DNA of 64,000 nt from an uncultured Gammaproteobacteria bacterium (GTDB lineage Bacteria; Pseudomonadota; Gammaproteobacteria; DRLM01). A model generated the notes under the pieces. The model was not told the origin of the DNA. It saw nothing but the letters and a program-made list of their open reading frames with translations, and ran no database searches. Where the stretch lies: contig CAVSNY010000006.1 in assembly GCA_963729605.1 (NCBI GenBank), positions 416,001 through 480,000 of the forward strand, in the 5' to 3' direction. How positions within the stretch are numbered: position 1 is the stretch's first letter; each line of letters starts with the position of its first letter. Both the position numbers and the translations under genes were made by a program. Shown piece by piece: positions 1-64,000 of this stretch.

Positions 1-516
1 ATGCAAGTCAATAAACATAATTGGATGCTCAGTACTCTGGGAATTGAGGAGAGTAAAGCCTCTACGTTTATACCAGCTCACAGCGTTGCGTTTTGCATCG
101 ACCACCAAAAATCTACACCCCACATGAGGCATAATGTTTTGCGTTACATGAGCTATACACCAGTCGATCATTCCGGTGCCGTGCCCTTTAGATTGCAAGT
201 TTGCGTGCACAGCGAATCGAGCTATCTTTAATGCTGGAAATGTTTTATACCCGTTAGCGCCGTCACAATCGTCTAGCCGCGTTTCGGATTGATTCACTAT
301 TTCGCTGCACGTGAGAGTTATGAAACCACAGATGTCCGCATCATCGTCTAGCGAATTAACTAGAACGAAAGTTTTAGCAATATTGGATGAATGAAATTTT
401 TTAGCGTCCCTTATTAGGAACGTTTTTAGCGGATTGAAGTCTTTATCCCCGAGCGAAAACTTTTTAACTGCATCCCCGGGCCTAATTGGCCGCAGAAATA
501 GCGCGCGCTCCGACAA
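1..516 (-). CDS. GNAT N-acetyltransferase, TacT/AtaT-like toxin (3' end runs off the window)
   Basis: Manual translation from TTG at 516 with GGGAGGGAGA RBS gives MSERALFLRPI...FPALKIARFAVHANLQSKGHGTGMI...GCRFLVVDAKRNAVSWYKRRGF, i.e. the acetyl-CoA QxxGxG and YxxxGF motifs. Not in the ORF track because there is no stop in the window. Confidence 0.85.
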   Translation of the reverse strand, partial: MSERALFLRPIRPGDAVKKFSLGDKDFNPLKTFLIRDAKKFHSSNIAKTFVLVNSLDDDADICGFITLTCSEIVNQSETRLDDCDGANGYKTFPALKIARFAVHANLQSKGHGTGMIDWCIAHVTQNIMPHVGCRFLVVDAKRNAVSWYKRRGFTLLNSQSTEHPIMFIDLH

Positions 517-573
517 ATCTCCCTCCCAATAACCGAATGTCTTCCTCTGGTGGGAAGTTATAATAAAACGTAA

Positions 574-759
574 TTATTTTTTGCGAGTTGTGATCGTCGC
601 GTAACCCCGAGCATTAAACTCATTTACTAATTTTTTACCGCGCGCCAACGCATCATGAGCGGCCTTCGAAGGGCGCCCATATGTAACTTGGCGTTCAAAC
701 GCAGTTGCGTCTTCGCCGGAAATTTTGATTCCACCAAATGTGGTAGTCTTCACAGCCAT
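574..759 (-). CDS. Small putative antitoxin (61 aa) upstream of the GNAT toxin
   Basis: Co-oriented directly upstream of the GNAT gene. IKISGEDATAFERQV...RPSKAAHDAL resembles the C-terminal half of DUF1778-type antitoxins. Confidence 0.6.
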   Translation of the reverse strand: MAVKTTTFGGIKISGEDATAFERQVTYGRPSKAAHDALARGKKLVNEFNARGYATITTRKK

Positions 760-1109
760 GGATTTGACCCTTTGCCGACCGCGCTAAAAAGCAGCATTTT
801 GCTCTACTTGTTATCGACAAAAAAACCCGCAAGATTATCCGCGGGCGAAAAAAAGAAGTTTCTTAGCAGGCAATTTCCAATTACCTGGAAGTAATTATGG
901 TTCACGCTATACAATTTGTATATAGTTTGTCTACAGTTTTATAAGGCTTGAATATTGAGATTCGAATTAAGTTATTGATTTTTAAGAGTCCGCCTTCCGC
1001 CCAGTTGAGCAGCATAACGGTCTTTTCTTTTGCCAATGCTACCCCTGGCCGAATACCAGGTTCCCGAGCGCAATTTATTCAGCTTTAGGGCACGCCCAAC
1101 TTCCCCGCC

Positions 1110-1203
1110 TTTGCTCGCCAAACGGAGCCGTTCTGGTTCTGTATAAATTCGCTCTAACAGAGCCGTAGCAAAATCAACCAAATCTTCTGCGTCTGACTCA
1201 CTA
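1110..1203 (-). pseudogene. Possible C-terminal remnant of a DUF4145-like gene
   Basis: Minus frame reads SESDAEDLVDFATALLERIYTEPERLRLA, resembling DUF4145 C-termini; no intact upstream frame. Confidence 0.3.
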
Positions 1204-1604
1204 AGAGTTCTTTAAAGACTGCCTATAGAAAGAGCTTTGCCCGTTCTTAGACCGAGCCAATACAGAGGTCGGGCGGGCTTGATGGCATGCGCATGATATT
1301 GCCGGACGCCGGTTGTTTCCTTATCTGCTCTCTGCTAATGCTGCTTGCCGAGCAGGGACTGATCGGTAACTCAGCGTGAACGCTAGAAAGAACGCAAAGG
1401 GTCGAATTGAGAGGCTACCGAAATGGACTTCGTCGAGCGGCTAATAACCGTGGATTAAAATATCTAGCGGAGGAAGGGCCAAATACCAAGTGCGGCAACC
1501 ACTTCCTTATCTCACGTATGCATCAAACAAGATGCTCAAGTCAATAGCATCGCCTTCAGCGAGCCTTGGGTTTAAGTTTGACGGTTTAATCTATTGGAAT
1601 GAAC

Positions 1605-2098
1605 ATGACAGGAAACGAGTGGAAGACATACGAAGAAGTCGCAACATTCCTCCTTCATCAGTTTGCAGAGCACTTCGGCCTTGGCCGTTTTGAGGGCAAG
1701 CAAGTCGTCCCTGGAGAAAGCGGAACCAAATGGGCGATGATGCAAAGGGGTGCGCGGAAGATGGCAAGCAATTCGTCATAGTCGAATGCAAGCGGTACCC
1801 CAACAGAGGTATCAGCCAAGCAATCGTCGCTTCCTTGGCGTGGACAATTCAGGATACAGGCGCGGCTGGCGGCGTCCTTGTTTCACCAGTCGGATTTCAG
1901 GATGGCGCGAGGAAGATCGCTGCCGCCACAACAATAAGTGAAGTCACGCTCAGGGAAGACTCTACAACTACTGACTACATGCTTAAGTTCCTCAATAAAA
2001 TTTTCTGTGGCGTCTCAGACAACATCAGCATTACTGAGAGTATCTCTATTGTCATCCAAGATGAGAGCGGCAATGTCATCGAAACTCGCCGTGGGTAG
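1605..2098 (+). pseudogene. Mrr-like PD-(D/E)xK restriction endonuclease with a 1-nt frameshift
   Basis: Frame A: MTGNEWKTYEEVATFLL...GESGTKW. Frame B: DAKG...VIVECKRY...GGVLVSPVGFQDGARKIA. Restoring one base near 1739 gives W-A-I-D-A-K-G. Confidence 0.7.
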
Positions 2099-2282
2099 CT
2101 AACCGGAGTTAGAAAACTCTTTATTTACGGGACAAGAGGGTTAATCGGGATGCATCCAATTACGCTGCCAACCTATACGATTTGAAAGCTGGGATATTAC
2201 CGGGACAGAGTCCAGCGTCAAGCCGAGTTGGATTAAGCGCCATGCCTCATGTCCGATCTTCGGCTCGACATATATCCAGCTG

Positions 2283-4868
2283 TTATTTGGACTTCATCTT
2301 CCGCAGCAATGGCCCTGCATTCTCCAGATAGCGCGCAAGATACGGCGCCGTGCGGCTGGCCGCGGTCCGCGCCACTTGCGCGGGCGGGGCAGCAATCACG
2401 ATTTGTCCGCCCTCATCACCGGCGCCGGGGCCGATATCGATCACCCAGTCGCTGCCGGCGACGACGCGCATGTCGTGTTCGACTACGATGACGCTGTTGC
2501 CGGCCTCGACCAAGCCGTCGAGCTGCGCCATGAGTTTCTCGACGTCGGCCGGGTGCAGTCCCGTGGTGGGCTCGTCGAGGATGTAGAGCGTGTTGCCGCG
2601 CGAGGCCCGCTGCAGTTCGGTGGCCAGCTTGATGCGCTGCGCCTCTCCCCCGGAGAGTTCGGTGGCGGGTTGGCCGAGCCGCAGATAGCCGAGCCCCACT
2701 TCGCGCAACACATGCAGCGCGGAGTGGAGCGGCGGCGCGTCGGCAAAAAAATCCCACGCCGCGTCCACCGTCAGCGCCAACACGTCGGCGATATTTTTGC
2801 CACCGTATTTTATCTCCAGTGTTTTGGGATTGTAGCGCGTGCCATGACAGGCGGGACACGGCGCGTAAACGCTCGGTAAGAACAACAACTCAACCATCAC
2901 GAAGCCTTCGCCCTCGCAGGTGGCGCAACGGCCTTTGGCGACGTTGAATGAAAAGCGGCCGGCGTCGTAGCGCCGCGCACGTGCGGCGGCGGTCGCGGCA
3001 AATAATTTGCGCACGTGATCGAACAGCCCGGTGTAGGTGGCGAGATTGGAACGCGGCGTGCGGCCTATCGGTTTTTGATCGACCCGCACCAAGCGCTTGA
3101 TGCCTTGCAGGCCGCCACTGATGCGGCCGCCGAGCGTGGTGACCGGGCTGCGTTCGAGTTCGTCGCCCTCTTCCTCATCGGCGCCGAGGACGTGGCCGAG
3201 TTCACTCGCCACCAGTTCCACCAGCACTTGGCTGACCAGACTGGATTTGCCCGAGCCGGAAACGCCGGTGATGCTGGTGAAGACACCGAGCGGAAACGCG
3301 ACGTCGAGCGCGGAAAGATTATTGCGCGTGACACCGCTGAGGCGCAGCCATGCCGTCGGCTCACGCGGCGCGCGCTCCGCCGGCGCGTGATCGGCGAACA
3401 AATAAGCCCGGGTCTGCGACTGGGCAATCTCACGCAGGCCGTCGGGCGGACCGCTGTACAGCACGACCCCGCCGTGTTCGCCGGCGGCGGGGCCTACATC
3501 GACGATCCAATCGGCATGGCGCACCACGTCGAGTTCATGCTCGACCACGAACAGCGAATTGCCCGAGGCCTTGAGGCGATCGAGCGCGCGCAGCAGTGCT
3601 TCAGTGTCGGCGGGATGAAGTCCGGCCGATGGTTCGTCGAGCACGTACACCACGCCGAACAAATTGGAGCGTACCTGTGTCGCGAGCCGCAGGCGCTGCA
3701 ATTCACCGGGCGATAGCGTCGGCGTGCTGCGCTCCAGCGTGAGATAACCAAGGCCGAGGTCGAGCAACGCGCCGAGGCGCGCCAGCAAATCTTCGGTGAT
3801 ACGCCGCGTCACCAGCGCTTTTTCCGGGTGCTCCTTGGACAATGCGGCGAGATCGGCCGCCGAGCCCTCGGCATAAGGGCGAATCAGTTCGGCGAGTCGG
3901 ATCAACGGCAGCCGCGCGATGTCGGCGATATCGAGCCCGGCGAATTTCACCGCCAGCGCTTCGCGCCGCAAGCGTTTGCCGCGGCAGAGCGAACACTCGG
4001 TCCCCGCCAGATACTGCGCAGCGCGCCGCTTCATCAACGCGCTCTGGCTGTTGGCGAAGGTGTGCAGCACGTGACGGCGTGCGCTGGTGAAGGTGCCCAT
4101 GTAGCTCGGCTCTTCCTTGCGCTTGAGCGCGCGTCGCACCTCGGCGGGCGTGTAGCCCGCATACACCGGCACCACCGGCTGTTCGTCGGTGAAGAGTATC
4201 CAGTCGCGATCCTTCTTCGGCAGCTCGCGCCAGGGCCGGTCGATGTCGTAGCCGAGAGTCACCAGAATGTCGCGGAGACTCTGGCCATGCCAGGCGGTCG
4301 GCCAGGCGGCGACCGCGCGCTCGCGAATGGTGAGCGTGTCGTCGGGTACCAGCGAACGTTCGGTCACCTCGTAGACGCGACCCAGACCGTGGCATTGCGG
4401 ACACGCGCCTTCGGGCGTGTTCGGTGAGAACGATTCCGCATACAGCAATTCTTGGCCGCGCGGATAATGGCCGGCCCGTGAATACAACATGCGCAGCAGA
4501 TTGGCGAGCGTGGTGACACTGCCCACCGATGAACGGGTGGTGGGCGAACCGCGCTGCTGCTGCAGCGCCACCGCGGGCGGCAGGCCGTCGATCTCATCGA
4601 CATCCGGCACCGCCATTTGATGAAACAGCCGCCGAGCGTAGGGTGAAACCGATTCGAGATAACGCCGCTGCGCCTCCGCGTACAGCGTGCCGAAGGCCAG
4701 CGACGACTTACCGGAACCCGACACACCGGTGAATACCACCAGGGCACCGCGCGGAATGATGAGATCTACATTTTTAAGATTATGTTCGCGCGCACCGTGC
4801 ACACGCACGAAACCGGTAAACCGTACATCCGGCGCGGCGCGAGTAGGCTGTTTGCCCGTTTCTTTCAT
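2283..4868 (-). CDS. uvrA: Class II UvrA-like ABC ATPase (UvrA2/DrrC type)
   Basis: [11 protein letters not shown], two Walker A motifs [20 protein letters not shown] signatures, Zn-finger CxxCxGxG. At 861 aa it is shorter than class I UvrA. Confidence 0.9.
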
Positions 4869-5290
4869 AAGCGCCCCGGTTATACGACACGAAGTGGGCT
4901 GGAGGACCGATTGGTTTAATCAGTGACGGTGGTGGGGTACATCATTAGCATAGTATAAGAAGCGTCATGACGCGGCGGTGACATGCATGGCCTCGCGCTT
5001 GCGGTTGATTACGCCGCCTAGCCGTCCACTTCCGATCAGCTCAGATCATAAACTCCGCACGTGTTAAGCACCGCATAGCCACATTTATAGCTCCAAGCGC
5101 AAGGGTAAATATTTTGCGTTTATCAAAAGTAAAGATTTCAAAACTGCTGTAAAGCCTGCACGTGAACAACACCGGTATTGCCTGATACCTTATGTAATTT
5201 CCCGAGGGACAATGGCTTGCGCGTAAAAAATTTCCGGCCTGCTATTTGCTAAGACAACCTGTGTGTTTAACTTGTAACAGGAGAGATATC

Positions 5291-5536
5291 ATGACTCAGC
5301 AGGACAAGCGCAATCAAAATCAAAACCCCAACGATCCCAACCAAAAACAAAAACCTGGTCAGCAAAATATCGGCCAGCAAAATCCTCAGAACCGGGGCAG
5401 GCAAGAGCAGGACGAGCCTGATTCCGCTCGTCAAGATTACGATACGGAAAATCCTGGCCGGAAAAACCGCAATGTGCAGGATCCGCGGGAAGCCGGCCGT
5501 AACAAAGGCCAGAAAACACCAGACCGTGTTATTTAA
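5291..5536 (+). CDS. Small Q/N-rich hydrophilic protein (81 aa)
   Basis: AGGAGA RBS before ATG 5291; MTQQDKRNQNQNPNDPNQKQKPGQQ low-complexity sequence. Confidence 0.6.
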   Translation: MTQQDKRNQNQNPNDPNQKQKPGQQNIGQQNPQNRGRQEQDEPDSARQDYDTENPGRKNRNVQDPREAGRNKGQKTPDRVI

Positions 5537-5542
5537 TGTGTA

Positions 5543-6375
5543 GAACCTATCTCAAAATTGCCTGAGCAGGATACCGATGGTTGCCAGCTGCACAAACCCG
5601 AGAAAATTCTCGGCGTAGTATTCCCAACGGACCAGGAGACGACGTTGCCATTGAAGCCAGGCAAAGAAGCGTTCCACCAGCCAGCGTCGTTCGTATCGGC
5701 GCAGGCGACGCCCGTCTTGTGTCTTGGATTTTACGCGATTCTGCCGGTGCGGCGAGATCATCTCGATGCCCTCTTGCCGCAATTCCTCGTCCAGTTTGTC
5801 GCTGTCGTAGGCACGATCGCCAATCAGATTTTCCGGCTTCGCTTCGATCATGTAGAACTCGAAACTCAGCTGCACCAGCGTGACTTCATGGTGGTTCGCC
5901 GCATGCGTACTGACCGCCAGCGGCAAGCCGTGACGATCCACAATTGCCATGATTTTAACGCCTTTTCCGCGTTTTGTCGGGCCGATCTCCGCGCCGCCGC
6001 CCTTGGCCGAGGCAAACGTGGCATCGATAAAGCATTCCGATTCATCCAGCACGCCTTCATCGCGCAGCGTGTTGGCGAGAGAGGTCATGACATCACGCAG
6101 CACTTCGTTGCGGCACCAATTCTGAAAACGGCGATGCACCGTTTTGTAGTTCGGATAGCATTGCGGCAGCATATGCCACTGCGCGCCGGTATTGAGAATC
6201 CAGAGAACGGCATCGAGGACTTGACGGGAAGAAATCGGCTTGCGACCTGCGCGCCCCGCCGCAATGTTTTCCTCCGGAAAGTGTTCCCGGATGCGTTCCC
6301 AGTGTTGGTCGCTCAGCCGTAGCATGCGGCAAATTATATGCGATTCTGCTCAGCTTGTGATTTTGAGATAGGTTC
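5543..6375 (-). mobile_element. IS5-family insertion sequence with 16-bp terminal inverted repeats and TA target duplication
   Basis: TA-GAACCTATCTCAAAAT (5541-5558) and ATTTTGAGATAGGTTC-TA (6360-6377) are exact inverted repeats enclosing a transposase. Confidence 0.93.
5552..6325 (-). CDS. IS5-family DDE transposase
   Basis: LSDQHW...TGAQWHMLP (DUF4096-like), IDAT, GDRAYDS, RWLVERFFAWL. Confidence 0.93.
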   Translation of the reverse strand: MLRLSDQHWERIREHFPEENIAAGRAGRKPISSRQVLDAVLWILNTGAQWHMLPQCYPNYKTVHRRFQNWCRNEVLRDVMTSLANTLRDEGVLDESECFIDATFASAKGGGAEIGPTKRGKGVKIMAIVDRHGLPLAVSTHAANHHEVTLVQLSFEFYMIEAKPENLIGDRAYDSDKLDEELRQEGIEMISPHRQNRVKSKTQDGRRLRRYERRWLVERFFAWLQWQRRLLVRWEYYAENFLGFVQLATIGILLRQF

Positions 6376-6390
6376 TAATAAAGATGGAAG

Positions 6391-6419
6391 TGCGTGCCGG
6401 GCTTAAATCCCGGCACGCA
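6391..6419. terminator. Hairpin between convergent genes
   Basis: TGCGTGCCGGG-CTTAAAT-CCCGGCACGCA, perfect 11-bp stem. Confidence 0.55.
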
Positions 6420-6512
6420 TGCCTAATGCCACGACCATTTGCATGATCATTTAAAGATCGGTCATCCATAATCTATACATTCTGCTGAATCATTCACGCC
6501 TTTACTCAAGCC

Positions 6513-8597
6513 TCAAGGCCGCGCCAACCAAACATTGTAGATGCCGCTGCCTTTGCGGGTTTTCAGGAACCAGCGATAATCGCCGGCGCTGCCGTTGTAG
6601 CGGATATGCTCCGTCGACGTGCCGCTGTTGGCGTTGGCGACCGCGATCCATTGTTGCCCGTCCCAGCGCTGGAGGGCGAGATCGAAGTTGGTGTCGGCGG
6701 GGCCTTGCAGCCAGCCTTCATGGATGCCGGCGTCGCTGGAGTAATGACCGCCGTCAGGTTGATACGCCGTACCTCCCACGGCGAGGCTTCCCGTGTAGCT
6801 TACACATGCCGTGCATGGCGCACTGACCGGGGCGGTGACGGTGACGACCGCGGTGCGGGTGTTGACGCCGCCGCGATCGTCGGTGACGGTGAGCGAGACG
6901 GTGTAGCTGCCCGCCGCGGTATAGGTGTAACTCGGATTGCGCAGTGTCGAGTTGCCGCCGTCGCCGAAGATCCATTGCCATGAGGCGATACTGCCGTCGG
7001 CGTCGCTGGAGGTATCGGTGAAGGCCACTTGCAAACCATTGGCCGCCGCGTTGAAGCCGGCGACCGGGTCTTGATTGGCGACCGGGACGGTGTAGCCCGC
7101 GGTCAACGCGACGCCCGCGTAATCGGCGCTCGCATGCAGCATCACATGATAAGTGGCGGCGGCGGGTGCGGCGAAAACGCAGGATTCGGCATTGCCGGTG
7201 TTGATGGAACTGCAATCAAAAATACCGGTGGTGGGCGCGCTGCCGGCGCGCACGTAGAGATCGGCATTGCCGCTGCCGCCGGCGGCGACGATCCGCAGAT
7301 CAGTGGCGCCGGCGGGAACATCGATCGTGTAATAACGGCCGCTGCCCACTGCGCCGGCGATATTTTGCAGCGTCACGCCGTTGGTCAAGGCCGTGGGTTG
7401 CGAGTCGTTCACGAACAAGGCCTGCAATAAAAGATTGGGGGAACCGGCGCCGATCGCGCTGAGCCGTCCGCTCACCGCGTTGGCCTTGATCGCCGCTTCG
7501 ACCTCGGTGGGTTTCTTGGCGGGATGCGCGGCGAGATACAACGCCGCCACGCCCGCGGCATGCGGGGTGGCCATGGAGGTGCCGCTGAGATTTTTAGCCG
7601 CGGTCGCGGCGGTGTGCCAGGCGGAGCGGATACCGACGCCGGGCGCGAAGAGATCGAGGCAGCTCCCGTAATTGGAGAAGCCGGCGCGGACGTCGTTGGC
7701 CGCGCTCGCGCCCACGGTGATCGCCTCCTTGGCGCGCGCGGGCGAACCCGCGCAGGCATCGGTCTTACCATTGCCGGCGGCGACCACATAAGTGACGCCG
7801 CTGGCGATGGAGTTGCGCATCGCATTATCCATCGCGGCGGAGGCGCCGCCGCCGATGCTCATATTGGCGACCGCCGGCGATCGATGATTGGCGGTCACCC
7901 AGTCGATGCCGGCGATGACCGACGACGTGGTGCCCGCCCCCGTGCAATCCAATACCCGCACCGCATATAACTTGACGCCCTTGGCGACGCCGTAGACCGT
8001 GCCGCCGATGGTGCCCGCCACATGGGTGCCGTGGCCGTGGCAATCCACGCCGTCGCGGCCGTCTTTCACGCTGTCGAAACCCAGGCTCGCGCGGCCGCCG
8101 AATTCGGCGTGAGGCATATAAATGCCGGTGTCGAGCACATAGACGTGCACGGTGTCCGCCGTGGTGTCGTAGTTGTACGTGGTATTGAGCGGCAGATCGG
8201 CTTGATCGATGCGGTCCAAACCCCAGGTGGCGTTGATCTCGGTGGCATCGACGGTGATGATTTGATCCTCTTCCACCAGCAGAATACCCGGATCGGCGGC
8301 GAGCGCTTCGGCCTGGCGCCGCGTCATTCTGGCGGAGAAGCCTTTGATGGCGTGTTCGAAGACGCGCTCCACCCGCGCACCGTGGGCCTTGGCGCGCCGG
8401 TCGGCGAACTCGGACACGCTGGGTCGGGATCGGAGACTGGCGGCGAGTTCATTGGAGCGGCGCACCTGGTCCGGCTTGATCTGCACGATGTATTGGTCGG
8501 TGATGGGCTGTTTGCCGCGCAAAACCGGCGCGGCCTGGCCGGCGACCGGAATCATCGATATTAGAAGCAGGGTGGCGAGTAGTCGTGCGCTCATCAT
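6513..8597 (-). CDS. Secreted S8 (proteinase K/aqualysin-like) serine protease with I9 propeptide, PPC and PKD domains
   Basis: Signal peptide MMSARLL...AGQA; WGLDRIDQ; catalytic triad motifs LDTG, HGTHVAG, GTSMATPH; PKD motif WIFGDG. Start reassigned to ATG 8597 with GAGG RBS. Confidence 0.92.
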   Translation of the reverse strand: MMSARLLATLLLISMIPVAGQAAPVLRGKQPITDQYIVQIKPDQVRRSNELAASLRSRPSVSEFADRRAKAHGARVERVFEHAIKGFSARMTRRQAEALAADPGILLVEEDQIITVDATEINATWGLDRIDQADLPLNTTYNYDTTADTVHVYVLDTGIYMPHAEFGGRASLGFDSVKDGRDGVDCHGHGTHVAGTIGGTVYGVAKGVKLYAVRVLDCTGAGTTSSVIAGIDWVTANHRSPAVANMSIGGGASAAMDNAMRNSIASGVTYVVAAGNGKTDACAGSPARAKEAITVGASAANDVRAGFSNYGSCLDLFAPGVGIRSAWHTAATAAKNLSGTSMATPHAAGVAALYLAAHPAKKPTEVEAAIKANAVSGRLSAIGAGSPNLLLQALFVNDSQPTALTNGVTLQNIAGAVGSGRYYTIDVPAGATDLRIVAAGGSGNADLYVRAGSAPTTGIFDCSSINTGNAESCVFAAPAAATYHVMLHASADYAGVALTAGYTVPVANQDPVAGFNAAANGLQVAFTDTSSDADGSIASWQWIFGDGGNSTLRNPSYTYTAAGSYTVSLTVTDDRGGVNTRTAVVTVTAPVSAPCTACVSYTGSLAVGGTAYQPDGGHYSSDAGIHEGWLQGPADTNFDLALQRWDGQQWIAVANANSGTSTEHIRYNGSAGDYRWFLKTRKGSGIYNVWLARP

Positions 8598-9168
8598 TTC
8601 ATCCTCATGGCGAAGGCCGTTGCGAAGACCGGCGGTCTTACGCATGCGGCTCATGGTAACGGCCTTGAGGGGTGGGCGAAAGCGCCAAACCCGGCTTTTT
8701 TCTCGACCTGTGAGGCCGGTCACAGGAGCGCCGACGACGGGGATGGACCCCTGCCAACCGGCACCGCTCGGCAACCGTCGAGATCGATAGCGGCGGCGGC
8801 ACGCATGCATTCGGGTTGAGCCCGTTCCTGCAATATGCGCGAGTTCGCCGTGTGATGTTAAACGGCGCGTTATTCACGGCTCCGTCATTCACTCGCGTTG
8901 CTTGGCGGCGTATTTTCGTATTTATGAGACGCGTCAGGCGTGATCACCATCGACTCCTCGTCTTGATTAAACAGCGGAAATAACTGTCTTATCAATGCAC
9001 TTACCACTACCATAGATATAGTGAGTATTATATCCCGCCGCCATCATCGCTACGCCACATAGCGCAAGGTAGCGTCGATTCCACCTTTAGGTTGCAAGCA
9101 TCAGTTCATCAGTCTATTTTTAAATAGACAAGGAATAACAAATAAAGGGTCCAGCAAGTAAAAGGAGG

Positions 9169-9579
9169 ATGGGCATCATGACGAATCTGATCGGACAACT
9201 GCTCGGCGACACCCTCGACCCACTGCTGGGGCAATTACAAAATCTGGGATTCAACGATCAACAGGCGCTCTTATTTTTGAGCCACGCCAGCGAAGAAACC
9301 CTGCACGCCTTGCAAGAGGAAGATGAGCGTACCGATATTTCGTCGATACCCGAACAAGATTTGCTGGATCTCCTGCTCGACAAAATCAATACCGACGCAC
9401 TGGCTACTAAAGTCGGAATCGAGAATAGAATGGCCGCCCAAGGTTTACCCGCCATTCTGCCCACGCTCATCCATGTATTCTCCAACGCCAGCGCCCTCGG
9501 CAATCTGGGCGGCCTGTGGGGGCAGCCTTATAAGGGCATCGCGAATAAACTCAAGGTCGGTCTCGGTAAATTAAATTAA
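9169..9579 (+). CDS. Hypothetical helical protein
   Basis: AAGGAGG RBS; 136-aa ORF in an operon with the next gene. Confidence 0.7.
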   Translation: MGIMTNLIGQLLGDTLDPLLGQLQNLGFNDQQALLFLSHASEETLHALQEEDERTDISSIPEQDLLDLLLDKINTDALATKVGIENRMAAQGLPAILPTLIHVFSNASALGNLGGLWGQPYKGIANKLKVGLGKLN

Positions 9580-9638
9580 CAACTGAAGAATTCACGCGGC
9601 ACCTCAATAACACCTAACAATAGATAAAGGAGTCTGCA

Positions 9639-10043
9639 ATGACCAAACCAGCCGGAACGAGCGACGACCCCGATCTCAACGATGTTCAAACACTTTCCAA
9701 GGCCAACATCACCAGCGAGTCTTTGCCGAAATTAAACGGCAATCCGAAAAATCAGCAGCAATTGGCCATCCAGGCCGGCCTCGCCGAAATGGCCATGCTG
9801 AAGTGGATCAATAGGGGCGATTTATCCCGCATCAAAGACCTCGCCGGCCGCTACATCGAATTGTTCGAGGCCGCGGGCGTGGACACGGTAAAAGAATTGC
9901 GCGCCTGCCAGCCGGAGCATTTGACGGATAAACTGCTACGCGTGAACGAGGTGAAACGTATAGTGCGGAAAACGCCGACGCTGCAACAGGTGCGGGCCTG
10001 GATAGCGCAAGCCAAACGCCTGGAGCCCGCTCCCACTCACTAA
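9639..10043 (+). CDS. DUF4332 domain protein
   Basis: DLSRIKDLAGRYIELFEAAGVDTVKEL...PTLQQVRAWIAQAK. Confidence 0.8.
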   Translation: MTKPAGTSDDPDLNDVQTLSKANITSESLPKLNGNPKNQQQLAIQAGLAEMAMLKWINRGDLSRIKDLAGRYIELFEAAGVDTVKELRACQPEHLTDKLLRVNEVKRIVRKTPTLQQVRAWIAQAKRLEPAPTH

Positions 10044-10069
10044 CACATCCGGCCAACGGTTTTTTTTAT

Positions 10070-10099
10070 AAGCCTTCCCCGCCAAGGGAAGGCTTTTTT
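10070..10099. terminator. Rho-independent terminator
   Basis: AAGCCTTCCC-CGCCAA-GGGAAGGCTT followed by a T tract. Confidence 0.85.
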
Positions 10100-10207
10100 G
10101 TATTCATCAATCCCCGCGCACGCGCCTTGCGGCGGCCGGCATGTTGGCAGTACCTAGGGCCCGTGCACCGCCGGTTCAACGCGTTTCAACAACACCCGAC
10201 CGACAGA

Positions 10208-10885
10208 TCAACCCTGGCCCACGGCTTCGTCGCGCAATTCATCGTTGGGCACGATGTGAATCTCCACCCGGCGATTCTGGCTGCGGCCTTCCGCGCTGTC
10301 GTTGCCCGCCACCGGCCGCTCGAGGCCAAAACCCATGATGCGCATCCGCTCGCGGCTGACACCCAGACTCGCCAGATAATCCGCCACCGCCCTGGCGCGG
10401 CGTTCGGACAATTGCAGGTTGTAACTCGCGGCCCCCACGTTGTCGGTATGGCCGGTGACCGTCATATCGGTCTTGTCGTATTTCTTGAACACGTCGGCCA
10501 TTTTCTGCAACGCCGCCCGCGAACCGGATTTGAGTTCCGCGCTATTAAAATCGAAAAGGATTTTATCCTTCATGGTGACGATGATGCCGTCATCGACGCG
10601 CTCGGTCTCCGCCACCTGTTCCAGTTCCTTGGCCTGTTTATCCATATATTGACCGACCACGCCGCCCAGCACCGCGCCGGCGATCCCGCCGATCACCGCG
10701 CCTTTGCCGGTTTTATCTTTTTTGCTGCCGATCAAGCCGCCCACCGCCGCGCCGCTGGCGCCGCCGATCATCGCGCCTTTTTGAGTACGGCTGAGCGAAC
10801 CGTCGCTCGCGCATCCCAGCTGCATCAGACCCAGCACCAATACCACGGCCACCGGCCGCCAATAACGCTGATTCACACCACGCAT
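10208..10885 (-). CDS. OmpA-family lipoprotein with glycine zipper (YiaD-like)
   Basis: Lipobox QLGC, GAMIGGASGAAVGG zipper, GHTD...NLQLSERRA...NRRVEI. Confidence 0.9.
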   Translation of the reverse strand: MRGVNQRYWRPVAVVLVLGLMQLGCASDGSLSRTQKGAMIGGASGAAVGGLIGSKKDKTGKGAVIGGIAGAVLGGVVGQYMDKQAKELEQVAETERVDDGIIVTMKDKILFDFNSAELKSGSRAALQKMADVFKKYDKTDMTVTGHTDNVGAASYNLQLSERRARAVADYLASLGVSRERMRIMGFGLERPVAGNDSAEGRSQNRRVEIHIVPNDELRDEAVGQG

Positions 10886-11071
10886 AAATGTATCCTGGCC
10901 TCATTGATAAGGACGTTCATTCTACACGCAATAGGCCTGCGGAATGTCGACGTGGCTAGCGGACATAGCGCAAATTCATTGTCTTTAATCGGCGACATAT
11001 TTCATACCGCCGTTCACCCCCGCCGTCCCGCCTGGGTTAGAATGGCCCCCCTGAAAATCAATGCGCCGTCC

Positions 11072-13240
11072 ATGCACCCCTATTCGCTTTTCGCCACCAC
11101 GCCCAAAGGACTGGAATCCCTGCTGCTCGCCGAATTGAGCGGGCTCGGCGCCGTGGAAGTCAAAGAAACCCGCGCCGGGGTGAATTTTTCCGGCCCCTTG
11201 CATCTGGCCTATCGCGCCTGTCTGTGGTCGCGGCTGGCCAGCCGGGTATTGTTGCCGCTGGATCATTTCGCCGCCGCGACGCCCGAGGCGCTCTACGCCG
11301 GCGTGCATGCCCTGGCCTGGGAAGACCATCTCGGTCCCGACGACACCTTGGCCGTCGATTTCACCACCGTGCAATCGCAGATCAATCACAGCCACTTCGG
11401 CGCGCTCAAGGTCAAGGACGCCGTCGTCGATCGCTTCCGTGAACGCGACGGACACCGTCCCTCGGTGGCGCGCGAGCGGCCGTCGCTGCGCATCCATGTC
11501 TATCTCTACCACGACCAGGCCACCGTTTATCTCGACTTGTCCGGCGAGGGCCTGCACCGCCGCGGTTATCGCGATAAATCGGTCGCCGCGCCCTTGAAGG
11601 AAAACACCGCCTGCGCATTATTGATCCGCGCCGGCTGGCCCGAGATCGCCCGCGCCGGCGGCACACTGCTCGACCCGATGTGCGGTGGCGGCACTTTGCT
11701 CATCGAAGGCGCGCTGATGGCCGCCGACATCGCGCCGGGTTTACTGCGCGACTATTTCGGTTTTCAGGGCTGGCGCGGCCATGACGCGGCCTTGTGGTCC
11801 GAACTGATCGCCGAAGCGCGGCAACGGCGCGCCGACGGACTGCAACGACTGACGACTCTTTACGGTTTCGATGCCGATCCGCGCGCCGTGGAGGCCGCGC
11901 GCCACAACGTCGCGGCCGCCGGACTCACGCCGCACATCCTCATCGAGCAACGCGATGTGAATACGCTGGTGGCGCCGCCCACGGATACGCCGGGCCTGCT
12001 CGCCGTCAATCCACCCTACGGCGAACGCCTCGGCGAAACCGAAGCCCTCAAACCGCTTTACGCCGAACTCGGCACGAAACTCAAGGAACACTTCAGCGGC
12101 TGGCGCGCGGCGGTGCTCACCGGCGATCCCGAACTCGGCAAAAATATGGGCATCCGCGCCCGCAAACGTTACGTCCTCTTCAACGGCGCGCTGGAGTGCA
12201 AGCTATTGTGCTTCGACGTCACGCCCGAATGGTTCATCACCCCGCGTCCAGCGGAAGACGATTTGCCGCTCAGCCCCGGCGCGGAGATGCTGGCCAATCG
12301 TCTGCGCAAAAATTTAAAAACAGTGGGGCGTTGGGCCGCCAAGGAACAGGTGTCTTGTTACCGGCTCTACGACGCGGACCTGCCCGAATACGCGGTGGCG
12401 GTGGACGTCTATCACGGCGAAAAATTATGGGTGCACGTGCAGGAATACGCGGCGCCCGCCAGCATCGATCCCAAAAAGGCCGAGGCGCGTTTACGCGATG
12501 CCTTGCGCGCCATCCCCGTCGCGCTGGACATTCCCCGCGAGCAATTGTTTTTTAAAATTCGCCAGCGGCAAAAAGGCAGCGCGCAATATCAAGCCAGCGA
12601 CGAAACCGGCGAGTTTCACGAGGTGCGCGAAGGGCCTTGCCGATTACTGGTGAACTTCACCGCGTATCTCGACACCGGCTTGTTTCTCGACCACCGGCCG
12701 GTGCGTGCGTTGATCCGCGAACTGGCCCGCGGCAAAGAATTTCTCAATCTGTTTGCTTACACTGGCAGCGCCAGCGTCCACGCCGCCGCGGGCGGCGCGG
12801 CCGGCACCACCAGCGTCGACATGTCGCATACCTATTTGGAATGGGCGCGCCGCAACATGGCGCTCAACGGCCACACCGGCAAACAGCATCGCTACATTCA
12901 AACCGATTGCGTGCAGTGGCTGGCGGCGCAAAGCGCATCGGCGCATCGGCAACGCTACGGGTTGATCCTGCTCGACCCACCGACCTTTTCCAATTCCAAA
13001 CGCATGGAAGGCAGCTTCGACGTGCAACGCGATCACGTGACCTTCATCCGTCAAGCCGCGGCGCTGCTCGCGCCTGGCGGCACACTGCTGTTTTCCACCA
13101 ACTACCGACGCTTCAAACTCGACGCCGTCGCCTTGGCCGATTTGCAAGTGGAAGACATCTCCCGCGCCATGCTGCCTGAAGATTTCGCGCGCAACCCGCG
13201 CATCCATCAAGTGTGGCGGATACGGGCCGGCGACGCGTAA
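11072..13240 (+). CDS. rlmKL: 23S rRNA m2G2445/m7G2069 methyltransferase RlmKL
   Basis: THUMP region, LHRRGYR, APLKEN, DPMCGGGT, NPPYGER, DTGLFLDHR, LNLFAYTG, DPPTFSNSK. Confidence 0.95.
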   Translation: MHPYSLFATTPKGLESLLLAELSGLGAVEVKETRAGVNFSGPLHLAYRACLWSRLASRVLLPLDHFAAATPEALYAGVHALAWEDHLGPDDTLAVDFTTVQSQINHSHFGALKVKDAVVDRFRERDGHRPSVARERPSLRIHVYLYHDQATVYLDLSGEGLHRRGYRDKSVAAPLKENTACALLIRAGWPEIARAGGTLLDPMCGGGTLLIEGALMAADIAPGLLRDYFGFQGWRGHDAALWSELIAEARQRRADGLQRLTTLYGFDADPRAVEAARHNVAAAGLTPHILIEQRDVNTLVAPPTDTPGLLAVNPPYGERLGETEALKPLYAELGTKLKEHFSGWRAAVLTGDPELGKNMGIRARKRYVLFNGALECKLLCFDVTPEWFITPRPAEDDLPLSPGAEMLANRLRKNLKTVGRWAAKEQVSCYRLYDADLPEYAVAVDVYHGEKLWVHVQEYAAPASIDPKKAEARLRDALRAIPVALDIPREQLFFKIRQRQKGSAQYQASDETGEFHEVREGPCRLLVNFTAYLDTGLFLDHRPVRALIRELARGKEFLNLFAYTGSASVHAAAGGAAGTTSVDMSHTYLEWARRNMALNGHTGKQHRYIQTDCVQWLAAQSASAHRQRYGLILLDPPTFSNSKRMEGSFDVQRDHVTFIRQAAALLAPGGTLLFSTNYRRFKLDAVALADLQVEDISRAMLPEDFARNPRIHQVWRIRAGDA

Positions 13241-13430
13241 GCGTGGAGTCGATTAAGGCGGGGGTTGGCGCAGCGTAATCCCCGATCGCGCCAAGTGTTC
13301 CTTATGATGATTGATTGATGAGGCGCTGGGCGACGAGTTGGTGGGTTAGGCCGTTGCACAGCCAACCCACCCTCGTATCTCGATTCTTTCCTGCAAGTGG
13401 AGAATCGCCGTGTGATCATCGGGCAGAAAT

Positions 13431-13484
13431 GTAGCCTGGATGTAACGAAGTGGAACCCGTTACGCTACGCTCCACCCAGTCTAC
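13431..13484. repeat. Degenerate GTAG-type REP doublet
   Basis: GTAGCCTGGATGTAACGAAG...CTACGCTCCACCCAGTCTAC inverted pair between convergent genes; further palindromes at 13261-13281 and 13340-13371. Confidence 0.45.
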
Positions 13485-13587
13485 CTTTCCAGGGTAATCC
13501 CACCCATCTGCACCGCCAGGCCTTTCCCACGACACTGGCGGCCTTTGGGCAGATCGCGAAAACGCCGCCCAGTTCGGCCCATACCGG

Positions 13588-14712
13588 TTATTGCGCTTGA
13601 CCGCCGCCGTTATCGCCGCTCACCGCCGCATTGCGCGGTGCGATATTGCCGGCGTCGTCGGAAACCACGATTTCGACACGGCGGTTCAGCTGCCGACCCA
13701 CGGCGGTGTCGTTGCTGGCGATAGGATATTCTTGGCCATAACCCCGTATTTGCACGTTAGCCGGACCAGAAACCAACTTAAGTATGGCGCTACGAACCGC
13801 TTCAGCGCGTCGTTCAGAAAGTTGCTCATTGTATTGTCCGGTGCCGGTGCTATCGGTAAACCCTTCTACCAACACGTTACGTTCCGGATTCTTCTTAAGG
13901 AACTCGGCGATTTTCTCCACATTGCGCACCCCGCCGGCTTTTAGCTGTGCCATGTTGGTATCGAACAATACGTCGCCGCCCAAGGTGACGACGATGCCCC
14001 GTTCGGTTTTCTTACCGTCCAACTCTTTGAGCTGCGCGTCGAGCTGATCGGCACGCGCCTCCGCGCTTTGGGCTTGGCGTTGAGTTTCCTCGAGCTTGAG
14101 CTGGGCTTCTTGGGCTTGGCGCTGAGTTTCCTCAAGCTTGAGCTGGGCTTCTTGCGCTTGACGCTGCGCTTCCGCGGATTGTTGTCGTGCCTGTTCTTGG
14201 GCGGCGAGTGCCTGCCGCTGCGCCTCTACGGACTGTTGTTGCGCCCGCTCCTGCATGGCTTGCGATTGACGTTGCTCACTCTCCAATTGGCGTTGGGTCT
14301 CCGCCGCCTTGGCTTCTGAAGCGTCCGCGCTCTGCTGCGCCCTGTCTGCCTCGAGAGTACGCGCATCGAGACGAACTTTGTCACGCTCGGCGGTCGCCGT
14401 TTCAATCGCTTGCTCGGCTATTTTCAATTTCGCCGTTTCCTCGGCGATCAGCGCTCGCCGTTTCGCCAAATAAGCCAGTTCGTCGACGCGCTCCGTTTTT
14501 TCATGCTTTTTCCACGCCTGCTCCGCGGTAGTGAGCGCATCTTTGGCTTGTTTCAATTCCATGGGGGCGAGCTTGGCGACTTGCGCATTGCCTTCCGCGG
14601 TCTTGACCTGGCTGCGGGCATCATCCAGACGAGCATTTTGCGGCATGGTGCTGCAACCTGCCAGCACGGCGCCGGCGATGAGCATGGTCGAAAGAGTGAG
14701 ATGATTATTCAT
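13588..14712 (-). CDS. DUF4398 + coiled-coil + OmpA C-terminal domain lipoprotein
   Basis: Lipobox LAGC, Q/A-rich coiled coil, TERGIVVTLG, EGFTD...LSERRA...NRRVEI. Confidence 0.9.
   Translation of the reverse strand: MNNHLTLSTMLIAGAVLAGCSTMPQNARLDDARSQVKTAEGNAQVAKLAPMELKQAKDALTTAEQAWKKHEKTERVDELAYLAKRRALIAEETAKLKIAEQAIETATAERDKVRLDARTLEADRAQQSADASEAKAAETQRQLESEQRQSQAMQERAQQQSVEAQRQALAAQEQARQQSAEAQRQAQEAQLKLEETQRQAQEAQLKLEETQRQAQSAEARADQLDAQLKELDGKKTERGIVVTLGGDVLFDTNMAQLKAGGVRNVEKIAEFLKKNPERNVLVEGFTDSTGTGQYNEQLSERRAEAVRSAILKLVSGPANVQIRGYGQEYPIASNDTAVGRQLNRRVEIVVSDDAGNIAPRNAAVSGDNGGGQAQ
14068..14151. repeat. 42-bp tandem duplication inside the OmpA gene
   Basis: AQEAQLKLEETQRQ is encoded twice, nearly identical at DNA level (copies start at 14068 and 14110). 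Confidence 0.85.
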
Positions 14713-14746
14713 AAGTCTATTCCTTGATAGGGGGGCTATCTGTACG

Positions 14747-15187
14747 TTATTTGGCATTGCGATTCATTTCTTCGTGTAACACGCGAGTGCCTTCATCCAA
14801 GGCGGTCACGGCCTTTTGCGCCTTCGCGGCGCGGGTCTTGACCGTCGCGAGCTGGGCATCGACCTGGGCCTGTTCGGCCAATGTCAGCGCCTTTTGGTAT
14901 TCCTTGTCCGCCATGGCTTTATTGGCGGCAGCCAGTTTGTCCTGCGCCGCCTTCATCTCCACGGACGCAAATTCGGTGGCGCCGGCATTGGTCGCGTTGG
15001 TTACCGCTGCACTGGATACGGCCAACTGCTCGGTGGGCGCCGGGATGCTCGCGCAACCGGAAATGACTACGGCACAGACCATAACGCCCAGGGCGAGACG
15101 CCGTGAATAACGGGTTAACGCGGGTGTTATAGCCTTACTGGAATTTACTGCGGTTTTGTTAGGATGCACTTTACTCTCCTTATGCAT
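14747..15187 (-). CDS. DUF4398 domain lipoprotein
   Basis: Lipobox ISGC, A-rich helix AQVDAQLA; usual partner of the DUF4398-OmpA gene. Start uncertain. Confidence 0.85.
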   Translation of the reverse strand: MHKESKVHPNKTAVNSSKAITPALTRYSRRLALGVMVCAVVISGCASIPAPTEQLAVSSAAVTNATNAGATEFASVEMKAAQDKLAAANKAMADKEYQKALTLAEQAQVDAQLATVKTRAAKAQKAVTALDEGTRVLHEEMNRNAK

Positions 15188-15274
15188 GATTCAGGGCGCC
15201 TTGCGCCGGATTTAACGCATTCGAAGCTTGCGATACACGTCAATATGCGGAGAATACGTGGCGATGGGCGGACC

Positions 15275-15375
15275 GTCTGTGCGCTACCGTACCAAGCTCA
15301 GGTTTCTACTGGTGACGGTACGCTTGGGATGATGCAAGGGAACATATCATGCGGTATGTGCGCCGGCGTACAGAC
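15275..15375. promoter_or_regulatory. Two inverted copies of the motif GTCTGTRCG-N4-CGYAC (candidate operators)
   Basis: GTCTGTGCGCTACCGTAC (15275-15292) and GTGCGCCGGCGTACAGAC (15358-15375) in the divergent intergenic region. Confidence 0.5.
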
Positions 15376-15470
15376 AACACGCAAATGACTTTCACCGTGA
15401 TACACTGCCGCACATTCCTCCACGCCGTCATGCAATCTCGCCGCGGACCGCAACTTCGGGAAATTGATTG

Positions 15471-16223
15471 ATGCCCACACCCCATAGTCCGATGCAAAAT
15501 CATCTTCTCGCCGCGTTGCCCGCTGCCGAGTTCGGCCGTTTGTCGCCCCATCTGGAACTGGTGACGATGCCGCTCGGTAAAGCCCTTTACGAATCGGGCG
15601 GCCGTCTGGAACATGTTTATTTCCCTACCACCTCCATCGTGTCGCTGCTGTACGTATTGGAAAACGGCGCATCAGCGGAAATAGCGGTGGTCGGCTATGA
15701 AGGAATACTGGGTATCTCGTTATTTATGGGTGGCGAAACCACACCCAGCCGCGCGGTAGTGCAGAGCGCGGGACACGGTTATCGCCTGGAAGCGCATCTA
15801 CTGAAACAGGAATTCAACCGGGCCGGGCCGGTGCTGCGTTTGTTGCTGCGTTATACCCAGGCGCTGATCACCCAGATGACGCAGACCGCGGTATGTAATC
15901 GCCATCACTCGGTCGAGCAGCAACTGTGCCGCTGGTTATTGCTAAGCCTCGACCGCTTATCCACCGACTCGCTGACCATGACCCAGGAGTTGATCGCTAA
16001 CATGCTCGGGGTACGCCGCGAAGGAGTGACCGAGGCCGCCGGAAATCTCCAGCGCGCGGGATTGATCCGCTACAGCCGTGGCCATATCGAAGTGTTGAAC
16101 CGACCGGGTTTGGAAAAGACGGTATGCGAATGCTACGGTGTGGTTAAACTGGAATTTGATCGTCTGCTTTCAGATATCCCTCGCGGCGATCCTTCTATGT
16201 CCTTGGCCAACCCGGCGCCGTAG
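15471..16223 (+). CDS. Crp/Fnr-family transcriptional regulator
   Basis: QNHLLAALP, VYFPTTSIVS, VCNRHHSVEQQLCRWLL, HTH TQELIANMLGVRREGVT. Confidence 0.92.
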   Translation: MPTPHSPMQNHLLAALPAAEFGRLSPHLELVTMPLGKALYESGGRLEHVYFPTTSIVSLLYVLENGASAEIAVVGYEGILGISLFMGGETTPSRAVVQSAGHGYRLEAHLLKQEFNRAGPVLRLLLRYTQALITQMTQTAVCNRHHSVEQQLCRWLLLSLDRLSTDSLTMTQELIANMLGVRREGVTEAAGNLQRAGLIRYSRGHIEVLNRPGLEKTVCECYGVVKLEFDRLLSDIPRGDPSMSLANPAP

Positions 16224-16319
16224 CTTGATACTCCGCGGGTGTTTATTGCGGTTGAACAAATTGATCAAGTTGATCGTGTTGATTTCAAATTCCCGTCGGC
16301 GGCGCCGAGTTCGCGCAGA

Positions 16320-17024
16320 TCACTGCGCCGGCGCCACCGACAACTCCCGCCGGCCACTCTCGGCCGAATCCGCATCCGGACTATTGCGATCAACCCACTC
16401 TTGACCGCGCCGTGCCAGCCACTCCGCCTCTTCCTTGGGCAGCGGGCCGCGCTTGAGGGTATTCTCCCATTCCCACAACGCGGCGCGGGCGCGCCGCACG
16501 TAATCTTCCGACGCCGGATCCGAAGGTGCGAGATGGATGTAGGTACGCATGGCGCCCAAGGCGACGGGCAGGTCATTCATGCCTTCCGCCGCGACCGCCA
16601 GGCCCCAATAGGCATTGCCTTGATAAGGCCGCAGGTCGACGGCGGTTTGGAAAAAATCCCGCGCCGCGGCGTATTGCTCCAAGCCCAACAGCGCATAACC
16701 CATGTTGACGTATGCCTCCGGCATGCGCGGCGCGAGGGCGATGACCCGGTGCAGGGCGGTGATGGCGTATTCGTATTCGCGGGCATGCAGCATCATCACC
16801 GCTTGCTGGAAGCGTTGGGTGATTTGTTCTTCGCGAGCGGCGCTGGCGTGTCCGCGCGGATCTAGCACCGGGTCGATGCGCGGGGCGACCGTGTCTTCCA
16901 AGGTCGCCAATTCCGGGCTGCGGCTGAGTCCGCCCAGCAGGCCGATGATGGCCAGCAGCAACAGCACTGACAGGAAAGAGGCGACCTTGGGCTGGCCGGC
17001 AATCACGCTATCGAGCGAACTCAT
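16320..17024 (-). CDS. Membrane-anchored TPR protein
   Basis: N-terminal TM; TPR pattern PEAYVNMGYALL/AYWGLAVA; overlaps the ccsA stop. Confidence 0.8.
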   Translation of the reverse strand: MSSLDSVIAGQPKVASFLSVLLLLAIIGLLGGLSRSPELATLEDTVAPRIDPVLDPRGHASAAREEQITQRFQQAVMMLHAREYEYAITALHRVIALAPRMPEAYVNMGYALLGLEQYAAARDFFQTAVDLRPYQGNAYWGLAVAAEGMNDLPVALGAMRTYIHLAPSDPASEDYVRRARAALWEWENTLKRGPLPKEEAEWLARRGQEWVDRNSPDADSAESGRRELSVAPAQ

Positions 17025-17878
17025 ATAACGCCTTTATGCGCGGCGGTGCTGTAGAAGGGCGTACCGAAATAGGTGAGGAAGGCGATGATGAAGATCGCGA
17101 TGATGAATACCGCACCGGCCCGCATCGGCAGTCGATAGGTCAAGCGCGCATGGATGGCGCCGCCTAAGGCCAGCCAGGTGAGAAACGACGAAGTTTCAAG
17201 CGCGTCCCATGACCAGTAACGGCCCCAGGCGTCCTGCGCCCACACCGCGCCGGCGATCAGCATGCCGCTGTGAAAGATAAAGGCGAGCAGCATGAAACGC
17301 CACGCCAGGTAATCGACCATGGCGTCATTGGGCAATTGGCGGAACCAAGGTTCCAGACGCCGCACGCCGCGCAGCAACAAAGCGCCGGCTAGACCGGTGC
17401 CGACCAGGCAGAAGCCGAGGAAGAATTTACCGAGACCGACATGCGCCCACAGCCAATTGTTGTAATAGGTGGGCGGAAAGGCGGTGTCGGTGGGTTCGAG
17501 CATCAACACCCACACACCCAGGATCCACATCAAGGGCAAGGCCACTACCGCGCTGGCGCGGATCGCCGGATAACGCCAATAGGCGTAGCTGTAAATGACG
17601 CCGAGGCTGAACAACTGGCTTATCAACAATTCGAAGAGATTGACGAATGGCCCGTGACCGATGCGCATCCAGCGTTCCGCCAAGGCCATCGCCAGCAGCG
17701 CGACGCCGGCGAGAATGAAGATGAACGCCGGGGTTTCGTAGCTGCGATTCACCGCGGCGCCCGCCGCGCCGCCGCGCGTCAGCACCACGCCGCGAATCAC
17801 AATAAAAGTGGCCAAGGCATACGCGGCCATTCCCGCCCACAACCAGGGTAGCTCGGTCATCGTTTTCCACTCATTCAT
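17021..17878 (-). CDS. ccsA: Cytochrome c biogenesis protein CcsA/ResC (system II)
   Basis: WWD motif GAVWAQDAWGRYWSWDALE, conserved His residues, multiple TM helices. Confidence 0.88.
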   Translation of the reverse strand: MNEWKTMTELPWLWAGMAAYALATFIVIRGVVLTRGGAAGAAVNRSYETPAFIFILAGVALLAMALAERWMRIGHGPFVNLFELLISQLFSLGVIYSYAYWRYPAIRASAVVALPLMWILGVWVLMLEPTDTAFPPTYYNNWLWAHVGLGKFFLGFCLVGTGLAGALLLRGVRRLEPWFRQLPNDAMVDYLAWRFMLLAFIFHSGMLIAGAVWAQDAWGRYWSWDALETSSFLTWLALGGAIHARLTYRLPMRAGAVFIIAIFIIAFLTYFGTPFYSTAAHKGVI

Positions 17879-18903
17879 ATTGCACCCCCTTTGGAAGAAG
17901 CGGGATATCTTCCCGCCTTCATTGCCTCGGCGGCCGCCCCGGCCGGCATGCGCGCGCCGAATTTACGCCAGAAATGGACGGACATGCCTATCACGCCGAA
18001 TACCGATATCACGAACAGCCACTGCAAGGTGGGATCGTAAAATATTTTATAACCCATCCAGGTCGACAGGCGTTCATACCGCAACTGTCCGCCGGGTAAA
18101 TTCACGGTCTCGCCCGGCTGTAGTTCGACGCGATCGGCGCCGGTGTTGACCACGAGCGTGCCTTTGGCCTTTTGGCCGTCCAATACCCACGCCGCTTTTT
18201 CCGTTATGCCGGTTTCGAGGCGCAGCCAGAATTTGATCTCCGGCCCACCGGGCGGCTGCCAGGTATTGTCCTGTTTGAATTCGAACAAGGGATAGGCCGG
18301 CATGTGCACCACGCCGGTCTGCGGCTCACCCCGCTCGGGCATCCAGGTCAGCAGCGGCGCGAAACCTTTGTTGAACGAGGTGTAGAAACGATAGCCTTCC
18401 AACACCAGAGGCCGGTCGTCACCGACTATGCGGCGTTCCCAACCGCCTTGCCCGTCCGGCACGCGCACCTCGCTGTGGGTGAGACCGCGTACCATGCCCG
18501 GCGCGTAATCGACGGTATAAGGCCCTTGCACGAAGACCAGTTTATCCAAATTACCCGCATGCCAGGGACCGCGGGTATCGTCGAACAATTCGTCGGCGGA
18601 AAACGGGGTGTCCTGCACCATCTCCACATGGGCCTCCAAGTGGGTGAGACGGCCTATCGCGGCCAATATCACCACGCCCAGCAGCGCGATATGAAACGTG
18701 AGCAGGCCGCCGCGGCGATTGATCCGCGGGTTGGTGATGATGGCGGCCAATAGATTGACCGCCAAAAACGCCATGGGCACCACCAGCACCCACACCGAGG
18801 TCGTCACCGGGTTGCCATAACTCAACCCCGCGCCGATGGCCAGCAACACCATGCCCACCAAGGTGAGCCGCAGGGAGGCGAGAGGTCTCAGGACGGCATT
18901 CAT
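17875..18903 (-). CDS. resB: Cytochrome c biogenesis protein ResB/CcsB-like
   Basis: LASLRLT N-terminus, TM helices with His (TFHIAL), periplasmic domain, YDP before the C-terminal TM; adjacent to ccsA. Confidence 0.8.
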   Translation of the reverse strand: MNAVLRPLASLRLTLVGMVLLAIGAGLSYGNPVTTSVWVLVVPMAFLAVNLLAAIITNPRINRRGGLLTFHIALLGVVILAAIGRLTHLEAHVEMVQDTPFSADELFDDTRGPWHAGNLDKLVFVQGPYTVDYAPGMVRGLTHSEVRVPDGQGGWERRIVGDDRPLVLEGYRFYTSFNKGFAPLLTWMPERGEPQTGVVHMPAYPLFEFKQDNTWQPPGGPEIKFWLRLETGITEKAAWVLDGQKAKGTLVVNTGADRVELQPGETVNLPGGQLRYERLSTWMGYKIFYDPTLQWLFVISVFGVIGMSVHFWRKFGARMPAGAAAEAMKAGRYPASSKGGAI

Positions 18904-21587
18904 GGAAGATTGTTGCAGGTTTCTTCACCGTTGCCGTTCATCCACGTAATACCTCGCTTGCCATTGCCCGGCGCGCCGGCTGAACCGCAACTGACCGGCG
19001 TCCATTCACCGCTGCGTTTGAAGTTGACCACCTTCAGCACCGAGCCGTTGTAATACGGCCCGCGGTAATAACGCTGCGGGCTGGGCGTGCGCACCTGAGT
19101 GCCCGCCGGCAAACCGGCTTCCAGTCCCACGTCGTTCAAGTTGACCAGGAAGTTTTTATTCTTCCAGCCGTGGGGCACGGCGATATGGCAGAAATTGCAG
19201 CGGAAATTGCGCACCACGTCTTCCTTGGCGTGACCGGTATGGAGATTGACGTTGGGCACGCCCACGCAAGACGCATTACCGGTGCTGCGCCGGAAACCGC
19301 TCTGCAAGGTTTGATTGCCGGCCAAAGGACCGGCGGGAAATGCTTTGCCGTAGTAATCGTAATTATGGCAGCGGAAACACAAGGCGTCGGGGGTGGCCGC
19401 GCCGGTATTGTCGTTCCACGGACCCTTCAGAATAAAATCATTGTTCGAACCGTGCGGTCCCCAGGAATTGCCTTGCGCACCGCCGCGCGGCACGGCGCCG
19501 TCATTGACGTCGGTATCCGAACCATGGCAATCGGTGCAATACATGGTCTGGGTACCTACGCCCGCGTTGAAAGGCGTTACCCAGACATCGGGACTATTGA
19601 TGCTGCGTACCGCGATCGTGCGCCCGGTGTCCTTGAGCGCGGGGTGCCAGGACCGATGATTGTTGTCCACCAGATTGACGCAGTTGCCCTGACTGTCACG
19701 ATAACCCGGCCAATTTTCCGAAGTCGCGTAATTGGCGTCGGTATAGGTGTCCTGGCATTCGCCTATGGCACCGGTGAAGAACGCGCCGGTCGGTGTAGTG
19801 GGAGTGCCCTCGCCTTTGTGATCGTCCGGCGATTGATATTCCATGGCCTGATTGGTGTATTGGAACATCGCGTTGGTCCCCGGCGGCGTACCGCCCCGGA
19901 AGGATCCCAGGTTGGGCGGTGAATCATACGCGTTGTTGGAGTGGCACTTCATGCACACCTGGTATTCGCGAGTGACGTAAGGCGCATTGACGTCGGTGCT
20001 GCCGCCCACGCCGGGATCACCGCGTTTGATCTCGAAGATCGTTGGCTCGCTGCCGAACTCGGTCGACGGCCAACCGCCCGGTTCCACGCCGGAAATACCG
20101 CGCAATACGCCGGAAGCCAAATTGGTGTGGATACCGCCGGTGGCGGCGAGCTGACTGGCGGTATGATTGTGGGTGCCTTCCTCCGGGTCAGGTATGTTGG
20201 GATCATCGTTGAATAACCGATTGCGGATCACCCGATGGGGATTGTGGCAGTCGGTACATTCCGCATGGCGGTTGTTGGGATCGCCTTTGCCCATGTGGAG
20301 AGTGGATTCCACGAAATCTTTACCGCCTTGCTGGCTCCTGAGCGGGCCGGTGCCAATGTCGTGCATCTCGCGCCCGGCCGGTTGATCGGCGCTGGCGATG
20401 GGCATGTGCCGGGCCATGGTGGTGAAGTCGGTTTTAATGTCGGGCACGCCGAAGCCGGGGCGGGTGCTTTGGGTGCCGCCGGTAGGACCGCCGCGCAGCA
20501 CGTCGCCGTCCGCCGAATGACAGGCGTAACAGGTTTCTTCGATGGCCGGTTGTCCCCCATGACGGAATTTGGCGCCGCTCGCGGTGATCGCCGGCGGGCC
20601 GTCGGCGCCTTCACGCAGAATGCGCCGCGAGCCTTGCACGGTGTGGGGATCATGGCAATTCAAACAGGCCGCCTGCCACACTTGGATGCCGCGGGGAAAT
20701 TCGCGGAGATCGGCCGCGGCATCTTGGTACTCATAGGTGGCGACGGCGGAGCTGGCGTGAGCCGAACCGACCCAGCCCGCCTTGTCGTGGCAGCCCAGGC
20801 AAATGATGTCGTTCTCGGCGTTGAACTGGCGATCCACCGGCTCTGCTCTCTGAAAGCGGTTCGCCCGCAGAAACTTGATATTTTCCCCCGAGGTATCGCG
20901 GATATGGGGATCGTGACAACTGACGCATTCCAAGCGATTTTCTTCCAAGGGCAGCAACGGCGCGGGCTGGCCTTGCACCCGGTCGCCCACATGGGCAACC
21001 ATAGCGGGATCATACAGCTCACCGTCACGCTCGGCTTGCGCGCTGTCGTAGGTAAAGGAGATGGGATGGTCGTTACGCAAATCCACGCCCAATCTGCGGG
21101 TGAAGCCGGTGGTGGATCCCATGCCTTCGGGAATGGTATCGCCCGGTCCGATGCCCGGGCCGGTGAAATCGATATTGGGATCTTCGACGCGATTGAGCAC
21201 ATTGACCGCGCCCAGGGCGAGGGTGCCGTCATGGCAGGATAAACACAATTTAGACTTGGCGCGCGGCTGATCCAGATCGATCGCGTCGAGCGAGCCGGAG
21301 GAATACGGCGTATAGGTGGTACCGGAGAGTTTGCGGTTCCACAACGGCGCCATGGGCGCCTTGGTCGCGCCGTGCGGCGTGTGACAGAAGGCGCATATCT
21401 GCGACTCGCTGCTGGCGGCGGCATTGCGTTGCGCGCCGTCGGGCAGGATGGGGATCACCGTCGCGGAAAAATTGTGCCTGGTGTTGCGGATATCGGAAAT
21501 ACGTTCGGCCTGCGCCGGCAGGGCGGATAAAATCAAACACGCAGCGGTCAGCGCGAGGATGCACCCGTTTCGCAGCGTCCGTATCAT
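18900..21587 (-). CDS. Secreted undecaheme cytochrome c (UetJ-like) with an OmcE-like N-terminal module
   Basis: Signal peptide AQA; 11 CxxCH counted: CAFCH, CLSCH, CVSCH, CLGCH, CLNCH, CYACH, CTDCH, CMKCH, CTDCH, CFRCH, CNFCH. Confidence 0.9.
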   Translation of the reverse strand: MIRTLRNGCILALTAACLILSALPAQAERISDIRNTRHNFSATVIPILPDGAQRNAAASSESQICAFCHTPHGATKAPMAPLWNRKLSGTTYTPYSSGSLDAIDLDQPRAKSKLCLSCHDGTLALGAVNVLNRVEDPNIDFTGPGIGPGDTIPEGMGSTTGFTRRLGVDLRNDHPISFTYDSAQAERDGELYDPAMVAHVGDRVQGQPAPLLPLEENRLECVSCHDPHIRDTSGENIKFLRANRFQRAEPVDRQFNAENDIICLGCHDKAGWVGSAHASSAVATYEYQDAAADLREFPRGIQVWQAACLNCHDPHTVQGSRRILREGADGPPAITASGAKFRHGGQPAIEETCYACHSADGDVLRGGPTGGTQSTRPGFGVPDIKTDFTTMARHMPIASADQPAGREMHDIGTGPLRSQQGGKDFVESTLHMGKGDPNNRHAECTDCHNPHRVIRNRLFNDDPNIPDPEEGTHNHTASQLAATGGIHTNLASGVLRGISGVEPGGWPSTEFGSEPTIFEIKRGDPGVGGSTDVNAPYVTREYQVCMKCHSNNAYDSPPNLGSFRGGTPPGTNAMFQYTNQAMEYQSPDDHKGEGTPTTPTGAFFTGAIGECQDTYTDANYATSENWPGYRDSQGNCVNLVDNNHRSWHPALKDTGRTIAVRSINSPDVWVTPFNAGVGTQTMYCTDCHGSDTDVNDGAVPRGGAQGNSWGPHGSNNDFILKGPWNDNTGAATPDALCFRCHNYDYYGKAFPAGPLAGNQTLQSGFRRSTGNASCVGVPNVNLHTGHAKEDVVRNFRCNFCHIAVPHGWKNKNFLVNLNDVGLEAGLPAGTQVRTPSPQRYYRGPYYNGSVLKVVNFKRSGEWTPVSCGSAGAPGNGKRGITWMNGNGEETCNNLP

Positions 21588-22651
21588 GCGCCCTCTCTCA
21601 GGAACTGAAGTATGACCACCCGGCCATTAAAACTGTCGGCGATGTAGACCCGGTCGCGGTGATCGGTCCACACTCCCGCCGGCAGATAAAATTGCCCGAG
21701 CCCCCCGCCCGTACCGCCGATCGGCAACAATAACTCACCTTCGGGGTTGAATACTAACAAATAATCAAAATACGATTCTACCACATAGACATTGCCGTCT
21801 TTATCCACGCCGACGCCCTTGGGGCGCGGCATGTCGCCCACGAATATCCCGCGGCGGCCGAACACTTGCAAAGGCTCGCCATCGGCGGACACCACCTGCA
21901 CCCGGGCGTTGAGGGTATCCGTCACATAGAGCCGATTATCGGCGAAGCTCAAATATGTGGGGGAGTTATATTCACCGGCCGCCTCGCCGCGGTGACCGAA
22001 GGTTTTCACCAATTCGCCGCCGTCGCTGAATACTTTGATGGCGTGGCCGTGGGTGTCGGCCACATAAATCCGGCCGTTCTCCGCATCCCGCGCCACGCCC
22101 GTGGGCCGCACCAACTGGTCTTTACCAAGAATGCCGCGCGGAACACCGTCTTTATTCAAACGGACCACGTAACCCAGTTCCGCGTCGGCCACCAGGATTT
22201 CGCCGTCGGCGCCCAACGCGATCCCGATCGGGGCAACGAACCGGACATTGTCGCCGGCCATCTCCCACACCCGCAAACTACCGGCCTGCTCATCGAACAC
22301 ATAGACCGCTTGGCGGCTGACGTCGGTGACATACACCCGGCCCGCCGGGTCGGTCACTCCGCCCTGCGGCCGCTGCAAGACCACCGGCACATGTTTGGGC
22401 GAGGTCAAGCCGACCAGCCACTTCAAAAAGCGCGTGCCGCTGGACCCGAAACCTTGCTCGGGGACGTGGATATTTTGTTCGCCGACGAGCTCGCCCACAT
22501 ACTGATACCGCGGCGTCTCGGGCGGCGCGGGCCACACCGCCGTGAAAGGCGGATCGGGCTGATAACGCAGCGTGCTGTGGGTCGGCGCGCATCCCGCCAA
22601 TATCGCGGACGCGACCAACAACCCCGCCGCGAACTTGGCACGTCTCACCAC
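21584..22651 (-). CDS. NHL-repeat beta-propeller lipoprotein (UetI-like)
   Basis: Lipobox LAGC; repeats of PxGV...IYVAD, YVTDTLNARVQ, YIADSFNGRV. Confidence 0.88.
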   Translation of the reverse strand: MVRRAKFAAGLLVASAILAGCAPTHSTLRYQPDPPFTAVWPAPPETPRYQYVGELVGEQNIHVPEQGFGSSGTRFLKWLVGLTSPKHVPVVLQRPQGGVTDPAGRVYVTDVSRQAVYVFDEQAGSLRVWEMAGDNVRFVAPIGIALGADGEILVADAELGYVVRLNKDGVPRGILGKDQLVRPTGVARDAENGRIYVADTHGHAIKVFSDGGELVKTFGHRGEAAGEYNSPTYLSFADNRLYVTDTLNARVQVVSADGEPLQVFGRRGIFVGDMPRPKGVGVDKDGNVYVVESYFDYLLVFNPEGELLLPIGGTGGGLGQFYLPAGVWTDHRDRVYIADSFNGRVVILQFLREGA

Positions 22652-22667
22652 ACGACACCCCCCTTAT

Positions 22668-23723
22668 TTATTGTTGCGTTTTGAATCCGCCTGCCGAGAT
22701 CTTGAACACTTGGATACGGCCGTTGAGACTGTCGGCCACGTATAAAGACCCCCCATCCAGCCACACGTCGCTCACGCCGTTGAAGCGGCCGGGCCCCACC
22801 CCGGCGCCGCCAAGGGTCGCGACCAACTTACCTTGCTCGAATATCCGTACGGTGTTATTAAAAAAGTCGGAGACGTAAGTTTGATTATCGGCGTCGACCG
22901 CCACGGCATTGGGAAACACCACGGTATCGGGATCGAAGGCGTATTTGAACGCGCCTTCCTCCGAGAGGACTTGGGCGCGATGGGCGAAACGCGCGGTGAC
23001 ATATACACCGTCGGGACCGCGAGCCATGGAGGTGATATTCAAGAATTCACCCTCGCCTTCACCGCGGCCACCCAGGGCGCGCCACAAACCGCCCGCGCCA
23101 TTGAAGATCAACACGTGATCGAGCACGCCGTCGGCGACGTAGACATCGCCGGTGGTCTCGTCCACCGACACCGCCACCGGCCGCCGCAGATTCATGGAAT
23201 CCTGGAAGGTGGCCTCCAGACGGCCATTGCGATTGAACTTGAGCACCTTGCCGCCGACGCTATCGGCGAGATAAAACGTGCGGTCGCCGGTGACGAAGAT
23301 ATCCGCCACATCGCCGACCACCAGCCCGCGCAAACTGACCAGCACTTCCTGGGTTCCGGAAATACGATCATAAAGGATCACCTGCTGCTGATCGGCATCG
23401 ACCACGTACACCCAGTGATCTTTGGCCGCCACCGCCACCGGACGGCGGAAACGCGCATCCTGCAAGAGCACCAGGCCTTCCGTGTCGCCGGTCATCACCG
23501 GCCGCAGCTCGCCGTTGCCGAAAAAGGCGTTGCCGGTCCGGCCGCCACTGATGCTTTCTTCAAAATAAATTTGGGTCGAACCGGTCTCGGCGACCACCAC
23601 GCCTTCGGCGCCCGAGGACATGGGGGTGCCGCCGAACATGGAACATCCGTTCAGTAGCCAGGTGCTGCCGATCAGCAGCGCGGTCAGCGCAGCCCGGCGG
23701 AATCGCGCGGTACGGAGTGGCAT
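22668..23723 (-). CDS. NHL-repeat beta-propeller lipoprotein (UetH-like)
   Basis: Start reassigned to ATG 23723 (MPLRTARF...LLNGC lipobox); RPVAV, VYVAD, YVADSLNGRIQ repeats. Confidence 0.85.
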   Translation of the reverse strand: MPLRTARFRRAALTALLIGSTWLLNGCSMFGGTPMSSGAEGVVVAETGSTQIYFEESISGGRTGNAFFGNGELRPVMTGDTEGLVLLQDARFRRPVAVAAKDHWVYVVDADQQQVILYDRISGTQEVLVSLRGLVVGDVADIFVTGDRTFYLADSVGGKVLKFNRNGRLEATFQDSMNLRRPVAVSVDETTGDVYVADGVLDHVLIFNGAGGLWRALGGRGEGEGEFLNITSMARGPDGVYVTARFAHRAQVLSEEGAFKYAFDPDTVVFPNAVAVDADNQTYVSDFFNNTVRIFEQGKLVATLGGAGVGPGRFNGVSDVWLDGGSLYVADSLNGRIQVFKISAGGFKTQQ

Positions 23724-24286
23724 CGTCCACAATTCATGGTGGGAGGGAAGGCGACCTTGCCATGGCAAACACCGCAGTATTTGCCTTGGATGATGTCCGA
23801 CATGGTAACCGGATTTGCCCCTTTCTGGGGAAGAAAAATCGCGGGATGGCAATTGGCGCAGGTCAACCATTCCGTGTGGGCCAAATGGGGAAAGCGCACG
23901 AAGGGCATGGAACCGGTATTCTTGAAAATGATGTCGAAGTCGGCGACATACATATCCTTGTCGCCCAGCTTGCTCTGCCGCGCGTCGATCATGCCCTTTT
24001 GCAGCACTTGCACCCAATCGATGATGCCGGCGGCGTCGCGCGGGAAATCCTTCATGGATTCCACCGGCTCTTGGAAAATGGTGACGGCGCTGTTGGTGGG
24101 ATCGTGGATACCGTCTTCGATGACGGGCACCACCTCACCTTCGGTTTGGAAGTGCAGGCCCTTGGTCCACACCGGGCCATCTTCCGCGTGCGCCACGACG
24201 GCCCAACCGAAAAACAGGGCGATGGCCACAGCGAAATATCCGCGGAGATTATTCTTAAACGCGTATCGCTCGACGCCTTTATTCAT
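23684..24286 (-). CDS. c7-like triheme cytochrome (UetG-like)
   Basis: Signal peptide AHA; FPHLAH, CANCH, CGVCH, CGRCH. Confidence 0.88.
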   Translation of the reverse strand: MNKGVERYAFKNNLRGYFAVAIALFFGWAVVAHAEDGPVWTKGLHFQTEGEVVPVIEDGIHDPTNSAVTIFQEPVESMKDFPRDAAGIIDWVQVLQKGMIDARQSKLGDKDMYVADFDIIFKNTGSMPFVRFPHLAHTEWLTCANCHPAIFLPQKGANPVTMSDIIQGKYCGVCHGKVAFPPTMNCGRCHSVPRDSAGLR

Positions 24287-24408
24287 GCTGTCCCCATTTG
24301 GCATGCCACGCCCCTGCGGGCGTGGGCTCGGGTAATATAACGTGTTTTCGAGACAAGTCACACTCAAAAACGCGCGCTTGTCCGCGCCACCCTCGGCCTA
24401 CGGGACGA

Positions 24409-26028
24409 CTATTGCACACCCGCCAGCCGCAAAGCCCTTTGTATCCTTTCGGTCGCCGCCTGCATCGCCATCACGGCCATTTTGTGATCGCCCTTGGCCG
24501 CCAATCCCAAGGCCTCGTCATGAACCTCGGTGGCGCGACCGGTCAGTTCGTGCATCATGGTCACCGTTTGCGGCGCCGGACGGCGTTGCTCGATGGCCAC
24601 GGGCACCAGTTCCACGTAACTGCGGTAACGGGACAGCTCGAACTCATATTCATCTTTAGGCGAGGCGAAGTTCTTGTCATAGACCACGGTCTGCGAGTGC
24701 AACATCGCGCTCAAGGCCGCGGTGATCAGCTCATTGGCCGATTCCAGCCGCTTGGCCGCGCCTTCGTGATCGCCTTTGCCCGCCAGGCTTTCCGCCTCGC
24801 TCAGCAGCTTGTCGTATTTGGCCTTGTCCAATTCCTCGCCCGCTTTACCGGGCTTCATGCCCTGCGCCACGTTTTTCTGGTAAGAGGCCTTAAAACCGCC
24901 GACCTGTTCCAGCAAGGCGGCGTAACGGGCTTTGTGGTCCACCGCCGGTTGCTCGGGAACTAAACGGGTGGCGGCATTCATCATCCGCAAGGCCTCGTCC
25001 ACCGAGCCCATGGCCTGGTTATTATCACCGGCGGCGAGCGCGGTACGCACGGCGATCAACTGCTCCTTCGCCCCGGCGACCAAGGCTTGCGCCTCGGCGT
25101 TATTACTGGCGGCCACCCGCTTGGCGGAGGCGGACGAGCCGATCAGCATATCCGCGAAACTCAGCTTCTGCTTCACTTGCTCCGCCGTATAGTTGCGGAC
25201 TATCGGGGTCTCTGCCGCGGGCAGCGCGGGCGGCGCACCCAAGCTCACCTTTTCCCCAGCGTTGACCACGTGAATCCTGCCACCCATATAAGCGTGGTTA
25301 CGGCATTCGTAATACACCTCGTCCGGTGTCGTGGCCGACGGTGTAAAGGTCGCGTCGCCCTTGAAAATAAACTGGCCGGTGATACCGTCGGTCAAGGTGC
25401 CCGCACCGCGGCCCACCGGGCTGGTCGTGAAATAAAAATCGTGCATCACCCCGGTGTCCAAACTAAACGTGTAGGTTACGCCGCGGGTCAGCACCAGCTC
25501 TTTGCCCTGCACGCCGTCCGTCACGAACGCCATGTCCGAACCACGGCCGAAATAAGGGTGACTGGCGTCCTTGGGTCCGGCGACCAACTGAAAAGTTCGC
25601 GGTGTACGATCAGCCACTACGGTGACCGGACCGGGGCGTTGCGCGGCCGGCACGCTTGCCGCGGGTTTGGACGGGACCGGGCTGGGCGCCACTACGGCGG
25701 GGGGCGCGACTACCGGCGCAGGCGCCGCAGCGGGCGGAACGGCTTCGGCGGTTGGAACAACGTCGGCGGGTGGCGCGGATAAATCGGTTTTATTTTCCGG
25801 CGCGGTCTGCGGTGATTCCTCTACCGGCGCGGACGGGGCCTCCGTGCTGCCGGCCTCCGGTTGCGTGAGGGCGTCGTCCGTGGTGGTGGCGACTACACTC
25901 GGCGATTGCGCCGACATGACCGGCGCCGGCGCGGCGGTCTGCGCGACCTCTTTCTTTTCACCGGTGGACACACACGCCGTCATCGCCACCGCGATCGCCA
26001 GACATAACAATTTACGCTTTGAGTTCAT
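24409..26028 (-). CDS. Lipoprotein with Pro/Ala linker, cupredoxin-like motif and helical C-terminus (UetF position)
   Basis: Lipobox MTAC; PA-rich linker; MHDFYF...YYECRNHAYMGG. Confidence 0.8.
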   Translation of the reverse strand: MNSKRKLLCLAIAVAMTACVSTGEKKEVAQTAAPAPVMSAQSPSVVATTTDDALTQPEAGSTEAPSAPVEESPQTAPENKTDLSAPPADVVPTAEAVPPAAAPAPVVAPPAVVAPSPVPSKPAASVPAAQRPGPVTVVADRTPRTFQLVAGPKDASHPYFGRGSDMAFVTDGVQGKELVLTRGVTYTFSLDTGVMHDFYFTTSPVGRGAGTLTDGITGQFIFKGDATFTPSATTPDEVYYECRNHAYMGGRIHVVNAGEKVSLGAPPALPAAETPIVRNYTAEQVKQKLSFADMLIGSSASAKRVAASNNAEAQALVAGAKEQLIAVRTALAAGDNNQAMGSVDEALRMMNAATRLVPEQPAVDHKARYAALLEQVGGFKASYQKNVAQGMKPGKAGEELDKAKYDKLLSEAESLAGKGDHEGAAKRLESANELITAALSAMLHSQTVVYDKNFASPKDEYEFELSRYRSYVELVPVAIEQRRPAPQTVTMMHELTGRATEVHDEALGLAAKGDHKMAVMAMQAATERIQRALRLAGVQ

Positions 26029-26224
26029 ACGTCTCCTCGCCGAATCTCATGGCCATACCCAGCCGCAAAGCGTCCGCCGACCCGGTTCATCTCGAACTCA
26101 GTCCAGATGAAATTTACCTCCTGGGCAACGGTGTTGCTCACAGTTTGTCCGTAAAACACGGTGTCAAAAACGGGCTAAATGCGGCGGCGCCACAATCACT
26201 TGTGGCGCCGCTTGCGTTATCGGA

Positions 26225-26926
26225 CTAACGCCAGGGATTCTTAAGCGTGGCGTCGCTCAACGGCGGCGACCAATCCGCGGGCTTGGGCTTGGAGTGGCAC
26301 TTGGAGCAGGTCTTGGTGGTGATCGGGAAAGAAACCTTGCCATGACACACACCGCACTTCTGTCCCAACAGAATGGCCGACATATTGATTTGGTTGGCCC
26401 CTTTCTGCGGGATGAAGATGGCGGGATGACAGTTGGCGCAGGACAGCCATTCGGTGTGTTGACGATGGGGGAACACCACGTCCGGCACCGAGGCCTTCAC
26501 CTCGCGGACGATATCCATGTCCATCACGAAGGGCTCTTCGCTGGAATCGATACGGTCCCAGCGGGGTGAGAGCTTCTTCTCGTCGATGGCCTTCACCCAG
26601 TCGACATGATTGCCGAACTCGGTGGTGGGCAGACCTTTATAGGCCTCCTTAGGCGGCTGGAGAATATGGGTGCCTTCGTTCTCCGGATCGTGATAGCCGC
26701 TCTCCGGCGGCGCCGCGTTGGGATCCTTTTCCTTCTTCAAATTGCGGTTGAAGGTGTTGGAGGACGAGACATCGGCGAGCATCAAGCGTTCGCCGGGCGC
26801 CGCCTGCTGCATGGCACCACTAAACAGACCCGCGTCCGCGGCGAAGGCGGAAGCAGAAACCAGCAGGGTCAACACCGCTGATCCTACAAAGATTTTCAAT
26901 TGTTGTGTCATGACCACGCTCCTCAC
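26225..26926 (-). CDS. c7-like triheme cytochrome (UetE-like)
   Basis: Signal peptide AFA; FPHRQH, CANCH, CGVCH, CSKCH. Confidence 0.88.
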   Translation of the reverse strand: MRSVVMTQQLKIFVGSAVLTLLVSASAFAADAGLFSGAMQQAAPGERLMLADVSSSNTFNRNLKKEKDPNAAPPESGYHDPENEGTHILQPPKEAYKGLPTTEFGNHVDWVKAIDEKKLSPRWDRIDSSEEPFVMDMDIVREVKASVPDVVFPHRQHTEWLSCANCHPAIFIPQKGANQINMSAILLGQKCGVCHGKVSFPITTKTCSKCHSKPKPADWSPPLSDATLKNPWR

Positions 26927-26935
26927 ATTGACCGG

Positions 26936-27382
26936 TTACTGTTTGGCAGGCTGTTGTGGAGCGTTGAGCGCCTTATAAGGTGGCGACACTAGACGCTGCA
27001 CGGTGCTCCCGTGAATGTGGGTCGGCGTGCCAGGTATGCCGGAATGGCACATATTGCAGTTCTCCACGGACCAAGCCACCTCCCCGTTATGGCAAGCGCC
27101 GCAGAATTTACCGTCGATGATCTTGGCCATGGTGATCTTGTTGCCGCCGGCTTTGAACTCGAATCCCAGGTCGGCATGACAGACCTTGCAAGTGAAACGA
27201 ATACGATGAAACCAGTGCGGGAATACCACGGGACGCATACCGGCCGCGTCGGCGTAATTATTAATGATCACATCGGCATATTCCGCTTTGGCGGGGGTCA
27301 TGGCCAGCAGGGCCAGTCCCGCTAACACCCCCAAAATGGAAAATCTCCATTTGATGCTACGGTCGGCTTTGTAGGACGTCAT
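26936..27382 (-). CDS. c7-like triheme cytochrome (UetD-like)
   Basis: Signal peptide AKA; FPHWFH, CKVCH, CGACH, CNMCH. Confidence 0.88.
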   Translation of the reverse strand: MTSYKADRSIKWRFSILGVLAGLALLAMTPAKAEYADVIINNYADAAGMRPVVFPHWFHRIRFTCKVCHADLGFEFKAGGNKITMAKIIDGKFCGACHNGEVAWSVENCNMCHSGIPGTPTHIHGSTVQRLVSPPYKALNAPQQPAKQ

Positions 27383-27460
27383 GCACGGTCTCCTCGGTTA
27401 ATTTGACGTATTATAATTAATCACCAGCAAACGTGGTAATGGTTTCAAAGAGCAACCCCA

Positions 27461-29212
27461 TTAAAATCGGCGCATCACGCGAAAGTATAAGAGCTGCGAA
27501 GCCTCGTGGCCGTTATCCATCCATCTGAAACTCAGGCTGGCGTCCACCAATCCGATGGTGTAATTCAGGCGGTTTTCCCATTCGTTGCGATCCAAACCCT
27601 CACCCGTGGAGGCTTGCGAGAGCCGCAGGTCGGAGTTGAATTGCAGGCGCGGAATACTGAACAGGGTTTGCTGAAGATAACTGATCTGACCGGTGGTGGT
27701 GGTCACCGAGCCGTCATTGGCTCCACCGGAGAAATCGCGCACCACCGTCTGCAACGTCAAATGGCCCGACAACGTGCTGCGCGCACCCAAGGCCTGATAA
27801 CGCGAGGCCTGCAAATTCACCAGCTGCTGCTCATCGCTCAGATCACCGAAATTACGCGAATCCGACAAGGTGAGTTGCACCAGGGTGGTCGCACCCTGAG
27901 TGGACGACTGATTCCAGCCCAAGCTTGCGCTGTGATCCAGGCGATGCTGAGTGGCCTCATCACCGGTGGTCAACACCTCGTTGAAGGCCTGAGTCAGACC
28001 CACGCGCAAAGACGATTGCGGGTCCAGCATCCACATCCTCTGCGCATCGTGACCCAATGAGGCCTGTAACGACTGGACGTTTTCATCCACGTCGCTCTGG
28101 TTTTCCAGCGCGCCGCTGACATACCACTGATACGTAAAACTCCGCCATTCGATCAGATCGGATTGCAGCAGGGCGCCAAGTCGCTGGCGATGCAGGGTTT
28201 GATTGGCGCCATTGATATCCGACTGACTGAAATTGGCGCTGCCGTCAAAGCGCAGCCGTTTCGAATATTGATAGAAGGCGCCCGCCGTCGCGCCGAAGCT
28301 GGCTTGATCGCTGGATTGCGCGGAATTTTCGCCGGCCATGGTATAGGCGCGCGCGCCCGCGCTGACCGTCCAGCGTTTATCGACCGGCCGCCAGAACGTG
28401 AAGCTGGATACCTGGTTGATTTCCGTGGTGACGGTATCCACCAAGCCGGTCGCCCCTTCGAAGGTGGTATCGAGATGGTAATGGCTGGCCTTGGTGTCGA
28501 GCCGGATATCCTCGTTGGGGAAATAATAATGATCGACGTCGAGAATGAAATTTTCTTGGTGGCGATCGGTGCGCGACTGATCGGTGGTTTCTATATTGCC
28601 GCGGAACAACAAGCGCTGGCGGACCGGCCGCCAGTCCAATTCCACGCCCATAATTTCGTTTTCATAGGTACCGCTCAGGTCCGAATCCCAGGTGCGCGCA
28701 CCATATCGCAACTGGGCGCGATGGCCTTCTTCGGTGATGTACGATTGCCGCAAATCCAAATTGGTGGTTTGGTATTCCGAACCGAACACCCGCACCAGCG
28801 GGTTGTAGACCACGGTATTGTCCACCCGGCTGTCGGTGGCTTGATACAACAAGCGGAAAGGGGTGCGGCTGTCCGGCAACACGTTGAGCATCAGGTCGCC
28901 GGAATACACGTCCGAGGTGGTGCTGGTGCTGGCGTTGCCGTCGTCCAGGTCCGAGCTGTCCTTGGCCAGGGTGGCGCCGCCCTCGACGGTGGCGAACCAC
29001 GGCTGCCAGATATAAGAGCGTAAGCGCAGATTTCCCAACAACTGGTTGCTGGTGGCGTCGGTGGTATCGGTGCTGAGCGAACGGAAACTGTAACCCACGC
29101 TGCCTGACACATCCACGGGCAAGGCGCGCGCCGCGGGGCACACGGACACCAGCGCCACCAGCGCCAAGCCCTGGGTGACGTGAGATGCGAACGCAGCACA
29201 GACCCGTCTCAT
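27461..29212 (-). CDS. Large outer-membrane beta-barrel of the cytochrome cluster (UetC-like)
   Basis: Signal peptide ARA; alternating amphipathic strands; C-terminal YFRVMRRF beta-signal. Start set at ATG 29212. Confidence 0.8.
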   Translation of the reverse strand: MRRVCAAFASHVTQGLALVALVSVCPAARALPVDVSGSVGYSFRSLSTDTTDATSNQLLGNLRLRSYIWQPWFATVEGGATLAKDSSDLDDGNASTSTTSDVYSGDLMLNVLPDSRTPFRLLYQATDSRVDNTVVYNPLVRVFGSEYQTTNLDLRQSYITEEGHRAQLRYGARTWDSDLSGTYENEIMGVELDWRPVRQRLLFRGNIETTDQSRTDRHQENFILDVDHYYFPNEDIRLDTKASHYHLDTTFEGATGLVDTVTTEINQVSSFTFWRPVDKRWTVSAGARAYTMAGENSAQSSDQASFGATAGAFYQYSKRLRFDGSANFSQSDINGANQTLHRQRLGALLQSDLIEWRSFTYQWYVSGALENQSDVDENVQSLQASLGHDAQRMWMLDPQSSLRVGLTQAFNEVLTTGDEATQHRLDHSASLGWNQSSTQGATTLVQLTLSDSRNFGDLSDEQQLVNLQASRYQALGARSTLSGHLTLQTVVRDFSGGANDGSVTTTTGQISYLQQTLFSIPRLQFNSDLRLSQASTGEGLDRNEWENRLNYTIGLVDASLSFRWMDNGHEASQLLYFRVMRRF

Positions 29213-29513
29213 TGTTATTATCGCGCGCCCCTCAGTGACATATCCCCTCGAAGCCTCCACCCGGCGCTCCCCCGGATGGCGAGCTACAACGCGCGCGCGG
29301 ACATTGCCCCCGTCCGCCGTCGTGCGCATTGCCGCGCGCCGTAAATTTTTTCACCTTAAGCGACCTCGCACCTCAATGCAAGATCACTCGCCCTCAACGA
29401 CCGGCGCCACTCATTTTTAATCGCCTAGCGGCGCCCACTCTCCCTTGCCCGCCCTGATGTCGCCCGACAATCCCTCCTTGATCGGGACTGAAAATTAATA
29501 CATCGGCCGCAAT

Positions 29514-30329
29514 TTATTTATTATGACAAGTTAAACACACGGCGCTGCCCGCTGGGTCAACGCGAAGGAAAGTGGGGGTCTCATCCACGTGGGGATCATG
29601 GCAGGAGCCGCACTCCACATAAGGCTGCGCCTCGCCCGCATACGCCCCCCGCGTCGCCACCCGGGTATACAGCTTCATATCGGTACGTTCGAAGGATTGA
29701 GTCCCCTCGGGGGTATTGACCCACCACACCCGGCTGGTGCCCATGATCTCTGAATTGGCGGGATGAAAATCCCGGTCCGCGCCCGGTCCGCCCGCGTTCG
29801 ACAGTGAATAACCACCACCCGCGTATTGAATACCGATAGGATGGTCGTTGGTGAGATCCTTGCCCAAATTAGTGATCACCGCCGGCCGGCCGATGCGGCC
29901 TTGCGCGGGCCGCGCCTGTCCGCTCCAGGCCCCGTTGCGAAAACCGGGCACCTGCACGCCGGAGCCCGGCTCGTTGATCAAGGTATCCATGGCTTGCGTG
30001 CCGTCGTGGCAGGAAAGGCAGGCGACCGAGACCGAACCTATCGGCTCGATGGACCCATCGAGGGTGGTGGTGCCGAGTTGATCGTAGGTTTCGTAGCCGG
30101 TGGGGTCGATGTTGCGGTTCCATAATGGAACGGCCGCGCTGGCGTTGGCCCCATGAGGCGTATGACAAAATACGCAGATCTCCCGCGTGCCGTCGATATT
30201 GCTCACGGCATTCAGCCCCCCCGCACTCAAGTTGTGCTTGGTATTAAATACGCCGCCGAGGCTCACGCCCCCCGCCAACCACAGCAGCGTCGCTCCGGCA
30301 AAAACCAAAGCGCGATAACCGGTTTTCAT
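29514..30329 (-). CDS. Secreted tetraheme cytochrome c, OmcE-like (UetA-like)
   Basis: TKHNLS, ICVFCHTPH, PLWNR, CLSCHDG, LGKDLTNDHPIG, ECGSCHDPH, FLR, SAVCLTCHNK. Confidence 0.9.
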   Translation of the reverse strand: MKTGYRALVFAGATLLWLAGGVSLGGVFNTKHNLSAGGLNAVSNIDGTREICVFCHTPHGANASAAVPLWNRNIDPTGYETYDQLGTTTLDGSIEPIGSVSVACLSCHDGTQAMDTLINEPGSGVQVPGFRNGAWSGQARPAQGRIGRPAVITNLGKDLTNDHPIGIQYAGGGYSLSNAGGPGADRDFHPANSEIMGTSRVWWVNTPEGTQSFERTDMKLYTRVATRGAYAGEAQPYVECGSCHDPHVDETPTFLRVDPAGSAVCLTCHNK

Positions 30330-30614
30330 CACTCGCCCCTTTAAAGGGTTTTCCGCCGTCAGATTTTGTCAACTTAGGCGCTAAGTTACAAGTGTTTAAA
30401 CTGACTATGGCCATCGGCGCGCAAAACCTTGTGATTCGCCCGCTTCCAAAGTTAGTCAAAACGGCGCGGGAGCCGAAAATGACCGCGCATCAAAACCAGC
30501 GGCCGCGGCCCTTCCCGTCTCAACGCCTCATCAAACGCGCTTGATTATTTTAGCGACGTCGCCTGACAGTGGAGCAACCGTTGACCGTTCACATCCAACC
30601 GGACATATCGACAT

Positions 30615-30645
30615 AAAAAAGGGCGCCTGCAGGCGCCCTTTTTTC
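30615..30645 (-). terminator. Rho-independent terminator of porin 1
   Basis: AAAAAAGGGCGCCTGCAGGCGCCCTTTTTT. Confidence 0.85.
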
Positions 30646-30663
30646 TCATGCCTCGGTTCCAAC

Positions 30664-31710
30664 TTATTTCGAAGAAAATTTATGGTTGATACCCAATGAC
30701 AGGGCCGACGCATCCTGGCCGGTCACCGAGTTCAACCTGGTCAAGTCATAATTGCCATTGTCGCCATTGCTCATCAGGTTGTACATCGCGTACAACTCGG
30801 TGTTCTTGGTGAAGTTGCGAAACACGCCCAAGGCGAAATGGGTGGCGCCGGAATCGGCCTCCGAGTCTTTTTCATCGGCCATGGCGACCGAACCCTTCAG
30901 CGTATAACCCTCCAGCTTATGGGCCACGCTCACCAGAAAGGCATTGCGCTGATTGTCGGCGCCGCCCTCATCGGCGCTTTCAAAAATCGCCCCCACCGTG
31001 GTGGGACCGAAGGCATAGCTGCCGCCCACCTTCATGGCCACCGCATCGTCGCCGTTGGTGTGATAGGCATTGAGCGACTCGTAAGCGGCGGTGAGGTACC
31101 AGGGACCGCTGTTGTAACTGCCGTTCACGCTGTAGACATCGCGATCGCTCTACCGCGTGGTCATGGGCAGATCGTCATCGCCCCGATGATCGGCAAACAC
31201 ATAGCCCAGCATCGCGCTGAAGCCGTTCATGCTCGGCGTCGTGTAGATGATAATGTTGGAGGCGCGGCGATCGAACAATTTATTGCCGTCGTCCACGCTG
31301 CCGATGATGGCGTTGAAATCGCCCTTGGTCTCGGCAAAGATATCCAGCTTGGAGGTGGCCCTTTTATAGGGGGTATCGTGTTTGCCCGCCAGCACCTGAC
31401 CAAATCCGCCCGTCAGACCCACAAAGGTGTTGCGCTGGCTGCTGAACGCCGCGCCGTCGTCAAAATCCACCTGCTGCTCGATCTGCCACAAGGCGGCGAG
31501 TCCGTTACCCAAATCCTCGTCGCCCTTGAAACCCAGACGGGAATCGTAGCTGGTCAGACTAATGGCGCTGTCTTCATTGCCCGCCGTGGGGTCATTATTG
31601 TTATTGAAATCCAACGAGACATAAGCCGCCCCATACACCTCCACGCCGGCCTGCGCCAACGGCGCCATCATGGCAGCCACGACACCCGCGGCGATCATAT
31701 GTTTATTCAT
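30664..31710 (-). pseudogene. Gram-negative trimeric porin with an in-frame TAG at 31150-31152
   Basis: The two track ORFs share one frame (PMTTR*SDRDVYSVNG). SRLGFKGDEDLGNGL and GINHKFSSK are shared with the two neighbouring paralogs. Confidence 0.8.
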
Positions 31711-31891
31711 TATTCCCCCTCGACTATATTGAACCCCGTCTAAATCAACCCCGTCGATCAAAAACCGCCTTGCGCCGCGCGCTGGTCTGATGTTGATATC
31801 TTCCCGTGAAAAATCAGCACGGTAATCGCTCAACAGTCTAACAGTAGCGCATAGCCGCCTTTGTCACAACGCTCTCCTGCATGCGTTTCTC

Positions 31892-31920
31892 AAAAAAAAG
31901 GCGCCCGCAGGCGCCTTCTC
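31892..31920 (-). terminator. Terminator of porin 2
   Basis: AAAAAAAAGGCGCCCGCAGGCGCCTT. Confidence 0.8.
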
Positions 31921-31939
31921 ATTCTTGGACAGTGAAGAT

Positions 31940-33007
31940 TTATTTGGAGGAGAAATTATGGTTGATACCGACAGATATCGCCGAGACACTCTTGTCGGCA
32001 AACCCCGCGACGGCCTGAGAACCCGACCACAGGCCGTAAGTGCCGTTGCTATCATTATCCACCTGCGTATAGAGGGCATACACCTCGGTGTTCTTGGTGA
32101 ATGAATGAAAACCGCCGAGGGTGAGCTGGGTGGCGCCGCTGCTGCTGATGCCATCCACGTCATCGGCCATCGCGATGGCCGCCTTCAAGCTGTTGTCACC
32201 CATTTTGTGCGTTGCACTCGCATACCAGGCACTGCGTTCACCGTTGGCGCCGCCGCGATCGGCGTTTTCAAACAGGCCCGAGAGCACGGTGCCTTGCCCG
32301 AAATTCCACGCCGCGCCGACGCGGTAGGCGACGCCGTCGTCGTTCGCGGTGAGATTGCCGATGGTCTCGTAGCTCGCAGCAAGATAGAGCGGACCGTTCT
32401 CGTAGCCCGCGCCGACGCTGACGAGTTCACGTTCGCTGTCGGTGGTGGTCATGGGCAAATCATCGCTGGTGCGATTGAACGAATACGCCGCATGCAGTTT
32501 GAGCCCCGCCATATCCGGGGAGGCGTAAGCCACGATGTTGGGCGTGCGGTTATCGAACAAGCGGTTGCCGCGGATATTGCCGATGATGGCGTTGTAATCG
32601 CCTTTGGTATCGGAGAAGGGATCGAAGCGCGCGGTCACGATGCGTAACGGGGTTTCATAGCGCCCCGCCAGCACCGTACCGAAACCGCCGCCCAACCCGA
32701 TGAAGGTATTGCGGGCGCTCTGGAAGGCCGAGCCGGTATCGAAGTCCACCTGGGTCTCGAGCTGCCACAACGCGCTCAAACCATTGCCCAAATCCTCGTC
32801 ACCCTTGAAACCCAGGCGCGAGGTATTGCTCGACAGCGACACCGCGCTGTCCTCGTTTCCCACCGTGGGATCATCGTTATTGATGAAGTCCAGCGACATA
32901 CGGGCCTTACCGTAAACCTCGACACCGGCCTGCACGGCGAAAGAGGCGCCCACCGCCATCGTCGCCGCTACCGCCGTCACCAGCCCCCTCTTGCTCATCA
33001 TCTTCAT
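31940..33007 (-). CDS. Gram-negative trimeric porin
   Basis: VQA-GVEVYG, SRLGFKGDEDLGNGL, GINHNFSSK. Confidence 0.92.
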   Translation of the reverse strand: MKMMSKRGLVTAVAATMAVGASFAVQAGVEVYGKARMSLDFINNDDPTVGNEDSAVSLSSNTSRLGFKGDEDLGNGLSALWQLETQVDFDTGSAFQSARNTFIGLGGGFGTVLAGRYETPLRIVTARFDPFSDTKGDYNAIIGNIRGNRLFDNRTPNIVAYASPDMAGLKLHAAYSFNRTSDDLPMTTTDSERELVSVGAGYENGPLYLAASYETIGNLTANDDGVAYRVGAAWNFGQGTVLSGLFENADRGGANGERSAWYASATHKMGDNSLKAAIAMADDVDGISSSGATQLTLGGFHSFTKNTEVYALYTQVDNDSNGTYGLWSGSQAVAGFADKSVSAISVGINHNFSSK

Positions 33008-33107
33008 TTCACATTCCTCCGGCTATAAATGTAGAAGCATCATCAGACCGCTGGCGATTCTATAAACCTTCTATTACGCATTCATGACAAACGCCGGCAT
33101 ACACACC

Positions 33108-33137
33108 AAAAAAAAGGGCGCCCGCAGGCGCCCTTTC
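33108..33137 (-). terminator. Terminator of porin 3
   Basis: AAAAAAAAGGGCGCCCGCAGGCGCCCTTT. Confidence 0.8.
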
Positions 33138-33162
33138 TGTCCAACCTCGAAGAGTAAATAAA

Positions 33163-34215
33163 TTACTTCGAGCTGAACTTGTGGTTGATGCCCACCGAGA
33201 AGGCGGACATGTCTTCGCCAGCAAACGAATTGGAGTTACTGAACAGGCCGTAGTTCGCGTTGGCGTCGTTGCTGACCACCGTGTACAGCGCGTACACGTC
33301 GGTGTTGGCGGACAGGGCCTGACCCACGCCCAGCGCGAAGTGGGTCGCGCCGCTGTCGGTCACGCCACCAACTTCGTCGGCCATCGCGACCGAGGCCATC
33401 AGGCTGGTGTCGCCCATCTTGTGCTTGACGTTCAGCAACCAGGCGTCGCGGTCGCCGTTGGCGCCGCCGACATCGGCACTTTCCCAGATGGCGCCAATGG
33501 TGGTCGCGTCCGTGATGGTGTAGGTGCCGCCGATCTTCCACGCGCTGGCGTCGTCGCCGCCCACACCTGCGGCATTCAGCGACTCATACGCGGCGGTGAC
33601 GAAGAGCGGCCCATTGGTGTAACCGGCGCTCAAGCTGTAGGCATCACGGTCGTTGCCGGCCGTGGAGATAGGCAGGTCGTCATCATTATTGATATCAGAC
33701 AGGATATAGGCCACGCTGGCCTTGAAGCCGTTCATGTCCGGCGTCATGTAGGCGATGGCGTTGTCGGCGCGGTTGTCGAATACCACGTTGCCGTTCACCG
33801 AGCCCATGATCGCGTTGTAGTCGCCGCGGGTGTTGCGGAACACGTCCATGTAGTTGGTCGACGACTTGTAGGGGGTGCTCAGGTGGCCGGCCAGCACGGT
33901 ACCGAAGCCGCCGCCCAAGCCGATGAAGGTGTCACGGGCCGAGGTGTTGGCCGCGCCGGTGTCGAAATCCATCTGCTGCTCGAACTGCCACAGCGCCGAC
34001 AGACCGTTGCCGAGGTCCTCGTCACCGCGGAAGCCGATGCGCGACTTGTTGCTGGACAGGCTGATGGCGCTGTCTTCTGCGCCAGCGGTGTTGTCATTAT
34101 TGGTGACGAAATCAAGAGAGGCGCGGGCCTCACCGTACACTTCAACACCGGCTTGGGCCGCCAGAGGGGCCGTCAACGCGGCGGCAACACCAAGAGCAAT
34201 CAACTTCTTGTTCAT
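33163..34215 (-). CDS. Major Gram-negative trimeric porin
   Basis: MNKKLIAL...AQA-GVEVYG, SRIGFRGDEDLGNGL, GINHKFSSK. Confidence 0.93.
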   Translation of the reverse strand: MNKKLIALGVAAALTAPLAAQAGVEVYGEARASLDFVTNNDNTAGAEDSAISLSSNKSRIGFRGDEDLGNGLSALWQFEQQMDFDTGAANTSARDTFIGLGGGFGTVLAGHLSTPYKSSTNYMDVFRNTRGDYNAIMGSVNGNVVFDNRADNAIAYMTPDMNGFKASVAYILSDINNDDDLPISTAGNDRDAYSLSAGYTNGPLFVTAAYESLNAAGVGGDDASAWKIGGTYTITDATTIGAIWESADVGGANGDRDAWLLNVKHKMGDTSLMASVAMADEVGGVTDSGATHFALGVGQALSANTDVYALYTVVSNDANANYGLFSNSNSFAGEDMSAFSVGINHKFSSK

Positions 34216-34403
34216 AAAAATCTCCCTGTTGGGTTTAAATTCGGTGGATTAAAAACGCTTAATCACTTAACTCAAGAGACTTGAGGTGGGGAGACTCTAC
34301 GAAGGCGGAGGCGTAAAGACAACACTTATTTTCAAAAAAACAACGAGGGTGAAGTTGTGTTGCTAAAAAGACACAGGACAGAAACGGGAAGAAGACGGAA
34401 AAA

Positions 34404-34477
34404 TGGCTGGGGGACTAGGATTCGAACCTAGGTTGGCGGAGTCAGAGTCCGCAGTCCTACCGCTAGACGATCCCCCA
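34404..34477 (-). tRNA. tRNA-Gln(CTG)
   Basis: TGGGGGATCGTCTAGCGGTAGGACTGCGGA-CT-CTG-AC-TCCGCCAACCTAGGTTCGAATCCTAGTCCCCCAGCCA; folds as a cloverleaf with T-loop GTTCGAAT and encoded CCA. Confidence 0.96.
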
Positions 34478-34549
34478 ACAACAACACGGATGAGGACTTA
34501 TCGGCCCGAGGCCCGAACGAAAATCGCCCGGGCCTTAGACCTCAGTTCA

Positions 34550-34942
34550 TTAACGTTTCGAGTATTGCGGACGCTTGCGGGCTTTGTGCAAACCGACTTT
34601 CTTACGTTCCACCTCGCGGGCATCGCGGGTGAGGAAGCCGGCCTTGCGCATCGGGCTGCGCAGGGTCTCGTCGCGGTCGACCAGGGCGCGGGCGATGCCA
34701 TGACGGATGGCGCCGGCCTGACCGCTGTTGCCGCCGCCACGCACGGTGATGGCGATGTCCAAGGAACCGACCATGTTGACCGCTTCCAAGGGTTGGAGCA
34801 CGACGCGACGGGGCGTCTCGCGGCCGAAGTAATGTTCGAGCGTGCGATTATTGATGGTGATCTTTCCGGAGCCGCTGCTCAGGAAAACGCGGGCCGTCGC
34901 GGATTTGCGGCGGCCGATGGTGTTATTGGTCTGCTGTGCCAT
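34550..34942 (-). CDS. rpsI: 30S ribosomal protein S9
   Basis: [33 protein letters not shown]. Confidence 0.98.
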
Positions 34943-34964
34943 GAACAGTCCTGCGCTAAATGAA

Positions 34965-35393
34965 TTAAATATCCAGGGGCTGCGGTTGCTGCGCCTGATG
35001 ATTATGCTCGGGGCCGGCGAAGACTTTGAGCTTGGTGAACATGGCCCGCCCGAGCGAATTTTTGGGCAACATGCCCTTCACCGCGATCTCGACGACCTGT
35101 TCCGGCGCGCGCTCCAGCATCTTTTGAAAGCTGAAGGAACGCATATTGCCTATGTGGCCGGTGTGATGATGGTACATCTTGTCGGTGAGTTTTTTACCGG
35201 TGACCTGCACCTTGCCGGCGTTGACCACCACGATGTAATCGCCGGTGTCGACGTGCGGGGTGTACTCCGCCTTGTGCTTGCCGCGCAGGCGCCGCGCGAT
35301 CTCGCTGGCCATGCGCCCCAAGGTCTTGCCGCTGGCGTCCACCACGTACCAGTCACGCTTGACGGTCTCTGATTTTGCGCTGAAGGTCTTCAT
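34965..35393 (-). CDS. rplM: 50S ribosomal protein L13
   Basis: [30 protein letters not shown]. Confidence 0.98.
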
Positions 35394-35471
35394 CCGAATG
35401 AATCCTGAAAAAAGCTGATTTTAAGAAACGCGGGATTCTACAGCAGCACCCGCCCCGGCACAAGCCGCCCG

Positions 35472-36233
35472 TCAGCGAATCAAGCGCCGTCGCAGCAGCC
35501 AGGTCGCCGCGGTCAAGGCCGCCGCGGCACAAGCCACCAGCACCGCCAGATGCAGCAGCGGCGCGACCAGGGGCAGCCCGGTCATCAGCGGCCGCACCAC
35601 CGCCAACACGTGGGTGAGGGGAAACCACTGCGCCAGCCCCTGCACCCAGGCCGGCATGACTTCCAGCGGGAAAAACACCCCGCTCAGCAAAAACATCGGG
35701 GTAATGATGAGGGTGGAATAATACATAAAGAAATCGAAGCCGGTGGCCACCGAGGTCACCACCAAGGCCATGGCGCCGAAGGCCAGCCCCGCCAGCAGCA
35801 GCACCGGCAAGGCCCACAAGGCATTCCAGTCGTGCACCGCCCCCAGCGCCGCCGCCACGACCAGGATGGGCGTGCTGTTGATCAGCGCCTTGGTACCGGT
35901 CCACATCATCTCGCCCACCACCACGTCCCGCACGCTCAACGGCGTGGCGAGAATGCCTTCCCAGGTCTGCTGCATCGACATGCGCACATAAGCGGAATAG
36001 AGGCCTTCCAAGGTCGCGGAGTTCATGGCGCTGCCGCAGACGATGCCCGACGCGAGGAACATCAGATACGGCATGCCCTGCACCTGATCGATGAAGGAGC
36101 CGAAGCCGTAGCCCAGCGCCAGCAAATAGAACAGGGGTTCGCCGAAATTACCCAGCAGGGACGGCAGGGCCAGCTTGCGCCATACCAGGAAATTCCGTCG
36201 CCACACCGGCACCCAGCCCAAGACCGCCATCAT
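35472..36233 (-). CDS. nodJ: ABC-2 permease, NodJ-like
   Basis: VWRRNFLVWRK, GEPLFYLLALGYG, PMFLLSGVFFP. Confidence 0.85.
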   Translation of the reverse strand: MMAVLGWVPVWRRNFLVWRKLALPSLLGNFGEPLFYLLALGYGFGSFIDQVQGMPYLMFLASGIVCGSAMNSATLEGLYSAYVRMSMQQTWEGILATPLSVRDVVVGEMMWTGTKALINSTPILVVAAALGAVHDWNALWALPVLLLAGLAFGAMALVVTSVATGFDFFMYYSTLIITPMFLLSGVFFPLEVMPAWVQGLAQWFPLTHVLAVVRPLMTGLPLVAPLLHLAVLVACAAAALTAATWLLRRRLIR

Positions 36234-36240
36234 CCCGCCA

Positions 36241-37209
36241 TCAACTCGCCGTCCGCAGATCGCGGCCGGTGAGTTTAAGAAACACGTCTTCCAGATTGGC
36301 GCGGCGATGAGTGAAACGCAGCCCCTCCACGGCAGCGAGGGCATCGAGCAGCGGCCGCTCGTCGCGCAGATAACACAGCACGCTCTCGCCGACTTCCTCG
36401 GTCCGCTCGGCCCGGCCGGCACCCTCCGCCGCCAACCATTCGGCGGCGCGGGGGCCGAACAGCTCCACCACCTGCGGCTCGATATGGGTGCGGATCAACT
36501 CCGCCGGGCTGCCGGTGGCGAGGATCACGCCGTGGTCCATCACCACGATGCGGTCGCAAAGCCGTTCCGCCTCTTCCATATAATGGGTGGTGAGCAGCAA
36601 GGTCTTGCCGGCGGCCAGCAACTCGCGCAGCCGCCGCCACAACAACTGGCGCGCCTGCGGATCGAGGCCGGTGGTGGGTTCGTCGAGGATCAGCAGTTCG
36701 GGGTCGTTGATGAGGGCGCGGGCCAGGGTGAGCCGCCGCTTCATCCCGCCGGACAGGGCGCTGATCTTGGCGCCGGCCCGCTCGGTGAGCGCGGCGAATT
36801 CCAGCAAGACTGGCACCCGTTCGGCCAGCGCGGCGTGGCCCAGGCCGAAATAACTGCCGTAGGTTTGCAGATTTTCGGCGACGGTGAAATCCGGATCGAG
36901 ATTATCGAACTGGGGCACCACGCCCAGCCGCCGCCGCATCTCGGCGGCCCGCGCCGGTACCGGCAGTCCCAGCACTTCCAGCGTGCCGCCGCTGGGGTGG
37001 GCGGTGCCCAGCAGTAAACGCATGGTGGTGGTCTTGCCCGCGCCATTGGGACCGAGCAGCCCCACGCATTCGCCGCGATAGACGCTGAAATCGATCCCCT
37101 TCACCACCGGGGTCTCGCCATACAGCTTGGTGAGCCCGACGGCGCGCACCACCGCCTCGGCGGACGGAGCAGCGGCCACGGGGGCAATGGTGGGGGCGAC
37201 GCCGTTCAA
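36241..37209 (-). CDS. nodI: ABC ATP-binding protein, NodI-like
   Basis: GPNGAGKTT, VVPQFDNLDPDF, LSGGMKRR, LTTHYMEEAERLCD. Confidence 0.87.
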   Translation of the reverse strand: MNGVAPTIAPVAAAPSAEAVVRAVGLTKLYGETPVVKGIDFSVYRGECVGLLGPNGAGKTTTMRLLLGTAHPSGGTLEVLGLPVPARAAEMRRRLGVVPQFDNLDPDFTVAENLQTYGSYFGLGHAALAERVPVLLEFAALTERAGAKISALSGGMKRRLTLARALINDPELLILDEPTTGLDPQARQLLWRRLRELLAAGKTLLLTTHYMEEAERLCDRIVVMDHGVILATGSPAELIRTHIEPQVVELFGPRAAEWLAAEGAGRAERTEEVGESVLCYLRDERPLLDALAAVEGLRFTHRRANLEDVFLKLTGRDLRTAS

Positions 37210-37514
37210 ATCTTCAACCGCTCCACCACCCGGCCGTGTCGCAAGTGTTCATCGATGATCTCGTCGATGTCTTCTTCGTCCACGTAGCTGTACCACACGC
37301 CCTCGGGATAGACGACCACCACCGGCCCCTGCTCGCAGCGGTCCAGGCAGCCGGCGGTATTGATGCGCACCTTATCTTTGCCGGCCAGACCCAATTCCTT
37401 CACCCGCTTTTTGGCATAGTCGCGCAAGGCGGTCGCGCCGCAGTCTTCGCAGCTCTGGCGTTCACCGTCGCGCTGATTGGTACAGAAAAAGACGTGATGG
37501 CGGTAATAGGACAT
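37206..37514 (-). CDS. Thioredoxin-like [2Fe-2S] ferredoxin
   Basis: MSYYRHHVFFCTNQR, GCLDRCEQGPVVVVYPEGVWY. Confidence 0.92.
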   Translation of the reverse strand: MSYYRHHVFFCTNQRDGERQSCEDCGATALRDYAKKRVKELGLAGKDKVRINTAGCLDRCEQGPVVVVYPEGVWYSYVDEEDIDEIIDEHLRHGRVVERLKI

Positions 37515-37568
37515 ATCGACGATTAAATAGCTTGAAGTGGCAAGACAAGGCACAAGAGAATACCATGA

Positions 37569-38873
37569 TTGCATGCCGACCTTTACCGCCTTTTGAATCA
37601 GATTGTTCTTTACTTGCCCTCCGCCGCCCGCCACTCGTCCTTGCTCAAAACCACCGACCGCTGCGTGATGTGCGGCATGTGCCTGCCGCACTGCCCCACT
37701 TATCATCTGACCCGCGACGAGGCCGAATCGCCGCGCGGCCGCATCGCGCTCATTCAAGGCGTGTTGAGCGGCCGGCTCGAGCAAACGGCGCGGCTCGAAA
37801 CCCATCTCGATCACTGCCTCGGCTGCCGCGCCTGCGAAGCGGTCTGCCCTTCCGGCGTGCCCTACGGCGAGATCATCGACGGCGCGCGGGCCGCGCTCTC
37901 GGAACAAGCCCCGCCCGCGCCGCGCTGGCGGCGCCTGGCTTGGGGCTGGGTCACCGGCGTGATCTCGGACCGGCGCCGCCTCTACCGCGCCGCGCGTGCG
38001 TTACGGTTCTATCAACGCAGCGGTCTGCGGCGACTCGCGCGCCTCACCGGCCTCACGCGCCGCGGCAGCCTCGGGCGTTTGGACGCGCTGCTGCCGCCGT
38101 TGCCCACGCCGCGCGCCTGGCCCGCCCAGCTCCCGGCCCAGACCGAGCCGCGCGGCGAAGTCGGCTTGTTTCTCGGCTGCGTCTCCGATGTGGCGGACCG
38201 CGCGACCCTCGATGCCGCCGCGCGACTCCTGACCCGCCTCGGCTACCGCGTGCACCTGCCGGAGGGGCAAACCTGTTGCGGCGCGCTGCACCTGCATCAG
38301 GGCGATCCCGCCACCGCGCAGGCGCTCGCGCAACGCAATCGCGCGGCCTTCAAGGCGCATGCGCTGGAGACCATCATCTCCGTCGCCAGCGGCTGCGGCG
38401 CCACCCTCGCCGAATACCCCGGCCAGAACGGCGCGGCGCTGGGCGCGCCGGTGCGCGACATCAGCGCGTTTTTGCACGGCGTCAGCTGGCCGGAAGACAT
38501 CCGCTTCGCGCCGTTGCGCAAAAAGGTCGCGGTGCAGGACCCTTGTTCGCTGACCCACGTGCTGCGGCAAAACCAGGCGCCTTATTCCCTGCTGGCGCGC
38601 ATCCCGGAGATCGAACTCATCGCCCTGCCCGACAACCGCCGCTGCTGCGGCGCGGCGGGCAGTTACATGCTCACCCAGCCCGCGATGGCGGAAAAACTCC
38701 GCGACGAAAAAATCGCCGCGTTAAAGGCCAGCGGCGCCGAGATCCTGCTCACCTCCAACATCGGCTGCGCGCTGCATCTGAGGGCCGGCCTACGCGCGGC
38801 GGGGATGGAGATCGAAGTCATGCACCCGATTGCGTTGCTGGCGCGGCAGTTGCGAACAGCCGGTACTGTGTAA
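37569..38873 (+). CDS. glcF: GlcF-like Fe-S oxidoreductase (4Fe-4S dicluster plus CCG domains)
   Basis: [34 protein letters not shown], two CCGA motifs. Start uncertain. Confidence 0.8.
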
Positions 38874-38934
38874 AGTCGATTTTCCGTCCTTTAATACTTG
38901 CAACTTACCGCCTACAACTTGTAACTTTGCTCGC

Positions 38935-39579
38935 ATGAATACACGCCGCTACAGCCCGCTCGATCAATGCCTCATTCACCTCGACAACGCGGTGCGCACC
39001 GTGTGGGGCGCGCCCGCCGTCACCGAGCGCGCCGACCCCGCCGATGTCATACCCGAAGGCGATTTGAGCGACGCCGAAAAACGGCTGTCCGCCGGCCTGA
39101 TGCGGGTCAATCACGCCGGCGAGGTGTCGGCCCAAGCCCTTTATCAAGGCCAGAGCCTCACCGCCAAACTGCCCACGGTGCGCGAGAAGATGGAACGGGC
39201 GGCGCGCGAAGAAAACGATCATCTCGCCTGGTGCGAACAACGTTTGCAGGCGCTGGACAGCCGCGTCAGCCTGCTCAGCCCGCTGTGGTATGGCGGCTCA
39301 TTCGCCATCGGCGCCCTCGCCGGTCTCGCGGGTGACAAATGGAGTCTGGGTTTCGTGGTGGAAACCGAGCGGCAGGTGGTGAAGCACTTGGAGGAACACC
39401 TGCAACGGCTACCCACGGCGGACCACAAAAGCCGCGCCGTGCTGGAACAGATGAAGGAAGACGAACTCCACCACGCCACCACCGCCCTGCAAGCGGGCGG
39501 CGCGGAATTGCCGGCGCCGGTGAAGAAGCTGATGGCCGCGACGTCGAAAGTCATGACCACCACGGCGCGGTTTATTTAG
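38935..39579 (+). CDS. coq7: Demethoxyubiquinone hydroxylase Coq7
   Basis: [37 protein letters not shown]. Confidence 0.95.
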
Positions 39580-39622
39580 CGTAGCGCTTCGCTAATCTAA
39601 GGAAACGCAATGCGGCGCGTGC

Positions 39623-40229
39623 TCCTCCCCGCCTTTTCAAGGCGGGGTGGCCCGCAGGGCCGGGGTGGTTGGAGTCGAAGCCGATACTTTGTCCGCCAAC
39701 CACCCCGTCGCCTGCGGCGCCACCCCTCCTCGTTTGAGGAGGGGATAAGATTCATAAAGAACGACGCATTAACACTCAGGCGCGCCCTGGCGGATTGATC
39801 CACGCCCTGACTCTTTCCGCCACCGCAACGAAACCCTATGGCGCACATCCTCTTCCCCGCCTTTTCAAGGCGGGGTGGCCCGTCAGGGCCGGGGTGGTTG
39901 GAGTCGAAGCCGATACTTTGTCCGCCAACCACCCCGTCGCCTGCGGCGCCACCCCTCCTCGTTTGAGGAGGGGATAAGATTCATAAAGAACGACGCATTA
40001 ACACTCAGGCGCGCCCTGGCGGATTGATCCACGCCCTGACTCTTTCCGCCACCGCAACGAAACCCTATGGCGCACATCCTCTTCCCCGCCTTTTCAAGGC
40101 GGGGTGGTTGGAGTCGAAGCCGATACTTTGTCCGCCAACCACCCCGTCGCCTGCGGCGCCACCCCTCCTCGTTTGAGGAGGGGATAAGATTCATAAAGAA
40201 CGACGCATTAACACTCAGGCGCGCCCTGG
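39623..40229. repeat. Tandem array of about 2.7 copies of a ~228-bp unit containing an inverted REP-like doublet
   Basis: GCCTTTTCAAGG recurs at 39631, 39859 and 40088; units are almost identical; the third lacks the inner CCCG(T)CAGGG hairpin. Confidence 0.93.
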
Positions 40230-40278
40230 GGGACTGGCCCGCGCCTTTGCGAACAAGCAGACCCCGGCCGAGGGTGAC

Positions 40279-41082
40279 TTACTTCAGATTCTCGCCGTAG
40301 AAAATCTCGGCCATCTCGCGTTGCAGACGCTGGCGGATCAGCTTTTCCTCGCGCGGCGACAGGTCTTCCGCCCCCATGCCGAACAGATAATTGTCGAGGT
40401 CGAAATCCTTGAGGGCCATCTTGGTGTGGAAGATGTTCTCCTGATAGACGTTGACGTCGATCATCTGATAACGGTGCTGGGTGTCCTTGGAAATAAAATC
40501 CTGGATCGAGCTGATGCGGTGGTCGATGAAGTGCTTTTTGCCCTTCACGTCGCGGGTGAAGCCGCGCACCCGGTAATCCATGATCACGATGTCGGACTCG
40601 AAGCTGTGAATCAAATAGTTCAAGGCCTTCAGCGGCGAGATGCGGCCGCAGGTCGATACGTCGATGTCGGCGCGGAAGGTACTGATGCCGTTCTCCGGGT
40701 GACTCTCCGGATAGGTGTGCACCGTGACGTGGCTCTTGTCCAAATGGCCCACCACCGCATCGGGCAAAGGACCGGGGCCGTCCAAATTACGCGACAGGGT
40801 CTCGGAGGTCATCGGCTCTTCGGAGATGAGCATGGTCACGCTGGCGCCCTGCGGATCGTAATCCTGGCGCGCCACGTTCAAAATGGTGGCGCCGATGATA
40901 TTCGATACATCGGTGAGGATCTGCGTCAACCGCTCGGCGTTATACACCTCGTCGATGTACTCGATGTAATCGCGGCGCTGGCGCGCAGTCTTCGCATAAC
41001 AGATATCGTAAATGTTGAAGCTGAGCGTCTTGGTGAGGTTGTTAAACCCTTGCAGCTTCAACTTAGTCAGTGGTTTCACCAA
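40279..41082 (-). CDS. speD: S-adenosylmethionine decarboxylase proenzyme
   Basis: [44 protein letters not shown]. Start is TTG 41082 or GTG 41079. Confidence 0.95.
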
Positions 41083-41186
41083 CGGCGTTTCCCCATCTCT
41101 ACTGTGACCCGATCCACCGTCCATCATAACGGCTCCTATTACCCTCCCCGCCGCGGACGGCGCACCGCCCCGGGGGAGGGCGCACA

Positions 41187-41597
41187 TTATCGCCCATTTT
41201 GCGCGAGAGGGGGATGATAAATCATCTGCACGGTGACCCCGGCCGGGTCCAGGCAGTAAAAACTGCGCGCGCCGTCGCGATGGGTGCGCGGCGCGGTCTT
41301 CATGCTGACGCCCCGTTCGAGCAGGAAGGCATGCCAGTCGTCCACGTCGGCGGGCGTCGCCAGGATGAAACCGATGTGATCCAGACGCTGCGGCCCGCTC
41401 GCCGTCACCCCGGCGGGCCAACGGTGCAGCGCCAGATTATCCACCCCCGAGGTCAGATAGACGTTGTCCGCATCGGGCCGCCATTCCACGGCCATGCCCA
41501 GCAACGCCACGTAAAAATGTTCGCAGGCTTCCAAATCCTCCACGAACAGCGCCATGTGGCGCAAACCGGTGGTGGGGGCGGGACGTCGAGTTGACAT
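41187..41597 (-). CDS. VOC/glyoxalase family protein
   Basis: [29 protein letters not shown]. Confidence 0.88.
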
Positions 41598-41651
41598 GGG
41601 CTCTCCGGAAAAACGCAGGGGCGGCGATTATAAGGGAAATGCGCGCGGGCG

Positions 41652-42089
41652 CTAGCCGGCGCCCGACCCGGCCGCCGCGACGATCTCGAAGTCGTGGGTG
41701 ATCTCCACCCCGGCCCGGCCCAGCATGATGGAGGCCGAGCAATATTTCTCCGCCGAGAGGTCCACCGCCCGCTTCACGGCCGCCTCGGCCAAGCCCTGGC
41801 CGGTCACCACGAAATGCACGTGAATCTTGGTGAACACCTTCGGCTCGCTCTCGGCGCGCTCGGCGGAGAGTTCCGCCACGCAACGCGTCACCGGCTGGCG
41901 GCCCTTTTTAAGGATGTGCACCACGTCGTAGGCGGTGCAGGCCCCCACCCCCATCAAGACCAGCTCCATGGGCCGGACCCCGAGATTACGGCCGCCACCC
42001 TCAACCGGACCGTCGATCACGATCGCGTGGCCGCTGCCCGACTCCGCGACGAACTGGGCCTCTTCCACCCATTGGATACGCGCCTTCAT
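41652..42089 (-). CDS. OsmC/YhfA family protein
   Basis: RPMELVLMGVGACTAYD, EKYCSAS; divergent from crp, the conserved yhfA-crp arrangement. Confidence 0.92.
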   Translation of the reverse strand: MKARIQWVEEAQFVAESGSGHAIVIDGPVEGGGRNLGVRPMELVLMGVGACTAYDVVHILKKGRQPVTRCVAELSAERAESEPKVFTKIHVHFVVTGQGLAEAAVKRAVDLSAEKYCSASIMLGRAGVEITHDFEIVAAAGSGAG

Positions 42090-42318
42090 GTTTCATCCTC
42101 GTATTTACTCAGTCTTCAACCACGCTTAACCTTGCGGGATAGCCGAACCCCGTTTGACCCCCCGTCCTATCGCACGCTCTATATAGGGGTGGGGACATAA
42201 GGGATGCGTCGTCTCGATCACTCACATGCGAACAACCGCTAAAACTCTCAAGCCTAAGCGCCGATATGATACCTGAGCCGGCCCGGCGACGTCGTGGCCG
42301 CAGACCGAGGGAACCGAC

Positions 42319-42960
42319 ATGGCCTTAACCGCAAAGCCAAAACCGACGGACAATCCGGTGATACAGCGATTTTTGACGCACTGTCACCGGCGCCGCTATC
42401 CGAACAAGAGCGTGATCATCTACGCCGGCGATCCGCCGGACGCGCTGTATTACATCACCAACGGCTCGGTGGCCGTGGTCAACGAAGACGACGAGGGCCG
42501 CGAAATCGTCCTCGCTTATCTCAACGCCGGTGACTTCTTCGGCGAGATGGGCCTGTTCGAAACCGAAAAACACCGCAGCGCCTGGGTACGCGCGCGCGCC
42601 CAATGCGAGGTGGCCGAGATGAGCTACAACCGTTTTCGGCAATTGACTCAGGAAGACCCGGACATCCTGTTCGCCCTCGCCTCGCAAATGGCGCTGCGCC
42701 TGCGCCGCACCAGCAATATGCTGAGCCGCCTGGCCTTCATGGACGTGGCGGGCCGCGTCGCGCGCACCTTGCTCGATTTGTCTAAAGAGCCGGACGCCAT
42801 GACCCACCCCGACGGCATGCAGATCCGCGTCACCCGCCAGGAACTGGGCCGCATCGTCGGCTGTTCGCGGGAAATGGTCGGCCGCGTGCTGAAGAGCCTG
42901 GAACAGCAAAACCTCATCGCCGCCAAAGGCAAGACCATCGTCGTGCACGGCACCCGTTAA
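42319..42960 (+). CDS. crp: cAMP receptor protein Crp/Vfr
   Basis: [50 protein letters not shown]. Confidence 0.95.
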
Positions 42961-43003
42961 GGACGGCGGCGCGCGGTCCACAAAGCACTATCCGATACTT
43001 TAT

Positions 43004-43504
43004 TTACAACAGCGCGGGCCGGTCCGGCAGCTCGTTGGGATTTTCACCTTGAAACGGATAATGCCGCTCGCAATGCGCGGCGATGCCCGCCACCGCCTCC
43101 AGCACGCCGCGCTCGAACTCGCCCGCGCGGAAATGCGCCTCCATGACCCGGCACAAGCGCTCCCATTCCGCCTCGCCCACCCGGAGGTTGATGCCGCGGT
43201 CGGCGACGATCTCCACGTCGCGATCCGCCAGCAACAGATAAACGAGCACGCCGTTATTGTGCTCGGTGTCCCACACCCGCAATAACGAAAAGACCTCCAA
43301 GGCCCGTTCGCGCGCGGTTTGGCCGCGCCACAGCGCGCCCAACGACAAGGCCCCTTCCACCACGAAACGGATCTCGCCGAGGTGGCGGGCCTCGCCGGCG
43401 CGGATCGCCGCTTCGATGGCGGACAGCACCGGCGGCGGAAAGGCGGTTCGCAACCGCCACGGCGGCGCCGCCAAGTGCCGGCATAGGCGTGACAGGCTTA
43501 CCAT
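43004..43504 (-). CDS. TPM domain protein
   Basis: GEIRFVVE, WDTEHNNGVLVYLLLADR, NPNELPD. Confidence 0.88.
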   Translation of the reverse strand: MVSLSRLCRHLAAPPWRLRTAFPPPVLSAIEAAIRAGEARHLGEIRFVVEGALSLGALWRGQTARERALEVFSLLRVWDTEHNNGVLVYLLLADRDVEIVADRGINLRVGEAEWERLCRVMEAHFRAGEFERGVLEAVAGIAAHCERHYPFQGENPNELPDRPALL

Positions 43505-44358
43505 CGTCCCGACGCCCCGCCGCCGCCGAAACCACCGCCGCCGCGCATCCCACCGAAACCGCCGCCGCCCCAGCCGCCCCGCCCCGGCAGACCGCCGCCG
43601 CCACCCAACAAAAAGAAAAAGGCCAAGGCGCCGAGCACGACGCTCAACAAGAACGAACTGAATAAAAACCAGGCGAGCACGGCGGCGCCCACCCCGGCCA
43701 GTCCCGCGCCCGCCAAACGGCCGAACAGCGCGCGCAGCATAAAACCGCCGATCAGCGTCGCGACGAACAAGGTCGGCAGCCCCGCCTCCAAATCGCCCGT
43801 CGCCACCGCCGGGCGGGACGGGGCGGGCAAGGGCTCACCCTCGATCAACCGCATGAGCTGCCGCACCCCGGCCATGATCCCGCCGGCGTAATCGTCGCTT
43901 TTGAAATAGGGCACGATGATCTCGGCGATCACCCGTTTGGCCACCGCGTCGGGTATCGCGCCTTCCAAGCCGTAACCCACTTCGATGCGCAGCGCGCGGT
44001 CTTGCAGCGCCACCAGCAGCAACACGCCGTCATCGATATTTTTTCGGCCGAGCTTCCACTGCTCCACGACGCGGATCGAATATTGTTCGATGGTCTCGGG
44101 CGCGGTGGTGGGCACAGTCAACACGGCGATTTGCGCGCCGTGCCGTGCCTCGAACTCGGTGAGGGTCTGCTCCAAGGCGGCGCGTTGCCCCGGCTCGAGC
44201 GCGCCGGCGAGATCGGTGACATGCCCGCGCAGCGGCGGCACCGCCACGTCCGCCGCCGCCCACGGCGCGAACCCGGCAAGCACCGCCAGCAGCGTCCAGC
44301 AGCGGAACCAGGCGCGAGCGGCGATCACCTTATTGCGCGGGGGCGGGTTGCGGTGCAT
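43498..44358 (-). CDS. TPM domain protein (YgcG-like)
   Basis: IEVGYGLEGAIPD; Gly-rich tail GGGFGGGGASGRW. Confidence 0.9.
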   Translation of the reverse strand: MHRNPPPRNKVIAARAWFRCWTLLAVLAGFAPWAAADVAVPPLRGHVTDLAGALEPGQRAALEQTLTEFEARHGAQIAVLTVPTTAPETIEQYSIRVVEQWKLGRKNIDDGVLLLVALQDRALRIEVGYGLEGAIPDAVAKRVIAEIIVPYFKSDDYAGGIMAGVRQLMRLIEGEPLPAPSRPAVATGDLEAGLPTLFVATLIGGFMLRALFGRLAGAGLAGVGAAVLAWFLFSSFLLSVVLGALAFFFLLGGGGGLPGRGGWGGGGFGGMRGGGGFGGGGASGRW

Positions 44359-44953
44359 CGGGCGGCGTGCCGAAATCCACCCGCGGCGCGTTGGAGATCG
44401 CCTGTTCGTTCTCGACGCTGAAATTGGGCTTGGTTTGATAACCGAACACCATGGCGGTGAGATTGGACGGGAAGGACCGCACCGTCACGTTGTAGTCCTG
44501 CACCGCCTTGATGTAACGATTGCGCGCGACGGTGATGCGGTTTTCCGTGCCCTCCAACTGCGCCTGCAGATCACGGAACACCCCGTCGGCCTTGAGCTGC
44601 GGATAGTTCTCCGCCACCGCCAGCAAGCGGGACAAGGATGAAGTCAGCTGGCCCTGCGCCGCTTGGAAGCGGGCGAAGGCCTGTTCATCGTTGAGCAATT
44701 CGGGGGTGACTTGAATGCTGCCCACCCTGGCGCGCGCCTCGGCCACTTGAGTGAGTATGGCCTGCTCATGGGCCGCGTAGCCCTTCACCACGTTCACCAG
44801 ATTGGGCACCAGATCGGCGCGGCGCTGATATTGATTGACGACCTCGGACCAGGCCGCCTTGATTTGCTCGTCGGTCACTTGCAGGGTGTTGTAACCGCAA
44901 CCGCCGAGCGACAGCAGCATCACCCCCATCAGGAATCCCGTCACCGTACGCAT
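44330..44953 (-). CDS. lemA: LemA family protein
   Basis: GCGYN, YQRRADLVPNLV, ENYPQLKA, LEGTENRI. Confidence 0.93.
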   Translation of the reverse strand: MRTVTGFLMGVMLLSLGGCGYNTLQVTDEQIKAAWSEVVNQYQRRADLVPNLVNVVKGYAAHEQAILTQVAEARARVGSIQVTPELLNDEQAFARFQAAQGQLTSSLSRLLAVAENYPQLKADGVFRDLQAQLEGTENRITVARNRYIKAVQDYNVTVRSFPSNLTAMVFGYQTKPNFSVENEQAISNAPRVDFGTPPDAPQPAPAQ

Positions 44954-45032
44954 CGCGTCTCTCCTTTGACCAAACTCAAACCGAGGCGGTCATTGTAACA
45001 AAAGCGGGTAGCGGAGATTTTTACGGGGCTAA

Positions 45033-45063
45033 AAACACAACGGCCCCGTGAGGGGCCGCTGTT
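45033..45063 (-). terminator. Terminator-like hairpin
   Basis: CGGCCCC-GTGA-GGGGCCG with an A tract on the plus strand. Confidence 0.6.
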
Positions 45064-45085
45064 ATCTCATGACCGACGAGAGCGA

Positions 45086-46342
45086 TTAAAAGCGGAAACC
45101 CAGCTGGAGACCGGCGCCCACCTCGTCGCTGTTACCCATCGCGGCGATGTCGACATGGACGCCGAAAGGCGAGAGACCCACGCCCACCGACGCCACGCTG
45201 GTGTCGCTGTCGCTGATGTTGTGGCGATAACCCAAGCGCAGCTGCACCGTATTCCAACCGTTCCATTCGGCGCCGACCGCCCAATATTGGGTGGGGCCGT
45301 CGAGGCCGGCGGGATCGTTCTCCACCAAATCGAGATCGGTCGCCACGGTGAGGGACTTCCATTCATAGGCCAGGCCCAAACGGTATTGCGGGTCGAGGTT
45401 GATGGTATTGCCCAAGACGGTCCGGTATTCCCGCGGGATCAGATTCTTCGCCACCAGGCCGGTGGTCCAGCCGTTGCCGTAACGATGCGCTATACCGACA
45501 TCCAGATTAAAGTCGGTGTATTCTTTTTCGCCCTCGTCCACCGACAGGTCGGCGGTGTCCACGTCCAGACGGTAGTCGAAGGTTGTGGCCTGCACCACTT
45601 TCGGCGTGATGCCGATCGCCACGCCCTGACCGCCGAAGGTGAACTCACGCGCCAGCGACACGCCTATTTCGGACAAGACCACCCCACGCCCCTGCACCGA
45701 GGACGTCATAGTATCGGTGGGGTCGATAATGTCGCCGTTGCCGTCCACGATGCCGGACGTGTCATTGGCTTCCAAACCGTCGATCACCTCATTGAGCTCG
45801 TTAATATCGGATTGGGTGATGTCGAGCAAGGCCCCGCCCATGGCGCGCGCGTTCACGTACAGCGACGCGCCGAAACGCTTGCTGGGCACGCCCACTACCG
45901 CGCCGACGTGCAGCTCGCCGTCCACCGTTTTATTGGAAAGGGTACCCAAACCATTCACCAAAGCGCGGCCGGTGGCCACCACCGCATCTTTGGCGGTGTT
46001 CAGTTCACCGGCCGTGGTGGCATTATTCCATTGATCCACCGCGTTGCTGAACGCGTCGATATAATCGGCCGATTGGAAATCGTCCAGGCTGTCCACCATC
46101 TCATCGGGATCGGCGACCCGCGCGCCGATCACCGGCAACTCGAGACTGAAATCCTCGCCCTCACGGCCGATGGCCAACAAGGCCGGATTAAAAAAACTGG
46201 CATTGGCGCTGGTGCCCGACGCAACCCCGGTACCGCCCATGGCCATGGAGCGCGGGTCGAAGGCGCCGAAGGAAACCGCCCCCGCCTCCTGCATCGTCAA
46301 CAACACCACCGGCAAGCCCATCAATAAAACGCGTTTGTCCAT
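45086..46342 (-). CDS. TraF_2-like outer-membrane beta-barrel (FadL-type N-terminus)
   Basis: FDPRSMAMGGTGVA...FFNPALL; C-terminal LQLGFRF. Start set at ATG 46342. Confidence 0.8.
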   Translation of the reverse strand: MDKRVLLMGLPVVLLTMQEAGAVSFGAFDPRSMAMGGTGVASGTSANASFFNPALLAIGREGEDFSLELPVIGARVADPDEMVDSLDDFQSADYIDAFSNAVDQWNNATTAGELNTAKDAVVATGRALVNGLGTLSNKTVDGELHVGAVVGVPSKRFGASLYVNARAMGGALLDITQSDINELNEVIDGLEANDTSGIVDGNGDIIDPTDTMTSSVQGRGVVLSEIGVSLAREFTFGGQGVAIGITPKVVQATTFDYRLDVDTADLSVDEGEKEYTDFNLDVGIAHRYGNGWTTGLVAKNLIPREYRTVLGNTINLDPQYRLGLAYEWKSLTVATDLDLVENDPAGLDGPTQYWAVGAEWNGWNTVQLRLGYRHNISDSDTSVASVGVGLSPFGVHVDIAAMGNSDEVGAGLQLGFRF

Positions 46343-46835
46343 ATATCCCTCTCCAAATAGCCACGACTCCGACGCACGGCTCGCACCCGCCACGCCACCA
46401 TGCTTGGCTATCGTCCCGCAAGGGGGTCGACTTTAGAGAGGTAGGCGGGGCCGAATCGAGAAACGGAACCCACATCCTGAGGCCATCGCCGCAGGCATTG
46501 ACCGCGGCTGCCGCTGCAAGGCAGGGTGGCAAATCCAGCGCACCAATATCCGGCAAGACCCGGTTTCCGATTGCCGACTCTTTTTCAGCATTAAGCAGTA
46601 CCACTGGCACGGATTCTCCGTCGGACAGCTTTACACTTTAAGATCGGGCGCTTTCGGCAACAGAGCAGTCGTTTGAAATGGCAAGATAAAATTTTTAAGG
46701 CATAAGCGTTGCAGCAATAAAGGGTCTTACCGTTGCGCGCCTCATCGGCCATAAAAATCCGCGTACGGGGGCAGTCGGCAGTGACGGGGTCAACTCGATC
46801 CGAAGCCAAACTCAGGGAATGCAAGGAGCACAACG

Positions 46836-47606
46836 ATGGCAAGAACCGGGACGTATTTCTGGAATAAAAAATTATTAATCGGGGCCGTCGCCGCCCTTGG
46901 CGCGACCACCGTCCAGGCGGTACCCACCACCTACACCAGCCGGGCCGCCTTCGACGCGGCGATCGCCGCCATCGTCCCCGCCGTGAACCAGAACGTAATC
47001 AACTTCGAGAGCGCGTCCGGCGGCGATTTGATTCCAAGCGGGTCCAGTTTCGGCGGCGTCACCTTTTCCTATACCCTTCCCGGCGGCCCACCTCCATTCC
47101 AGGTCGGCATCAATAGCAGCCCGCTCGCGGGAACCTCGGGCTCCAACTTTCTTGGGGTGACCAACGACGGCGGCGCCAGCTTCGGCCAATTCGCTTTGGG
47201 TGATCAGATAGATTTCAGCTTCTCCGCATCCCACGCCTTCGGTATGTACATCATCGTCGGGGATACCTCCTTCGATTTCTTCAATGACGACATCAATCTG
47301 ACTTTCGCCGGCATCACCTTGTCCAACGTGGACGCGGACGTCGCAACCAGTGTAGGCCCCAACAATGTCGCGGCTCTGTTCGTTGGCATCGTCGATCCTG
47401 ACGGCACCTATGGCACCGCCAGTCTGCTCTTCGGCCCGGTGGGCGGCCCGGCGGGCGGCGCCTTCTTCGAGATAGACGACATCGTCAAAACCTCCCCCAC
47501 CGGAAGCGGCGGCGGCGACGACGGGACCATTCCCGAACCCGCGACCCTGGCCTTGTTGGGCGCGGGTATTCTGGGCATCGCCCTGGCACGCCGTAAAAAA
47601 AGATGA
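46836..47606 (+). CDS. PEP-CTERM sorting-domain surface protein
   Basis: Signal peptide VQA; C-terminal IPEPATLALLGAGILGIALARRKKR. Confidence 0.92.
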   Translation: MARTGTYFWNKKLLIGAVAALGATTVQAVPTTYTSRAAFDAAIAAIVPAVNQNVINFESASGGDLIPSGSSFGGVTFSYTLPGGPPPFQVGINSSPLAGTSGSNFLGVTNDGGASFGQFALGDQIDFSFSASHAFGMYIIVGDTSFDFFNDDINLTFAGITLSNVDADVATSVGPNNVAALFVGIVDPDGTYGTASLLFGPVGGPAGGAFFEIDDIVKTSPTGSGGGDDGTIPEPATLALLGAGILGIALARRKKR

Positions 47607-47924
47607 CGCGGCGGTAAAACGCGCAGGCAGCGGGCATGGAGGCCGGCGAATATTCCATCGGCGCTCCACCCTTGTTTCCTCTCCTTCCACATCGTTTACC
47701 GGATAACGCGAACGCGGTACACCGGCTAGTTTGCCGCGCTCCGATCATCGCCCCGCTTGATCAAACCGGACGGCGACATCAACGACGACCTATCGCCCGC
47801 CCACGCGGAAAAAATCCGGTTGTCGATTTTTGAACGGCGTACACTCGTATATTCCCGCATCGTGCAAACCATGCAGAGGTCACCGCAACCAAATCAACAA
47901 GCAAACACTCAAGGAGGAATCACC

Positions 47925-48589
47925 ATGGAAAAGGTTTCAAAGAACGCCCTCCAGGGCCTGGCCCTGGCCCTCGCCACCTTCGTGATGACGCCCGGCACGG
48001 CGTCGGCGTGCAACACCGAACCCTTTTTGGGAACGGTCTGCGCCTTCGGCTTCAACTTTTGCCCGCGCGGCTATCGGCCCGCCGATGGTTCGCTCCTACC
48101 CATCAGCCAGAACACCGCCCTCTTCTCGTTGCTCGGCACCACCTATGGCGGCAACGGCACCACCACCTTCGGCCTGCCGGACTTGCGCGGCCGCGCCCTG
48201 GTGGGAGCGGGCCAAGGCCCCGGCCTCTCCCCCGTCAATCTCGGCGAGATGGCCGGCACCGAACAAGTCACCTTGACGGTGAATCAACTACCGCCCCATA
48301 GCCACTCGGCCACGACCGACGTGACCGTCACCACAACGGCGCGTGCCTTGGGATCGGCCGGCAATACCGACAATCCCAACGGCAACAGCCTGGCGATGGT
48401 GTCCCGGCAAAATATCTACAGCAACGCCGCGCCCACCGTGAACATGAGCGCCAACGCCATCGCCACCACGGCCAACGCCACCACCACCATCGCGCCCACC
48501 GGCGGGGGCAACCCATCGAGAACCGATCGCCTTACCTTGGCATCACTTATTGCGTCGCGGTGGAAGGCATCTTCCCTTCGCGCAACTAA
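47925..48589 (+). pseudogene. Secreted phage tail-collar (MdpB-like) protein, frameshifted near 48505
   Basis: FGFNFCPRG, GSLLPISQNTALFSLLGTTYGGNG, FGLPDLRGR. The alternative frame after GGCGGGGGC gives the canonical IENRSPYLGITYCVAVEGIFPSRN*. Confidence 0.8.
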
Positions 48590-48677
48590 GCCAAGCGCCA
48601 TGCTCATTCACGCCTGCGCTTAAACGCAGGCGTGAATGCAATGCGGTGCGGGGTTTATCGGTACGCCATGCGGCGGC

Positions 48678-49475
48678 TCAGGGGAATAAACGCGCCAATT
48701 CCGCACCGGGATCGGCGGCGCGCATAAAGGCCTCGCCCACCAGAAAGGCATGGACCTGATGACGGCGCAACAAGGCCACGTCATCGCGACTGTGGATGCC
48801 GCTTTCGGTGATGACGATGCGGTCGGCGGGTATCTTGCTCAACAAATCGAGGGTCGTTTCCAAACGCGTATCGAAGTTGCGTAGATTGCGGTTATTGATG
48901 CCGATGAGCGGGGTATTCAACGACAGCGCGCGTTCCAGTTCATCGGCGTCGTGCACCTCCACCAGCACCGCCATCTTCAACTCGGCGGCGAGTTGCGCCA
49001 ATTCGTGCATTTTCTGGTCGCTCAAGGCCGCGACGATGAGCAAAATGCAATCGGCGCCGATCGCCCGCGCCTCGTACACCTGATAAGCATCGACGATGAA
49101 ATCCTTGCGCAACACCGGCAACTCGCAGGCGGCGCGCGCCTGCTGCAAATACGCCTCGCTGCCTTGAAAGAAATCCCGGTCGGTGAGCACCGACAGGCAA
49201 GCCGCGCCGTGTCGGGCATAACCGCGCGCGATCGCGGCGGGGTCGAAATCCTCGCGCAACACCCCTTTGCTGGGCGAGGCCTTTTTGATCTCGGCGATCA
49301 CCGCGGCTTTACCCGCGGCCAACTTGGTCCGCAGCGCGCCGGTGAAATCACGCGGCGCGGGCGCCGAGGGCACTTGCGCACGCAAGGCGTGCAGCGGCAC
49401 CCGCACGCCGCGTTCGGCGACCTCTTCGCGTTTGCGCTGGAGGATTCGTTTGAGAATGTCGGGGGTATCAGTCAT
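48678..49475 (-). CDS. trpC: Indole-3-glycerol phosphate synthase
   Basis: [34 protein letters not shown]. Confidence 0.97.
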
Positions 49476-49555
49476 GTCGTTCGTTACGGTTTTTTATCGG
49501 CATGCGTAATGTCGATTTTTCTTGGCGCCCTTGGCGGTTTGGCGGTTCAAAATTT

Positions 49556-50578
49556 CTAGGCTTTAAATTCATTGGTCAGCTTCACCAAGGCGTCCAACTT
49601 TTGTTGCGCCGCGCCGCTGGCGATCACCTCGCGGGCCTTAGCCACACCCGCCGCCAAAGTCCCGGCGAGCCCAGCCGCATAAATCGCCGCGCCGGCGTTG
49701 AGACTGACGATATCCCGCGCCGGCCCCGGCTGATCGGCCAACACGGCGCGCAGCATGACCAGGCTCTGTTGCGCATCCTCCACCACCAGCGCGGCGATGT
49801 CGGTGCGGGTCATGCCGAATTGCTCCGGCGTCAAGGTCATGCGGCTAATTCGTCCGTCTTTGAGTTCGGCGACCTGGGTGGGCGCGCCGATCGTGATCTC
49901 GTCGATGCCGTCCTCGCCGTGCACCACCAACACATGACGGCTGCCCAAACGTTGCAATACCCGCGCAAGCGGCTCCAACCAGTGCGGACTGAACACGCCG
50001 ACCACCTGGTTGGGCGCGCCGGCCGGATTGGTGAGCGGCCCGAGCAGATTGAACACGGTGCGCACGCCCATCTCGCGGCGCGGCCCGATGGCGTGTTTCA
50101 TCGCGCCGTGATGCAAGGGCGCGAACATGAAACCCACGCCGACCTCGTGCAGACAACGCGTCACTTGCCCGGAAGTCAGATTCAAATTCACACTCGCCGC
50201 CTCCAACACATCGGCGCTGCCCGAGCGACTCGACACTGAGCGATTGCCGTGTTTGGCGACTTGCGCGCCGGCCGCCGCCGCGACGAAGGCGCTGCAGGTC
50301 GAGACATTGAAGGTGCCGCGCGCGTCGCCGCCGGTGCCGCAGGTATCCACCACATGAGCACCGCTCACCGCGACCCGGCTCGCCAATTCACGCATCACTT
50401 GCGCGGCGGCGGTGATCTCGTCCACCGTTTCGCCCTTCATGCGCAGACCGATGAGAAAACCGCCGATCTGCGCGGGGGTGGCGCCGCCGGTCATGATGGC
50501 GCGCATCACCTCGGTCATTTCCTCGGCGGAGAGATCACGGCGCTCGGTGACGGCGCGGATGGCGGCGGGCATATCCAT
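49556..50578 (-). CDS. trpD: Anthranilate phosphoribosyltransferase
   Basis: [38 protein letters not shown]. Confidence 0.97.
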
Positions 50579-50644
50579 GATTACAAGTTACAAGCGCCGA
50601 GCGGCAAAGAGCAAGATAAAAAGAAGACCGGCGGATTTTTCTTG

Positions 50645-51247
50645 CTACCTACTGCTTGCTGCTTTGACCTCCAAGAAGTTCTTCAACATTGCGTGCCCGT
50701 GCTGGGTGAGTATCGACTCGGGATGGAATTGCACGCCTTCCACCGCGAACTCGCGATGGCGTACGCCCATGATTTCATCGCGCTCGCCGCGTTCGTCCTG
50801 CGTCCAGGCGGTCACTTCCAGACAGGCCGGCAACGAGGCCTGTTCGATGATCAACGAATGATAACGCGTCGCTTCGAAGGGGTCGGGCAGGCCTTTAAAC
50901 ACACCTTGGTCGGCGTGATAAATCGGCGAGGTCTTGCCGTGCATCACCTGCCGCGCCCGCACCACCTTGCCGCCGAAGGCCTGGCCGATGCCTTGATGGC
51001 CGAGACAGACCCCCAGCAAGGGAATCTTGCCGGCGAAGTGCTGAATAACGGCGATGGACACCCCCGCCTCGCTGGGCGTACACGGCCCCGGCGAGATCAC
51101 GATGTGATCGGGCTTGAGCCGCGCGATCTCCTCCACGGTGATCTGGTCGTTGCGATACACCCGTACCTCGGCGCCCAATTCGCCCAAGTATTGCACCAGG
51201 TTGTAAGTGAAAGAATCATAATTATCGATCATTAGCAGCTTAGCCAT
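50645..51247 (-). CDS. trpG: Anthranilate synthase component II
   Basis: [33 protein letters not shown]. Confidence 0.96.
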
Positions 51248-52048
51248 GATAACCTCTTGTTTTAACGGTATTTTCTATCTTAAAACCATGGCTGTTATAC
51301 ACTTCATTATACACATCAGCAGTAGATTTCAGCAGAACGATCGCCGAAAACCAGTCCTGATAGGGAAAAGTGGGCATGGAAGGCACTACTGTGCTTGTGC
51401 TTGGCTGCGACACAGCTACCCGCAAGAACTTGCAATAAGCCGCCCGAGCCGACCACCCCTTAACTGCGCGCACGACCGCGCCCCACGATGCCGCGCGCAA
51501 GGTGTCGATAAAGGAGGTTTTTAATGGCACCGGGCAATCTCCTGAGTCTTGGAGCCGCCGTGCCGGAGAGTCATCTGCTGAATCTTGCCCACCGATACGG
51601 CGGCAAGGTGCGGGTCGAGGCCGCAACGACATGCCGCTTCCTACTGGAAGCGCCACCATTGAGCAATATTGATTGAAGCGGTACGAGTCATAGCAGACCG
51701 AGGCTTAGTTAACCAGGAAGATGCGATGCGGCAGCGAAGGCCCCACGACAGCTTCGTATCCGGGTGATAATAACACGCAACCTCTTCCCCGTCTAATAGC
51801 TGAACCTGTAGGGTGTCGCTTTACTGGGTCATACCGAGCGGCATCTCGATCTAGTCTTCCGCCTTGCTGCTGTGACCACAATTAAGAAGTATCAAAGCCC
51901 CTCAATAAGAATGCCCCATTAGAACGATGCATGGCGTTGGGTATAATCCAATCACAGGTCTTCGCTTCAGCCGTCCGCATGGCTCGATCAAGGCGACAAC
52001 TTGGCTCGCATTATTGCAAAGTTAGCCCTTTCCCAGTATCGTATTGCG

Positions 52049-52396
52049 ATGGTGCGCATTTTACTTGGACATAGGCTGGCGGTGATGGCGTTGCTTCTTG
52101 CAACGTTTGTGGTCATTCCTATGGCCGATGCGGTCTTGTGCGCATCTGAGAGTGTTGATACGCATTCGTATGTTGATTTGCACGATGACGATGGCGACAG
52201 CCGGAGCAACAAAGGTTCCGGGGCCGACTATGAACATGACGCCTGCAGCCACTGTCATTGTCACCATACGCACGCTCACGTCTCCCCGAATTTTGCACCC
52301 AAAACCGCTTCCCTTCAACTGGCGCACGCATGGCCAGAAAGTGATGCTATCGCATCACACACGCCTGATGGATTGATGCGACCCCCCAAAGCCTGA
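52049..52396 (+). CDS. Small His/Cys-rich periplasmic metal-binding protein (CzcI-like)
   Basis: Signal-like N-terminus, HDACSHCHCHHTHAH, C-terminal RPPKA; first gene before the czcC-like gene. Confidence 0.7.
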   Translation: MVRILLGHRLAVMALLLATFVVIPMADAVLCASESVDTHSYVDLHDDDGDSRSNKGSGADYEHDACSHCHCHHTHAHVSPNFAPKTASLQLAHAWPESDAIASHTPDGLMRPPKA

Positions 52397-52434
52397 CGAA
52401 TTCGGACCGTGCTGCCTGCACGGTCGTTTCGTCA
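52394..52434 (+). other. Intergenic hairpin between the czcI-like and czcC-like genes
   Basis: TGACGAA...GACCGTGC-TGCCT-GCACGGTC...TTCGTCA followed by a T tract. Confidence 0.5.
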
Positions 52435-52460
52435 ACTTTTTTAGCTTTGGGAGCTTTCCT

Positions 52461-53699
52461 ATGTTCATGTTGTTCGGCCGACCGCTATGCGCGGTTGGCT
52501 TCGCTGTGGTCGCCACAGCAATCACGCTGGCACTGCCAGCAAGGGCCGAACCCGCCCCACCTTATGAAACACTGATCGAGCATCTCGATCGAACCCCGGC
52601 AACACTTGAAGCCGAAGCATTACTCGATGCCGCCAAGGCGCGCGCGCAACAAGCCCGTGCGTTGCCTAATCCTTCCATCTCCCTGGAGGCCGAGAACGCT
52701 TACGGTCGCTCGCCGTTCACTGGCTATGGCGCCGCAGAGACCACGTTTTCCGTCAGTCAACCTCTGGAACTGTGGGGACAGCGGGGCGCGCGAATCGGTG
52801 CCGCACGGGCGGAAGCCGAGGCGGCCGGCCTGCGCCGCGACCAGTCGCGATGGGCGGTCGCCGGCCGCCTGGCGCTGATCTATGCCGAAGCGGAAGCAGC
52901 CTCTTTGCAGCATGAGCTGGCCATTGAGGCGCTGTCGCTGACGCAGGCGGATGCAAGCGCGGTGATGGCCCTGGTGGAAGAAGGTCGCGAGGCTGTGCTT
53001 CGTGGGGTTCAGGCCGAAAGCGAGGTGGAAGCTGCTCGCGCCGTCGCGGACGAAACACGGGCAAACCGGGATGCAGCTTTCGCGCGTCTCGCCGCAGTCG
53101 CGATGCTGACCGAGCCGGTCACATCCATCGAAACCAGCCTGCTAAATCGCGCACCCAACCCCTTCACGCCGGATGTACGCAATCCCCTGGCTGTTCAAAT
53201 TGCCGAGGCCGAGTTGGATGCGGCTGGTGAATTCGTGAACGTGGAGCGACTGCGTGCTCGTCCCGACGTGACCGCTTCGCTCGGTGTCCGGCGATTCGAA
53301 GAATACGACTCCCAAGCACTCACCTTCGGCATCAGCGTGTCCCTTCCGCTGTTCGACAGAAACACAGGCGCTATCAGTGCAGCCCGTGCCGAGCAGCGAG
53401 CTGCCGAGGCGCGGCTGACCGGTTTGAAGTTGGAGGTCCAGGCAGATCGCAGTGCTGCACAAGCCCGCCTCACTGCATCGATCACCCGGACACGTGCTGC
53501 CGATAACGGCGTCGCTTCTGCCGAAGAAGCCTACCGCCTTGCACGCGCTGGCTTCGATGCCGGGCGCATCTCGCAGTTGGAGCTGCGCAGCATACGGTCT
53601 GCTTTGATTGCCGCACGCAATACCGCTGTGGATGCACGCATAGCGCGCGTCCGTGCAGAAGTCGAACTCGCGCGCCTTGACGGCCGCACCCCATTTTGA
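52461..53699 (+). CDS. czcC: TolC/CzcC-family outer-membrane efflux protein
   Basis: LPNPSIS, SQPLELWG, VSLPLFDRN, AGRISQLEL. Confidence 0.85.
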   Translation: MFMLFGRPLCAVGFAVVATAITLALPARAEPAPPYETLIEHLDRTPATLEAEALLDAAKARAQQARALPNPSISLEAENAYGRSPFTGYGAAETTFSVSQPLELWGQRGARIGAARAEAEAAGLRRDQSRWAVAGRLALIYAEAEAASLQHELAIEALSLTQADASAVMALVEEGREAVLRGVQAESEVEAARAVADETRANRDAAFARLAAVAMLTEPVTSIETSLLNRAPNPFTPDVRNPLAVQIAEAELDAAGEFVNVERLRARPDVTASLGVRRFEEYDSQALTFGISVSLPLFDRNTGAISAARAEQRAAEARLTGLKLEVQADRSAAQARLTASITRTRAADNGVASAEEAYRLARAGFDAGRISQLELRSIRSALIAARNTAVDARIARVRAEVELARLDGRTPF

Positions 53700-53709
53700 G
53701 GAAGCATAG

Positions 53710-54897
53710 ATGACAACCACAAATATCCGGCTCCTCTGTGGAGCAGTCCTACTTGCTGCCCTTGGTACTGGCTTCGGCCTTGCCCAGCTCATCCCGTACT
53801 CGGAGCACGCCGCTCACGTCGAGGATGATGAGCACGCCGCTCACAATGATCCTGACCAACAGAATGAGCACGAGGATGCGCCATCCGAGGAAGGTGTCGT
53901 CGCATTAACCGCGAGGCAAATCGAAGCCTCGGGTATCAGCATCGTAGACGTGGGCCGCGGCGGCGGTAACGAGTATCGGCTGTCAGGCCGGGTCGAGTCT
54001 GCAGTGGGCGCTCGGGCAGTCGTAGCGGCAATCACGGGCGGAAGGGTCGAGCAGATACACGTCGCTCCGGGCTCATCGGTTGAAGCCGGTCAGCTCCTGG
54101 CTGTCATAGTCAGTGGCGATGCAGCTACTTTGCGTGCAAACGCCGATGCAGCAGTTGCCGAGGCCGAAGCTGCGCGCCTCGCTTATCAGCGCGACTTGAA
54201 CCTCGTCGAACAGGGGATTGTCGCTCGTCAGGACATGGAAGCGTCTCGCGCCCGCTCACTCGCCGCTGATGCGGCGGCAAGGGCGGCACAAGCTCAGGTC
54301 GCGGCAAGCGGTTCGCCGAATACCTCGGGACGCTTCAGCGTCGTCAGCCCAATCGCGGGTGTAGTCGGCGCGGTCAGTACCACTGTGGGTGGCTTCGTCG
54401 CATCTGGTGGAGCCGTCGTGGAAATCTCCGATCCGGCGCAAGTGGAACTCGTCTTCAACGCGCCTCCCGCATTGGCATCCGAGGTGACCTCTGGAGCTCG
54501 TCTCCAAGTCACAGGTCCGTCTGGCAGTTTCGAAGCTGTGGTCGTTGGCGTAGCCGCCAATGCGCGCGAGCAAAGCGGTGCAGCCGTTATTCGCGCGCGA
54601 TCTACTTCAAGTGCCTTACCGCCTGCTGGGTCCCCCGTGACAGGGACCGTCGTCACAAACAGCCAGGAAGGTGGTCTGACCGTCCCCGCCGATGCCGTTC
54701 AAACCGTGGAGGGGCGATCAGTGGTCTTCGTAGTCGAGGACAATGGCTTTCGCGTCACGCCCGTGCTCGTGGGTCGGCGCGCAGGCGGATACATCGAGAT
54801 CCTCAACGGGCTGTCGGGCGATGAACGCATTGCCAGCACGAACGCCTTCCTATTGAAGGCCGAACTCGCTAAAGGCGAGCTCGAGGACGACGACTGA
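53710..54897 (+). CDS. czcB: RND periplasmic adaptor (CzcB-like)
   Basis: His/acidic N-terminus, SPIAGVV, VPADAVQTVEG, FLLKAELAKG. Confidence 0.85.
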   Translation: MTTTNIRLLCGAVLLAALGTGFGLAQLIPYSEHAAHVEDDEHAAHNDPDQQNEHEDAPSEEGVVALTARQIEASGISIVDVGRGGGNEYRLSGRVESAVGARAVVAAITGGRVEQIHVAPGSSVEAGQLLAVIVSGDAATLRANADAAVAEAEAARLAYQRDLNLVEQGIVARQDMEASRARSLAADAAARAAQAQVAASGSPNTSGRFSVVSPIAGVVGAVSTTVGGFVASGGAVVEISDPAQVELVFNAPPALASEVTSGARLQVTGPSGSFEAVVVGVAANAREQSGAAVIRARSTSSALPPAGSPVTGTVVTNSQEGGLTVPADAVQTVEGRSVVFVVEDNGFRVTPVLVGRRAGGYIEILNGLSGDERIASTNAFLLKAELAKGELEDDD

Positions 54898-54907
54898 GGA
54901 TAACCAT

Positions 54908-57900
54908 ATGTTTAAAATCATTATCGAAACAGCAGTTCGCTTTCGCTGGGCCGTAGTTTTTGTCGCGACGCTTATCGCGGCTTATGGCCTGTTCCAGCTT
55001 ACCAAGCTCCCCATTGATGCCGTGCCGGACATCACAAACCGCCAAGTGCAAATCAACACTATTGCACCTGCGCTCGCGCCCGGTCAGATAGAGCGTCAAG
55101 TCACCTACCCACTCGAAACCGCATTGGCCGGTATCCCGGGACTGACCAACACGCGCTCCATTTCGCGCAACGGATTCTCCCAAATCACTGCCATTTTCAC
55201 CGACCAGACTGACATCTACTTCGCACGTCAGCAAGTAGCTGAACGTATGCGCGAAGTGCTGGAGGACTTGCCCGAAGGGGTGACGCCGATGATGTCGCCA
55301 GTGACTACGGGGTTAGGTGAAGTACTGATGTGGACTGTGGACTACACGCCGTTCGATCCGGAGAACGTGGGTCAACCGAACGAACCGGGCTGGCAGACCA
55401 ACGAAATCTATCTGACACCCGAAGGCGACCGCCTCACCACGCCAGAGGAGCGTGCCACCTACCTGCGCATAGTGCAGGACTGGATTATCGCACCGCAGAT
55501 GCGCTCGGCTCCCGGGCTCGCGGGCGTCGACACCATCGGTGGCTACGTCAAGGAATACGCCATCCGTCCGAATGCCGAACGGCTTGCAGCCTACGGTCTC
55601 GGCCTAGGCGATCTCGTGCAGGCGCTTGAACGTTCCAACGTCCAGGCGGGTGCCGGATTCATCCAGCGTGCTGGCGAGGGTCTGATCGTTCGGACCGATG
55701 CCCTTGCGCAGACTGTCGACGATCTGGCGCAGGCGCCTGTCGCCAATCGCGACGGCTTCGTCATCCGGGTCTCGGATGTGGCGAGTGTCGGTCTGGGACG
55801 GGCGCCGCGCCTGGGCGCCGCCTCGCGCGATGGACACGAAGCCGTGCTTGGCACTGCATTGATGATCGCCGACGGCAATAGCCGCACCGTGGCGCAGGCC
55901 GCGGCCGAACGCCTTGTCGAAGTCAATCGCTCCCTGCCGCCGAACATCGTGGCCGAACCCGTGCTCGACCGCAGCGAGCTGGTGAATTCCACGATCAAGA
56001 CGGTCGCCAAGAACCTGACCGAAGGCGCGCTGCTGGTCATCGCTGTGCTGTTCCTGTTGCTGGGCAACTTCCGCGCGGCGGCTATCACCGCATTGGTGAT
56101 CCCGTTGTCATTCCTGTTCGCAGTGATCGGCATGAACCGCTTCGGGATCAGCGGCAACCTGATGAGCCTGGGGGCGCTCGACTTTGGGATCCTCGTCGAC
56201 GGGGCGGTCATCGTAATCGAGGCAACGCTGCTTATGCTTGGCCAAAAGCGGGCCGAGCTGGGTCGTGCATTATCCGCCAGTGAGCGGCTAGGCGTGGCGA
56301 TCCAGGCAGCGCGCAAGATGGTGCGACCCGCTGCCTTCGGCCAGATCATCATCCTGCTGGTGTTCGCACCGATCCTCACGCTGGAAGGTGTCGAGGGTAA
56401 GACCTTCCAGCCCATGGCGGCGACCCTCATGCTTGCCTTGGTCGGCGCATTCATCCTTTCGTTCACCTTTGTGCCGGCCATGGCGGCGCTGTTCGTGCGC
56501 GAACCCAAGACCAAGCCCGAACACATTCCAGAGCAAGAGCATGACCACAGACACGATGGCGAGCACGAAACCCGCCTCATCCGTTATGTACGCGGCAAGG
56601 TCGAACCGGTCATCCGCATTGCGGTAACGCGGCCACGTGCCGTACTCGCAGGCGCTGTTCTCATGCTCGCGATCGGCTTGGTGGCTTTCATGTCACTGGG
56701 TCGCGAGTTCATGCCCACGCTCGACGAAGGCAACCTGGCGATGCAGGCCCTGCGGGTTCCTTCTGCTTCGCTTGAACAGTCGTTGTCGATGCAGCTCGCC
56801 CTGGAGAGGGCGCTGACGAGTGAGCCGGAAGTGAGGACCGTCTTCTCTCGCACGGGTACGGCGGAAGCGGCCATCGATCCGATGCCGGTCAACATCTCCG
56901 ACAGCGTGATCATGCTCAAGCCGCGCTCGGAGTGGCCCGACCCATCGCTGGACAAGGAAGAGCTGATCGGCCGGCTTGAGTCTATCGTCGGTAACCAGAT
57001 CGGCAATGCGTTCGAGTTCAGCCAGCCCATCGAACTGCGTTTCAACGAGCTGATTTCCGGTGTGCGTACCGACTTGGCCGTCATGGTCTTCGGCGACGAC
57101 TTCGACATCATGCAGAGAGTCGCAGATCAGGTCGCACTCACGCTGCGTGGCATAGAGGGTGCCGCCGACTTGCGTGTGGAACAAGTCTCGGGATTGCCTA
57201 CGCTCACGGTGCGAGTCGATCACGCCGCCGCCGCGCAATACGGTTTGACGGCTGCGGATGTCAGCGAGACAGTAGCAACCGGCATCGGCGGCACCTCAGC
57301 CGGTAGGATCTTTGAAGGCGATCGCCGCTTCGATGTGGTGGTTCGGTTTGACGAAGACGCTCGCAACGATCCGGCACAGCTAGCTGCTTTGCCCATCGTC
57401 GCGCCGGATGGTACGGTCGTGCCACTTTCCTCGGTCGCGCGCATCGAAGTCAGGGAGGGGCCTAACCAGATCAGCCGAAACAACGGTAGTAGGAGGATCG
57501 TTGTTCAGGCAAACGTACGTGGCCGTGATCTGGGCGGATTCGTCGGGGAGGCGCAGGCTGCCGTGGCTGATGTGTCGCTTCCACCAGGTGTATACCTAAC
57601 TTGGGGAGGTCAGTTCGAGAACCTGCAACGCGCAGAAGCACGGCTGATGCTGGTGGTCCCGATCGTGTTCCTGCTGATCGGGAGCCTGCTGTACATGGCT
57701 CTGGGCACGATCCGTGAAGCCGCACTGGTGTTTGTCTGTGTGCCATTGGCGCTGGTGGGAGGCGCATTGGCGCTGCTGCTGCGTGACATGCCTTTCTCCG
57801 TGTCGGCCGCTGTGGGTTTCATCGCCGTGTCGGGAGTGGCGACACTCAACGGCCTGGTGCTGATGCAGGCGATTCGCGAACGCCTGACCGCTGGCGATTC

Positions 57901-58180
57901 ACCGCTGGAGGCCGCTGCCGCCGGCGCGGCCAGTCGCCTGCGTGCGGTGCTGACCACGGCGCTCGTTGCGATCGTCGGCTTCATCCCGATGGCGATCGCT
58001 ACCGGCTCCGGGGCCGAGGTGCAAAAGCCGCTGGCCACCGTCGTCATCGGTGGTCTGATCACGGCTACTGTACTGACCTTGCTGGTATTGCCAACCTTCG
58101 CCGCGCGAGCTACGAAGCCGAGGGTCAATAGCACTGCCAGTTCAGAAGGGACCGCTAAACCGCTGGAGTCCGCGCCATGA
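54908..58180 (+). CDS. czcA: CusA/CzcA heavy-metal RND transporter
   Basis: LPIDAVPDITN, NLMSLGALDFGILVDG, GAEVQKPLATVVIGG. Confidence 0.92.
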   Translation: MFKIIIETAVRFRWAVVFVATLIAAYGLFQLTKLPIDAVPDITNRQVQINTIAPALAPGQIERQVTYPLETALAGIPGLTNTRSISRNGFSQITAIFTDQTDIYFARQQVAERMREVLEDLPEGVTPMMSPVTTGLGEVLMWTVDYTPFDPENVGQPNEPGWQTNEIYLTPEGDRLTTPEERATYLRIVQDWIIAPQMRSAPGLAGVDTIGGYVKEYAIRPNAERLAAYGLGLGDLVQALERSNVQAGAGFIQRAGEGLIVRTDALAQTVDDLAQAPVANRDGFVIRVSDVASVGLGRAPRLGAASRDGHEAVLGTALMIADGNSRTVAQAAAERLVEVNRSLPPNIVAEPVLDRSELVNSTIKTVAKNLTEGALLVIAVLFLLLGNFRAAAITALVIPLSFLFAVIGMNRFGISGNLMSLGALDFGILVDGAVIVIEATLLMLGQKRAELGRALSASERLGVAIQAARKMVRPAAFGQIIILLVFAPILTLEGVEGKTFQPMAATLMLALVGAFILSFTFVPAMAALFVREPKTKPEHIPEQEHDHRHDGEHETRLIRYVRGKVEPVIRIAVTRPRAVLAGAVLMLAIGLVAFMSLGREFMPTLDEGNLAMQALRVPSASLEQSLSMQLALERALTSEPEVRTVFSRTGTAEAAIDPMPVNISDSVIMLKPRSEWPDPSLDKEELIGRLESIVGNQIGNAFEFSQPIELRFNELISGVRTDLAVMVFGDDFDIMQRVADQVALTLRGIEGAADLRVEQVSGLPTLTVRVDHAAAAQYGLTAADVSETVATGIGGTSAGRIFEGDRRFDVVVRFDEDARNDPAQLAALPIVAPDGTVVPLSSVARIEVREGPNQISRNNGSRRIVVQANVRGRDLGGFVGEAQAAVADVSLPPGVYLTWGGQFENLQRAEARLMLVVPIVFLLIGSLLYMALGTIREAALVFVCVPLALVGGALALLLRDMPFSVSAAVGFIAVSGVATLNGLVLMQAIRERLTAGDSPLEAAAAGAASRLRAVLTTALVAIVGFIPMAIATGSGAEVQKPLATVVIGGLITATVLTLLVLPTFAARATKPRVNSTASSEGTAKPLESAP

Positions 58181-58761
58181 AGTCTGATCTGACCCATCAG
58201 AAAACCGTTCTGCTGCAAGTATTGCTGTGGAACCTTGCCCTGTTTGTCGGGCTCGGCGTGGTCGGCTGGTTGGCCGACTCCAGCGCGTTACTCGCCAACG
58301 CCCTCGATAATGGGTCAGATGCGGCCGTCTATCTACTGAGCTATCTCGCCATAGACAGGCGTTCCGCATGGAAGCGCTCAGCAGCGACGGTGTCCGGGGT
58401 AATGCTGCTACTGTTCGCTATCGTCGTCATAGCGGATGTCTTCAGGCGCTGGACCTATGGTGCTGAACCGCTAGGCCCGGTGATGATGGTGATGGCATTG
58501 ATGGCGGGCGCTATTAACCTCTGGTGCCTCGCCCTGCTGCGGCGCGTCCGTTCCAGTGACATCAACTTGAAGGCGGCCGAGACCTTCAGCTTCAACGATT
58601 TCATTTCCAATGGGGGGGTGATCGTCGCAGGCGGGCTTGTGCTCTGGCTCGGCTCGTCCTGGCCGGATCTCGTAGTAGGAGCCCTAATTGCAACAGTCGC
58701 CTTAAAGGGAGGAGTTGAAATTCTGAAAAACGTACGCGAGGACAGGAAATCACGTGAGTAA
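58177..58761 (+). CDS. Short CDF-family cation transporter
   Basis: ADSSALLANALD, FSFNDFISN, WPDL; TM helices. Confidence 0.85.
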   Translation: MKSDLTHQKTVLLQVLLWNLALFVGLGVVGWLADSSALLANALDNGSDAAVYLLSYLAIDRRSAWKRSAATVSGVMLLLFAIVVIADVFRRWTYGAEPLGPVMMVMALMAGAINLWCLALLRRVRSSDINLKAAETFSFNDFISNGGVIVAGGLVLWLGSSWPDLVVGALIATVALKGGVEILKNVREDRKSRE

Positions 58762-58910
58762 ATTCACCAGGCCAATTGCGATGCAAATGTCGGATGGACG
58801 ACTGCATTGTTCCGCCTTCGCCGCGCGAGCTGCGAAGCCACACATCAATAGAGGGGCCAGCGCATGACGAACATACTGCGCCTCACTCTGTGCTTACGAC
58901 ACCAGCGATA

Positions 58911-59199
58911 TCATTCGTGTGCCACGACGATGTGAGTAGACATCATAAAGCGCAGCTCGTTGCCGTCGCGGTAATGTTGGACGGCTTTTCGTGTGTCCTC
59001 CTTGACAGCTTCGACCAGTTCAGCCCGGACTATGGAGTCTAGCTGTGCGAATAACGGCACTGCCACAGGCCAGATCCAGCACGCGCGCACTGCGCTGCGG
59101 GCCGACAATCTCAAGCAATATCCGTGTGAATGGATCAGCCATAGCTGGGCTGAGGTAGTGCTCATAAGTTTCTGCCGGGCTCGGCGCGTCGTTAGTCAT
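58911..59199 (-). pseudogene. Internally deleted class I SAM methyltransferase
   Basis: N-terminal frame MTNDAPSPAETYEHYLSPAMADPF...RVLDLACGS is joined out of frame to a C-terminal piece AVPLFAQLD...THIVVAHE*. Confidence 0.65.
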
Positions 59200-59721
59200 T
59201 TACTTGCTCCTTGGTCCGTTAGTCGTCCAACCCGATCTTCTCAAACCACAGGGCGAAGCGTGCAAGATACCCTCGGCCTATCGTTTTCTCATACATGGTC
59301 CACGTTGTACCGGGCAGCTGCTCCGTTTTTTTAAGCGCGTCATCCATAAAGATTGAGATACCGAGCATGCCGAGCGAGCCAGAAGAAGCGCATGGCTCGT
59401 AATGGCAATTCGATGCGACGCATAGTCGAGCCACGGTACGATGATTGCCACTGTTGGCGGTATAGCCTGACCAGCAGCTAAAAGGGAGAGCTGAACGATG
59501 GCACACCAAAAATATGCATCTTATATCGGAACCCGTTACCAGTGCGCGGCGGCCTGTAGCTCTCGAATTTTAATTACAAACGTTAACCGCCCATATGCCC
59601 GACAGGACGTTTCGGTCAGCCGCTATCAGCTCTGGTCGGCGCTGGTGTCCTTGCCAACTACAAGCCTGGTGCTAGTGGAGATTCCTGATTTGCCTTAGAT
59701 AGCTTCAAGGTATCGCTTGAT

Positions 59722-62052
59722 TTAGGTTGATCTGCGAAGCCGGAGGGCATTGAACACCACTGACGCCGAACTCAAGCTCATAGCCAATGCGGCAAACATC
59801 GGCGAAAGAAGAAGGCCCGCAAACGGGTACAAGACGCCTGCTGCAAGCGGTACACCCAGCGCGTTGTAAACAAATGCGAAGCCGAGGTTCTGCTTCATAT
59901 TGCGGACGGTCTTCTCCGACAGGAAGCGAGCCGTGGAAATACCGCGCAGGTCCCCCCTAACCAATGTGACTTGCGCGCTGTTCATGGCCACATCAGTTCC
60001 GGTCCCCATGGCAATGCCGACATTGGCCTTGGCAAGAGCCGGCGCATCATTGATGCCGTCGCCCGCCATCGCAACGATCCGTCCTTCGGATTGAAGCTTA
60101 TTTACCAAATCGAGCTTGTCGCTAGGGGTCACTTCACCAAAAATCTCGTCGATGCCCAACCGTTCAGCAACAGCCCTCGCTGTAGAGACGCCATCTCCAG
60201 TGGCCATGATGATGCGGATCCCCGCTGCCTTCAGGGCGTCCACGGCCTCAGGGGTGGTTTCTTTGATGGGGTCAGAAACCGCCAACAAGCCAGCGAGTTT
60301 GCCGTCCACTGCCAGATACATAACGCTCGCACCCCTGGTTCGGAAACTTTCGGCAGTATCGCTCAGCTCGGCCACGTCGACGTTCTCCTGCTCCATGAGC
60401 GCGGTGTTACCCAGCGTGAGCGGTTTGCCATCCACCCGACCGCTCACGCCGATACCGCTGCCGGATTCAAATTCTTCCACCGGGCTTAGATTCAGCCCGC
60501 GCTCGCGAGCGGCGCTGACGATGGCATCGGCGAGGGGGTGTTCGCTACCTTGATCCAAGCTGGCTGCAATTCGTAGGACTTCATCGGCGTCCATGTTGCC
60601 AGCGGAAACGGCTTGATCGAAGACTGGACGGCCTTCAGTCAAGGTGCCCGTCTTATCAACGATGAGCGTATCGACTTTCCGCAGATTCTCTATTGCTGCA
60701 GCATCGCGGAACAGCACGCCCTGGGTGGCACCGCGGCCCGTTGCCACCATGACGGACATCGGCGTAGCGAGCCCCAGCGCACAAGGGCAGGCGATGATCA
60801 GTACAGCCACTGCGTTAATCAGTCCATAGACCCAACTTGGCTGCGGGCCGAAAACTCCCCAGACAAAGAATGTCGTGATTGCGATCACGACCACAGCCAT
60901 CACGAAGTAGCCGGCCACGAGGTCAGCCATCCGCTGCATCGGCGCCCGAGAGCGCTGGGCTTGTGCAACAAGTTGGACAATTTGCGACAGCACCGTGGCT
61001 GAACCTACTTTTTCTGCTCGTATCACTAGCGCGCCGGATGTATTCATGGTCGCGCCAATGACTTTGTCACCTGGGCGCTTGCTGACGGGAATAGGCTCCC
61101 CTGTAAGCATGGATTCATCGAGTGAACTGTTGCCTTCTTCGACGACCCCATCAACGGGTACTTTTTCTCCGGGTCGCACTCGAAGGCGATCACCTTCGTG
61201 AACATGCGTCAGCGGTACATCCTCTTCAGTTCCGTCTGCATTGATACGACGGGCAGTTTTGGGTGCTAAACCGAGTAATGACCTGATAGCAGCGGAGGTC
61301 TGTGATCGGGCGCGGAGTTCGAGAACCTGGCCAAAAAGGGTTAGTGAGATGATGACCACCGCAGCTTCAAAGTAAACGCCAACGCGCCCCATCGACTGGA
61401 AGGTTTCGGGGAAAATGCCCGGGGCCACTGTTGCGACCGTGCTGTACATGAATGCCGCCCCCGTACCCAAACCAATGAGCGTCCACATGTTGGGACTGCG
61501 GTTGATAACAGATTGCCAGCCGCGCACAAAAAATGGCTGCCCTGCCCATAGCACTACCGGTAATGACAGTACGAGCTCTATCCACGCCTGCATGCCCATG
61601 TTGAACCAGCCAAGCTGGGGACCGAACATCGCCAGCACGGTGACCACGATGGTGAAAGGCAGCGTCCACCAAAATCGTCGGGAAAAATCTTTTAGTTCTG
61701 GATTATCGTCATCTAGGCTGGGCATGAGCGGCTCGAGCGCCATGCCACACTTGGGACAGCTTCCTGGATGGTCCTGTTGAATTTCAGGATGCATAGGGCA
61801 AGTGTAGATTGTACCAGGCTCTACTTGTCCGGCAGATTCTTCTTTATTTCGTGGTGCAGTGAATTTCTCAGGCTCGCTTTCGAACGTGTGCATACACTTT
61901 GCACTGCAAAAATAAAAAGACTTTTCTTCATGTGCAACGTGATAGGGAGACTCTTCTGTTACATTCATCCCGCACACAGGATCAGTAAGCTGCGACCCGA
62001 AGTCCTGTTTTTTTACGGCCTGATTATGGGACCGTTCATTGTTCTCCGCCAT
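59722..62052 (-). CDS. copA: Cu(I)/Ag(I) P1B-type ATPase with YHS and heavy-metal-binding domains
   Basis: DPVCGM (YHS), [35 protein letters not shown]. Confidence 0.95.
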
Positions 62053-62148
62053 GACTATAAGACCTCTTCAGGAATAAGCGATACTTCGCGACTTAATGTG
62101 CGAGCACGAACCCATCCGCGCGTCGCGATGAATACAATATTTTTCGGG

Positions 62149-63600
62149 TTACCTATCGTTTAGCGTAGCTTTGGTCGCAAACATAGGGTTACAAAAAGTA
62201 TGCGGTATCGTGATGACAAAGCGCGTAAGGCTGTCATCCGACTCCGCATGGATTCTACCCTTGTGCGCCTCGACGATAGTCTTGACAATCACCAGGCCCA
62301 ACCCCGCGCCTTCACCTTTGCTCTGACGTGAAGGATCAACGCGGTAGAAGCGATCAAAGATTCGAGATAATGCTTGTCGCGGAATCTTTGGTCCGGGGTT
62401 TTCGACACTGATCGTGGTAGCTCCCACATCTTGATGCAGTCGAACAGTAATGCTTGCGCCGCGCGGCGTGTAACGGATCGCATTGGAAAGGAGATTGCTG
62501 AGTGCGCGGCGAAGCATTTCTCGATCAGCCTGTATCGGTGCTGCGCGCCCCTTGAGCTGCAACGAGACACCCCGATCTTCTACCCATGCCTCGAAATACT
62601 CGAACAATCCCTGGGTCGCTTCGGTGAGGTCCACGGTCTCCAGATAGAGATCGTCCGGGGCGTTCTCGGTCTGTGCCAGAAACAGCATGTCGTTGATCAT
62701 CCGATTCAGGCGCCCGAATTCCTCTAGGTTCGAGTAAAGAATTTCCCGGTACTCATCAGCGGAACGGGGCTGACCCACCGCCACTTCCGTCTGAGTGGTC
62801 AGGTTGGTGACTGGCGTGCGCAGTTCATGGGCGATGTCGGCGGAGACATTGGCGAGTTGGGCGTATCCCTCCTCGATGCGCCCGAGCATAGCGTTGAACG
62901 AGGCGATGGTCTCTTCCAGTTCGATCGGTACTTCCTTCGGGTCCAATCGCATGTACAACTTGGAAGAGGTGATCGCTCGAATCTTTTCGTTGGCCCTGCG
63001 AATCGGTTTGTGCCCCCAGCGAACCGCACTCCAGGCCACCAGAATCACGATGCACATGACAACGCAGACCGTCCACCACTGGATGCGTTTAAAACTGCTG
63101 ATGAATGTGAGATGGACACCGATATCCATCGCAACGGCTATCGTGTACTTTTCACTCAGGGTGTCATCGCCGCCGATCTGTAAAACAGCGCCGCGATAGT
63201 GCGTCCCGTTTTCTTCCCATATTGACATTTCCTGCTCACTTGCGAGATCGACAGGACGCTCATTCGCGGCAAAGCGCGCCAGATCGGGACCACCTCTGGG
63301 AGCATAGAGTGCTTCTCCAGAAGCATTGGCTACATAGTAGTAGACGCCATGGTGCCCACGGACTGCACGCTGCAAGGCCTGCGCATCGCTATTGTCATGC
63401 ACCTCACCTAGCGCTCGGATCACCGAACTGGCTATCACCCTCAGCTCTTCTTCATCCATCTCGGCGAAGTGCTGATCCAACGATTTGACACTGATCCAGT
63501 TAAATATCAGAAATACCAGCAGCATCGCCAGGCCGACCAACCAGGTTATCCGCAGCGCGAGTGAGGCTGGACGGCGAGCGATAGCAGGTTTATTCGTCAT
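62149..63600 (-). CDS. cusS: Heavy-metal sensor histidine kinase (CusS/CopS-like)
   Basis: Two TMs, [31 protein letters not shown]. Start set at ATG 63600. Confidence 0.9.
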
Positions 63601-64000
63601 CCGGAACATCCAGCGTATAGCCCATGCCCCTGACGGTATGAATGAGCTTGGGCTCGAAGTCATCATCGATCTTCGCCCGCAGCCGACGAATCGCAACATC
63701 GATCACATTGGTGTCGCTGTCGAAGTTCATGTCCCAGACCTGGGACGCGATCAGCGAGCGCGGCAACACTTCACCCTGGCGACGCGCCAACAACTCAAGC
63801 AGCGCGAACTCCTTGTTGGTCAGATTGATACGCCGTCCGCCGCGGATCGCGCGTCGCCGAGCCAGGTCCAGTTCTAGATCCACGATCTGCATGCGGTCGT
63901 GGTGGATAGGCATGGCGCCGCGACGCAGCAAAGTGCGCACACGGGCAAGCAGCTCGGCAAAAACGAACGGCTTAATCAGGTAATCATCGGCACCCAGCTC
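63590..64000 (-). CDS. cusR: Heavy-metal response regulator (CusR/CopR-like), 5' end outside the window
   Basis: [43 protein letters not shown]. Confidence 0.92.

Follow-up and report, generated by a model that had tools for sequence, protein, structure and literature searches.

Results

The window analysed here is a stretch of 64,000 nucleotides of DNA, in which ORF translations place an operon of twelve ORFs, g1 to g12, all on the minus strand, between positions 16320 and 30332. The initial annotation had described twelve co-oriented genes, and this is confirmed, with its end at 30329 lying three bases short of the GTG start at 30332. Motif counting gives 4, 0, 3, 3, 0, 3, 0, 0, 11, 0, 0 and 0 CxxCH motifs for g1 to g12, which agrees with the earlier heme count (4+3+3+3+11 = 24), and it found no Cx3-4CH or CxxCK motif in the twelve ORFs. 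The overlapping gene ends reported before are also present: 4 nt at four consecutive junctions (g8/g9, g9/g10, g10/g11 and g11/g12) and about 40 nt at g6/g7. Promoter and terminator scans of the operon gave no signal above chance. Metatranscriptome contigs from two studies match pieces of g3 to g10 at 90-99% identity; contigs from RNA libraries can contain DNA.

The gene g1 (29514..30332) encodes a UetA-like tetraheme cytochrome of 272 aa with a signal peptide. A PDB search matched it to the solved OmcE subunits 9yuq_N (E 7.8e-28) and 7tfs_A (E 4.9e-24), each in two stretches over residues 9-272; the filaments were solved from D. soudanensis (PDB 9YUQ) and G. sulfurreducens (PDB 7TFS), respectively. 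Across 54 sequences of the g1 family, H33, H164, H248 and the four CxxCH motifs are invariant and H60 is nearly so, and this set of four CxxCH and four non-motif, distal His is a feature described for OmcE homologs (PMC13712944, section 7). The OmcE-type lead of the initial annotation is thus borne out at the level of homology, the tetraheme being a full-length sequence homolog of solved OmcE filament subunits. Relative to these subunits, of 218-232 aa, UetA carries a family-specific insertion of about 40 residues (around 180-235).

The second gene, g2 (27461..29212), encodes a UetC-like outer-membrane beta-barrel. Its ORF extends to 29329 (622 aa), the likely start at Met40 gives a protein of 583 aa, in keeping with the '~580-aa' barrel first annotated, and its C-terminus reads FRVMRRF. 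No Pfam or NCBIfam family matched this barrel, whose AF2 model (mean pLDDT 89.1) has 28 long strands. Profile comparison with hhalign links it to the barrels of non-Uet OmcE-like loci (probability 98.5%, E 1.8e-15; reversed controls 6.7% and 54.9%), and, judged by these profiles, the 28-strand barrel is homologous across OmcE-like loci, those of Desulfuromonadales included. In fold, its closest solved counterparts are large barrels of a generic type. Among solved chains, MtrB has the top Foldseek TM-score (0.46/0.42) and, in VIA, the longest good alignment (443 residues, at a Z of 14.6 that is tied with many barrels), whereas the barrel profile searched against the PDB did not find MtrB by sequence, the best match being OprC (E 0.074). 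Like MtrCAB and MtoAB, the operon pairs a large outer-membrane barrel with multiheme cytochromes; unlike in those systems, the barrel has 28 strands rather than 26, with no sequence relation between the two, and the cytochromes are of the OmcE family, with DmsE/MtrC-family matches only below threshold (27.6 and 41.0 bits for the DmsE family, where the cut-off is 192).

All three trihemes contain c7-type domains by Pfam and NCBIfam (PF14522; TIGR04257 at 62.8-69.5 bits, with a cut-off of 40 bits) and 3 CxxCH each. These are the UetD-like, putatively periplasmic g3 (26936..27382, 148 aa; PF14522 E 4e-16, TIGR04257 68.6 bits), the UetE-like g4 with an extra N-terminal domain (26225..26926, 233 aa; 62.8 bits) and the UetG-like g6 (23684..24286; 69.5 bits), the ORF of which extends to 24367 and the start of which we revised to Met28, giving 200 aa. 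The Geobacter omcE locus presumably includes a c7 triheme gene as well, ppcA.

Between the trihemes lies g5 (24409..26028), a UetF-like protein of 539 aa in which a Pro/Ala-rich linker is combined with a cupredoxin domain and, at the C-terminus, a helical domain. A lipobox (AMTAC) is readable in its translation. The protein first labelled a 'lipoprotein' is in fact the blue-copper cupredoxin UetF. It has a weak PF25489 match and no sequence match in the PDB. The residues H196, C242, H245 and M248 are invariant in 30 sequences and form the pattern His...Cys-x2-His-x2-Met, which marks a type-1 copper site. Therefore, the chain comprises 24 hemes and one Cu site.

Pfam and NCBIfam also recognise NHL repeats in two genes and ResB-like, CcsA-type and TPR proteins. 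The NHL beta-propeller lipoproteins are the UetH-like g7 (22668..23723, 351 aa from Met99; NHL and DUF5128 matches, lipobox LLNGC) and the UetI-like g8 (21584..22651, 355 aa; NHL E 6e-26, lipobox ILAGC). At the end of the operon, g10 (17875..18903, 342 aa; PF05140 E 2e-9) is a ResB-like System II cytochrome c biogenesis protein with 4-nt overlaps on both sides, g11 (17021..17878, 285 aa; PF01578 E 5.5e-25, TIGR03144 at 110.7 bits, below the model cut-off) is a CcsA/ResC-type heme-handling protein, and g12 (16320..17024, 234 aa; TPR families) is a membrane-anchored, NrfG-like TPR protein whose position is kept in related loci. The genome contains five CcsA-type genes including g11, and CcmC and CcmF are present too.

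The remaining gene, g9 (18900..21587), encodes a UetJ-like undecaheme with a signal peptide and 11 CxxCH, made of an OmcE-like module (about residues 28-272) and a seven-heme extension (about 273-895). Its N-terminus aligns at residues 10-272 with the whole g1-family profile (hhalign probability 100%, E 3.3e-49) and, in the PDB search, at residues 12-230 with 7tfs_A (E 1.7e-19). A profile search found no solved relative of the seven-heme extension. This extension starts immediately after the fourth heme motif, at the place to which a following subunit would bind. Modelled by AF2 without hemes, g9 gave a poor result (mean pLDDT 49.8). All 11 heme motifs are kept in 57/57 family sequences. The family conserves 24 His for 11 hemes, two above the need of a unit that gives and receives one His; the OmcE-like module retains the N-terminal His invariant in the OmcE family, and H277, just beyond the module, is invariant.

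The twelve genes make up a Uet (undecaheme electron transfer) cluster, a type of locus already known from uncultured autotrophs; the host in this case is an uncultured autotrophic gammaproteobacterium. The cluster has been outlined in the order uetA-J, ccsAB, nrfG, batABD (bioRxiv 10.1101/2022.05.06.490989), with UetC likewise predicted to have 28 strands. Here the order is uetA, C, D, E, F, G, H, I, J, ccsAB, nrfG, that is, tetraheme, barrel, two trihemes, cupredoxin (a domain of g5, as in UetF), triheme, two NHL proteins, undecaheme, System II pair and TPR protein, and the undecaheme is 62-63% identical to its homologs in Ca. Tenderia sp. MAGs, both of which support the Uet-type identity first proposed. 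The cluster is known from Ca. Tenderia electrophaga and Tenderiales, and some Gallionella and Leptothrix are reported to have it too. We confirmed 287 relatives of the undecaheme and kept 74 loci. Across these loci, Ca. Tenderia sp. MAGs among them, the undecaheme aligns over its full length at 49-93% identity, and 51 of the 74 have both the tetraheme and the barrel. Because the order g1 to g12 recurs in loci fetched with the undecaheme as query, the arrangement is not due to chance. In addition, the undecaheme is carried by 12/12 species genomes of the window's taxonomic order (71-93% identity), and the record of one near relative (84% identity) bears the label Biocath.

Unlike the published cluster, the operon lacks the PPIase gene uetB, the gap of 301 bp between g1 and g2 holding no ORF. 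This state is shared by 9 of 51 related loci, while the other 42 have an ORF of 292-375 aa at the uetB position, with a SurA-like PPIase in the three tested (3/3). A close uetB copy was not found elsewhere in the genome, where the best matches are partial, 25-37% identical and belong to other PPIases. Moreover, no bat genes follow. The genes downstream encode instead a Crp-like regulator, an OmpA-family protein and DUF4398 proteins, and none of the 43 window ORFs scanned with Pfam showed a von Willebrand domain. The description of the operon as a 'self-contained trans-envelope' conduit was thus too strong, as it has no inner-membrane quinone-linked component, no uetB and no bat genes after it.

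The Occ cluster (occA-S, with the undecaheme OccP) of Ca. Dechloromonas occultata is similar by description, with an undecaheme of about 900 aa (extracellular in Occ), NHL-repeat proteins, a PPIase and many c-type cytochromes (bioRxiv 10.1101/695007). It differs, in the same description, in its 19 genes, in its origin from an Mn(III)-reducing enrichment of heterotrophic or mixotrophic character and in a host without RuBisCO.

Similarly, the OmcE locus of Desulfuromonadia is described as containing a pair of beta-propeller lipoproteins, one large beta-barrel and additional multiheme cytochromes (PMC13712944, section 8), all of which have counterparts here. The differences are the gammaproteobacterial, autotrophic host and the addition of three c7 trihemes, a cupredoxin and an own ResB/CcsA/TPR set. 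Two Desulfuromonadales MAG loci, L091 and L117, are of OmcE type and hold homologs of g1, g8, g2 and g9 with a UetB-like PPIase, in the order OmcE-like, NHL, barrel, NHL, UetJ-like, PPIase.

The undecaheme and its own NHL propeller recur in OmcE-like loci of many phyla, including Desulfuromonadales. Of 78 loci compared, in which Rhodocyclales are represented by the Uet-type loci of Sulfuritalea (L145 and L149), 77 contain a g8-like NHL, 65 a g1-like gene and 51 a g9-like gene, and among 73 non-Uet loci a g8-like NHL gene stands directly before 41 of 43 undecaheme homologs. A separate tetraheme is missing from 24 of 41 loci with an undecaheme homolog. Since the two occur together in only 17 of the 73 non-Uet loci (10 of 36, counting those with at least 18 kb of sequence), the undecaheme and its NHL partner can stand without a nearby filament subunit. 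The NHL tree is split with a support of 0.76: all 42 undecaheme-preceding NHLs group with all 9 Uet g8 proteins, and 30 of the 32 tetraheme-preceding propellers group with g7. This suggests that g8 is the cognate propeller of the undecaheme, g7 grouping with the propellers before tetraheme OmcE-like genes. Two loci, one from Ca. Deferrimicrobium (L101) and one from a Zixibacteria MAG (L116), encode the OmcE-like half and the rod half as separate genes, which supports a physical association of module and rod.

Carbon-fixation genes, proposed earlier as a check, are present in the genome as two RuBisCO large-subunit genes, one of them 8 kb from the window. A cbb3-type oxidase (CcoN/FixO) is also encoded, SoxB and DsrA gave no match above cut-offs, and only 10 ORFs have at least 3 CxxCH, five of which are in the operon. 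This combination of RuBisCO and cbb3-type oxidase without SoxB or DsrA agrees with electron uptake.

Discussion

On our reading, the Uet cluster is the proteobacterial form of a widespread OmcE-type extracellular cytochrome system; at the level of sequence homology, the statement that Uet parts are relatives of the Geobacter-type OmcE nanowire machinery holds. A link between Uet and OmcE was not found in print. Our observations are of sequence homology, shared gene order, conserved ligand residues and the fold of the barrel, and from these we infer the rest of the mechanism. On balance, we consider it somewhat more likely than not that Uet is an OmcE-type nanowire system, likely for electron uptake. 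UetA, a Sec-exported tetraheme, would be the OmcE-like subunit of an extracellular head-to-tail stack in which every copy supplies one His ligand for a heme in the adjacent copy. UetC, with its 28 strands, would serve as the outer-membrane pore or anchor, with the NHL lipoproteins as cognate helpers, g7 for UetA and g8 for UetJ. UetJ, an OmcE-like unit fused to a heptaheme rod, may connect the OmcE-type heme chain with the barrel and the periplasm, across which the three c7-type trihemes and the blue-copper UetF would carry electrons, the 24 hemes being attached by the operon's ResB/CcsA/TPR set. Electrons would likely move inward: cathodes, minerals or Fe(II) would supply them, and the cbb3 oxidase would receive them, with reverse electron flow serving CO2 fixation.

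A simpler arrangement, proposed in the original Uet model as outlined (bioRxiv 10.1101/2022.05.06.490989), is a porin-cytochrome conduit that forms no filament: UetJ or UetA would sit inside the barrel as MtrA does in MtrB, the other would be a monomeric surface cytochrome, and the NHL proteins would only stabilise the complex. The 28 strands, the top rank of MtrB by Foldseek TM-score and in aligned length, and the 24 of 41 undecaheme loci without a separate tetraheme nearby would fit such a conduit, but UetA is a full-length homolog of two filament-solved proteins and keeps the eight conserved His, and the barrel, which has no sequence relation to MtrB, belongs to a family common to the OmcE-type loci of Desulfuromonadales; we therefore regard this conduit as somewhat unlikely. 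It is still harder to see UetJ itself as the polymerising or free-standing unit, with UetA as an accessory such as a cap or shuttle. The undecaheme and NHL are indeed the most constant pair (41/43), present in loci where no separate tetraheme was found, and the OmcE-like module keeps the N-terminal His; against this, solved filaments consist of tetrahemes, the conserved His are two beyond the need of a give-and-receive unit and the extension occupies the docking place of the next subunit, all of which makes this role for UetJ quite improbable.

The same machinery could also work outward, with Mn(III) or Fe(III) outside the cell, electrodes or partner cells accepting the respiratory electrons; this is the direction of Geobacter OmcE, whose filaments are described as serving metal-oxide reduction (PMC12307469). 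The occ cluster, with its undecaheme, NHL proteins and PPIase, was reported from the metaproteome of the Mn(III)-reducing enrichment (bioRxiv 10.1101/695007), so the flow may be outward in some hosts. For the present host, however, outward use seems rather unlikely to us: two RuBisCO genes and a cbb3-type oxidase are present, SoxB and DsrA gave no match above cut-offs, multihemes outside the operon are very few, the Ca. Tenderia relatives are described as originating from cathode-oxidising communities, and the 84% identical relative comes from the Biocath-labelled record. Because multiheme chains are reversible, this alternative is a matter of physiology and not of mechanism.

Within the OmcE-type nanowire account, we could speculate on the place of the undecaheme. 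The secretion of nanowires, their start and end, their anchoring and their electrical connection to the cell still await an explanation. A 2026 paper on OmcE bundles calls for an 'anchor' or 'tip' cytochrome and, in the sections that address it, reports no tip candidate encoded in OmcE operons (PMC13712944). We tentatively propose, as a possibility that may well prove wrong, that UetJ-type undecahemes are this missing 'base' or 'tip', born from an ancient fusion of an OmcE-like subunit and a heptaheme rod. The OmcE-like end would dock on the filament via the normal subunit interface, while the rod, with H277, would complete the heme site for which a following subunit is otherwise required and may pass through the barrel of 28 strands, so that the wire would be anchored and wired to the periplasmic c7 and cupredoxin carriers.

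The presence of the OmcE-like module and heptaheme rod across many phyla makes the anchor or tip question testable by genetics in tractable Desulfuromonadia, and the homology between Uet and OmcE provides a testable idea of how cytochrome wires are fixed to the cell. Moreover, Uet is one of the main candidates for how cathode- and iron-oxidising autotrophs take up electrons, and the OmcE-based reading would give this cluster, the mechanism of which is uncharacterised, a structural model to test. If it is true, electron-uptake and electron-export systems would be one family.

Operon content

Twelve co-directional open reading frames (g1 to g12) occupy 16320-30332 on the minus strand. The initial annotation had counted twelve genes and 24 CxxCH motifs here, and open reading frames, motif counts and Pfam/NCBIfam searches bear out both figures. 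The motifs are distributed as four in the tetraheme g1, three each in g3, g4 and g6, and eleven in the undecaheme g9, making 24; the other seven proteins contain no CxxCH, and none of the twelve contains a variant motif. Pfam and NCBIfam assign c7-type triheme domains to g3, g4 and g6 (TIGR04257 above cut-off in all three), NHL repeats to g7 and g8, and ResB-like, CcsA-type and TPR families to g10, g11 and g12, respectively; g2, a 622-aa ORF, matches no family in either collection. In the translations, all five cytochromes begin with Sec signal peptides, and g5, g7 and g8 carry lipoboxes. The likely true starts shorten g2, g6 and g7 to 583, 200 and 351 aa, and 4-nt overlaps are found at each of g8/g9, g9/g10, g10/g11 and g11/g12.

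In RNA libraries of two studies, contigs 90-99% identical to parts of g3-g10 give a slight hint of transcription; the contigs of X18 and X19 leave g1 uncovered, which is uninformative either way. Scans for promoter-like sites (3, against 6.9±2.8 expected) and terminator-like sites (18, against 16.0±3.4) did not rise above chance. A Crp/Fnr-type regulator (15468-16223, plus strand) converges on the end of the operon, and oxygen or redox control of the cluster is possible. Directly upstream of the operon, a Porin_4-family porin (30664-31833, minus strand) is broken into two ORFs in different frames, which encode its N-terminal (31150-31833) and C-terminal (30664-31128) parts. Either the gene is a frameshifted pseudogene or the frame change is a sequencing error; 31940-33007 holds an intact paralog.

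Identity as a Uet cluster

The published Uet order runs UetA tetraheme, UetB PPIase, UetC barrel, UetD/E trihemes, UetF cupredoxin, UetG triheme, UetH/I NHL proteins and UetJ undecaheme, followed by CcsA, CcsB, NrfG-TPR and BatD/B/A (10.1101/2022.05.06.490989). The Uet assignment made in the initial annotation stands, as the order in the window matches this list and, in tblastn searches with all twelve proteins, g1 to g12 are repeated in related loci of sufficient reach. The gene annotated there as a lipoprotein, g5, does have a lipobox in its translation and corresponds to UetF: H196, C242, H245 and M248 are invariant in 30 sequences, with the spacing His...Cys-x2-His-x2-Met, the ligand pattern of type-1 copper sites. 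A search of PDB sequences gave no match for g5.

Scanning species genomes with g9 produced 304 pattern matches, from which 287 relatives were confirmed and 74 loci, mostly from gammaproteobacterial MAGs, were kept. Identity to g9 is 91-93% in groundwater MAGs, 84% in a record labelled Biocath and 62-63% in Ca. Tenderia sp., and the undecaheme is present in all 12 species genomes of the window's taxonomic order.

Two published parts, uetB and the bat genes, are missing from the operon. Among the 51 loci with both g1 and g2, the gap between them holds an ORF of 292-375 aa in 42 and measures only 215-401 bp in nine, which is the state of the window; all three gap ORFs tested encode SurA_N plus rotamase proteins. 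There is no close uetB copy elsewhere in the genome, and the region downstream of g12 contains a Crp-like regulator, DUF4398 proteins and an OmpA-family protein, with no bat genes. Apart from lacking uetB and bat, the operon is unremarkable among known Uet clusters and so is not new by itself.

Relation of g1 and g9 to OmcE

The bolder idea in the initial annotation was that Uet parts are parts of an OmcE-type nanowire, and it withstood the homology tests. In a sequence search of the PDB, the chains 9yuq_N and 7tfs_A (E 7.8e-28 and 4.9e-24, respectively) were the only significant matches to g1 among the ten listed, and their alignments span nearly all of the protein. We take 7TFS to be the G. 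sulfurreducens OmcE filament, although the PDB table labels its chain merely 'Cytochrome c'. The other entry, 9YUQ, is a D. soudanensis OmcE bundle (PMC13712944, data availability). The g1 family is large, with 4129 clusters (50% identity) at an E threshold of 0.001 and 216 at 1e-30. Across 54 members, H33, H164, H248 and all four CxxCH motifs are invariant, and H60 is nearly so. OmcE homologs are likewise described as having 'four CxxCH and four other histidines' (PMC13712944, section 7). According to sections 7-8 of the same paper, the smallest omcE clusters always contain two multiheme cytochromes, two beta-propeller lipoproteins, OmcE and a large beta-barrel, and Pseudomonadota contain OmcE homologs with such neighbours.

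Elsewhere in this genome, another OmcE-like gene encodes 265 aa with five CxxCH motifs (G000:C7:781893-782690, minus strand). It is followed by its own NHL lipoprotein (locus L081, 8675-10691) and adjoined by class-I c-type cytochromes and a GGDEF/EAL protein; no barrel was seen there. [quoted passage not shown]

The relationship to OmcE extends to the undecaheme. In the PDB search, residues 12-230 of g9 match 7tfs_A (E 1.7e-19), and in a profile-profile comparison the whole g1 family (residues 9-272) aligns with residues 10-272 of g9 (probability 100%, E 3.3e-49), the four heme motifs and four distal histidines all being in register. The remainder of g9, some 620 residues, bears seven further hemes, and a profile search found no solved relative for it; the heme-free AF2 model of g9 (mean pLDDT 49.8) did not reach the quality needed for a fold search. 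When 15 Uet and 42 other UetJ-type sequences are aligned jointly, the Cys and His of all 11 motifs are kept in 57 of 57. The OmcE-like modules of all 57 form a single clade together with four others (support 0.83; this and the other tree support quoted here are FastTree local supports, not bootstraps). Two of these four come from Ca. Deferrimicrobium (L101, 3738-5507) and Zixibacteria (L116, 4661-6403), where the OmcE-like module ends as OmcE does (...CHKY or ...CHNY) and the seven- or eight-heme extension is encoded by a gene of its own, which has an independent start and, in L116, a signal peptide as well. The undecaheme is a fusion of an OmcE unit with a heptaheme cytochrome, an arrangement that we did not find in print, and the two-gene loci show a natural split form of UetJ.

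Recurrence with OmcE-like genes across phyla

Two degenerate DNA patterns back-translated from OmcE peptides matched none of the genome contigs searched. A stored OmcE-like representative, P0249, was used to fetch 78 loci, so that the comparison runs through these and not through the G. sulfurreducens or D. soudanensis loci. They come from many phyla, including Nitrospirota, Desulfobacterota (among them a Desulfuromonadales MAG, L091, and a Desulfuromusa MAG, L117), Bacteroidota, Ignavibacteriota, Chlorobiota and Acidobacteriota. Profile HMMs built from Uet loci detect a g8-like NHL protein in 77 of the 78, a g1-like protein in 65 and a g9-like protein in 51. The five loci with a g2 match (Thiohalomonadaceae, two Sulfuritalea, Gallionella and Burkholderiales) were set aside as Uet-type, leaving 73.

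These 73 contain 43 g9-like ORFs (hmmsearch matches with E above 1e-30 left out), namely 42 of full length (561-757 aa) and one 215-aa piece with four motifs. The full-length ORFs have 11 CxxCH motifs in 28 cases and 10 in 14, some of the latter with Cx3CH instead. A g8-like gene precedes the g9-like ORF within 400 bp in 41 of 43 cases. The tree of NHL propellers separates into two parts (support 0.76). All 42 propellers that precede an undecaheme lie in one, together with all nine Uet g8 proteins; g7 lies in the other, with 30 of the 32 that precede a tetraheme.

The barrel recurs as well. The AF2 model of g2, a confident one (mean pLDDT 89.1), has 28 long strands, the number likewise predicted for UetC (10.1101/2022.05.06.490989). 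Compared with solved structures, g2 resembles generic large barrels only: MtrB is the top Foldseek match (TM-score 0.46/0.42) and aligns over 443 residues in VIA (Z 14.6), tied with porins, TonB-dependent transporters and ushers. The g2 profile has no significant match among PDB sequences (best E 0.074, OprC). In the non-Uet loci, an ORF of 560-826 aa lies in the equivalent place, and its C-terminus is often ...RRF or ...RYF, resembling the ...FRVMRRF of g2. A profile built from 23 of these ORFs, with L091 and L117 included and with L138, the L114 gap ORF and any gap ORF shorter than 550 aa omitted, aligns with the g2 family over 513 columns (probability 98.5%, E 1.8e-15), against 6.7% and 54.9% over 82-92 columns for reversed-sequence controls.

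The omitted L138 (Geothermobacter hydrogeniphilus HR-1) has a layout that differs from the other loci: a 2753-aa protein with 57 or more hemes (57 CxxCH and six Cx3CH motifs; 10789-19050) is encoded immediately after a propeller-like protein of 1013 aa and an OmcE-like tetraheme.

In these comparisons, OmcE-like genes of many phyla are repeatedly accompanied by the undecaheme, its propeller and the barrel, a point that we did not find in print; the UetJ/propeller/barrel architecture is old and widespread. A literature search, with supplements outside its reach, found no paper equating the Uet and OmcE systems. The main text of PMC13712944 mentions neither Tenderia nor an undecaheme (0 occurrences of the latter), and OmcE goes unmentioned in the Uet preprint, where conductive polymers of a Uet cytochrome appear as speculation only (10.1101/2022.05.06.490989).

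Histidine count and the place of UetJ

OmcE and OmcS subunits are joined by a histidine of one ligating a heme of the next (PMC12307469), and it has been proposed in 2026 that an anchor should have one histidine more than twice its heme number (PMC13712944). The g1 family has eight conserved histidines for four hemes. The UetJ family has 24 for 11 hemes: eleven are proximal, eleven non-motif histidines are conserved at 100% (38, 72, 174, 228, 277, 315, 409, 441, 451, 648 and 712), and two (783 and 806) at 91-95%. H277 lies eight residues beyond the point at which OmcE-like proteins end. The counts suggest that UetJ could give its N-terminal histidine to a filament subunit without needing one back, and so would occupy a terminal position in the chain. 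Against this placement, only 17 of the 73 non-Uet loci combine an undecaheme with a separate tetraheme. Both filament formation and the anchor role are inferences.

Host physiology and distribution

The genome (3.48 Mb in 7 contigs, 94.5% complete) contains the carbon-fixation genes for which the initial annotation had advised a check: the RuBisCO large subunit is encoded twice, once about 8 kb upstream of the window. A single full-length CcoN, its FixO-like neighbour and two truncated CcoN-like ORFs (176 and 186 aa) are grouped within G000:C7:654283-667578, recalling the 'truncated CcoN' region described for Tenderiales in the Uet preprint. CcmC and CcmF are present besides the operon's ResB/CcsA pair, and neither SoxB nor DsrA was found above family cut-offs in the 94.5% complete genome. 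Five of the ten ORFs with three or more CxxCH motifs lie within the operon. Near-identical DNA, covering part of the stretch each time, occurs in wetland, sludge, biofilter, groundwater, rock, soil and freshwater runs (20 rows, 12 studies).

Elsewhere in the window, a metal-efflux island (52461-63699) encodes an outer-membrane factor, a membrane-fusion protein, an RND pump, a cation-efflux protein, a heavy-metal P-type ATPase with YHS/HMBD domains and a CusS-like sensor kinase. Away from the operon, an IS4/IS5-family DDE transposase (5552-6325, minus strand), a TraF-like protein (45086-46393, minus strand) and a phage tail-collar domain protein (47757-48623, plus strand) are scattered signs of mobile DNA.

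Taken together, the genome content fits a lithoautotroph in which the Uet system is the main electron entry, the same role that has been proposed for Tenderiales (10.1101/2022.05.06.490989). Since occ, a cluster of the same kind, was reported to be expressed during Mn(III) reduction (10.1101/695007), the direction of electron flow would be host-dependent or reversible.

Follow-up and report, generated by a model that had tools for sequence, protein, structure and literature searches.

A UetJ/OccP-type undecahaem cytochrome with an OmcE-like module, a possible end piece of a UetA haem chain

In filaments of the tetrahaem cytochrome OmcE, haem 2 takes a ligand His from the adjacent subunit, as described in PMC12203936. 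A 2026 OmcE paper (PMC13712944) reports one unsatisfied haem per filament interface, treats the tip and anchor proteins as an open question, and states that omcE operons encode no OmcE-like tip candidate. It also describes OmcE nanowire loci by a large beta-barrel, one or more beta-propeller lipoproteins and resB/ccsB. Two further described systems encode an undecahaem cytochrome. The uetABCDEFGHIJ-ccsAB-nrfG cluster of Ca. Tenderia electrophaga and the Tenderiales encodes UetJ. The model of this protein by Eddie et al. (preprint 10.1101/2022.05.06.490989) is an elongated bar along which the haems are lined up; the available portion of that preprint credits UetJ with 'no other conserved functional domains' and nowhere mentions OmcE. 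The occ cluster (occA-S) of Ca. Dechloromonas occultata is cytochrome-rich, contains 6-NHL-repeat proteins and is widespread in Beta- and Gammaproteobacteria, according to preprint 10.1101/695007. Its OccP is a predicted extracellular undecahaem cytochrome of 922 aa, proposed there as a Mn(III) reductase that passes electrons outward.

The locus studied here lies in a 64,000-nucleotide stretch of gammaproteobacterial DNA (the window) and is the published uet cluster for extracellular electron transfer, alias occ, with all genes on the minus strand. First comes uetA (29514..30332), encoding an OmcE-like tetrahaem cytochrome of 272 aa with 4 CxxCH that ends in ...CHNK as OmcE does and is the presumed polymer subunit. 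The next gene is a candidate for the uetC-type large outer-membrane beta-barrel (27461..29329; a 622-aa ORF whose real start may be 29212). This candidate had no Pfam, NCBIfam or PDB sequence match and was assigned by its size, its position, the preprint's prediction and its similarity to the equivalent gene in 45/52 loci. The c7-type trihaem cytochrome genes uetD (26936..27382; TIGR04257 nanowire_3heme) and uetE (26225..26926) are followed by uetF (24409..26028), encoding a 539-aa lipoprotein with the lipobox MTAC and a cupredoxin-like C-x2-H-x2-M motif, and by a third c7-type trihaem gene, uetG (23684..24367). Two NHL beta-propeller lipoproteins are encoded next, by uetH (22668..23723; likely ATG start 23723, MPLRTARF...LLNGC, the longest ORF reaching 24017) and by uetI (21584..22651; six-bladed, lipobox ILAGC). 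The undecahaem gene (18900..21587) is translationally coupled at both ends, its start sharing an ATGA with the uetI stop and its stop with the start of a gene for a ResB-like System II cytochrome c maturation protein (17875..18903). A CcsA/CcsB-type haem-handling protein of System II (17021..17878) and an NrfG-like TPR protein (16320..17024), the conserved last gene, complete the block. This order (tetrahaem, barrel, trihaem, trihaem, UetF, trihaem, NHL, NHL, undecahaem, ccs genes, TPR) is identical to that given for the Tenderiales in the preprint, and four Rhodocyclaceae loci have the same layout. The PPIase gene uetB, present between uetA and uetC in the Tenderiales cluster, is absent here and at two other loci (L001 and L014). 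The barrel candidate, the two beta-propeller lipoproteins and resB/ccsB around uetJ are the features of an OmcE-type locus.

Because the locus matches the published uet cluster, we assign the protein, by sequence and position, as an orthologue of UetJ/OccP; the equivalence to OccP rests on description and synteny. Its eleven CxxCH motifs in 895 aa fall within the size range of the family (about 860-950 aa), and its gene follows the second NHL gene and precedes the ccs genes. Tenderiales UetJ similarly has 11 CxxCH in about 900 aa, and the identity is 63% to two copies from Ca. Tenderia sp. MAGs (L003, over residues 12-895, and L006), which stand in for Tel_16545. At least 120 listed relatives share 53-91% identity, most of them spanning 95-100% of the query. 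The names uet/UetJ and occ/OccP do not appear in the sequence-only reading of this DNA that preceded our analysis. The family is thus already named, and the reading of an OmcE-like domain in it is new; we found no published link between UetJ and OmcE in the literature searched.

UetJ begins with a Sec-type signal peptide (residues 1-27, 21507..21587; ...LPAQA/ER, the cleavage site read by eye from the sequence). It is unlikely to be a lipoprotein: just 2/42 relatives retain C9 of the signal region and just 2/42 retain C17, and a lipobox-like pattern precedes the arm His in 11/178 full-length relatives. The CxxCH motifs begin at residues 65, 115, 221, 263, 308, 353, 444, 545, 684, 737 and 797. 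The sequence-only reading had proposed an OmcE-like module fused to a 7-haem extension, with the first ~270 residues repeating the motif series of the tetrahaem protein. We located every listed motif in the translation, namely TRHNFS (36-41), ICAFCHTPH (64-72), PLWNR (81-85), CLSCHDG (115-121), LGVDLRNDHPIS (166-177), ECVSCHDPH (220-228), FLR (239-241) and CLGCH (263-267). The module covers residues 28-270 (20778..21506) and holds the N-terminal arm NTRH38NFS, haems 1-4 and the distal His residues H72, H174 and H228. The extension covers residues 271-895 (18903..20777), with haems 5-11.

The proposed kinship of the two proteins was borne out by alignment far beyond chance. UetJ residues 30-269 align with UetA 25-272 at 26% identity (BLASTP, E 3e-22), and the UetA-family profile matches the N-module profile end to end over 212 columns (hhalign, probability 100%, E 5.3e-54). 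UetJ also matches the solved OmcE filaments 7tfs (1.7e-19) and 9yuq (3.3e-18) over residues of about 12-230. UetA matches both filaments too (9yuq 7.9e-28, 7tfs 4.8e-24), and the UetJ family profile, built on alignment A1 of 42 sequences that all have 11 CxxCH, matches 7tfs at E 1.3e-28. All eight haem-ligand His residues of the OmcE family (H38, H69, H72, H119, H174, H225, H228, H267) are each present in 42/42 sequences of A1, and the invariant His of the UetA family are precisely the eight counterparts. Four CxxCH with four further conserved His are common to OmcE (G. sulfurreducens 7TFS; D. soudanensis 9YUQ) and the UetJ module; within UetJ this combination occurs in residues 28-270 only. 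Every one of the 178 full-length 11-haem relatives examined carries the N-arm motif. For the module, an OmcE fold is predicted from sequence alone, because the full-length AF2 model, made without haems, is poor (mean pLDDT 46; <50 across residues 22-244) and this low-confidence model gave 0 Foldseek matches at E<=0.001. By homology, the first quarter of UetJ (residues ~28-270) is a relative of UetA and of the filament protein OmcE. OmcE-type proteins have their C-terminus just behind the fourth CxxCH (...CxxCHxK-COOH), and in 118/118 UetA sequences the last CxxCH begins 7 residues before the end, whereas UetJ runs on for 625 residues and 7 haems. We therefore did not file UetJ as an OmcE family member, but as a protein in which, judged by these alignments, a tetrahaem module of the OmcE/UetA type leads into an extension with 7 haems.

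The extension opens with an invariant GW..SAH277. H277 is itself invariant and lies eight residues beyond the end point of OmcE-type proteins; the spacing from haem 4 to haem 5 is 45 +/- 3 in the family. The average is 79 aa per haem across the whole of UetJ and 89 within the extension. The seven CxxCH of the extension had been described as separated by long Gly/Pro loops, and parts of the extension indeed reach 19-24% Gly+Pro vs 15% in the N-module. The model of the extension is confident (pLDDT 79) and folds as one unit, with no fold match to any PDB chain. Between haems 8 and 9 lies a hypervariable insert (65-232 aa). Measured as identity to the reference, residues 28-270 score 0.70, residues 811-895 score 0.68 and residues 561-680 score 0.53, so the most conserved parts of UetJ are its two ends, and the last residue is Pro in 141/178 relatives. 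The extra Cys residues had been read as disulphides of an extracellular protein. C867 and C891 form an invariant pair (each 42/42); C611 and C636, on a predicted beta-hairpin, are both present in 22 sequences of A1, both absent in 19 and single in 1, a pattern that fits a disulphide in an optional loop. C774 (39/42) has no conserved partner, and the disulphide reading therefore fits four of the five Cys. The suggested adhesion domain found no backing, as neither the extension nor its tail gave a family or fold match, and no adhesin-like domain was detected.

MtrC/OmcA/UndA and MtrA/DmsE are, like UetJ, large multihaem cytochromes that work with an outer-membrane barrel. We ruled out an MtrA/DmsE decahaem (TIGR03508 41 bits vs a cut-off of 192.2; that family has about 30-35 aa per haem) and an MtrC/OmcA/UndA surface cytochrome (TIGR03507 no match, no conserved lipoprotein signal). 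The extension model also differs from both groups in having no fold match to any PDB chain. One local match was to PF22113 (MtrC/MtrF domain II/IV; 34.2 bits vs a cut-off of 30, UetJ residues 215-317), and the whole of UetJ is covered by five Paired_CXXCH_1 di-haem units, each piece scoring 28.1-33.9 bits vs a cut-off of 20.6.

These comparisons bear on a serious contender, only slightly less likely than our best explanation, in which UetJ is the self-contained terminal cytochrome of a porin-cytochrome complex. UetJ would sit on the cell surface or thread the UetC barrel and serve electrodes, minerals or chelated Mn(III); UetA would be a separate small extracellular cytochrome with no filament-type contact, and the OmcE-like module would reflect shared ancestry only. 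The literature agrees with it, publishing UetJ as an extracellular 'heme wire' and UetC as a pore (10.1101/2022.05.06.490989), drawing Uet as a porin-MHC complex (PMC10734462) and proposing OccP as terminal Mn(III) reductase (10.1101/695007). Paired_CXXCH_1 units are common to many multihaem cytochromes, and A1 contains 16 invariant non-CxxCH His for 11 haems, sufficient for cis ligation of all of them. Against this, the module is colinear with UetA/OmcE over its full length including the N-terminal arm, beyond generic di-haem units; the arm motif is retained throughout the 178 relatives; and UetJ lacks a conserved lipoprotein signal and stands outside the MtrC/OmcA and MtrA/DmsE families.

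The fusion of module and extension is ancient and fixed. In a quick tree, 43 UetA rows and 80 UetJ N-module rows are separated by a single branch (SH-aLRT 100). Among the 150 best extension-bearing representatives, 77 are at least 750 aa long, and 69 of these have 11 CxxCH; three long ones without the module look truncated or frameshifted. A search among shorter proteins for a stand-alone extension gave 193 matches, mostly on short contigs or labelled partial, and none was convincing. In 52 loci with at least 9 kb of upstream flank, UetD lies upstream of uetJ in 47, UetI in 44 and UetA in 43, the linkage to UetA speaking against the porin-cytochrome alternative. Four loci have no upstream uet gene (L022, L040, L051, L070), and five have uet genes with UetA absent from the fetched flank; in two loci (L030, L045) the barrel is also absent within 10 kb. 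Mini-clusters exist in which the trihaems, UetI, UetJ and Ccs are retained but neither UetA nor UetC is nearby. These uetJ genes, together with tandem paralogues (L017, L022, L025, L070) and orphan ones, suit a self-contained cytochrome. So do the near-stoichiometric transcripts of Ca. Tenderia electrophaga, whose length-adjusted log2 expression is 9.91 for UetA, 8.66 for UetJ and 7.98 for UetC (supplement file 3, PMC5371394), giving UetA:UetJ of about 2.4:1 and UetJ:UetC near 1.6:1. A long homopolymer closed by one cap would not be expected to give as few as about 2.4 UetA transcripts per UetJ. The pilus-tip analogy of the sequence-only reading, one rare tip on many subunits, fares poorly on this ratio and on the UetJ genes without a nearby uetA.

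We also analysed rate covariation, using UetA distances after ResB and CcsA had been regressed out. UetA covaries with UetJ at 0.69, vs 0.16-0.53 for UetC, UetD, UetE and UetI, and the UetJ-minus-other difference is positive in at least 98.7% of the 300 resamplings of taxa, again at odds with a UetJ independent of UetA. Within UetJ the N-module is least correlated with UetA (0.58, vs 0.68 for the extension). The covariation also disfavours an unlikely alternative in which UetJ, out of contact with UetA, would act together with the c7 trihaems and UetI as a haem wire or electron store that lies in the periplasm or spans it, since UetD (0.41) and UetI (0.16) lie well below UetJ. The tightest genetic partners of uetJ do agree with such a wire. 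They are uetI (estimated gap to uetJ within +/-30 nt in 48/61 cases), the trihaem genes and the ccs genes, all of which stay with it in mini-clusters that lack uetA and uetC. The Sec signal as the only one, and the conserved C-terminal end, agree as well. The hypervariable haem 8-9 insert with its optional disulphide-stapled hairpin, however, looks like an outside-exposed surface, and the published localisation is extracellular, by prediction rather than data, in 10.1101/2022.05.06.490989 and 10.1101/695007.

Our best explanation, tentative and somewhat short of an even chance, is a haem chain of repeated UetA units that UetJ, present once and not repeated, would close off at one end. Polymerisation has been solved for OmcE and is presumed for UetA, and docking of UetJ onto such a UetA polymer is plausible, given the position of UetA upstream in 43/52 loci and the rate covariation. 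The module keeps what appears to be the head-to-tail equipment of OmcE, that is, the N-terminal arm His, the haem-2 site (whose sixth ligand in OmcE comes from the next subunit) and the stacking end haems, and so could attach to a UetA oligomer or filament at one end. Since UetJ runs on into seven haems where UetA ends, that side would be occupied in cis and no further UetA could be added, so UetJ could not be an internal subunit. We counted for the end-piece reading the module homology, the invariant His, the universal N-arm, the single fusion, the synteny with UetA and the rate covariation. Counted against it were the UetA:UetJ transcript ratio, the loci without UetA, the tandem paralogues and the weakest UetA correlation being that of the N-module, as well as the presumption that UetA is a polymer and the possibility that the arm His and haem-2 site are satisfied in cis, given the 16 invariant non-CxxCH His for 11 haems. 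The conserved ligand His and haem-2 motif in UetJ do not by themselves demonstrate trans ligation.

Chaperone-usher pili have minor terminal subunits, either a tip adhesin or an anchor/terminator pilin. By analogy these resemble UetJ in having one gene per cluster, the joining module of the major subunit plus something extra, and an end position only; they are unlike it in their unrelated fold and in joining by donor-strand exchange rather than by haem stacking and His ligation, and the UetA:UetJ transcript ratio is nowhere near one in hundreds. No cytochrome filament is known to have a subunit as large as UetJ, the filaments listed in PMC12203936 being OmcS, OmcE, OmcZ, AvECN and PcECN. This size argues against UetJ itself being the repeating filament subunit, its N-arm His ligating a C-terminal-domain haem of the next copy, perhaps in co-polymers with UetA. 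The universal N-arm His, the surplus of invariant His, the invariant C-terminal end with its final Pro, and the tandem paralogues would accord with that arrangement, but it is very unlikely, as the N-module or UetA matches residues 561-895 with at most 35% probability (hhalign) and the C-terminal domain is unlike the arm-receiving OmcE face. An analogy to pilus terminal subunits is also raised in the Discussion of PMC13712944.

As the end piece of a UetA chain, UetJ would be either a distal tip or a cell-proximal adaptor or nucleator at the UetC barrel, beside the trihaems. We lean slightly towards the cell-proximal position, counting the conserved protein ends, the uetI-uetJ ATGA overlap and short gaps, and also the UetJ:UetC transcript ratio and the mini-clusters without UetA or UetC. 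At either position the 11-haem bar and the UetA chain would exchange electrons, in either direction, as uptake in cathode and iron oxidisers and as output in Mn(III) reduction.

The undecahaem gene uetJ lies on the minus strand at 18900..21587 and encodes 895 residues with eleven CxxCH, beginning with a Sec-type signal peptide (...LPAQA/ER). The sequence-only reading had described the protein as an OmcE-like tetrahaem module fused to a seven-haem extension. Searching for the motif strings behind that description, we found all of them within UetJ residues 36-267. Aligning UetJ with the tetrahaem UetA (29514..30332, minus strand; 272 aa, four CxxCH), a comparison which that reading had proposed, we obtained 26% identity over UetJ residues 30-269 (E 3e-22). 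A profile of 118 UetA relatives matched the profile of UetJ residues 28-270, hereafter the head, from end to end (probability 100%, E 5.3e-54, 212 columns). Both proteins also matched solved OmcE filaments by sequence. UetA matched 9YUQ at 7.9e-28 and 7TFS at 4.8e-24, and UetJ matched 7TFS at 1.7e-19 and 9YUQ at 3.3e-18; the UetJ family profile reached 1.3e-28 against 7TFS. The 9YUQ entry is the Desulfuromonas soudanensis OmcE bundle (PMC13712944), and 7TFS was taken as G. sulfurreducens OmcE from a figure legend (PMC12203936). The motifs, BLAST, and profile matches thus confirm a tetrahaem OmcE-like module followed by seven further haems.

Judged from sequence, this module is genuine, old, and found throughout the UetJ family. 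All 178 full-length relatives with 11 haems, orphan copies among them, carry the N-arm motif xT[KR]HN[LF]. An IQ-TREE run, a quick search only with the careful search unfinished, parted 43 UetA rows from 80 UetJ head rows by one branch (SH-aLRT 100, length about 2). Because a single branch splits the two sets, UetJ would descend from a single old duplication and fusion. Full-length UetJ was modeled by AF2 from 42 sequences with low confidence (mean pLDDT 46.1, pTM 0.43, residues 22-244 below 50), and Foldseek found three PDB chains for this model at E<=10, none of which reached E<=0.001; at this quality, the model speaks neither for nor against an OmcE fold. We also considered known cytochrome families. 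UetJ falls outside the OmcE family because its chain does not end after haem 4, and a family-model search rejected membership in the MtrC/OmcA and MtrA/DmsE families.

We searched 1.84 billion representatives with the extension only (residues 271-895, haems 5-11) and obtained 389 matches at E<=0.001. Among the best 150 of these 389, 77 proteins are at least 750 aa long, and their CxxCH number is 11 in 69, 12 in three, 9 in three, 8 in one, and 7 in one. Three long carriers are without the module motifs; they begin mid-module or look frameshifted. Searching shorter proteins gave 193 matches, mainly from contigs of a few kb or marked 'partial'. Since the headless long matches look truncated or frameshifted and most of the short ones come from short contigs or are partial, we found no convincing stand-alone or split extension among the best 150 of 389 and the 193 shorter matches. 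All 42 sequences of our UetJ alignment (A1) have 11 CxxCH. Across the 178 relatives, the linker from haem 4 to haem 5 is rigid in length (45 ± 3 aa), and the insert between haems 8 and 9 is hypervariable (65-232 aa).

Five successive di-haem pieces of UetJ each pass the Pfam family Paired_CXXCH_1 (28.1-33.9 bits, cut-off 20.6), and residues 561-669 and 780-895 gave no match in the same search. Looking for a second OmcE module in the extension, we reached a best probability of 50% with 42 sequences. With 100 sequences, haems 3-4 matched haems 5-6 locally as a di-haem (86%, E 5.6e-6), and a colinear hhalign of haems 1-4 with haems 5-8 gave 67% (E 5.1e-5). These matches are suggestive only of a second OmcE-like module at haems 5-8, and the likeness arises at least partly from the repeated Paired_CXXCH_1 units. 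Modeled separately from 50 diverse sequences, the extension was predicted by AF2 as a confident single unit (mean pLDDT 79.3, pTM 0.84). Foldseek, which is weak on coil-rich cytochromes, compared this model with 350,542 PDB chains and listed 38 of them at E<=10 (best E 4.8), of which none reached E<=0.001, from a library that 9YUQ may post-date. By this model, the extension is without a solved look-alike. The ESM Atlas returned just generic multihaem clusters for the extension and the tail (best tail score 0.85), and a 438-aa Thermodesulfobacteriota cluster scored 0.92. The adhesion domain suggested in the sequence-only reading drew no support from the family, feature, or fold searches.

Conservation across OmcE homologues is reported for four CxxCH and for four other His that coordinate haem (PMC13712944). 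In agreement with this, exactly eight His are invariant in the UetA family, and the UetJ head keeps the same eight in 42/42 A1 sequences. Beyond these, twelve non-CxxCH His of UetJ are invariant in A1. Ten of them are still invariant in a more diverse UetJ alignment (A3), including H277, which lies eight residues past the end point of OmcE-type proteins. C867 and C891 never vary, and the pair C611 and C636, on a predicted beta-hairpin, is gained and lost jointly (both in 22, neither in 19, and a single one in 1 of the A1 sequences). C774 (window 19266-19268, minus strand), which lies outside CxxCH, is kept in 39/42 without a conserved partner Cys, and it is not among the columns at least 90% conserved in a more diverse 50-sequence set. 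C774 could remain a free thiol or serve in His/Cys ligation of a haem, as in some sulfur-cycle cytochromes.

On the minus strand, UetA is followed by a 622-aa protein, two c7-type trihaems (TIGR04257), and a 539-aa lipoprotein. From a third trihaem, the order continues with two NHL beta-propeller lipoproteins (lipoboxes LLNGC and ILAGC) and UetJ, and then with a ResB-like protein, a CcsA/CcsB-like System II maturation protein, and a TPR protein. The 622-aa UetC-type protein, our barrel candidate, had no family match. PDB sequence searches returned none for UetC, none for UetF, and generic NHL propellers for UetI, the lipoprotein before UetJ. The lipoprotein UetF (window 24409-26028, minus strand; 539 aa) has a type-1-copper-like C-x2-H-x2-M at residue 242, and the simple pattern recurs in just 17/76 UetF-like ORFs of related loci.

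Every gene of the locus has its counterpart in the uetABCDEFGHIJ-ccsAB-nrfG block known from 'Ca. Tenderia electrophaga' and Tenderiales (10.1101/2022.05.06.490989), the sole difference being the absence of the PPIase gene uetB. This gene is missing in the window and in the two closest loci (L001, L014), and most related loci show a gap of ~1 kb there. The same kind of cluster, named occA-S, is reported in 'Ca. Dechloromonas occultata', where OccP is a 922-aa undecahaem proposed as a Mn(III) reductase (10.1101/695007). The uet genes are reported from Gallionella too (PMC10734462). Because the locus matches the uet block and the occ-type cluster is alike, the protein is a UetJ/OccP orthologue; both the cluster and the family are already named. 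Over residues 12-895, UetJ shares 63% identity with a Ca. Tenderia sp. MAG copy, and it is 91% identical to the nearest species representative. Public collections already contain the identical sequence, and one close homologue bears the label 'hypothetical protein'.

A word-indexed search listed 120 relatives with 53-91% identity, mostly covering 95-100% of the query. Scanning genomes, we found at least 581 stretches with UetJ relatives and compared the best 80 of them. These 80 are mostly from Gamma-, Beta-, and Alphaproteobacteria and Magnetococcales, and some are labelled Nitrospinota or Nitrospirae. Two named isolate genomes with the locus are Sphaerotilus mobilis DSM 10617 (L066) and Hydrogenophaga sp. 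RWCD_12 (L056). For the 52 loci whose flank ahead of the UetJ gene reaches at least 9 kb, we counted same-strand upstream genes. UetA is present in 43, UetC in 45, UetD in 47, UetE in 45, UetF in 44, UetG in 43, UetH in 32, and UetI in 44. Four of the 52 (L022, L040, L051, L070) have no uet gene upstream, and five (L016, L028, L030, L045, L071) have other uet genes and no UetA in the flank; in L016 and L071, UetA probably lies past the compared flank. L030 (Colwellia MAG) and L045 (Enterobacterales MAG) are true mini-clusters with the order trihaem-trihaem-UetI-UetJ-ResB...CcsA-TPR, and neither has a tetrahaem or a barrel within 10 kb. Sensor kinase and GGDEF genes and an IS110 transposase flank the L030 mini-cluster. 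Tandem UetJ paralogues in L017, L022, L025, and L070 are recent duplicates, and L022 has at least three UetJ genes in tandem, two of which have a lower CxxCH number or run off the contig. An Arenicellales MAG has, after the TPR gene, a second, very divergent UetA-like tetrahaem (L026:14724-15572, plus strand) in which the CHTPH histidine is replaced (CHFPQ). This tetrahaem may represent an OmcE-like subunit, variant or terminal, such as was sought in PMC13712944.

Several other features of the window were recorded. The 185-nt uetA-uetC spacer (29330-29513) has a 14-bp hairpin (z = -3.0), and structured RNA (z < -2 against mononucleotide shuffles) follows uetA in 18/44 loci vs 9/61 coding controls. 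These values weakly suggest that the hairpin may be an attenuator or a stabiliser raising UetA output. Just upstream of uetA, three Gram-negative porin genes stand in tandem. The third (30664-31833, minus strand) is broken by an in-frame stop (…DLPMTTR*SDRD…) and is probably a pseudogene; its paralogues at 31940-33007 and 33163-34215 are intact. Adjoining the TPR end of the cluster on the opposite strand is a Crp/Fnr-type protein (15468-16223, plus strand; cNMP-binding and HTH_Crp_2), a candidate regulator. A secreted S8 subtilase with PPC and PKD domains (6513-8810, minus strand) lies ~8 kb from the cluster; the OmcZ nanowire is reported to be matured by subtilisin-like processing (PMC12307469). 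The window also holds an IS4/IS5-family transposase (5552-6325, minus strand), a single tRNA-Gln (34404-34477), TraF-like, PEP-CTERM, and phage-tail-collar-domain proteins (45086-48623), and an RND efflux system, a copper P-type ATPase, and a CusS-type sensor kinase (52461-63699).

In the OmcE filament, the ligand His of haem 2 is donated by the adjacent subunit (PMC12203936). Each interface thus has one unsatisfied haem, and the identity of the tip or anchor has been raised as a question (PMC13712944). In 118/118 sequences, the UetA chain stops 7 residues from where the last CxxCH starts, and the UetJ chain continues exactly there. By sequence, UetJ carries a complete OmcE-type head. In the simplest reading, which we propose, its extension would occupy one polymerisation face in cis and leave the second open to UetA. 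With one face taken in cis and the other free, UetJ would join the putative UetA chain solely as its last member. This end-piece role is reasonable and testable, and we hold it as a tentative possibility. That UetJ is the first nanowire 'minor subunit', which caps, seeds, or anchors the candidate UetA polymer and wires it through seven further haems to the periplasmic trihaems or to the outside, is conceivable and somewhat doubtful.

Performing a rate covariation analysis on 33 taxa with ResB and CcsA distances regressed out, we found that the rate of UetA correlated with those of UetJ (0.69), UetE (0.53), UetC (0.44), UetD (0.41), and UetI (0.16). When the taxa were resampled 300 times, the UetA-UetJ correlation exceeded that of the other pairs in at least 98.7% of cases. 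The correlation was 0.58 for the head and 0.68 for the extension, so the head is not singled out, and the covariation may reflect only a common compartment for both proteins. Together with gene linkage (UetA upstream in 43/52), it lends indirect support to UetJ as the end-piece of a UetA chain.

The published proposal instead makes UetJ a stand-alone cytochrome of a porin-cytochrome complex, an explanation that we regard as possible and somewhat doubtful in its turn. The occurrence of some UetJ genes without a nearby uetA or uetC counts against the end-piece role, and so do the invariant His, which by number would suffice to ligate every UetJ haem in cis. In a Tenderia metatranscriptome (PMC5371394 supplement file 3), the length-adjusted log2 values were 9.91 for UetA, 8.66 for UetJ, 7.98 for UetC, and 10.3-11.5 for the trihaems. 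The resulting ~2.4 UetA transcripts per UetJ, mRNA being a weak proxy for protein, would sit better with a short oligomer or fixed complex than with a micrometre-long filament bearing a single cap.

If UetJ is an end-piece, several features count for a cell-proximal adaptor or nucleator. Both UetJ ends are most conserved and the middle is least conserved. The uetI and uetJ genes are translationally coupled by ATGA overlaps, and their estimated gap is within ±30 nt in 48/61 cases. UetJ:UetC transcripts are near 1.6:1, and the trihaem-UetI-UetJ core is retained in mini-clusters. Counting for an outward-facing position are the hypervariable, disulphide-stapled insert between haems 8 and 9 and the predicted extracellular location of UetJ/OccP (10.1101/2022.05.06.490989; 10.1101/695007).

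The uet/occ genes have been linked to electron uptake from cathodes, to iron oxidation, and to Mn(III) reduction (10.1101/2022.05.06.490989; PMC10734462; 10.1101/695007). In its available text, the Tenderiales preprint mentions OmcE 0 times and describes UetJ as without other conserved domains (10.1101/2022.05.06.490989). Our literature search, whose coverage excluded several key OmcE/Tenderiales papers, found no paper linking UetJ/OccP to OmcE, and the OmcE-like domain reading is new as far as that search reached. The available text of the 2026 OmcE-bundle paper states that omcE operons encode no OmcE-like tip candidate (PMC13712944). The uet/occ cluster is their counterpart in Proteobacteria and encodes precisely such an OmcE-like candidate, and it bears on how cytochrome nanowires start, stop, attach to the cell, and are wired across the outer membrane. 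Even if docking proves false, the 'no conserved domains' annotation is corrected for a family in at least 581 genome stretches, and OmcE-like modules are shown to be reused within larger cytochromes. If docking is true, one gene would be a handle to locate filament ends, to set filament number or length, and to build defined haem wires. UetJ would then be a concrete tip or anchor candidate for OmcE filaments, conserved in hundreds of Proteobacteria, Nitrospinota, and Nitrospirota genomes, and cytochrome wires would be heteropolymers with a defined end, like pili.

Follow-up and report, generated by a model that had tools for sequence, protein, structure and literature searches.

Which redox centres serve electron uptake from cathodes or Fe(II) minerals at +300 to +470 mV is still an unsettled question. 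Most multiheme cytochromes have potentials far below this range. The window analysed here, a stretch of 64,000 nucleotides from an uncultured gammaproteobacterium, encodes a multiheme conduit that includes the protein UetF, the sole non-heme redox candidate of its gene cluster. The locus therefore raises the question of whether UetF is equipped with a copper centre, how such a centre would be held in the cell envelope and what part it could play in electron transfer.

The uet cluster and its non-heme member

Sequence and neighbours identify this gene as the uetF copy of a uet (undecaheme electron transfer) cluster, here in an autotrophic Tenderia-like gammaproteobacterium. The same genome contains two RuBisCO large-subunit genes together with CcoN-like oxidase genes, and each of the 11 genomes from this family has uetF. 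The cluster is arranged as follows.

16320..18903, minus strand: System II cytochrome c maturation genes (ResB-like, CcsA-like) and a TPR protein (PF05140, PF01578, TPR, TIGR03144)
18900..21587, minus strand: uetJ, undecaheme cytochrome of 895 aa (11 CXXCH; Paired_CXXCH_1 and an MtrC/MtrF-like domain)
21584..23723, minus strand: uetH and uetI, NHL-repeat beta-propeller lipoproteins (NHL Pfam; lipobox-like L-N-G-C and L-A-G-C; the start of uetH is not fixed)
23684..24286, minus strand: uetG, triheme c7-type cytochrome, downstream neighbour (TIGR04257 69.5 bits, cut-off 40; 3 CXXCH; start set at an internal ATG)
24409..26028, minus strand: uetF, 539 aa plus stop, ATG start, from the list of open reading frames
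26033..26038, minus strand: ribosome-binding site GAGGAG, 4 nt 5' of the uetF ATG, by sequence reading
26225..26926, minus strand: uetE, triheme c7-type cytochrome, upstream neighbour (TIGR04257 62.8 bits; 3 CXXCH)
26936..27382, minus strand: uetD, triheme c7-type cytochrome (TIGR04257 68.6 bits; 3 CXXCH)
27461..29329, minus strand: uetC, putative outer-membrane beta-barrel of 622 aa (position and tblastn)
29514..30332, minus strand: uetA, tetraheme cytochrome (4 CXXCH; Paired_CXXCH_1)

This make-up is the same as that of the published uetABCDEFGHIJ cluster, with a tetraheme cytochrome, a barrel, three trihemes, two NHL proteins, an undecaheme cytochrome, CcsBA-type maturation and a TPR protein. 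Unlike the published ten-gene cluster, the window copy lacks uetB (peptidyl-prolyl isomerase), the gap between uetA and uetC being only 184 bp; a SurA-like rotamase gene occupies this position in locus L017. UetC gave no family match in domain searches; tblastn found it at the same place in 73 of 87 loci, and its barrel nature is taken from the preprint by Eddie et al. 2022 (10.1101/2022.05.06.490989). The neighbours of uetF encode 24 CXXCH motifs (4 in UetA, 3 each in UetD, UetE and UetG, and 11 in UetJ) and UetF none, in agreement with the original prediction of a copper protein inside an otherwise all-heme conduit. The trihemes UetD, UetE and UetG have ordinary signal peptides, and their genes adjoin uetF in the same order in 74 of 79 loci from species-representative genomes.

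UetF has been described before. The same preprint (Eddie et al. 2022, 10.1101/2022.05.06.490989) names a 'cupredoxin UetF' in the uet cluster of Tenderiales and ascribes to it a 'predicted cupredoxin domain', noting that the protein is much larger than azurin, rusticyanin or plastocyanin and may serve another function; Eddie et al. 2017 (PMC5371394) had classed it as a tetratricopeptide-repeat protein. A cupredoxin in the uet cluster is already in print and not new. For 'Candidatus Tenderia electrophaga', the published accounts report that uetF (Tel_16525) shares a transcript with the three trihemes and ranks among the genes with the highest expression; at 470 mV its peptides were more abundant, and its transcript did not change significantly with potential. 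The accounts also give a biocathode midpoint of about +440 mV versus SHE and cathode potentials of 310-470 mV, place the trihemes in the periplasm by localisation predictions and suggest a bridging role for UetF. The portions of these accounts at hand describe no ligands, lipobox, linker or helical repeats.

In 'Ca. T. electrophaga', UetF (ALP54627.1) is likewise encoded between the triheme genes uetE and uetG. As a proxy for ALP54627.1, orthologs from MAGs labelled Candidatus Tenderia sp. were compared with the window copy and shared 41% identity with it over residues 1-539. Contigs from RNA libraries of relatives (three runs from two studies) matched uetF at 90-99% likeness, which is not proof of transcription.

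Fold and proposed copper ligands of UetF

All the elements that the original prediction had listed were found in the ORF: a lipobox, a linker, a beta domain with its ligand motifs and a long helical region, whose helices span residues 282-535 in the model. The parts of UetF are given below.

25972..26028, minus strand: signal peptide and lipobox M-T-A-C, residues 1-19, with Cys19 (translation)
25627..25971, minus strand: disordered Ala/Pro-rich linker, residues 20-134 (composition and pLDDT)
25234..25626, minus strand: cupredoxin domain of PF25489 type, residues 135-265 (model, Foldseek, VIA and Pfam)
25558..25560, minus strand: codon of His157, a conserved His in a K-D-x-S-H-P motif (conservation)
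25441..25443, minus strand: codon of His196, candidate N-terminal copper ligand in H-D-F-Y (conservation)
25285..25305, minus strand: Cys242-x2-His245-x2-Met248, candidate C-terminal ligand loop (conservation)
24943..25203, minus strand: helical repeat 1, a three-helix bundle, residues 276-362 (model helices and hhalign)
24679..24942, minus strand: helical repeat 2, residues 363-450 (model and hhalign)
24412..24678, minus strand: helical repeat 3, residues 451-539 (model), with the best-conserved Glu/Tyr-rich stretch at about 450-484

The beta domain (residues 135-265) was modelled as all-beta with a pLDDT of 97.5 and a pTM of 0.91. A Foldseek search, which had been proposed along with the prediction of a cupredoxin, gave rusticyanin, plastocyanin, AcoP and laccases as top matches; the best eight PDB matches were all rusticyanin from Acidithiobacillus ferrooxidans (1rcy, 2cal, 1cur; E 1.2e-4 to 4.6e-4, 19-22% identity). 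In an unbiased VIA search, 50 of the 50 matches listed were cupredoxin-fold copper proteins or their relatives, with small laccase best (Z 9.1) and rusticyanin at Z 7.5. A second VIA comparison, in which again all proteins listed had a cupredoxin fold, gave the highest score to the type-1 copper domain at the N-terminus of the three-domain copper nitrite reductase from Hyphomicrobium denitrificans (6tfo, 2dv6; Z 9.6, rmsd 2.8 over 98 aa, 24% identity), and rusticyanin aligned to the last residue of both proteins (Z 9.1, rmsd 3.1, 105 aa, 20% identity). These results support the predicted cupredoxin fold, a Greek-key beta-sandwich, with structural scores that are middling throughout (TM 0.41-0.53, Z below 10).

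Sequence comparison did not reach these structures. A phmmer search of whole UetF against the PDB returned 0 matches at E ≤ 10, a whole-UetF profile found designed helical proteins and no cupredoxin, and a profile of the cupredoxin domain gave an unrelated best match at E 0.025 and pseudoazurin at E 0.24; no sequence-level relation to rusticyanin was detected in these PDB searches. NCBIfam holds no family for UetF, and none of the classical plastocyanin/azurin-type Pfam models (Copper-bind, Cupredoxin_1 and others) matches it. The sole Pfam match, in scans of 77 orthologous domains at E ≤ 0.01 and of whole UetF at E ≤ 0.1, was PF25489 ('At5g54830-like domain'). The domain scanned alone scored 32.5 bits (E 9.4e-8) against a cut-off of 27, whole UetF fell just below it at 25.1 bits, and 70 of the 77 orthologous domains matched. 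UetF-type domains form a clade of their own within PF25489, with 66 of 67 tips in one split that holds no others (support 0.90), and carry H-D-F-Y where the other members mostly have H-P-F. Those other members are found in giant secreted proteins alongside SprB, PKD, MopE-type copper motifs, CHRD or DOMON domains, and PF25489 is common in giant secreted surface proteins that end in a type IX secretion tail. A literature search found no paper on the family.

The original prediction had named an upstream His and a C-x2-H-x2-M loop as the ligand set and called for its conservation to be checked across orthologs. V-M-H-D-F-Y-F holds His196, and Y-Y-E-C-R-N-H-A-Y-M-G-G holds Cys242, His245 and Met248. 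The search for uetF homologs returned 98 at E ≤ 0.001. Cys242, His245 and Met248 were each found in 99 of 99 aligned sequences, which reach down to 32% whole-length identity, and His196 in 98 of the 98 that have a residue at this position, the remaining one being a fragment; the set is invariant in the alignment, beyond what chance would give. Among the domains of 145 distant representatives, all four ligands were kept in 65 of 67 of UetF type and in 109 of 122 others. The conserved His157 was kept in 93 of 95 homologs and in 83 of the 122 wider-family domains. In the model His196 lies just before strand 198-201, Cys242 ends strand 237-242, and His245 and Met248 sit in the loop leading to strand 250-255. 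From its sequence, the copper site of UetF looks intact and strictly conserved, and UetF would be expected to bind copper. A CuA site was rejected because it needs two Cys and Cys242 is the sole Cys of mature UetF.

Cys-x2-His-x2-Met is the spacing of amicyanin and, to our knowledge, the shortest ligand loop among cupredoxins; UetF has it in common. Amicyanin is the partner of methylamine dehydrogenase, an enzyme that is missing from the context of UetF, and it did not stand out in Foldseek or VIA searches with the UetF domain. As a rule an Asn follows the first His ligand of cupredoxins; in UetF this residue is Asp. A parallel to the part proposed for UetF is offered by rusticyanin, which consists of one type-1 copper domain, works in the periplasm of a lithoautotroph and receives electrons from an outer-membrane cytochrome. 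Unlike UetF, rusticyanin is soluble, is 155 aa long and has no lipid anchor, linker or helical domain. The loop from Cys to Met in rusticyanin (ligands 138/143/148) is four residues longer than that of UetF, and its acid-stable, very high potential cannot be assumed for UetF. The Hyphomicrobium domain is a type-1 copper electron relay tethered to the machine it serves, as we propose for UetF. It is fused to an enzyme and belongs to a different sequence family, whereas UetF has a predicted lipid anchor and a helical rod.

Probable lipid anchor and helical module

The Pro/Ala/Thr linker of the original prediction was present and proved shorter than the roughly 130 residues given there: its 115 aa include 26 Ala, 24 Pro, 15 Val, 11 Ser and 10 Thr, and residues 15-125 were modelled as disordered (pLDDT < 50). 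In lipobox-bearing homologs the linker has a median length of 108 aa (range 63-138). By a strict pattern, at least 63 of the 99 aligned homologs have a lipobox, and about seven more are visible by eye in homolog N-termini. The motif is mostly the canonical L-[ST]-[AG]-C in orthologs and M-T-A-C in the window copy. At least 13 of the 99 homologs have an ordinary signal peptide without linker or lipid anchor, so that the predicted membrane tether holds for this lineage, with its lipobox and long flexible linker, and is not universal. By the sorting rule for E. coli lipoproteins, Asp at +2 directs a protein to the inner membrane and other residues to the outer membrane. Since the +2 residue was A, G, T, V or S and in 0 of 63 cases Asp, UetF is probably anchored in the outer membrane rather than the inner.

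The helical part (residues 276-539) makes up half of UetF and consists of three three-helix-bundle repeats. Repeats 2 and 3 were related by hhalign with 93% probability (E 2.9e-7) and repeats 1 and 2 with P 5.7e-4. Repeat 1 matched three-helix bundles such as the DUF4398 structure 4fm3 (Z 9.8), a likeness that is unspecific for helical folds, and the whole model matched generic three-helix bundles in VIA at Z 8-11, under the level specific for helices. No Pfam family matched the helical part at E ≤ 0.1, and the ESM Atlas returned unnamed clusters only, DUF4398 at a score of 0.83 being a lead only. The assignment as a TPR protein was rejected, as no TPR Pfam model matched (best TPR_14, E 1.3). 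Within repeat 3, near-invariant residues are Y450, F454, E460, Y461, E464, R467, P476, E480 and P484. This Glu/Tyr-rich stretch (about 450-484) is also kept in paralog P0244, a separate helical module with 32% identity over 259 aa (E 1e-32), and in the helix-only in-cluster UetF of other lineages.

Two genomes labelled Nitrosomonadales have such an in-cluster UetF, helix-only and without cupredoxin, and a third from the Nitrosomonadales/Gallionellaceae set has a cluster without any UetF; all three encode full cupredoxin-plus-helix genes elsewhere in the genome. In both helix-only genomes, a class I monoheme cytochrome c domain has been added to UetE (PF13442, E 3.8e-10 and 1.2e-10). An extra UetE heme motif was found in 2 of 2 helix-only cases, which probably come from related genomes, versus 0 of 81 loci with an in-cluster cupredoxin-bearing UetF ORF. 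One of these 81 loci has a fourth heme motif on the UetD ORF. As gene content shows, the genes of the conduit can occur with no cupredoxin in cis, a point against the relay model set out below.

Proposed place of UetF in electron uptake

We consider it fairly probable that UetF is a lipid-anchored single-copper relay on a flexible linker, of higher potential than the c7-type hemes and with a helical docking module. UetF would be lipidated at Cys19, with the outer membrane's inner leaflet as its most likely seat, and its cargo would dangle in the periplasm on the flexible 115-residue Ala/Pro linker. This cargo would comprise the cupredoxin, with a type-1 site of His196, Cys242, His245 and Met248, and a rod of three three-helix bundles that may dock UetF to other Uet parts. 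The copper centre would act as a one-electron relay with a potential above that of the neighbouring c7-type hemes. Electrons entering through the outer-membrane conduit of UetC, UetA and UetJ would pass via the periplasmic trihemes UetD, UetE and UetG to the copper and on to inner-membrane oxidase and quinone-reducing complexes, a place like that of rusticyanin in Acidithiobacillus. The anatomy of UetF, its fold, the invariance of the ligands, the synteny and the family links have been shown; we infer copper binding, the membrane of the anchor, the partner proteins, which way electrons flow and the potential of the copper. The flow from trihemes to copper, the high potential and the bias towards inward transfer, which had all been part of the original prediction, are suggested by the adjacency of the genes, their published co-transcription and the autotrophic genome.

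The copper could also act before the hemes. If UetF were exported to the cell surface like the lipoprotein cytochromes MtrC and OmcA, its copper would be the first acceptor from electrode, mineral or Fe(II). The long stalk and a lipobox that in all 63 cases has a residue other than Asp at +2 would suit such a location, as would the frequency of PF25489 in giant surface proteins that end in a type IX secretion tail, and the cathode potentials of 'Ca. T. electrophaga' suit copper better than typical multiheme cytochromes. We nevertheless think a surface protein unlikely: no surface-export signal was found in UetF, the homologs with a plain signal peptide and no stalk suit a soluble periplasmic protein, and uetF lies between triheme genes with ordinary signal peptides whose products are predicted to be periplasmic in the published account. 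It is likewise improbable, and slightly more so, that UetF serves mainly as a scaffold for cytochromes and NHL propellers with a structural, regulatory or vestigial copper site off the electron path, which is how Eddie et al. 2017 (PMC5371394) read the protein. The bridging role suggested in print agrees with it, as does the helical module, which is half of UetF, occurs as the stand-alone paralog P0244 and is the part kept in the cluster where the cupredoxin is missing. The failure to match TPR models counts against it, and a vestigial copper site is unlikely because 98-99 of 99 sequences, some of them with whole-length identity as low as 32%, keep the four ligands, as do most of the distant domains.

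A role in iron oxidation has a precedent in EfeO of E. coli (7wgu), a periplasmic protein that, like UetF, has an N-terminal cupredoxin followed by an all-helical domain. By analogy, the cupredoxin of UetF would serve as the Fe(II) oxidase, and the Fe(III) would be bound or handed on by the Glu/Tyr-rich helical domain. Carriers of the uet cluster include iron oxidisers, the near-invariant helical residues cited for such a role comprise Glu, Asp and Tyr and lack His, Cys and Met, and 7wgu_A appeared at rank 18 of the whole-model Foldseek list (E 2.7e-3, probability 0.66, 445 alignment columns), a weak match with an rmsd of 29 Å. EfeO was absent from the best 50 VIA matches listed for the whole model, and the helical part of UetF gave no Peptidase_M75/imelysin Pfam match at E ≤ 10. 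Its topology of three three-helix bundles, which match generic bundles, differs from that of EfeO, whose gene is part of an iron-uptake operon. At neutral pH, Fe(III) produced in the periplasm would do harm, a further point against a ferroxidase. On a cathode with no added iron substrate, expression of the gene in 'Ca. T. electrophaga' is reported to be high, which also counts against this role. We regard a ferroxidase role as very unlikely.

The relay model can be carried further, in a form that we hold to be possible and rather doubtful, in which the copper sets the uptake potential, the helical rod docks the protein and PF25489 is an overlooked blue-copper family. Type-1 copper, not heme, would then set the unusually high working potential of electron uptake in Tenderia-like bacteria (the biocathode midpoint is about +440 mV versus SHE) and would form, in the manner of rusticyanin, both a one-way valve and a branch point linking the heme conduit with the inner-membrane complexes. 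The copper domain would be exchangeable cargo, which other lineages may encode separately or complement through the class I cytochrome c on UetE. PF25489 members would be functional blue-copper domains, including those of giant secreted proteins in which as many as four copper domains follow one another.

What is new here is the ligand set and its invariance, the membership in PF25489, the probable outer-membrane anchor and the recognition of the helical repeats as a separate module, together with the missing cupredoxin of in-cluster UetF in Nitrosomonadales/Gallionellaceae and the extra cytochrome c domain on UetE. With its 131 residues the cupredoxin domain is small enough to express. PF25489 is a large uncharacterised family, most members of which have a complete blue-copper ligand set, and the copper site of UetF and its potential bear directly on the published Uet model.

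Gene context of UetF

The reading frame at 24409-26028 on the reverse strand encodes UetF, a protein of 539 amino acids with GAGGAG 5' of its ATG start. Its neighbours identify the locus as the uetABCDEFGHIJ cluster ('undecaheme electron transfer'), which was first named in the candidate order Tenderiales (Eddie et al. 2022, 10.1101/2022.05.06.490989).

Genes of the uet cluster in the window
29514-30332 (-), uetA, tetraheme cytochrome, on the same strand as uetF
27461-29329 (-), uetC, putative barrel, 622 aa
26936-27382 (-), uetD, c7-type triheme
26225-26926 (-), uetE, c7-type triheme
23684-24286 (-), uetG, third triheme
beyond uetG (-), uetH and uetI, two NHL-repeat lipoproteins
18900-21587 (-), uetJ, 895 aa, 11 CXXCH motifs
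past uetJ (-), ResB-like and CcsA-like maturation genes and a TPR protein

Gene 6 of the cluster is listed as 'Cupredoxin UetF' (Eddie et al. 2022, 10.1101/2022.05.06.490989), and this preprint is the only publication in which our literature search found UetF discussed under that name. The same gene, Tel_16525, had earlier been named a tetratricopeptide-repeat protein; it was reported to be co-transcribed with the three trihemes, to rank among the most highly expressed genes and to yield peptides that were commoner at 470 mV, a suboptimal electrode potential, the biocathode midpoint being ∼ +440 mV versus SHE (Eddie et al. 2017, PMC5371394). Uet genes have also been reported in six Gallionella genomes (Hoover et al. 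2023). A cupredoxin within an otherwise heme-based conduit, the arrangement singled out in the original prediction, is already published, and UetF of the window adds a new ortholog to a protein that is in the literature but uncharacterised. The available portions of Eddie et al. 2022 and 2017 describe none of its ligand set, lipobox, linker or the nature of its helical part. Contigs of three RNA libraries from two studies match uetF at 90-99% likeness, which shows presence in RNA libraries only.

The gap between uetA and uetC (29330-29513) measures only 184 bp, and uetB, which codes for a peptidyl-prolyl isomerase in the published cluster, is absent. The closest relatives (loci L009-L015) have equally tight uetA-uetC spacing; in another locus a SurA-like rotamase gene occupies the place of uetB (L017:5809-6816). 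A Porin_4 gene adjoining uetA is divided into two reverse-strand frames, 31150-31833 (profile positions 3-167) and 30664-31128 (190-309), and its equivalent in L017 is undivided (3809-4861, 350 aa); the split across 30664-31833 may reflect a frameshift, a pseudogene or faulty assembly. PorB-like porin genes follow, two in number, at 31940-33007 and 33163-34215. Just past the maturation genes are two DUF4398 proteins, one with an OmpA fusion (13588-15187, reverse strand). Aligned UetG homologs have no conserved His between heme motifs 1 and 2 but an invariant Met (Met162, window numbering), a pattern that suggests one His/Met-ligated heme per UetG triheme domain. GSU1996-type 'nanowire' triheme domains have one such heme each.

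The cupredoxin domain and its proposed ligands

The translation and the models contain every element originally noted, namely lipobox, linker, beta domain with its His and Cys/His/Met motifs, and helical region.

Features of UetF (reverse strand, residue numbering)
signal peptide and lipobox, ending M-T-A-C at Cys19
residues 20-134, linker, 115 aa (Ala 26, Pro 24, Val 15, Ser 11, Thr 10)
residues ∼135-265, beta-rich domain
His196, in V-M-H-D-F-Y-F, proposed copper ligand 1
Cys242, His245 and Met248, in Y-Y-E-C-R-N-H-A-Y-M-G-G, proposed copper ligands 2-4
from after the beta domain to the C-terminus, helical region

The AlphaFold2 model of the whole protein, built on 99 sequences, has pLDDT <50 for residues 15-125, ten strands between residues 135 and 263, and eleven helices between residues 282 and 535, mostly at pLDDT >90. 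Its pTM of 0.44 means that the relative placement of the beta and helical parts is not fixed by the model. When residues 135-265 were modelled alone on a 94-row alignment, pLDDT rose to 97.5 and pTM to 0.91.

A search of a 5.8-billion-protein collection returned 98 UetF homologs at E≤0.001, giving a 99-row alignment in which whole-length identity to the window protein falls as low as 32%. Across these rows Cys242, His245 and Met248 are invariant (99/99), and His196 is kept in all 98 rows with a residue at that column. Cys242 is the sole cysteine of the mature protein. In the models His196 directly precedes one strand and Cys242 closes another, with His245 and Met248 in the short loop ahead of the strand that follows, a modelled register that fits a cupredoxin.

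Structure comparison bore out the fold. The top eight Foldseek matches to the domain in the PDB were rusticyanin entries (E 1.2e-4 to 4.6e-4, 19-22% identity, TM 0.41-0.49), followed by plastocyanins, small laccases and AcoP. An independent structure search placed a small laccase first (Z 9.1, rmsd 2.8, 106 aa) and gave rusticyanin Z 7.5; all 50 rows listed are copper proteins or relatives with the cupredoxin fold. On re-scoring of Foldseek's own match list, the N-terminal type-1 copper domain of the Hyphomicrobium three-domain nitrite reductase resembled the UetF domain at Z 9.6 (rmsd 2.8, 98 aa, 24% identity) and rusticyanin at Z 9.1, the latter alignment reaching the final residue of both chains. 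PDB searches by sequence gave no significant match to UetF, so that sequence methods alone miss the cupredoxin. The domain is predicted, with considerable confidence, to bind one copper in a type-1 site. A fifth conserved His, His157 (codon 25558-25560), lies in a K-D-x-S-H-P motif in the first loop of the domain. Of the UetF homologs 93 of 95 retain it, as do 83 of 122 distant domains, and it may serve as a second metal contact or belong to the electron-entry surface.

The sole Pfam family for UetF is PF25489, 'At5g54830-like domain', which scores 25.1 bits against the whole protein, slightly below its cut-off of 27, and 32.5 bits against the domain alone; it matches 70 of 77 orthologous domains. 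Literature searches found no paper on PF25489, and for At5g54830 only listings and one strain-list mention. Searching 1.84 billion representatives by HMMER with the 131-residue domain yielded 1761 proteins at E≤0.001, 348 of them at E≤1e-10. The 145 best new proteins hold 67 UetF-type domains (H-D-F-Y), with all four ligands in 65, and 122 domains of another type (mostly H-P-F), with all four in 109. UetF-type domains form one clade (66/67 tips in a split without others, support 0.90; rows with <80 aligned residues left out). Proteins with the other type have up to four copies of it and reach 3065 aa; the accompanying elements are SprB, PKD, MopE-type copper motifs, CHRD, DOMON and type IX secretion tails. 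Giant secreted proteins (P0099-P0104, P0111, P0124 and P0241; 845-3065 aa) have one to four PF25489 domains with a mostly complete His/Cys/His/Met set and Cu-binding_MopE among their companion domains, and may be multi-copper surface proteins.

The tether and the helical half

The predicted membrane tether on a flexible arm holds for part of the family. A strict lipobox pattern is present in 63 of the 99 aligned homologs, with about seven more recognized by eye, and in the lipobox-bearing proteins a linker of 63-138 residues (median 108; 23% Ala, 21% Pro) separates the lipid Cys from the domain. However, at least 13 of the 99, of ∼430-455 aa, have an ordinary signal peptide followed immediately by the domain, and the tether is therefore a lineage feature and not a requirement. 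In the window the linker is Ala/Pro-rich with 10 Thr, but at 115 residues shorter than the ∼130 first given; at ∼0.3 nm per residue the extended chain could span the periplasm. The position after the lipid Cys is taken by A, G, T, V or S, and in no case by Asp (0/63); by the E. coli rule, lipoproteins without Asp after the Cys go to the outer membrane.

The helical half consists of three units of ∼87 residues (276-362, 363-450 and 451-539), each resembling three-helix bundles of PDB entries with Z 8-11, scores that the search tool treats as unspecific for helical folds. Profile comparison matched unit 2 to unit 3 (probability 93%, E 2.9e-7) and unit 1 to unit 2 (P 5.7e-4) and to unit 3 (P 8.5e-4), which supports a repeat as judged from sequence profiles. 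No Pfam family covers this half, and an Atlas search returned unnamed clusters only. Unit 1 resembles the DUF4398 structure 4fm3 (Z 9.8), and for the helical half the Atlas gives DUF4398 as a weak lead (score 0.83), both below specific levels. Nearly invariant positions hold Tyr, Glu, Asp, Arg and Pro but no His, Cys or Met, and there is accordingly no obvious heme or copper site here. The helical part also forms an independent module: in the same genome it is encoded by itself, preceded by a signal peptide (P0244; 32% identity over 259 aa, E 1e-32). The P0244 gene (G000:C2:289596-290639; L088:7597-8640), without a Pfam family, lies between genes for a small outer-membrane barrel and an M90 peptidase, and has equivalents in four related genomes.

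Distribution and proposed role

UetF is present in 11/11 genomes of the family to which the window belongs; in the same class, 29 genomes from other families gave only one weak match, confined to the helical part. When each species is represented by one genome, relatives of UetF are encoded at 134 places. The 79 loci retained are from MAGs with the labels Gammaproteobacteria, Candidatus Tenderia, Chromatiaceae, Ectothiorhodospiraceae, Gallionellaceae and Nitrosomonadales, and in 74 of them triheme genes adjoin uetF in the window's order. In the remaining five, all Nitrosomonadales- or Gallionellaceae-labelled, uetF stands alone, once as a tandem pair.

Three genomes with UetF-like genes away from any triheme were searched for UetJ, and the uet clusters found were then inspected. 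In two MAGs with a Nitrosomonadales label, the product of the gene between uetE and uetG consists of a signal peptide and the helical module only (306 and 302 aa; L093:8801-9721 and L094:7271-8179). UetE of the same cluster (L093:7914-8804 and L094:8182-9072) carries an extra class I cytochrome c domain at its N-terminus (PF13442, E 3.8e-10 and 1.2e-10), which holds a fourth heme motif. The Gallionellaceae-labelled MAG has no uetF between its trihemes (L095, G041:C73:1-19000), in a cluster with two tandem uetJ copies and four triheme genes; three cupredoxin-plus-helix genes lie on other contigs (L047:8274-9596 and 9878-11197, in tandem; L051:9920-11212). Each of the three genomes has complete cupredoxin-plus-helix genes at other places. 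Among all loci examined, 81 in-cluster frames have both modules; for 80 of these the adjacent trihemes show three heme motifs, and the exception has a UetD frame with four. As a lead from two probably related genomes, the helical module would be the cluster-bound part and the cupredoxin a separable redox cargo, and a small, typically high-potential cytochrome c can be present where no cupredoxin is encoded in cis.

The host genome encodes the RuBisCO large subunit twice, with one gene lying 8 kb upstream of the window (G000:C6:407914-408840), and a divergent CcoN with two nearby truncated CcoN-like frames (G000:C7:654406-667548), which resemble the 'truncated CcoN' genes listed for Tenderiales (Eddie et al. 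2022, 10.1101/2022.05.06.490989). This fits an oxygen-respiring autotroph and also the published picture of Tenderiales.

The original observation is confirmed. Its interpretation, a tethered, high-potential copper carrier that would take electrons from the trihemes and favour inward flow, is partly supported, namely in the cupredoxin fold, the ligand set and, in this lineage, the tether. A high potential and an inward bias would be consistent with the donor potentials reported for 'Ca. T. electrophaga' (Eddie et al. 2017, PMC5371394). The usual potential range of blue-copper proteins and the precedent of rusticyanin would fit them too. We lean towards the predicted copper acting as a relay between the Uet hemes and inner-membrane complexes, and the interest of UetF lies chiefly in its being a clean experimental target.

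What the first reader, a model, noticed from the sequence alone, without database searches (positions are those of the whole stretch)
29514..30329. First gene of the operon is a motif-for-motif OmcE homolog, a candidate polymerising nanowire subunit
Seen: TKHNLS, ICVFCHTPH, PLWNR, CLSCHDG, NLGKDLTNDHPIG, ECGSCHDPH, FLR, GSAVCLTCHNK-stop, with a Sec signal and no lipobox. Established, from my recollection of the sequence: G. sulfurreducens OmcE carries TKHDLS, ICVFCHTPH, PLWNR, CMSCHDG, NLGTDLSNDHPV, ECGSCH, FLR, GSKLCLGCHKK and forms tetraheme filaments. Inference: this protein polymerises head-to-tail. Its first position, separated by ~300 bp from the barrel gene, would allow the higher expression a filament subunit needs.
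Basis: partly seen in the sequence, partly recalled or inferred. Interest (0 to 1): 0.88.

Follow-up and report, generated by a model that had tools for sequence, protein, structure and literature searches.

The report
OmcE-type tetraheme subunit gene (UetA)
This gene encodes a secreted four-heme cytochrome clearly related to the two OmcE proteins known to build conductive protein nanowires, and it heads an already described electron-uptake gene cluster (uet), so it is a credible but unproven nanowire subunit.

Summary
The gene lies on the minus strand (ATG 30329 to stop 29514, 271 aa) and every listed motif is present. It is a genuine OmcE homolog: against solved structures it hits only the two OmcE filaments (9YUQ E 7.8e-28, 7TFS E 4.9e-24; family profile 1.3e-46). 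All four CXXCH motifs and three of the four extra histidines are invariant in 146 homologs; the fourth is kept in at least 90%.

The locus is not new. It is the published uet cluster of Tenderiales-like Gammaproteobacteria, and this gene is UetA. It is followed by a beta-barrel, three c7 trihemes, two NHL beta-propeller lipoproteins, the undecaheme UetJ, ResB/CcsA and a TPR protein. That is the neighbourhood a 2026 paper uses to pick nanowire-capable OmcE homologs.

Polymerisation remains an inference.

The "300-bp spacer for high expression" idea is not supported. The gap is where uetB (a SurA-like PPIase) was lost in this clade, and it holds no conserved RNA structure.

One new point: UetJ's N-terminus is itself a complete OmcE-like module, which makes it a candidate filament base or anchor.

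The parts
29514..30329 (-). uetA: secreted tetraheme c-type cytochrome of the OmcE family (271 aa). This is the finding.
   Evidence: ORF; motifs; PDB hits 9yuq 7.8e-28 and 7tfs 4.9e-24; profile 1.3e-46; 94-65% identical orthologs in Gammaproteobacteria, Chromatiaceae and Ca. Tenderia MAGs.
30363..30391 (-). Promoter-like element TTGTAA-N17-CAAAAT, about 35 nt upstream of the ATG.
   Evidence: Both hexamers are invariant in the window and 4 relatives, while the flanks diverge. Read from the sequence. It matches 8 of 12 consensus positions, so the scan did not list it. Its function is inferred.
30615..30638 (-). GC-rich hairpin plus T-run: terminator of the upstream porin remnant, which sets uetA apart as the first gene.
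   Evidence: Read from the sequence. Only sub-threshold sRNA-like Rfam hits lie on it. Not listed by the scan.
29213..29513 (-). 301-bp non-coding gap at the position where most relatives carry uetB (SurA-like PPIase).
   Evidence: No ORF of 70 aa or more here or in L004-L007 and L043; at least one such ORF in 66 of 71 loci. PPIase domains in 3 of 3 scanned. No conserved fold.
27461..29212 (-). uetC: 583-aa outer-membrane beta-barrel.
   Evidence: No Pfam or NCBIfam family. Language-model neighbours are named outer-membrane beta-barrel families. AXA signal peptide and C-terminal Phe. Adjacent to uetA in 71 of 80 loci and in 35 of 39 UetA-positive genomes of a class sample.
26936..27382 (-). 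uetD: c7-type triheme cytochrome.
   Evidence: TIGR04257 nanowire_3heme 3.8e-19; 3 CXXCH.
26225..26911 (-). uetE: c7-type triheme cytochrome.
   Evidence: TIGR04257 2.5e-17; 3 CXXCH.
24409..26028 (-). uetF: 539-aa probable lipoprotein (MTAC lipobox). The literature calls it cupredoxin-like.
   Evidence: Only a weak Pfam hit below cut-off; conserved position; name from the Eddie et al. preprint.
23684..24286 (-). uetG: c7-type triheme cytochrome.
   Evidence: TIGR04257 2.1e-19; 3 CXXCH.
22668..23723 (-). uetH: NHL-repeat beta-propeller lipoprotein (LLNGC lipobox).
   Evidence: NHL-type NCBIfam hits; N-terminus.
21584..22651 (-). uetI: NHL-repeat beta-propeller lipoprotein (ILAGC lipobox).
   Evidence: NHL-type NCBIfam hits; N-terminus.
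18900..21587 (-). uetJ: undecaheme cytochrome (895 aa). Residues 12-270 (window 20778-21554) are a complete OmcE-like module.
   Evidence: 11 CXXCH. 7tfs E 1.7e-19 and 9yuq 3.3e-18. BLASTP to UetA 3e-22 over the whole of UetA. Module His and Cys conserved in 43-50 of 43-50 orthologs.
17875..18903 (-). ResB/CcsB-like system II cytochrome c maturation protein.
   Evidence: PF05140 2.2e-9.
17021..17878 (-). CcsA heme lyase and exporter.
   Evidence: PF01578 5.5e-25.
16320..17024 (-). TPR protein (NrfG-like) that closes the cluster.
   Evidence: TPR-type NCBIfam hits below cut-off; position as in Ca. Tenderia.

Best explanation
The gene is uetA, the first gene of the uet extracellular-electron-transfer cluster of a Tenderiales-like, RuBisCO-bearing gammaproteobacterium. 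Its product belongs to the OmcE family of tetraheme cytochromes.

Shown:
- homology to both solved OmcE nanowire subunits;
- four c-type heme sites and eight conserved axial histidines;
- a Sec-type N-terminus;
- a strictly fixed C-terminus two residues after heme site 4;
- tight, conserved linkage to a large outer-membrane barrel, two beta-propeller lipoproteins, periplasmic c7 trihemes, an undecaheme and a dedicated system II heme-attachment pair.

Inferred mechanism:
1. UetA is exported by Sec and matured by the cluster's ResB/CcsA.
2. It passes or mounts on the UetC barrel with help from UetH/UetI (and, in most relatives, the SurA-like UetB).
3. Outside the cell it polymerises as OmcE does. 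One heme of each subunit takes its sixth ligand from a histidine of the neighbouring subunit, which gives a continuous insulated heme chain.
4. In this autotroph the wire would most likely carry electrons inward, from minerals, cathodes or partner cells, via UetJ and the c7 trihemes to the respiratory chain.
For: Homology:
- phmmer against all PDB chains finds only 9yuq (D. soudanensis OmcE nanowire, 7.8e-28) and 7tfs (G. sulfurreducens OmcE filament, 4.9e-24).
- A profile of 146 homologs hits 7tfs at 1.3e-46 over residues 7-232 of 232.

Ligands:
- H32, H56, H108, H163, H244, H247, H269 and all 8 Cys are invariant. H59 is kept in at least 90% of 146 sequences.
- All 146 have exactly 4 CXXCH and 64 have exactly 8 His.
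- 142 of 146 end exactly two residues after the last CXXCH, as 7tfs and 9yuq do.

Neighbourhood:
- Petersen et al. (passages) select nanowire-capable OmcE homologs by a nearby large beta-barrel and a beta-propeller lipoprotein.
- They state that minimal omcE clusters encode two multiheme cytochromes, two beta-propeller lipoproteins, OmcE and a barrel, beside resB/ccsB. All of these are here.
- They report such homologs in Pseudomonadota.

Linkage:
- UetA is followed by UetC in 71 of 80 loci. The 9 without it end less than 1 kb downstream.
- In an even sample of 401 genomes of the class, 39 have UetA. All 35 genomes with UetC are among those 39.
- 35 of the 37 genomes with the UetJ C-terminal part are among the 39 too.

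Physiology:
- Two RuBisCO large-subunit genes in the genome.
- The uet cluster was proposed for electron uptake, and its authors already speculated about polymers.

OmcE filaments need a histidine from the next subunit.
Against: - No member of the family outside Desulfuromonadia has been shown to form a filament.
- Petersen et al. note that OmcE-like tetrahemes are widely distributed, and that D. soudanensis has two further OmcE-like proteins that do not fit the filament map.
- UetA is 40-50 residues longer than the solved subunits, with poorly conserved insertions at about 120-150 and 175-235 that could change the subunit interface.
- Which histidine acts in trans could not be read, because the OmcE paper is not held. 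Conservation alone cannot tell cis from trans ligation.
- No tandem fusions of two OmcE modules turned up among the nine longer forms I read.
- The direction of electron flow is inferred from genome content and the literature only.
Confidence: 0.58

Rival explanations
1. UetA is a non-polymerising surface cytochrome. A single tetraheme unit (or a short cap) docks onto UetJ/UetC and forms the outer face of a porin-cytochrome conduit. This is how the uet literature draws it.
For: Eddie et al. model Uet as a porin-multiheme complex and suggest that UetA and UetJ may interact. Hoover et al. and the Leptothrix paper treat it the same way. UetA and the OmcE-like module of UetJ are ancient paralogs that diversified in parallel, which is compatible with a fixed heterodimer. 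Not every OmcE-like protein is in a filament.
Against: Both family members with a solved structure are polymers with an inter-subunit His ligand. UetA keeps all eight His and the fixed C-terminus. A 1:1 cap would leave the open-heme / donor-His pair at the free end unsatisfied, if the fold behaves like OmcE.
Confidence: 0.3
2. UetA is a soluble periplasmic tetraheme shuttle (c3/STC-like) with no extracellular role.
For: Databases annotate it as a 'cytochrome c3 family protein'. It has only a Sec signal and no recognisable secretion tag.
Against: The cluster already has three periplasmic c7 trihemes. The only structural relatives by sequence are extracellular filaments. The Tenderia ortholog was predicted extracellular. 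The gene is tightly linked to a large barrel.
Confidence: 0.07
3. The similarity is only the generic signature of multiheme cytochromes (CXXCH plus His) and says nothing specific.
For: Pfam sees only the generic Paired_CXXCH_1 domain.
Against: The profile match to 7tfs runs end to end at E 1.3e-46. OmcS, another multiheme nanowire, reaches only 4.5e-5 on a 20-residue stretch, and no other cytochrome in the PDB matches.
Confidence: 0.02

Closest known systems
OmcE nanowire subunits (G. sulfurreducens, PDB 7TFS; D. soudanensis WTL, PDB 9YUQ)
   Same: Tetraheme with the same order and spacing of four CXXCH motifs. The same four extra histidines (TKH, TPH, NDHP, CxxCHxxH). The protein ends two residues after heme site 4. 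Sec signal. The neighbourhood holds a large beta-barrel, two beta-propeller lipoproteins, further multiheme cytochromes and resB/ccsA.
   Different: 40-50 residues longer, with different loops. The host is a RuBisCO-bearing gammaproteobacterium rather than a metal-reducing Desulfuromonadia, so the likely electron flow is inward. No glycosylation gene block was seen next to the cluster. The cluster has three c7 trihemes and an undecaheme that itself carries an OmcE-like module. Filament formation is untested.
UetA of the uet cluster of 'Ca. Tenderia electrophaga' and relatives (Eddie et al. preprint 10.1101/2022.05.06.490989; Gallionella, Hoover et al. PMC10734462)
   Same: Same gene order: uetA, C, D, E, F, G, H, I, J, ccsA/B, TPR. 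UetA is 69-72% identical to loci titled Ca. Tenderia sp..
   Different: uetB (PPIase) is missing here and in the 5 nearest relatives. batABD does not follow the TPR gene; a Crp-like regulator and OmpA/DUF4398 genes do. The passages I saw do not link UetA to OmcE. No paper holding 'UetJ' that I checked holds 'OmcE'.
Porin-cytochrome conduits (MtrCAB, MtoAB, PCC3)
   Same: An outer-membrane barrel plus multiheme cytochromes encoded together for extracellular electron transfer.
   Different: UetA has 4 hemes, too few to span a barrel, and shows no significant similarity to MtrA or MtrC (TIGR03507/03508 scores are far below cut-off). UetJ is the only component of this cluster long enough to span the barrel.
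Five-heme OmcE-like proteins (Petersen et al.)
   Same: The same genome has one on another contig (L003:1324-2121, 5 CXXCH, 7tfs E 7.7e-15), next to a UetI-like NHL lipoprotein.
   Different: UetA has four hemes. The five-heme paralog sits on a very long branch.

Membership tests
OmcE-family nanowire subunit | Significant full-length sequence similarity to solved OmcE filament subunits | tested here: met
   9yuq 7.8e-28 and 7tfs 4.9e-24; family profile against 7tfs 1.3e-46 over residues 7-232.
OmcE-family nanowire subunit | Four CXXCH heme sites in a small secreted protein | tested here: met
   CVFCH 52, CLSCH 104, CGSCH 240, CLTCH 265. All 146 aligned homologs have exactly 4. The Sec-like N-terminus was read from the sequence; no predictor was run.
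OmcE-family nanowire subunit | Four further conserved histidines, so that all hemes are bis-His | tested here: met
   H32, H163 and H247 are invariant and H59 is kept in at least 90% of 146 sequences. Each aligns with a His of 7tfs and 9yuq.
OmcE-family nanowire subunit | One heme ligated by a histidine of the adjacent subunit (head-to-tail polymer) | not testable with these tools
   The feature is stated for OmcE. No model could be built.
OmcE-family nanowire subunit | [quoted passage not shown] | tested here: met
   UetC barrel 301 bp downstream. UetH and UetI are NHL proteins with lipoboxes. Criterion quoted.
OmcE-family nanowire subunit | Stacked / T-shaped insulated heme chain in 3D | not tested
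OmcE-family nanowire subunit | Extracellular filament observed | not testable with these tools
   Needs EM of the organism or of a heterologous host.
Uet cluster, UetA | Orthology and gene order uetA-(B)-C-D-E-F-G-H-I-J-ccsAB-TPR | tested here: met
   Order conserved in the loci with enough flank and named as. Exception: uetB is absent.
MtrA/MtoA-type barrel-spanning cytochrome | About ten hemes in an extended chain able to cross the barrel | tested here: not met
   Only 4 CXXCH. The decaheme family scores (27.6 and 17.3 bits) are far below their cut-offs of 192 and 209.

The most novel reading that the evidence does not exclude
The uet cluster is a complete nanowire machine for electron uptake, and UetJ is its built-in filament base.

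- UetJ's N-terminal 270 residues are a full OmcE-like module with the donor-type N-terminal His and all heme ligands conserved. The chain then runs straight on into seven more hemes instead of stopping two residues after heme 4.
- UetJ could therefore occupy only one end of a UetA polymer. It would wire the polymer through the UetC barrel to the periplasmic c7 trihemes.
- That would be the cluster-encoded 'anchor or tip' cytochrome that Petersen et al. say they could not find in omcE operons.
- It would also mean that cytochrome nanowires serve chemolithoautotrophs, such as cathode and iron oxidisers, as electron intakes.
Probability: 0.25. Interest if true: 0.75.

Novelty: new member of a known kind. 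Interest (0 to 1): 0.45.

Why it matters
Two literatures describe what appears to be the same machine without citing each other. One covers OmcE nanowires of metal reducers. The other covers the Uet "porin-cytochrome complex" of cathode- and iron-oxidising Proteobacteria.

If UetA polymerises, conductive cytochrome wires would also serve as electron intakes of autotrophs. A close homolog is present in about one in ten of an even sample of Gammaproteobacteria (39 of 401). That could explain the reported conductivity of Tenderia biocathodes.

The uet cluster is compact. It holds the subunit, barrel, two propellers, a chaperone in most relatives, an OmcE-like undecaheme and its own heme lyase. 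That makes it a good system for the open question of how such wires are secreted, anchored and terminated.

Tried and rejected
**Structure tools**
- Co-folding of two mature UetA copies with four hemes (collected) returned "no answer" (score 0.01, mark 0.42). Only 4 of the 8 heme sites could be filled.

**Closed or missing sources**
- The OmcE structure paper (PMC9357133) is not held, so I could not read which His acts in trans.

**The 300-bp gap**
- Its RNA folds better than shuffles (z -2.93).
- There is no structure shared with 5 relatives (0 pairs), no canonical terminator on the coding strand and no Rfam family over threshold.
- I therefore rejected it as a conserved expression device.

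**RNA libraries**
- Contigs of run X2 (a metatranscriptome) cover 29605-30037 inside uetA, plus parts of uetC and uetD, at 95-99% identity.
- X4 covers uetD and part of uetC; X1 (RNA only by guess) covers most of the stretch.
- This shows presence in RNA libraries. It does not show level, strand or transcript ends, so it cannot test "higher expression". Parts without cover say nothing.

**Rosetta-stone search**
- Nine longer homologs that I read carry an N-terminal extension (a FecR domain, PF04773, in the precomputed Pfam column for P0213 and its like), long internal insertions, or a frameshift fusion. None has a tandem OmcE module.

**Other**
- A ninth histidine (H189) recalls the "nine-His anchor" idea, but only 9 of 146 homologs have His there, so I dropped it.
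- Atlas searches added nothing beyond generic names.
- The genomic context of the Geomonas UetJ-like protein could not be checked because no tool was open for it.

Full report
**What is there**

The + strand of 29514-30329 is closed by stops. The gene runs on the minus strand from ATG 30329 (GTG at 30332, Shine-Dalgarno-like AAAGGGG upstream) to TAA at 29514, giving 271 aa. There are four CXXCH motifs, eight cysteines and nine histidines. The N-terminus looks like a Sec signal and has no cysteine, so there is no lipobox. That is read from the sequence; no predictor was run.

**Is it an OmcE homolog?**

Yes.
- phmmer against every chain of the PDB returns two significant hits and nothing else below E 0.2. 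They are 9yuq_N (E 7.8e-28) and 7tfs_A (E 4.9e-24).
- 9YUQ is the OmcE nanowire bundle of Desulfuromonas soudanensis WTL (Petersen et al.; data-availability passage). 7TFS is the G. sulfurreducens OmcE filament (legend quoted).
- A profile of 146 homologs (alignment A1) matches 7tfs end to end (residues 7-232 of 232) at E 1.3e-46 and 9yuq at 6.5e-45. OmcS reaches only 4.5e-5 on a short stretch.

Across the 146 sequences:
- All eight cysteines and H32, H56, H108, H163, H244, H247 and H269 are invariant. H59 is kept in at least 90%. These are the four proximal and four distal ligands needed for four bis-His hemes.
- The ninth histidine, H189, is His in only 9 of 146.
- 142 of 146 proteins stop exactly two residues after the last CXXCH, as both solved subunits do.

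**What the locus is**

The gene heads a co-directional cluster:
- a 583-aa outer-membrane barrel with no family;
- three c7-type trihemes (TIGR04257);
- a 539-aa probable lipoprotein;
- two NHL beta-propeller proteins with lipoboxes;
- an 895-aa cytochrome with 11 CXXCH;
- ResB and CcsA;
- a TPR protein.

This is the uet cluster (uetABCDEFGHIJ, ccsAB, nrfG) described for 'Ca. Tenderia electrophaga' and relatives (Eddie et al. preprint, passages). It has since been reported in Gallionella (Hoover et al., passages) and Leptothrix (passages). The window's gene is UetA.

The nearest public relatives are Gammaproteobacteria, 'Chromatiaceae' and Ca. Tenderia MAGs at 94-65% identity. Thioalkalispiraceae and several Burkholderiales follow at about 50-56%.

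Linkage is tight.
- The order UetA, C, D, E, F, G, H, I, J holds wherever enough flank exists. 71 of 80 loci show UetC downstream of UetA, and the other nine contigs end less than 1 kb downstream.
- 11 of 12 species genomes of the window's order carry UetA. The one without it is 83% complete.
- In an even sample of the class, 39 of 401 genomes carry UetA at E <= 1e-30.
- All 35 genomes with UetC fall among those 39. So do 35 of the 37 genomes with the C-terminal part of UetJ.
- These genomes are kin, so the counts describe linkage and are not a statistical test.

The family is large. There are 4124 cluster representatives at E <= 1e-3 and 216 at <= 1e-30.

**Does it polymerise?**

This remains an inference. 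For OmcE and OmcS, one heme at the subunit interface takes a histidine from the adjacent subunit. [quoted passage not shown] Their minimal omcE cluster holds two multiheme cytochromes, two beta-propeller lipoproteins, OmcE and a barrel, beside resB/ccsB. It maps component by component onto uet. They report such homologs predominantly in Thermodesulfobacteriota and Pseudomonadota.

Against this:
- No family member outside Desulfuromonadia has been seen as a filament.
- OmcE-like tetrahemes are common, and two in D. soudanensis are not in its filament.
- UetA carries 40-50 extra, poorly conserved residues.

I could not test the interface. Structure prediction was never available, and the single co-folding job gave no verdict (see Tried and rejected). 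I put polymerisation at a little under 0.6.

**The expression argument**

uetA is indeed first.
- A GC hairpin with a T-run (30638-30615) ends the upstream porin remnant.
- A TTGTAA-N17-CAAAAT element (30391-30363) is invariant in the window and four relatives amid diverged flanks.

The 301-bp gap before uetC, however, is not a conserved design.
- In 66 of 71 loci the space holds at least one ORF of 70 aa or more, most of them 280-390 aa.
- The three I scanned are SurA-like PPIases, i.e. UetB. In loci such as L016, L012 and L044 this ORF starts 7-26 bp after uetA.
- Only the window and L004-L007 and L043 lack it. The window's genome has no close UetB elsewhere; the best match is 32% identity to a generic PPIase.
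- The gap has no shared fold, no canonical terminator and no Rfam family.

Contigs from RNA libraries cover parts of uetA, uetC and uetD, but they cannot rank expression. In Ca. Tenderia the three triheme genes were among the most highly expressed. The passages I saw gave no value for UetA, and the supplements are closed.

**UetJ**

Residues 12-270 of the undecaheme are a second complete OmcE-like module.
- It hits 7tfs at E 1.7e-19, and BLASTP to UetA gives 3e-22 over the whole of UetA.
- Its N-terminal His, four CXXCH motifs and distal histidines are conserved in 43-50 of 43-50 orthologs.
- In a quick tree of 125 rows, UetA (79 rows) and the UetJ modules (45 rows) form two separate groups (SH-aLRT 97). 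In both groups the window's copy lies nearest the same relatives (L004, then L005-L007 and L043), so the duplication is old.
- Where UetA stops two residues after heme 4, UetJ runs on into seven more hemes. It could therefore sit at only one end of a UetA polymer and link it to the barrel and periplasm. This is my hypothesis and is untested.
- Petersen et al. write that no OmcE-like tip candidate is encoded in omcE operons.

A co-linear 11-heme protein exists in Geomonas oryzisoli (P0354, E 6e-39). I could not check its genomic context.

**Physiology**

The genome (3.48 Mb, 94% complete) has two RuBisCO large-subunit genes and a divergent ccoN-like oxidase gene below the family cut-off. SoxB was not found with that family model. 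Together with the literature on uet, this favours electron uptake over metal reduction. That is an inference.

**Novelty**

The cluster and the gene are published, and polymers were already speculated. OmcE homologs with barrels in Pseudomonadota are published too. What I did not find in print is the explicit link UetA = OmcE family.
- 'OmcE-like' occurs in 3 papers.
- 'Tenderia' together with 'OmcE' occurs in 3 papers. These include neither the Eddie preprint nor Petersen et al. In the one I opened, the two terms are unconnected.
- Two uet papers hold no 'OmcE'.
- Figures and supplements of Petersen et al. that I could not see may list such clusters.

Verdict: a sound observation and a new member of a known kind, with a testable extension concerning UetJ.

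Noticed in passing
window 29213-29513: uetB, the SurA-like PPIase found between uetA and uetC in most relatives, is missing in the window and its five nearest relatives (L004-L007, L043). No close copy was found elsewhere in the genome.
   Followed up: yes
window 20778-21587 (N-terminus of uetJ): The undecaheme UetJ begins with a complete OmcE-like tetraheme module whose ligands are all conserved in its orthologs. It is a candidate base or anchor of a UetA filament.
   Followed up: partly
L003:1324-2121 (-) and L003:105-1247 (-), i.e. G000 contig 7 around 780.6-782.7 kb: A third OmcE-like gene in the same genome has five CXXCH motifs (7tfs E 7.7e-15). Directly downstream is an NHL lipoprotein 39% identical to UetI. 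A cytochrome with three CXXCH motifs lies divergently upstream.
   Followed up: partly
window 30664-31833 (-): The porin gene just upstream of uetA is split into two ORFs (227 and 154 aa). Both resemble the two intact porin paralogs at 31940-33007 and 33163-34215, so this is probably a frameshifted pseudogene.
   Followed up: partly
window 39622-40233: A tandem repeat of a 229-bp unit, 2.8 copies, 94% matches, between coq7-like and speD-like genes.
   Followed up: no
P0213, P0273-P0338 (proteins): A large set of 490-690-aa proteins, some named from Gallionella, fuse an N-terminal FecR domain (PF04773) to a C-terminal OmcE-like module. In those I read, the TPH histidine is replaced (CHAPQ or CHTPQ).
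   Followed up: no
P0354 (Geomonas oryzisoli, 582 aa): A Geobacterales cytochrome with 11 CXXCH is co-linear with UetJ, including the N-terminal OmcE-like module. Its genomic context was not checked.
   Followed up: partly
window 15468-16223 (+) and 13588-15187 (-): Where Ca. Tenderia has batABD after the TPR gene, this genome has a divergent Crp-like regulator and two DUF4398/OmpA genes.
   Followed up: no
window 5552-6325 (-); G000:C6:407914-408840: An IS4/5-family transposase lies 10 kb beyond the cluster's end. One of the two RuBisCO large-subunit genes lies about 7 kb before the window's first base (C6:416001).
   Followed up: no
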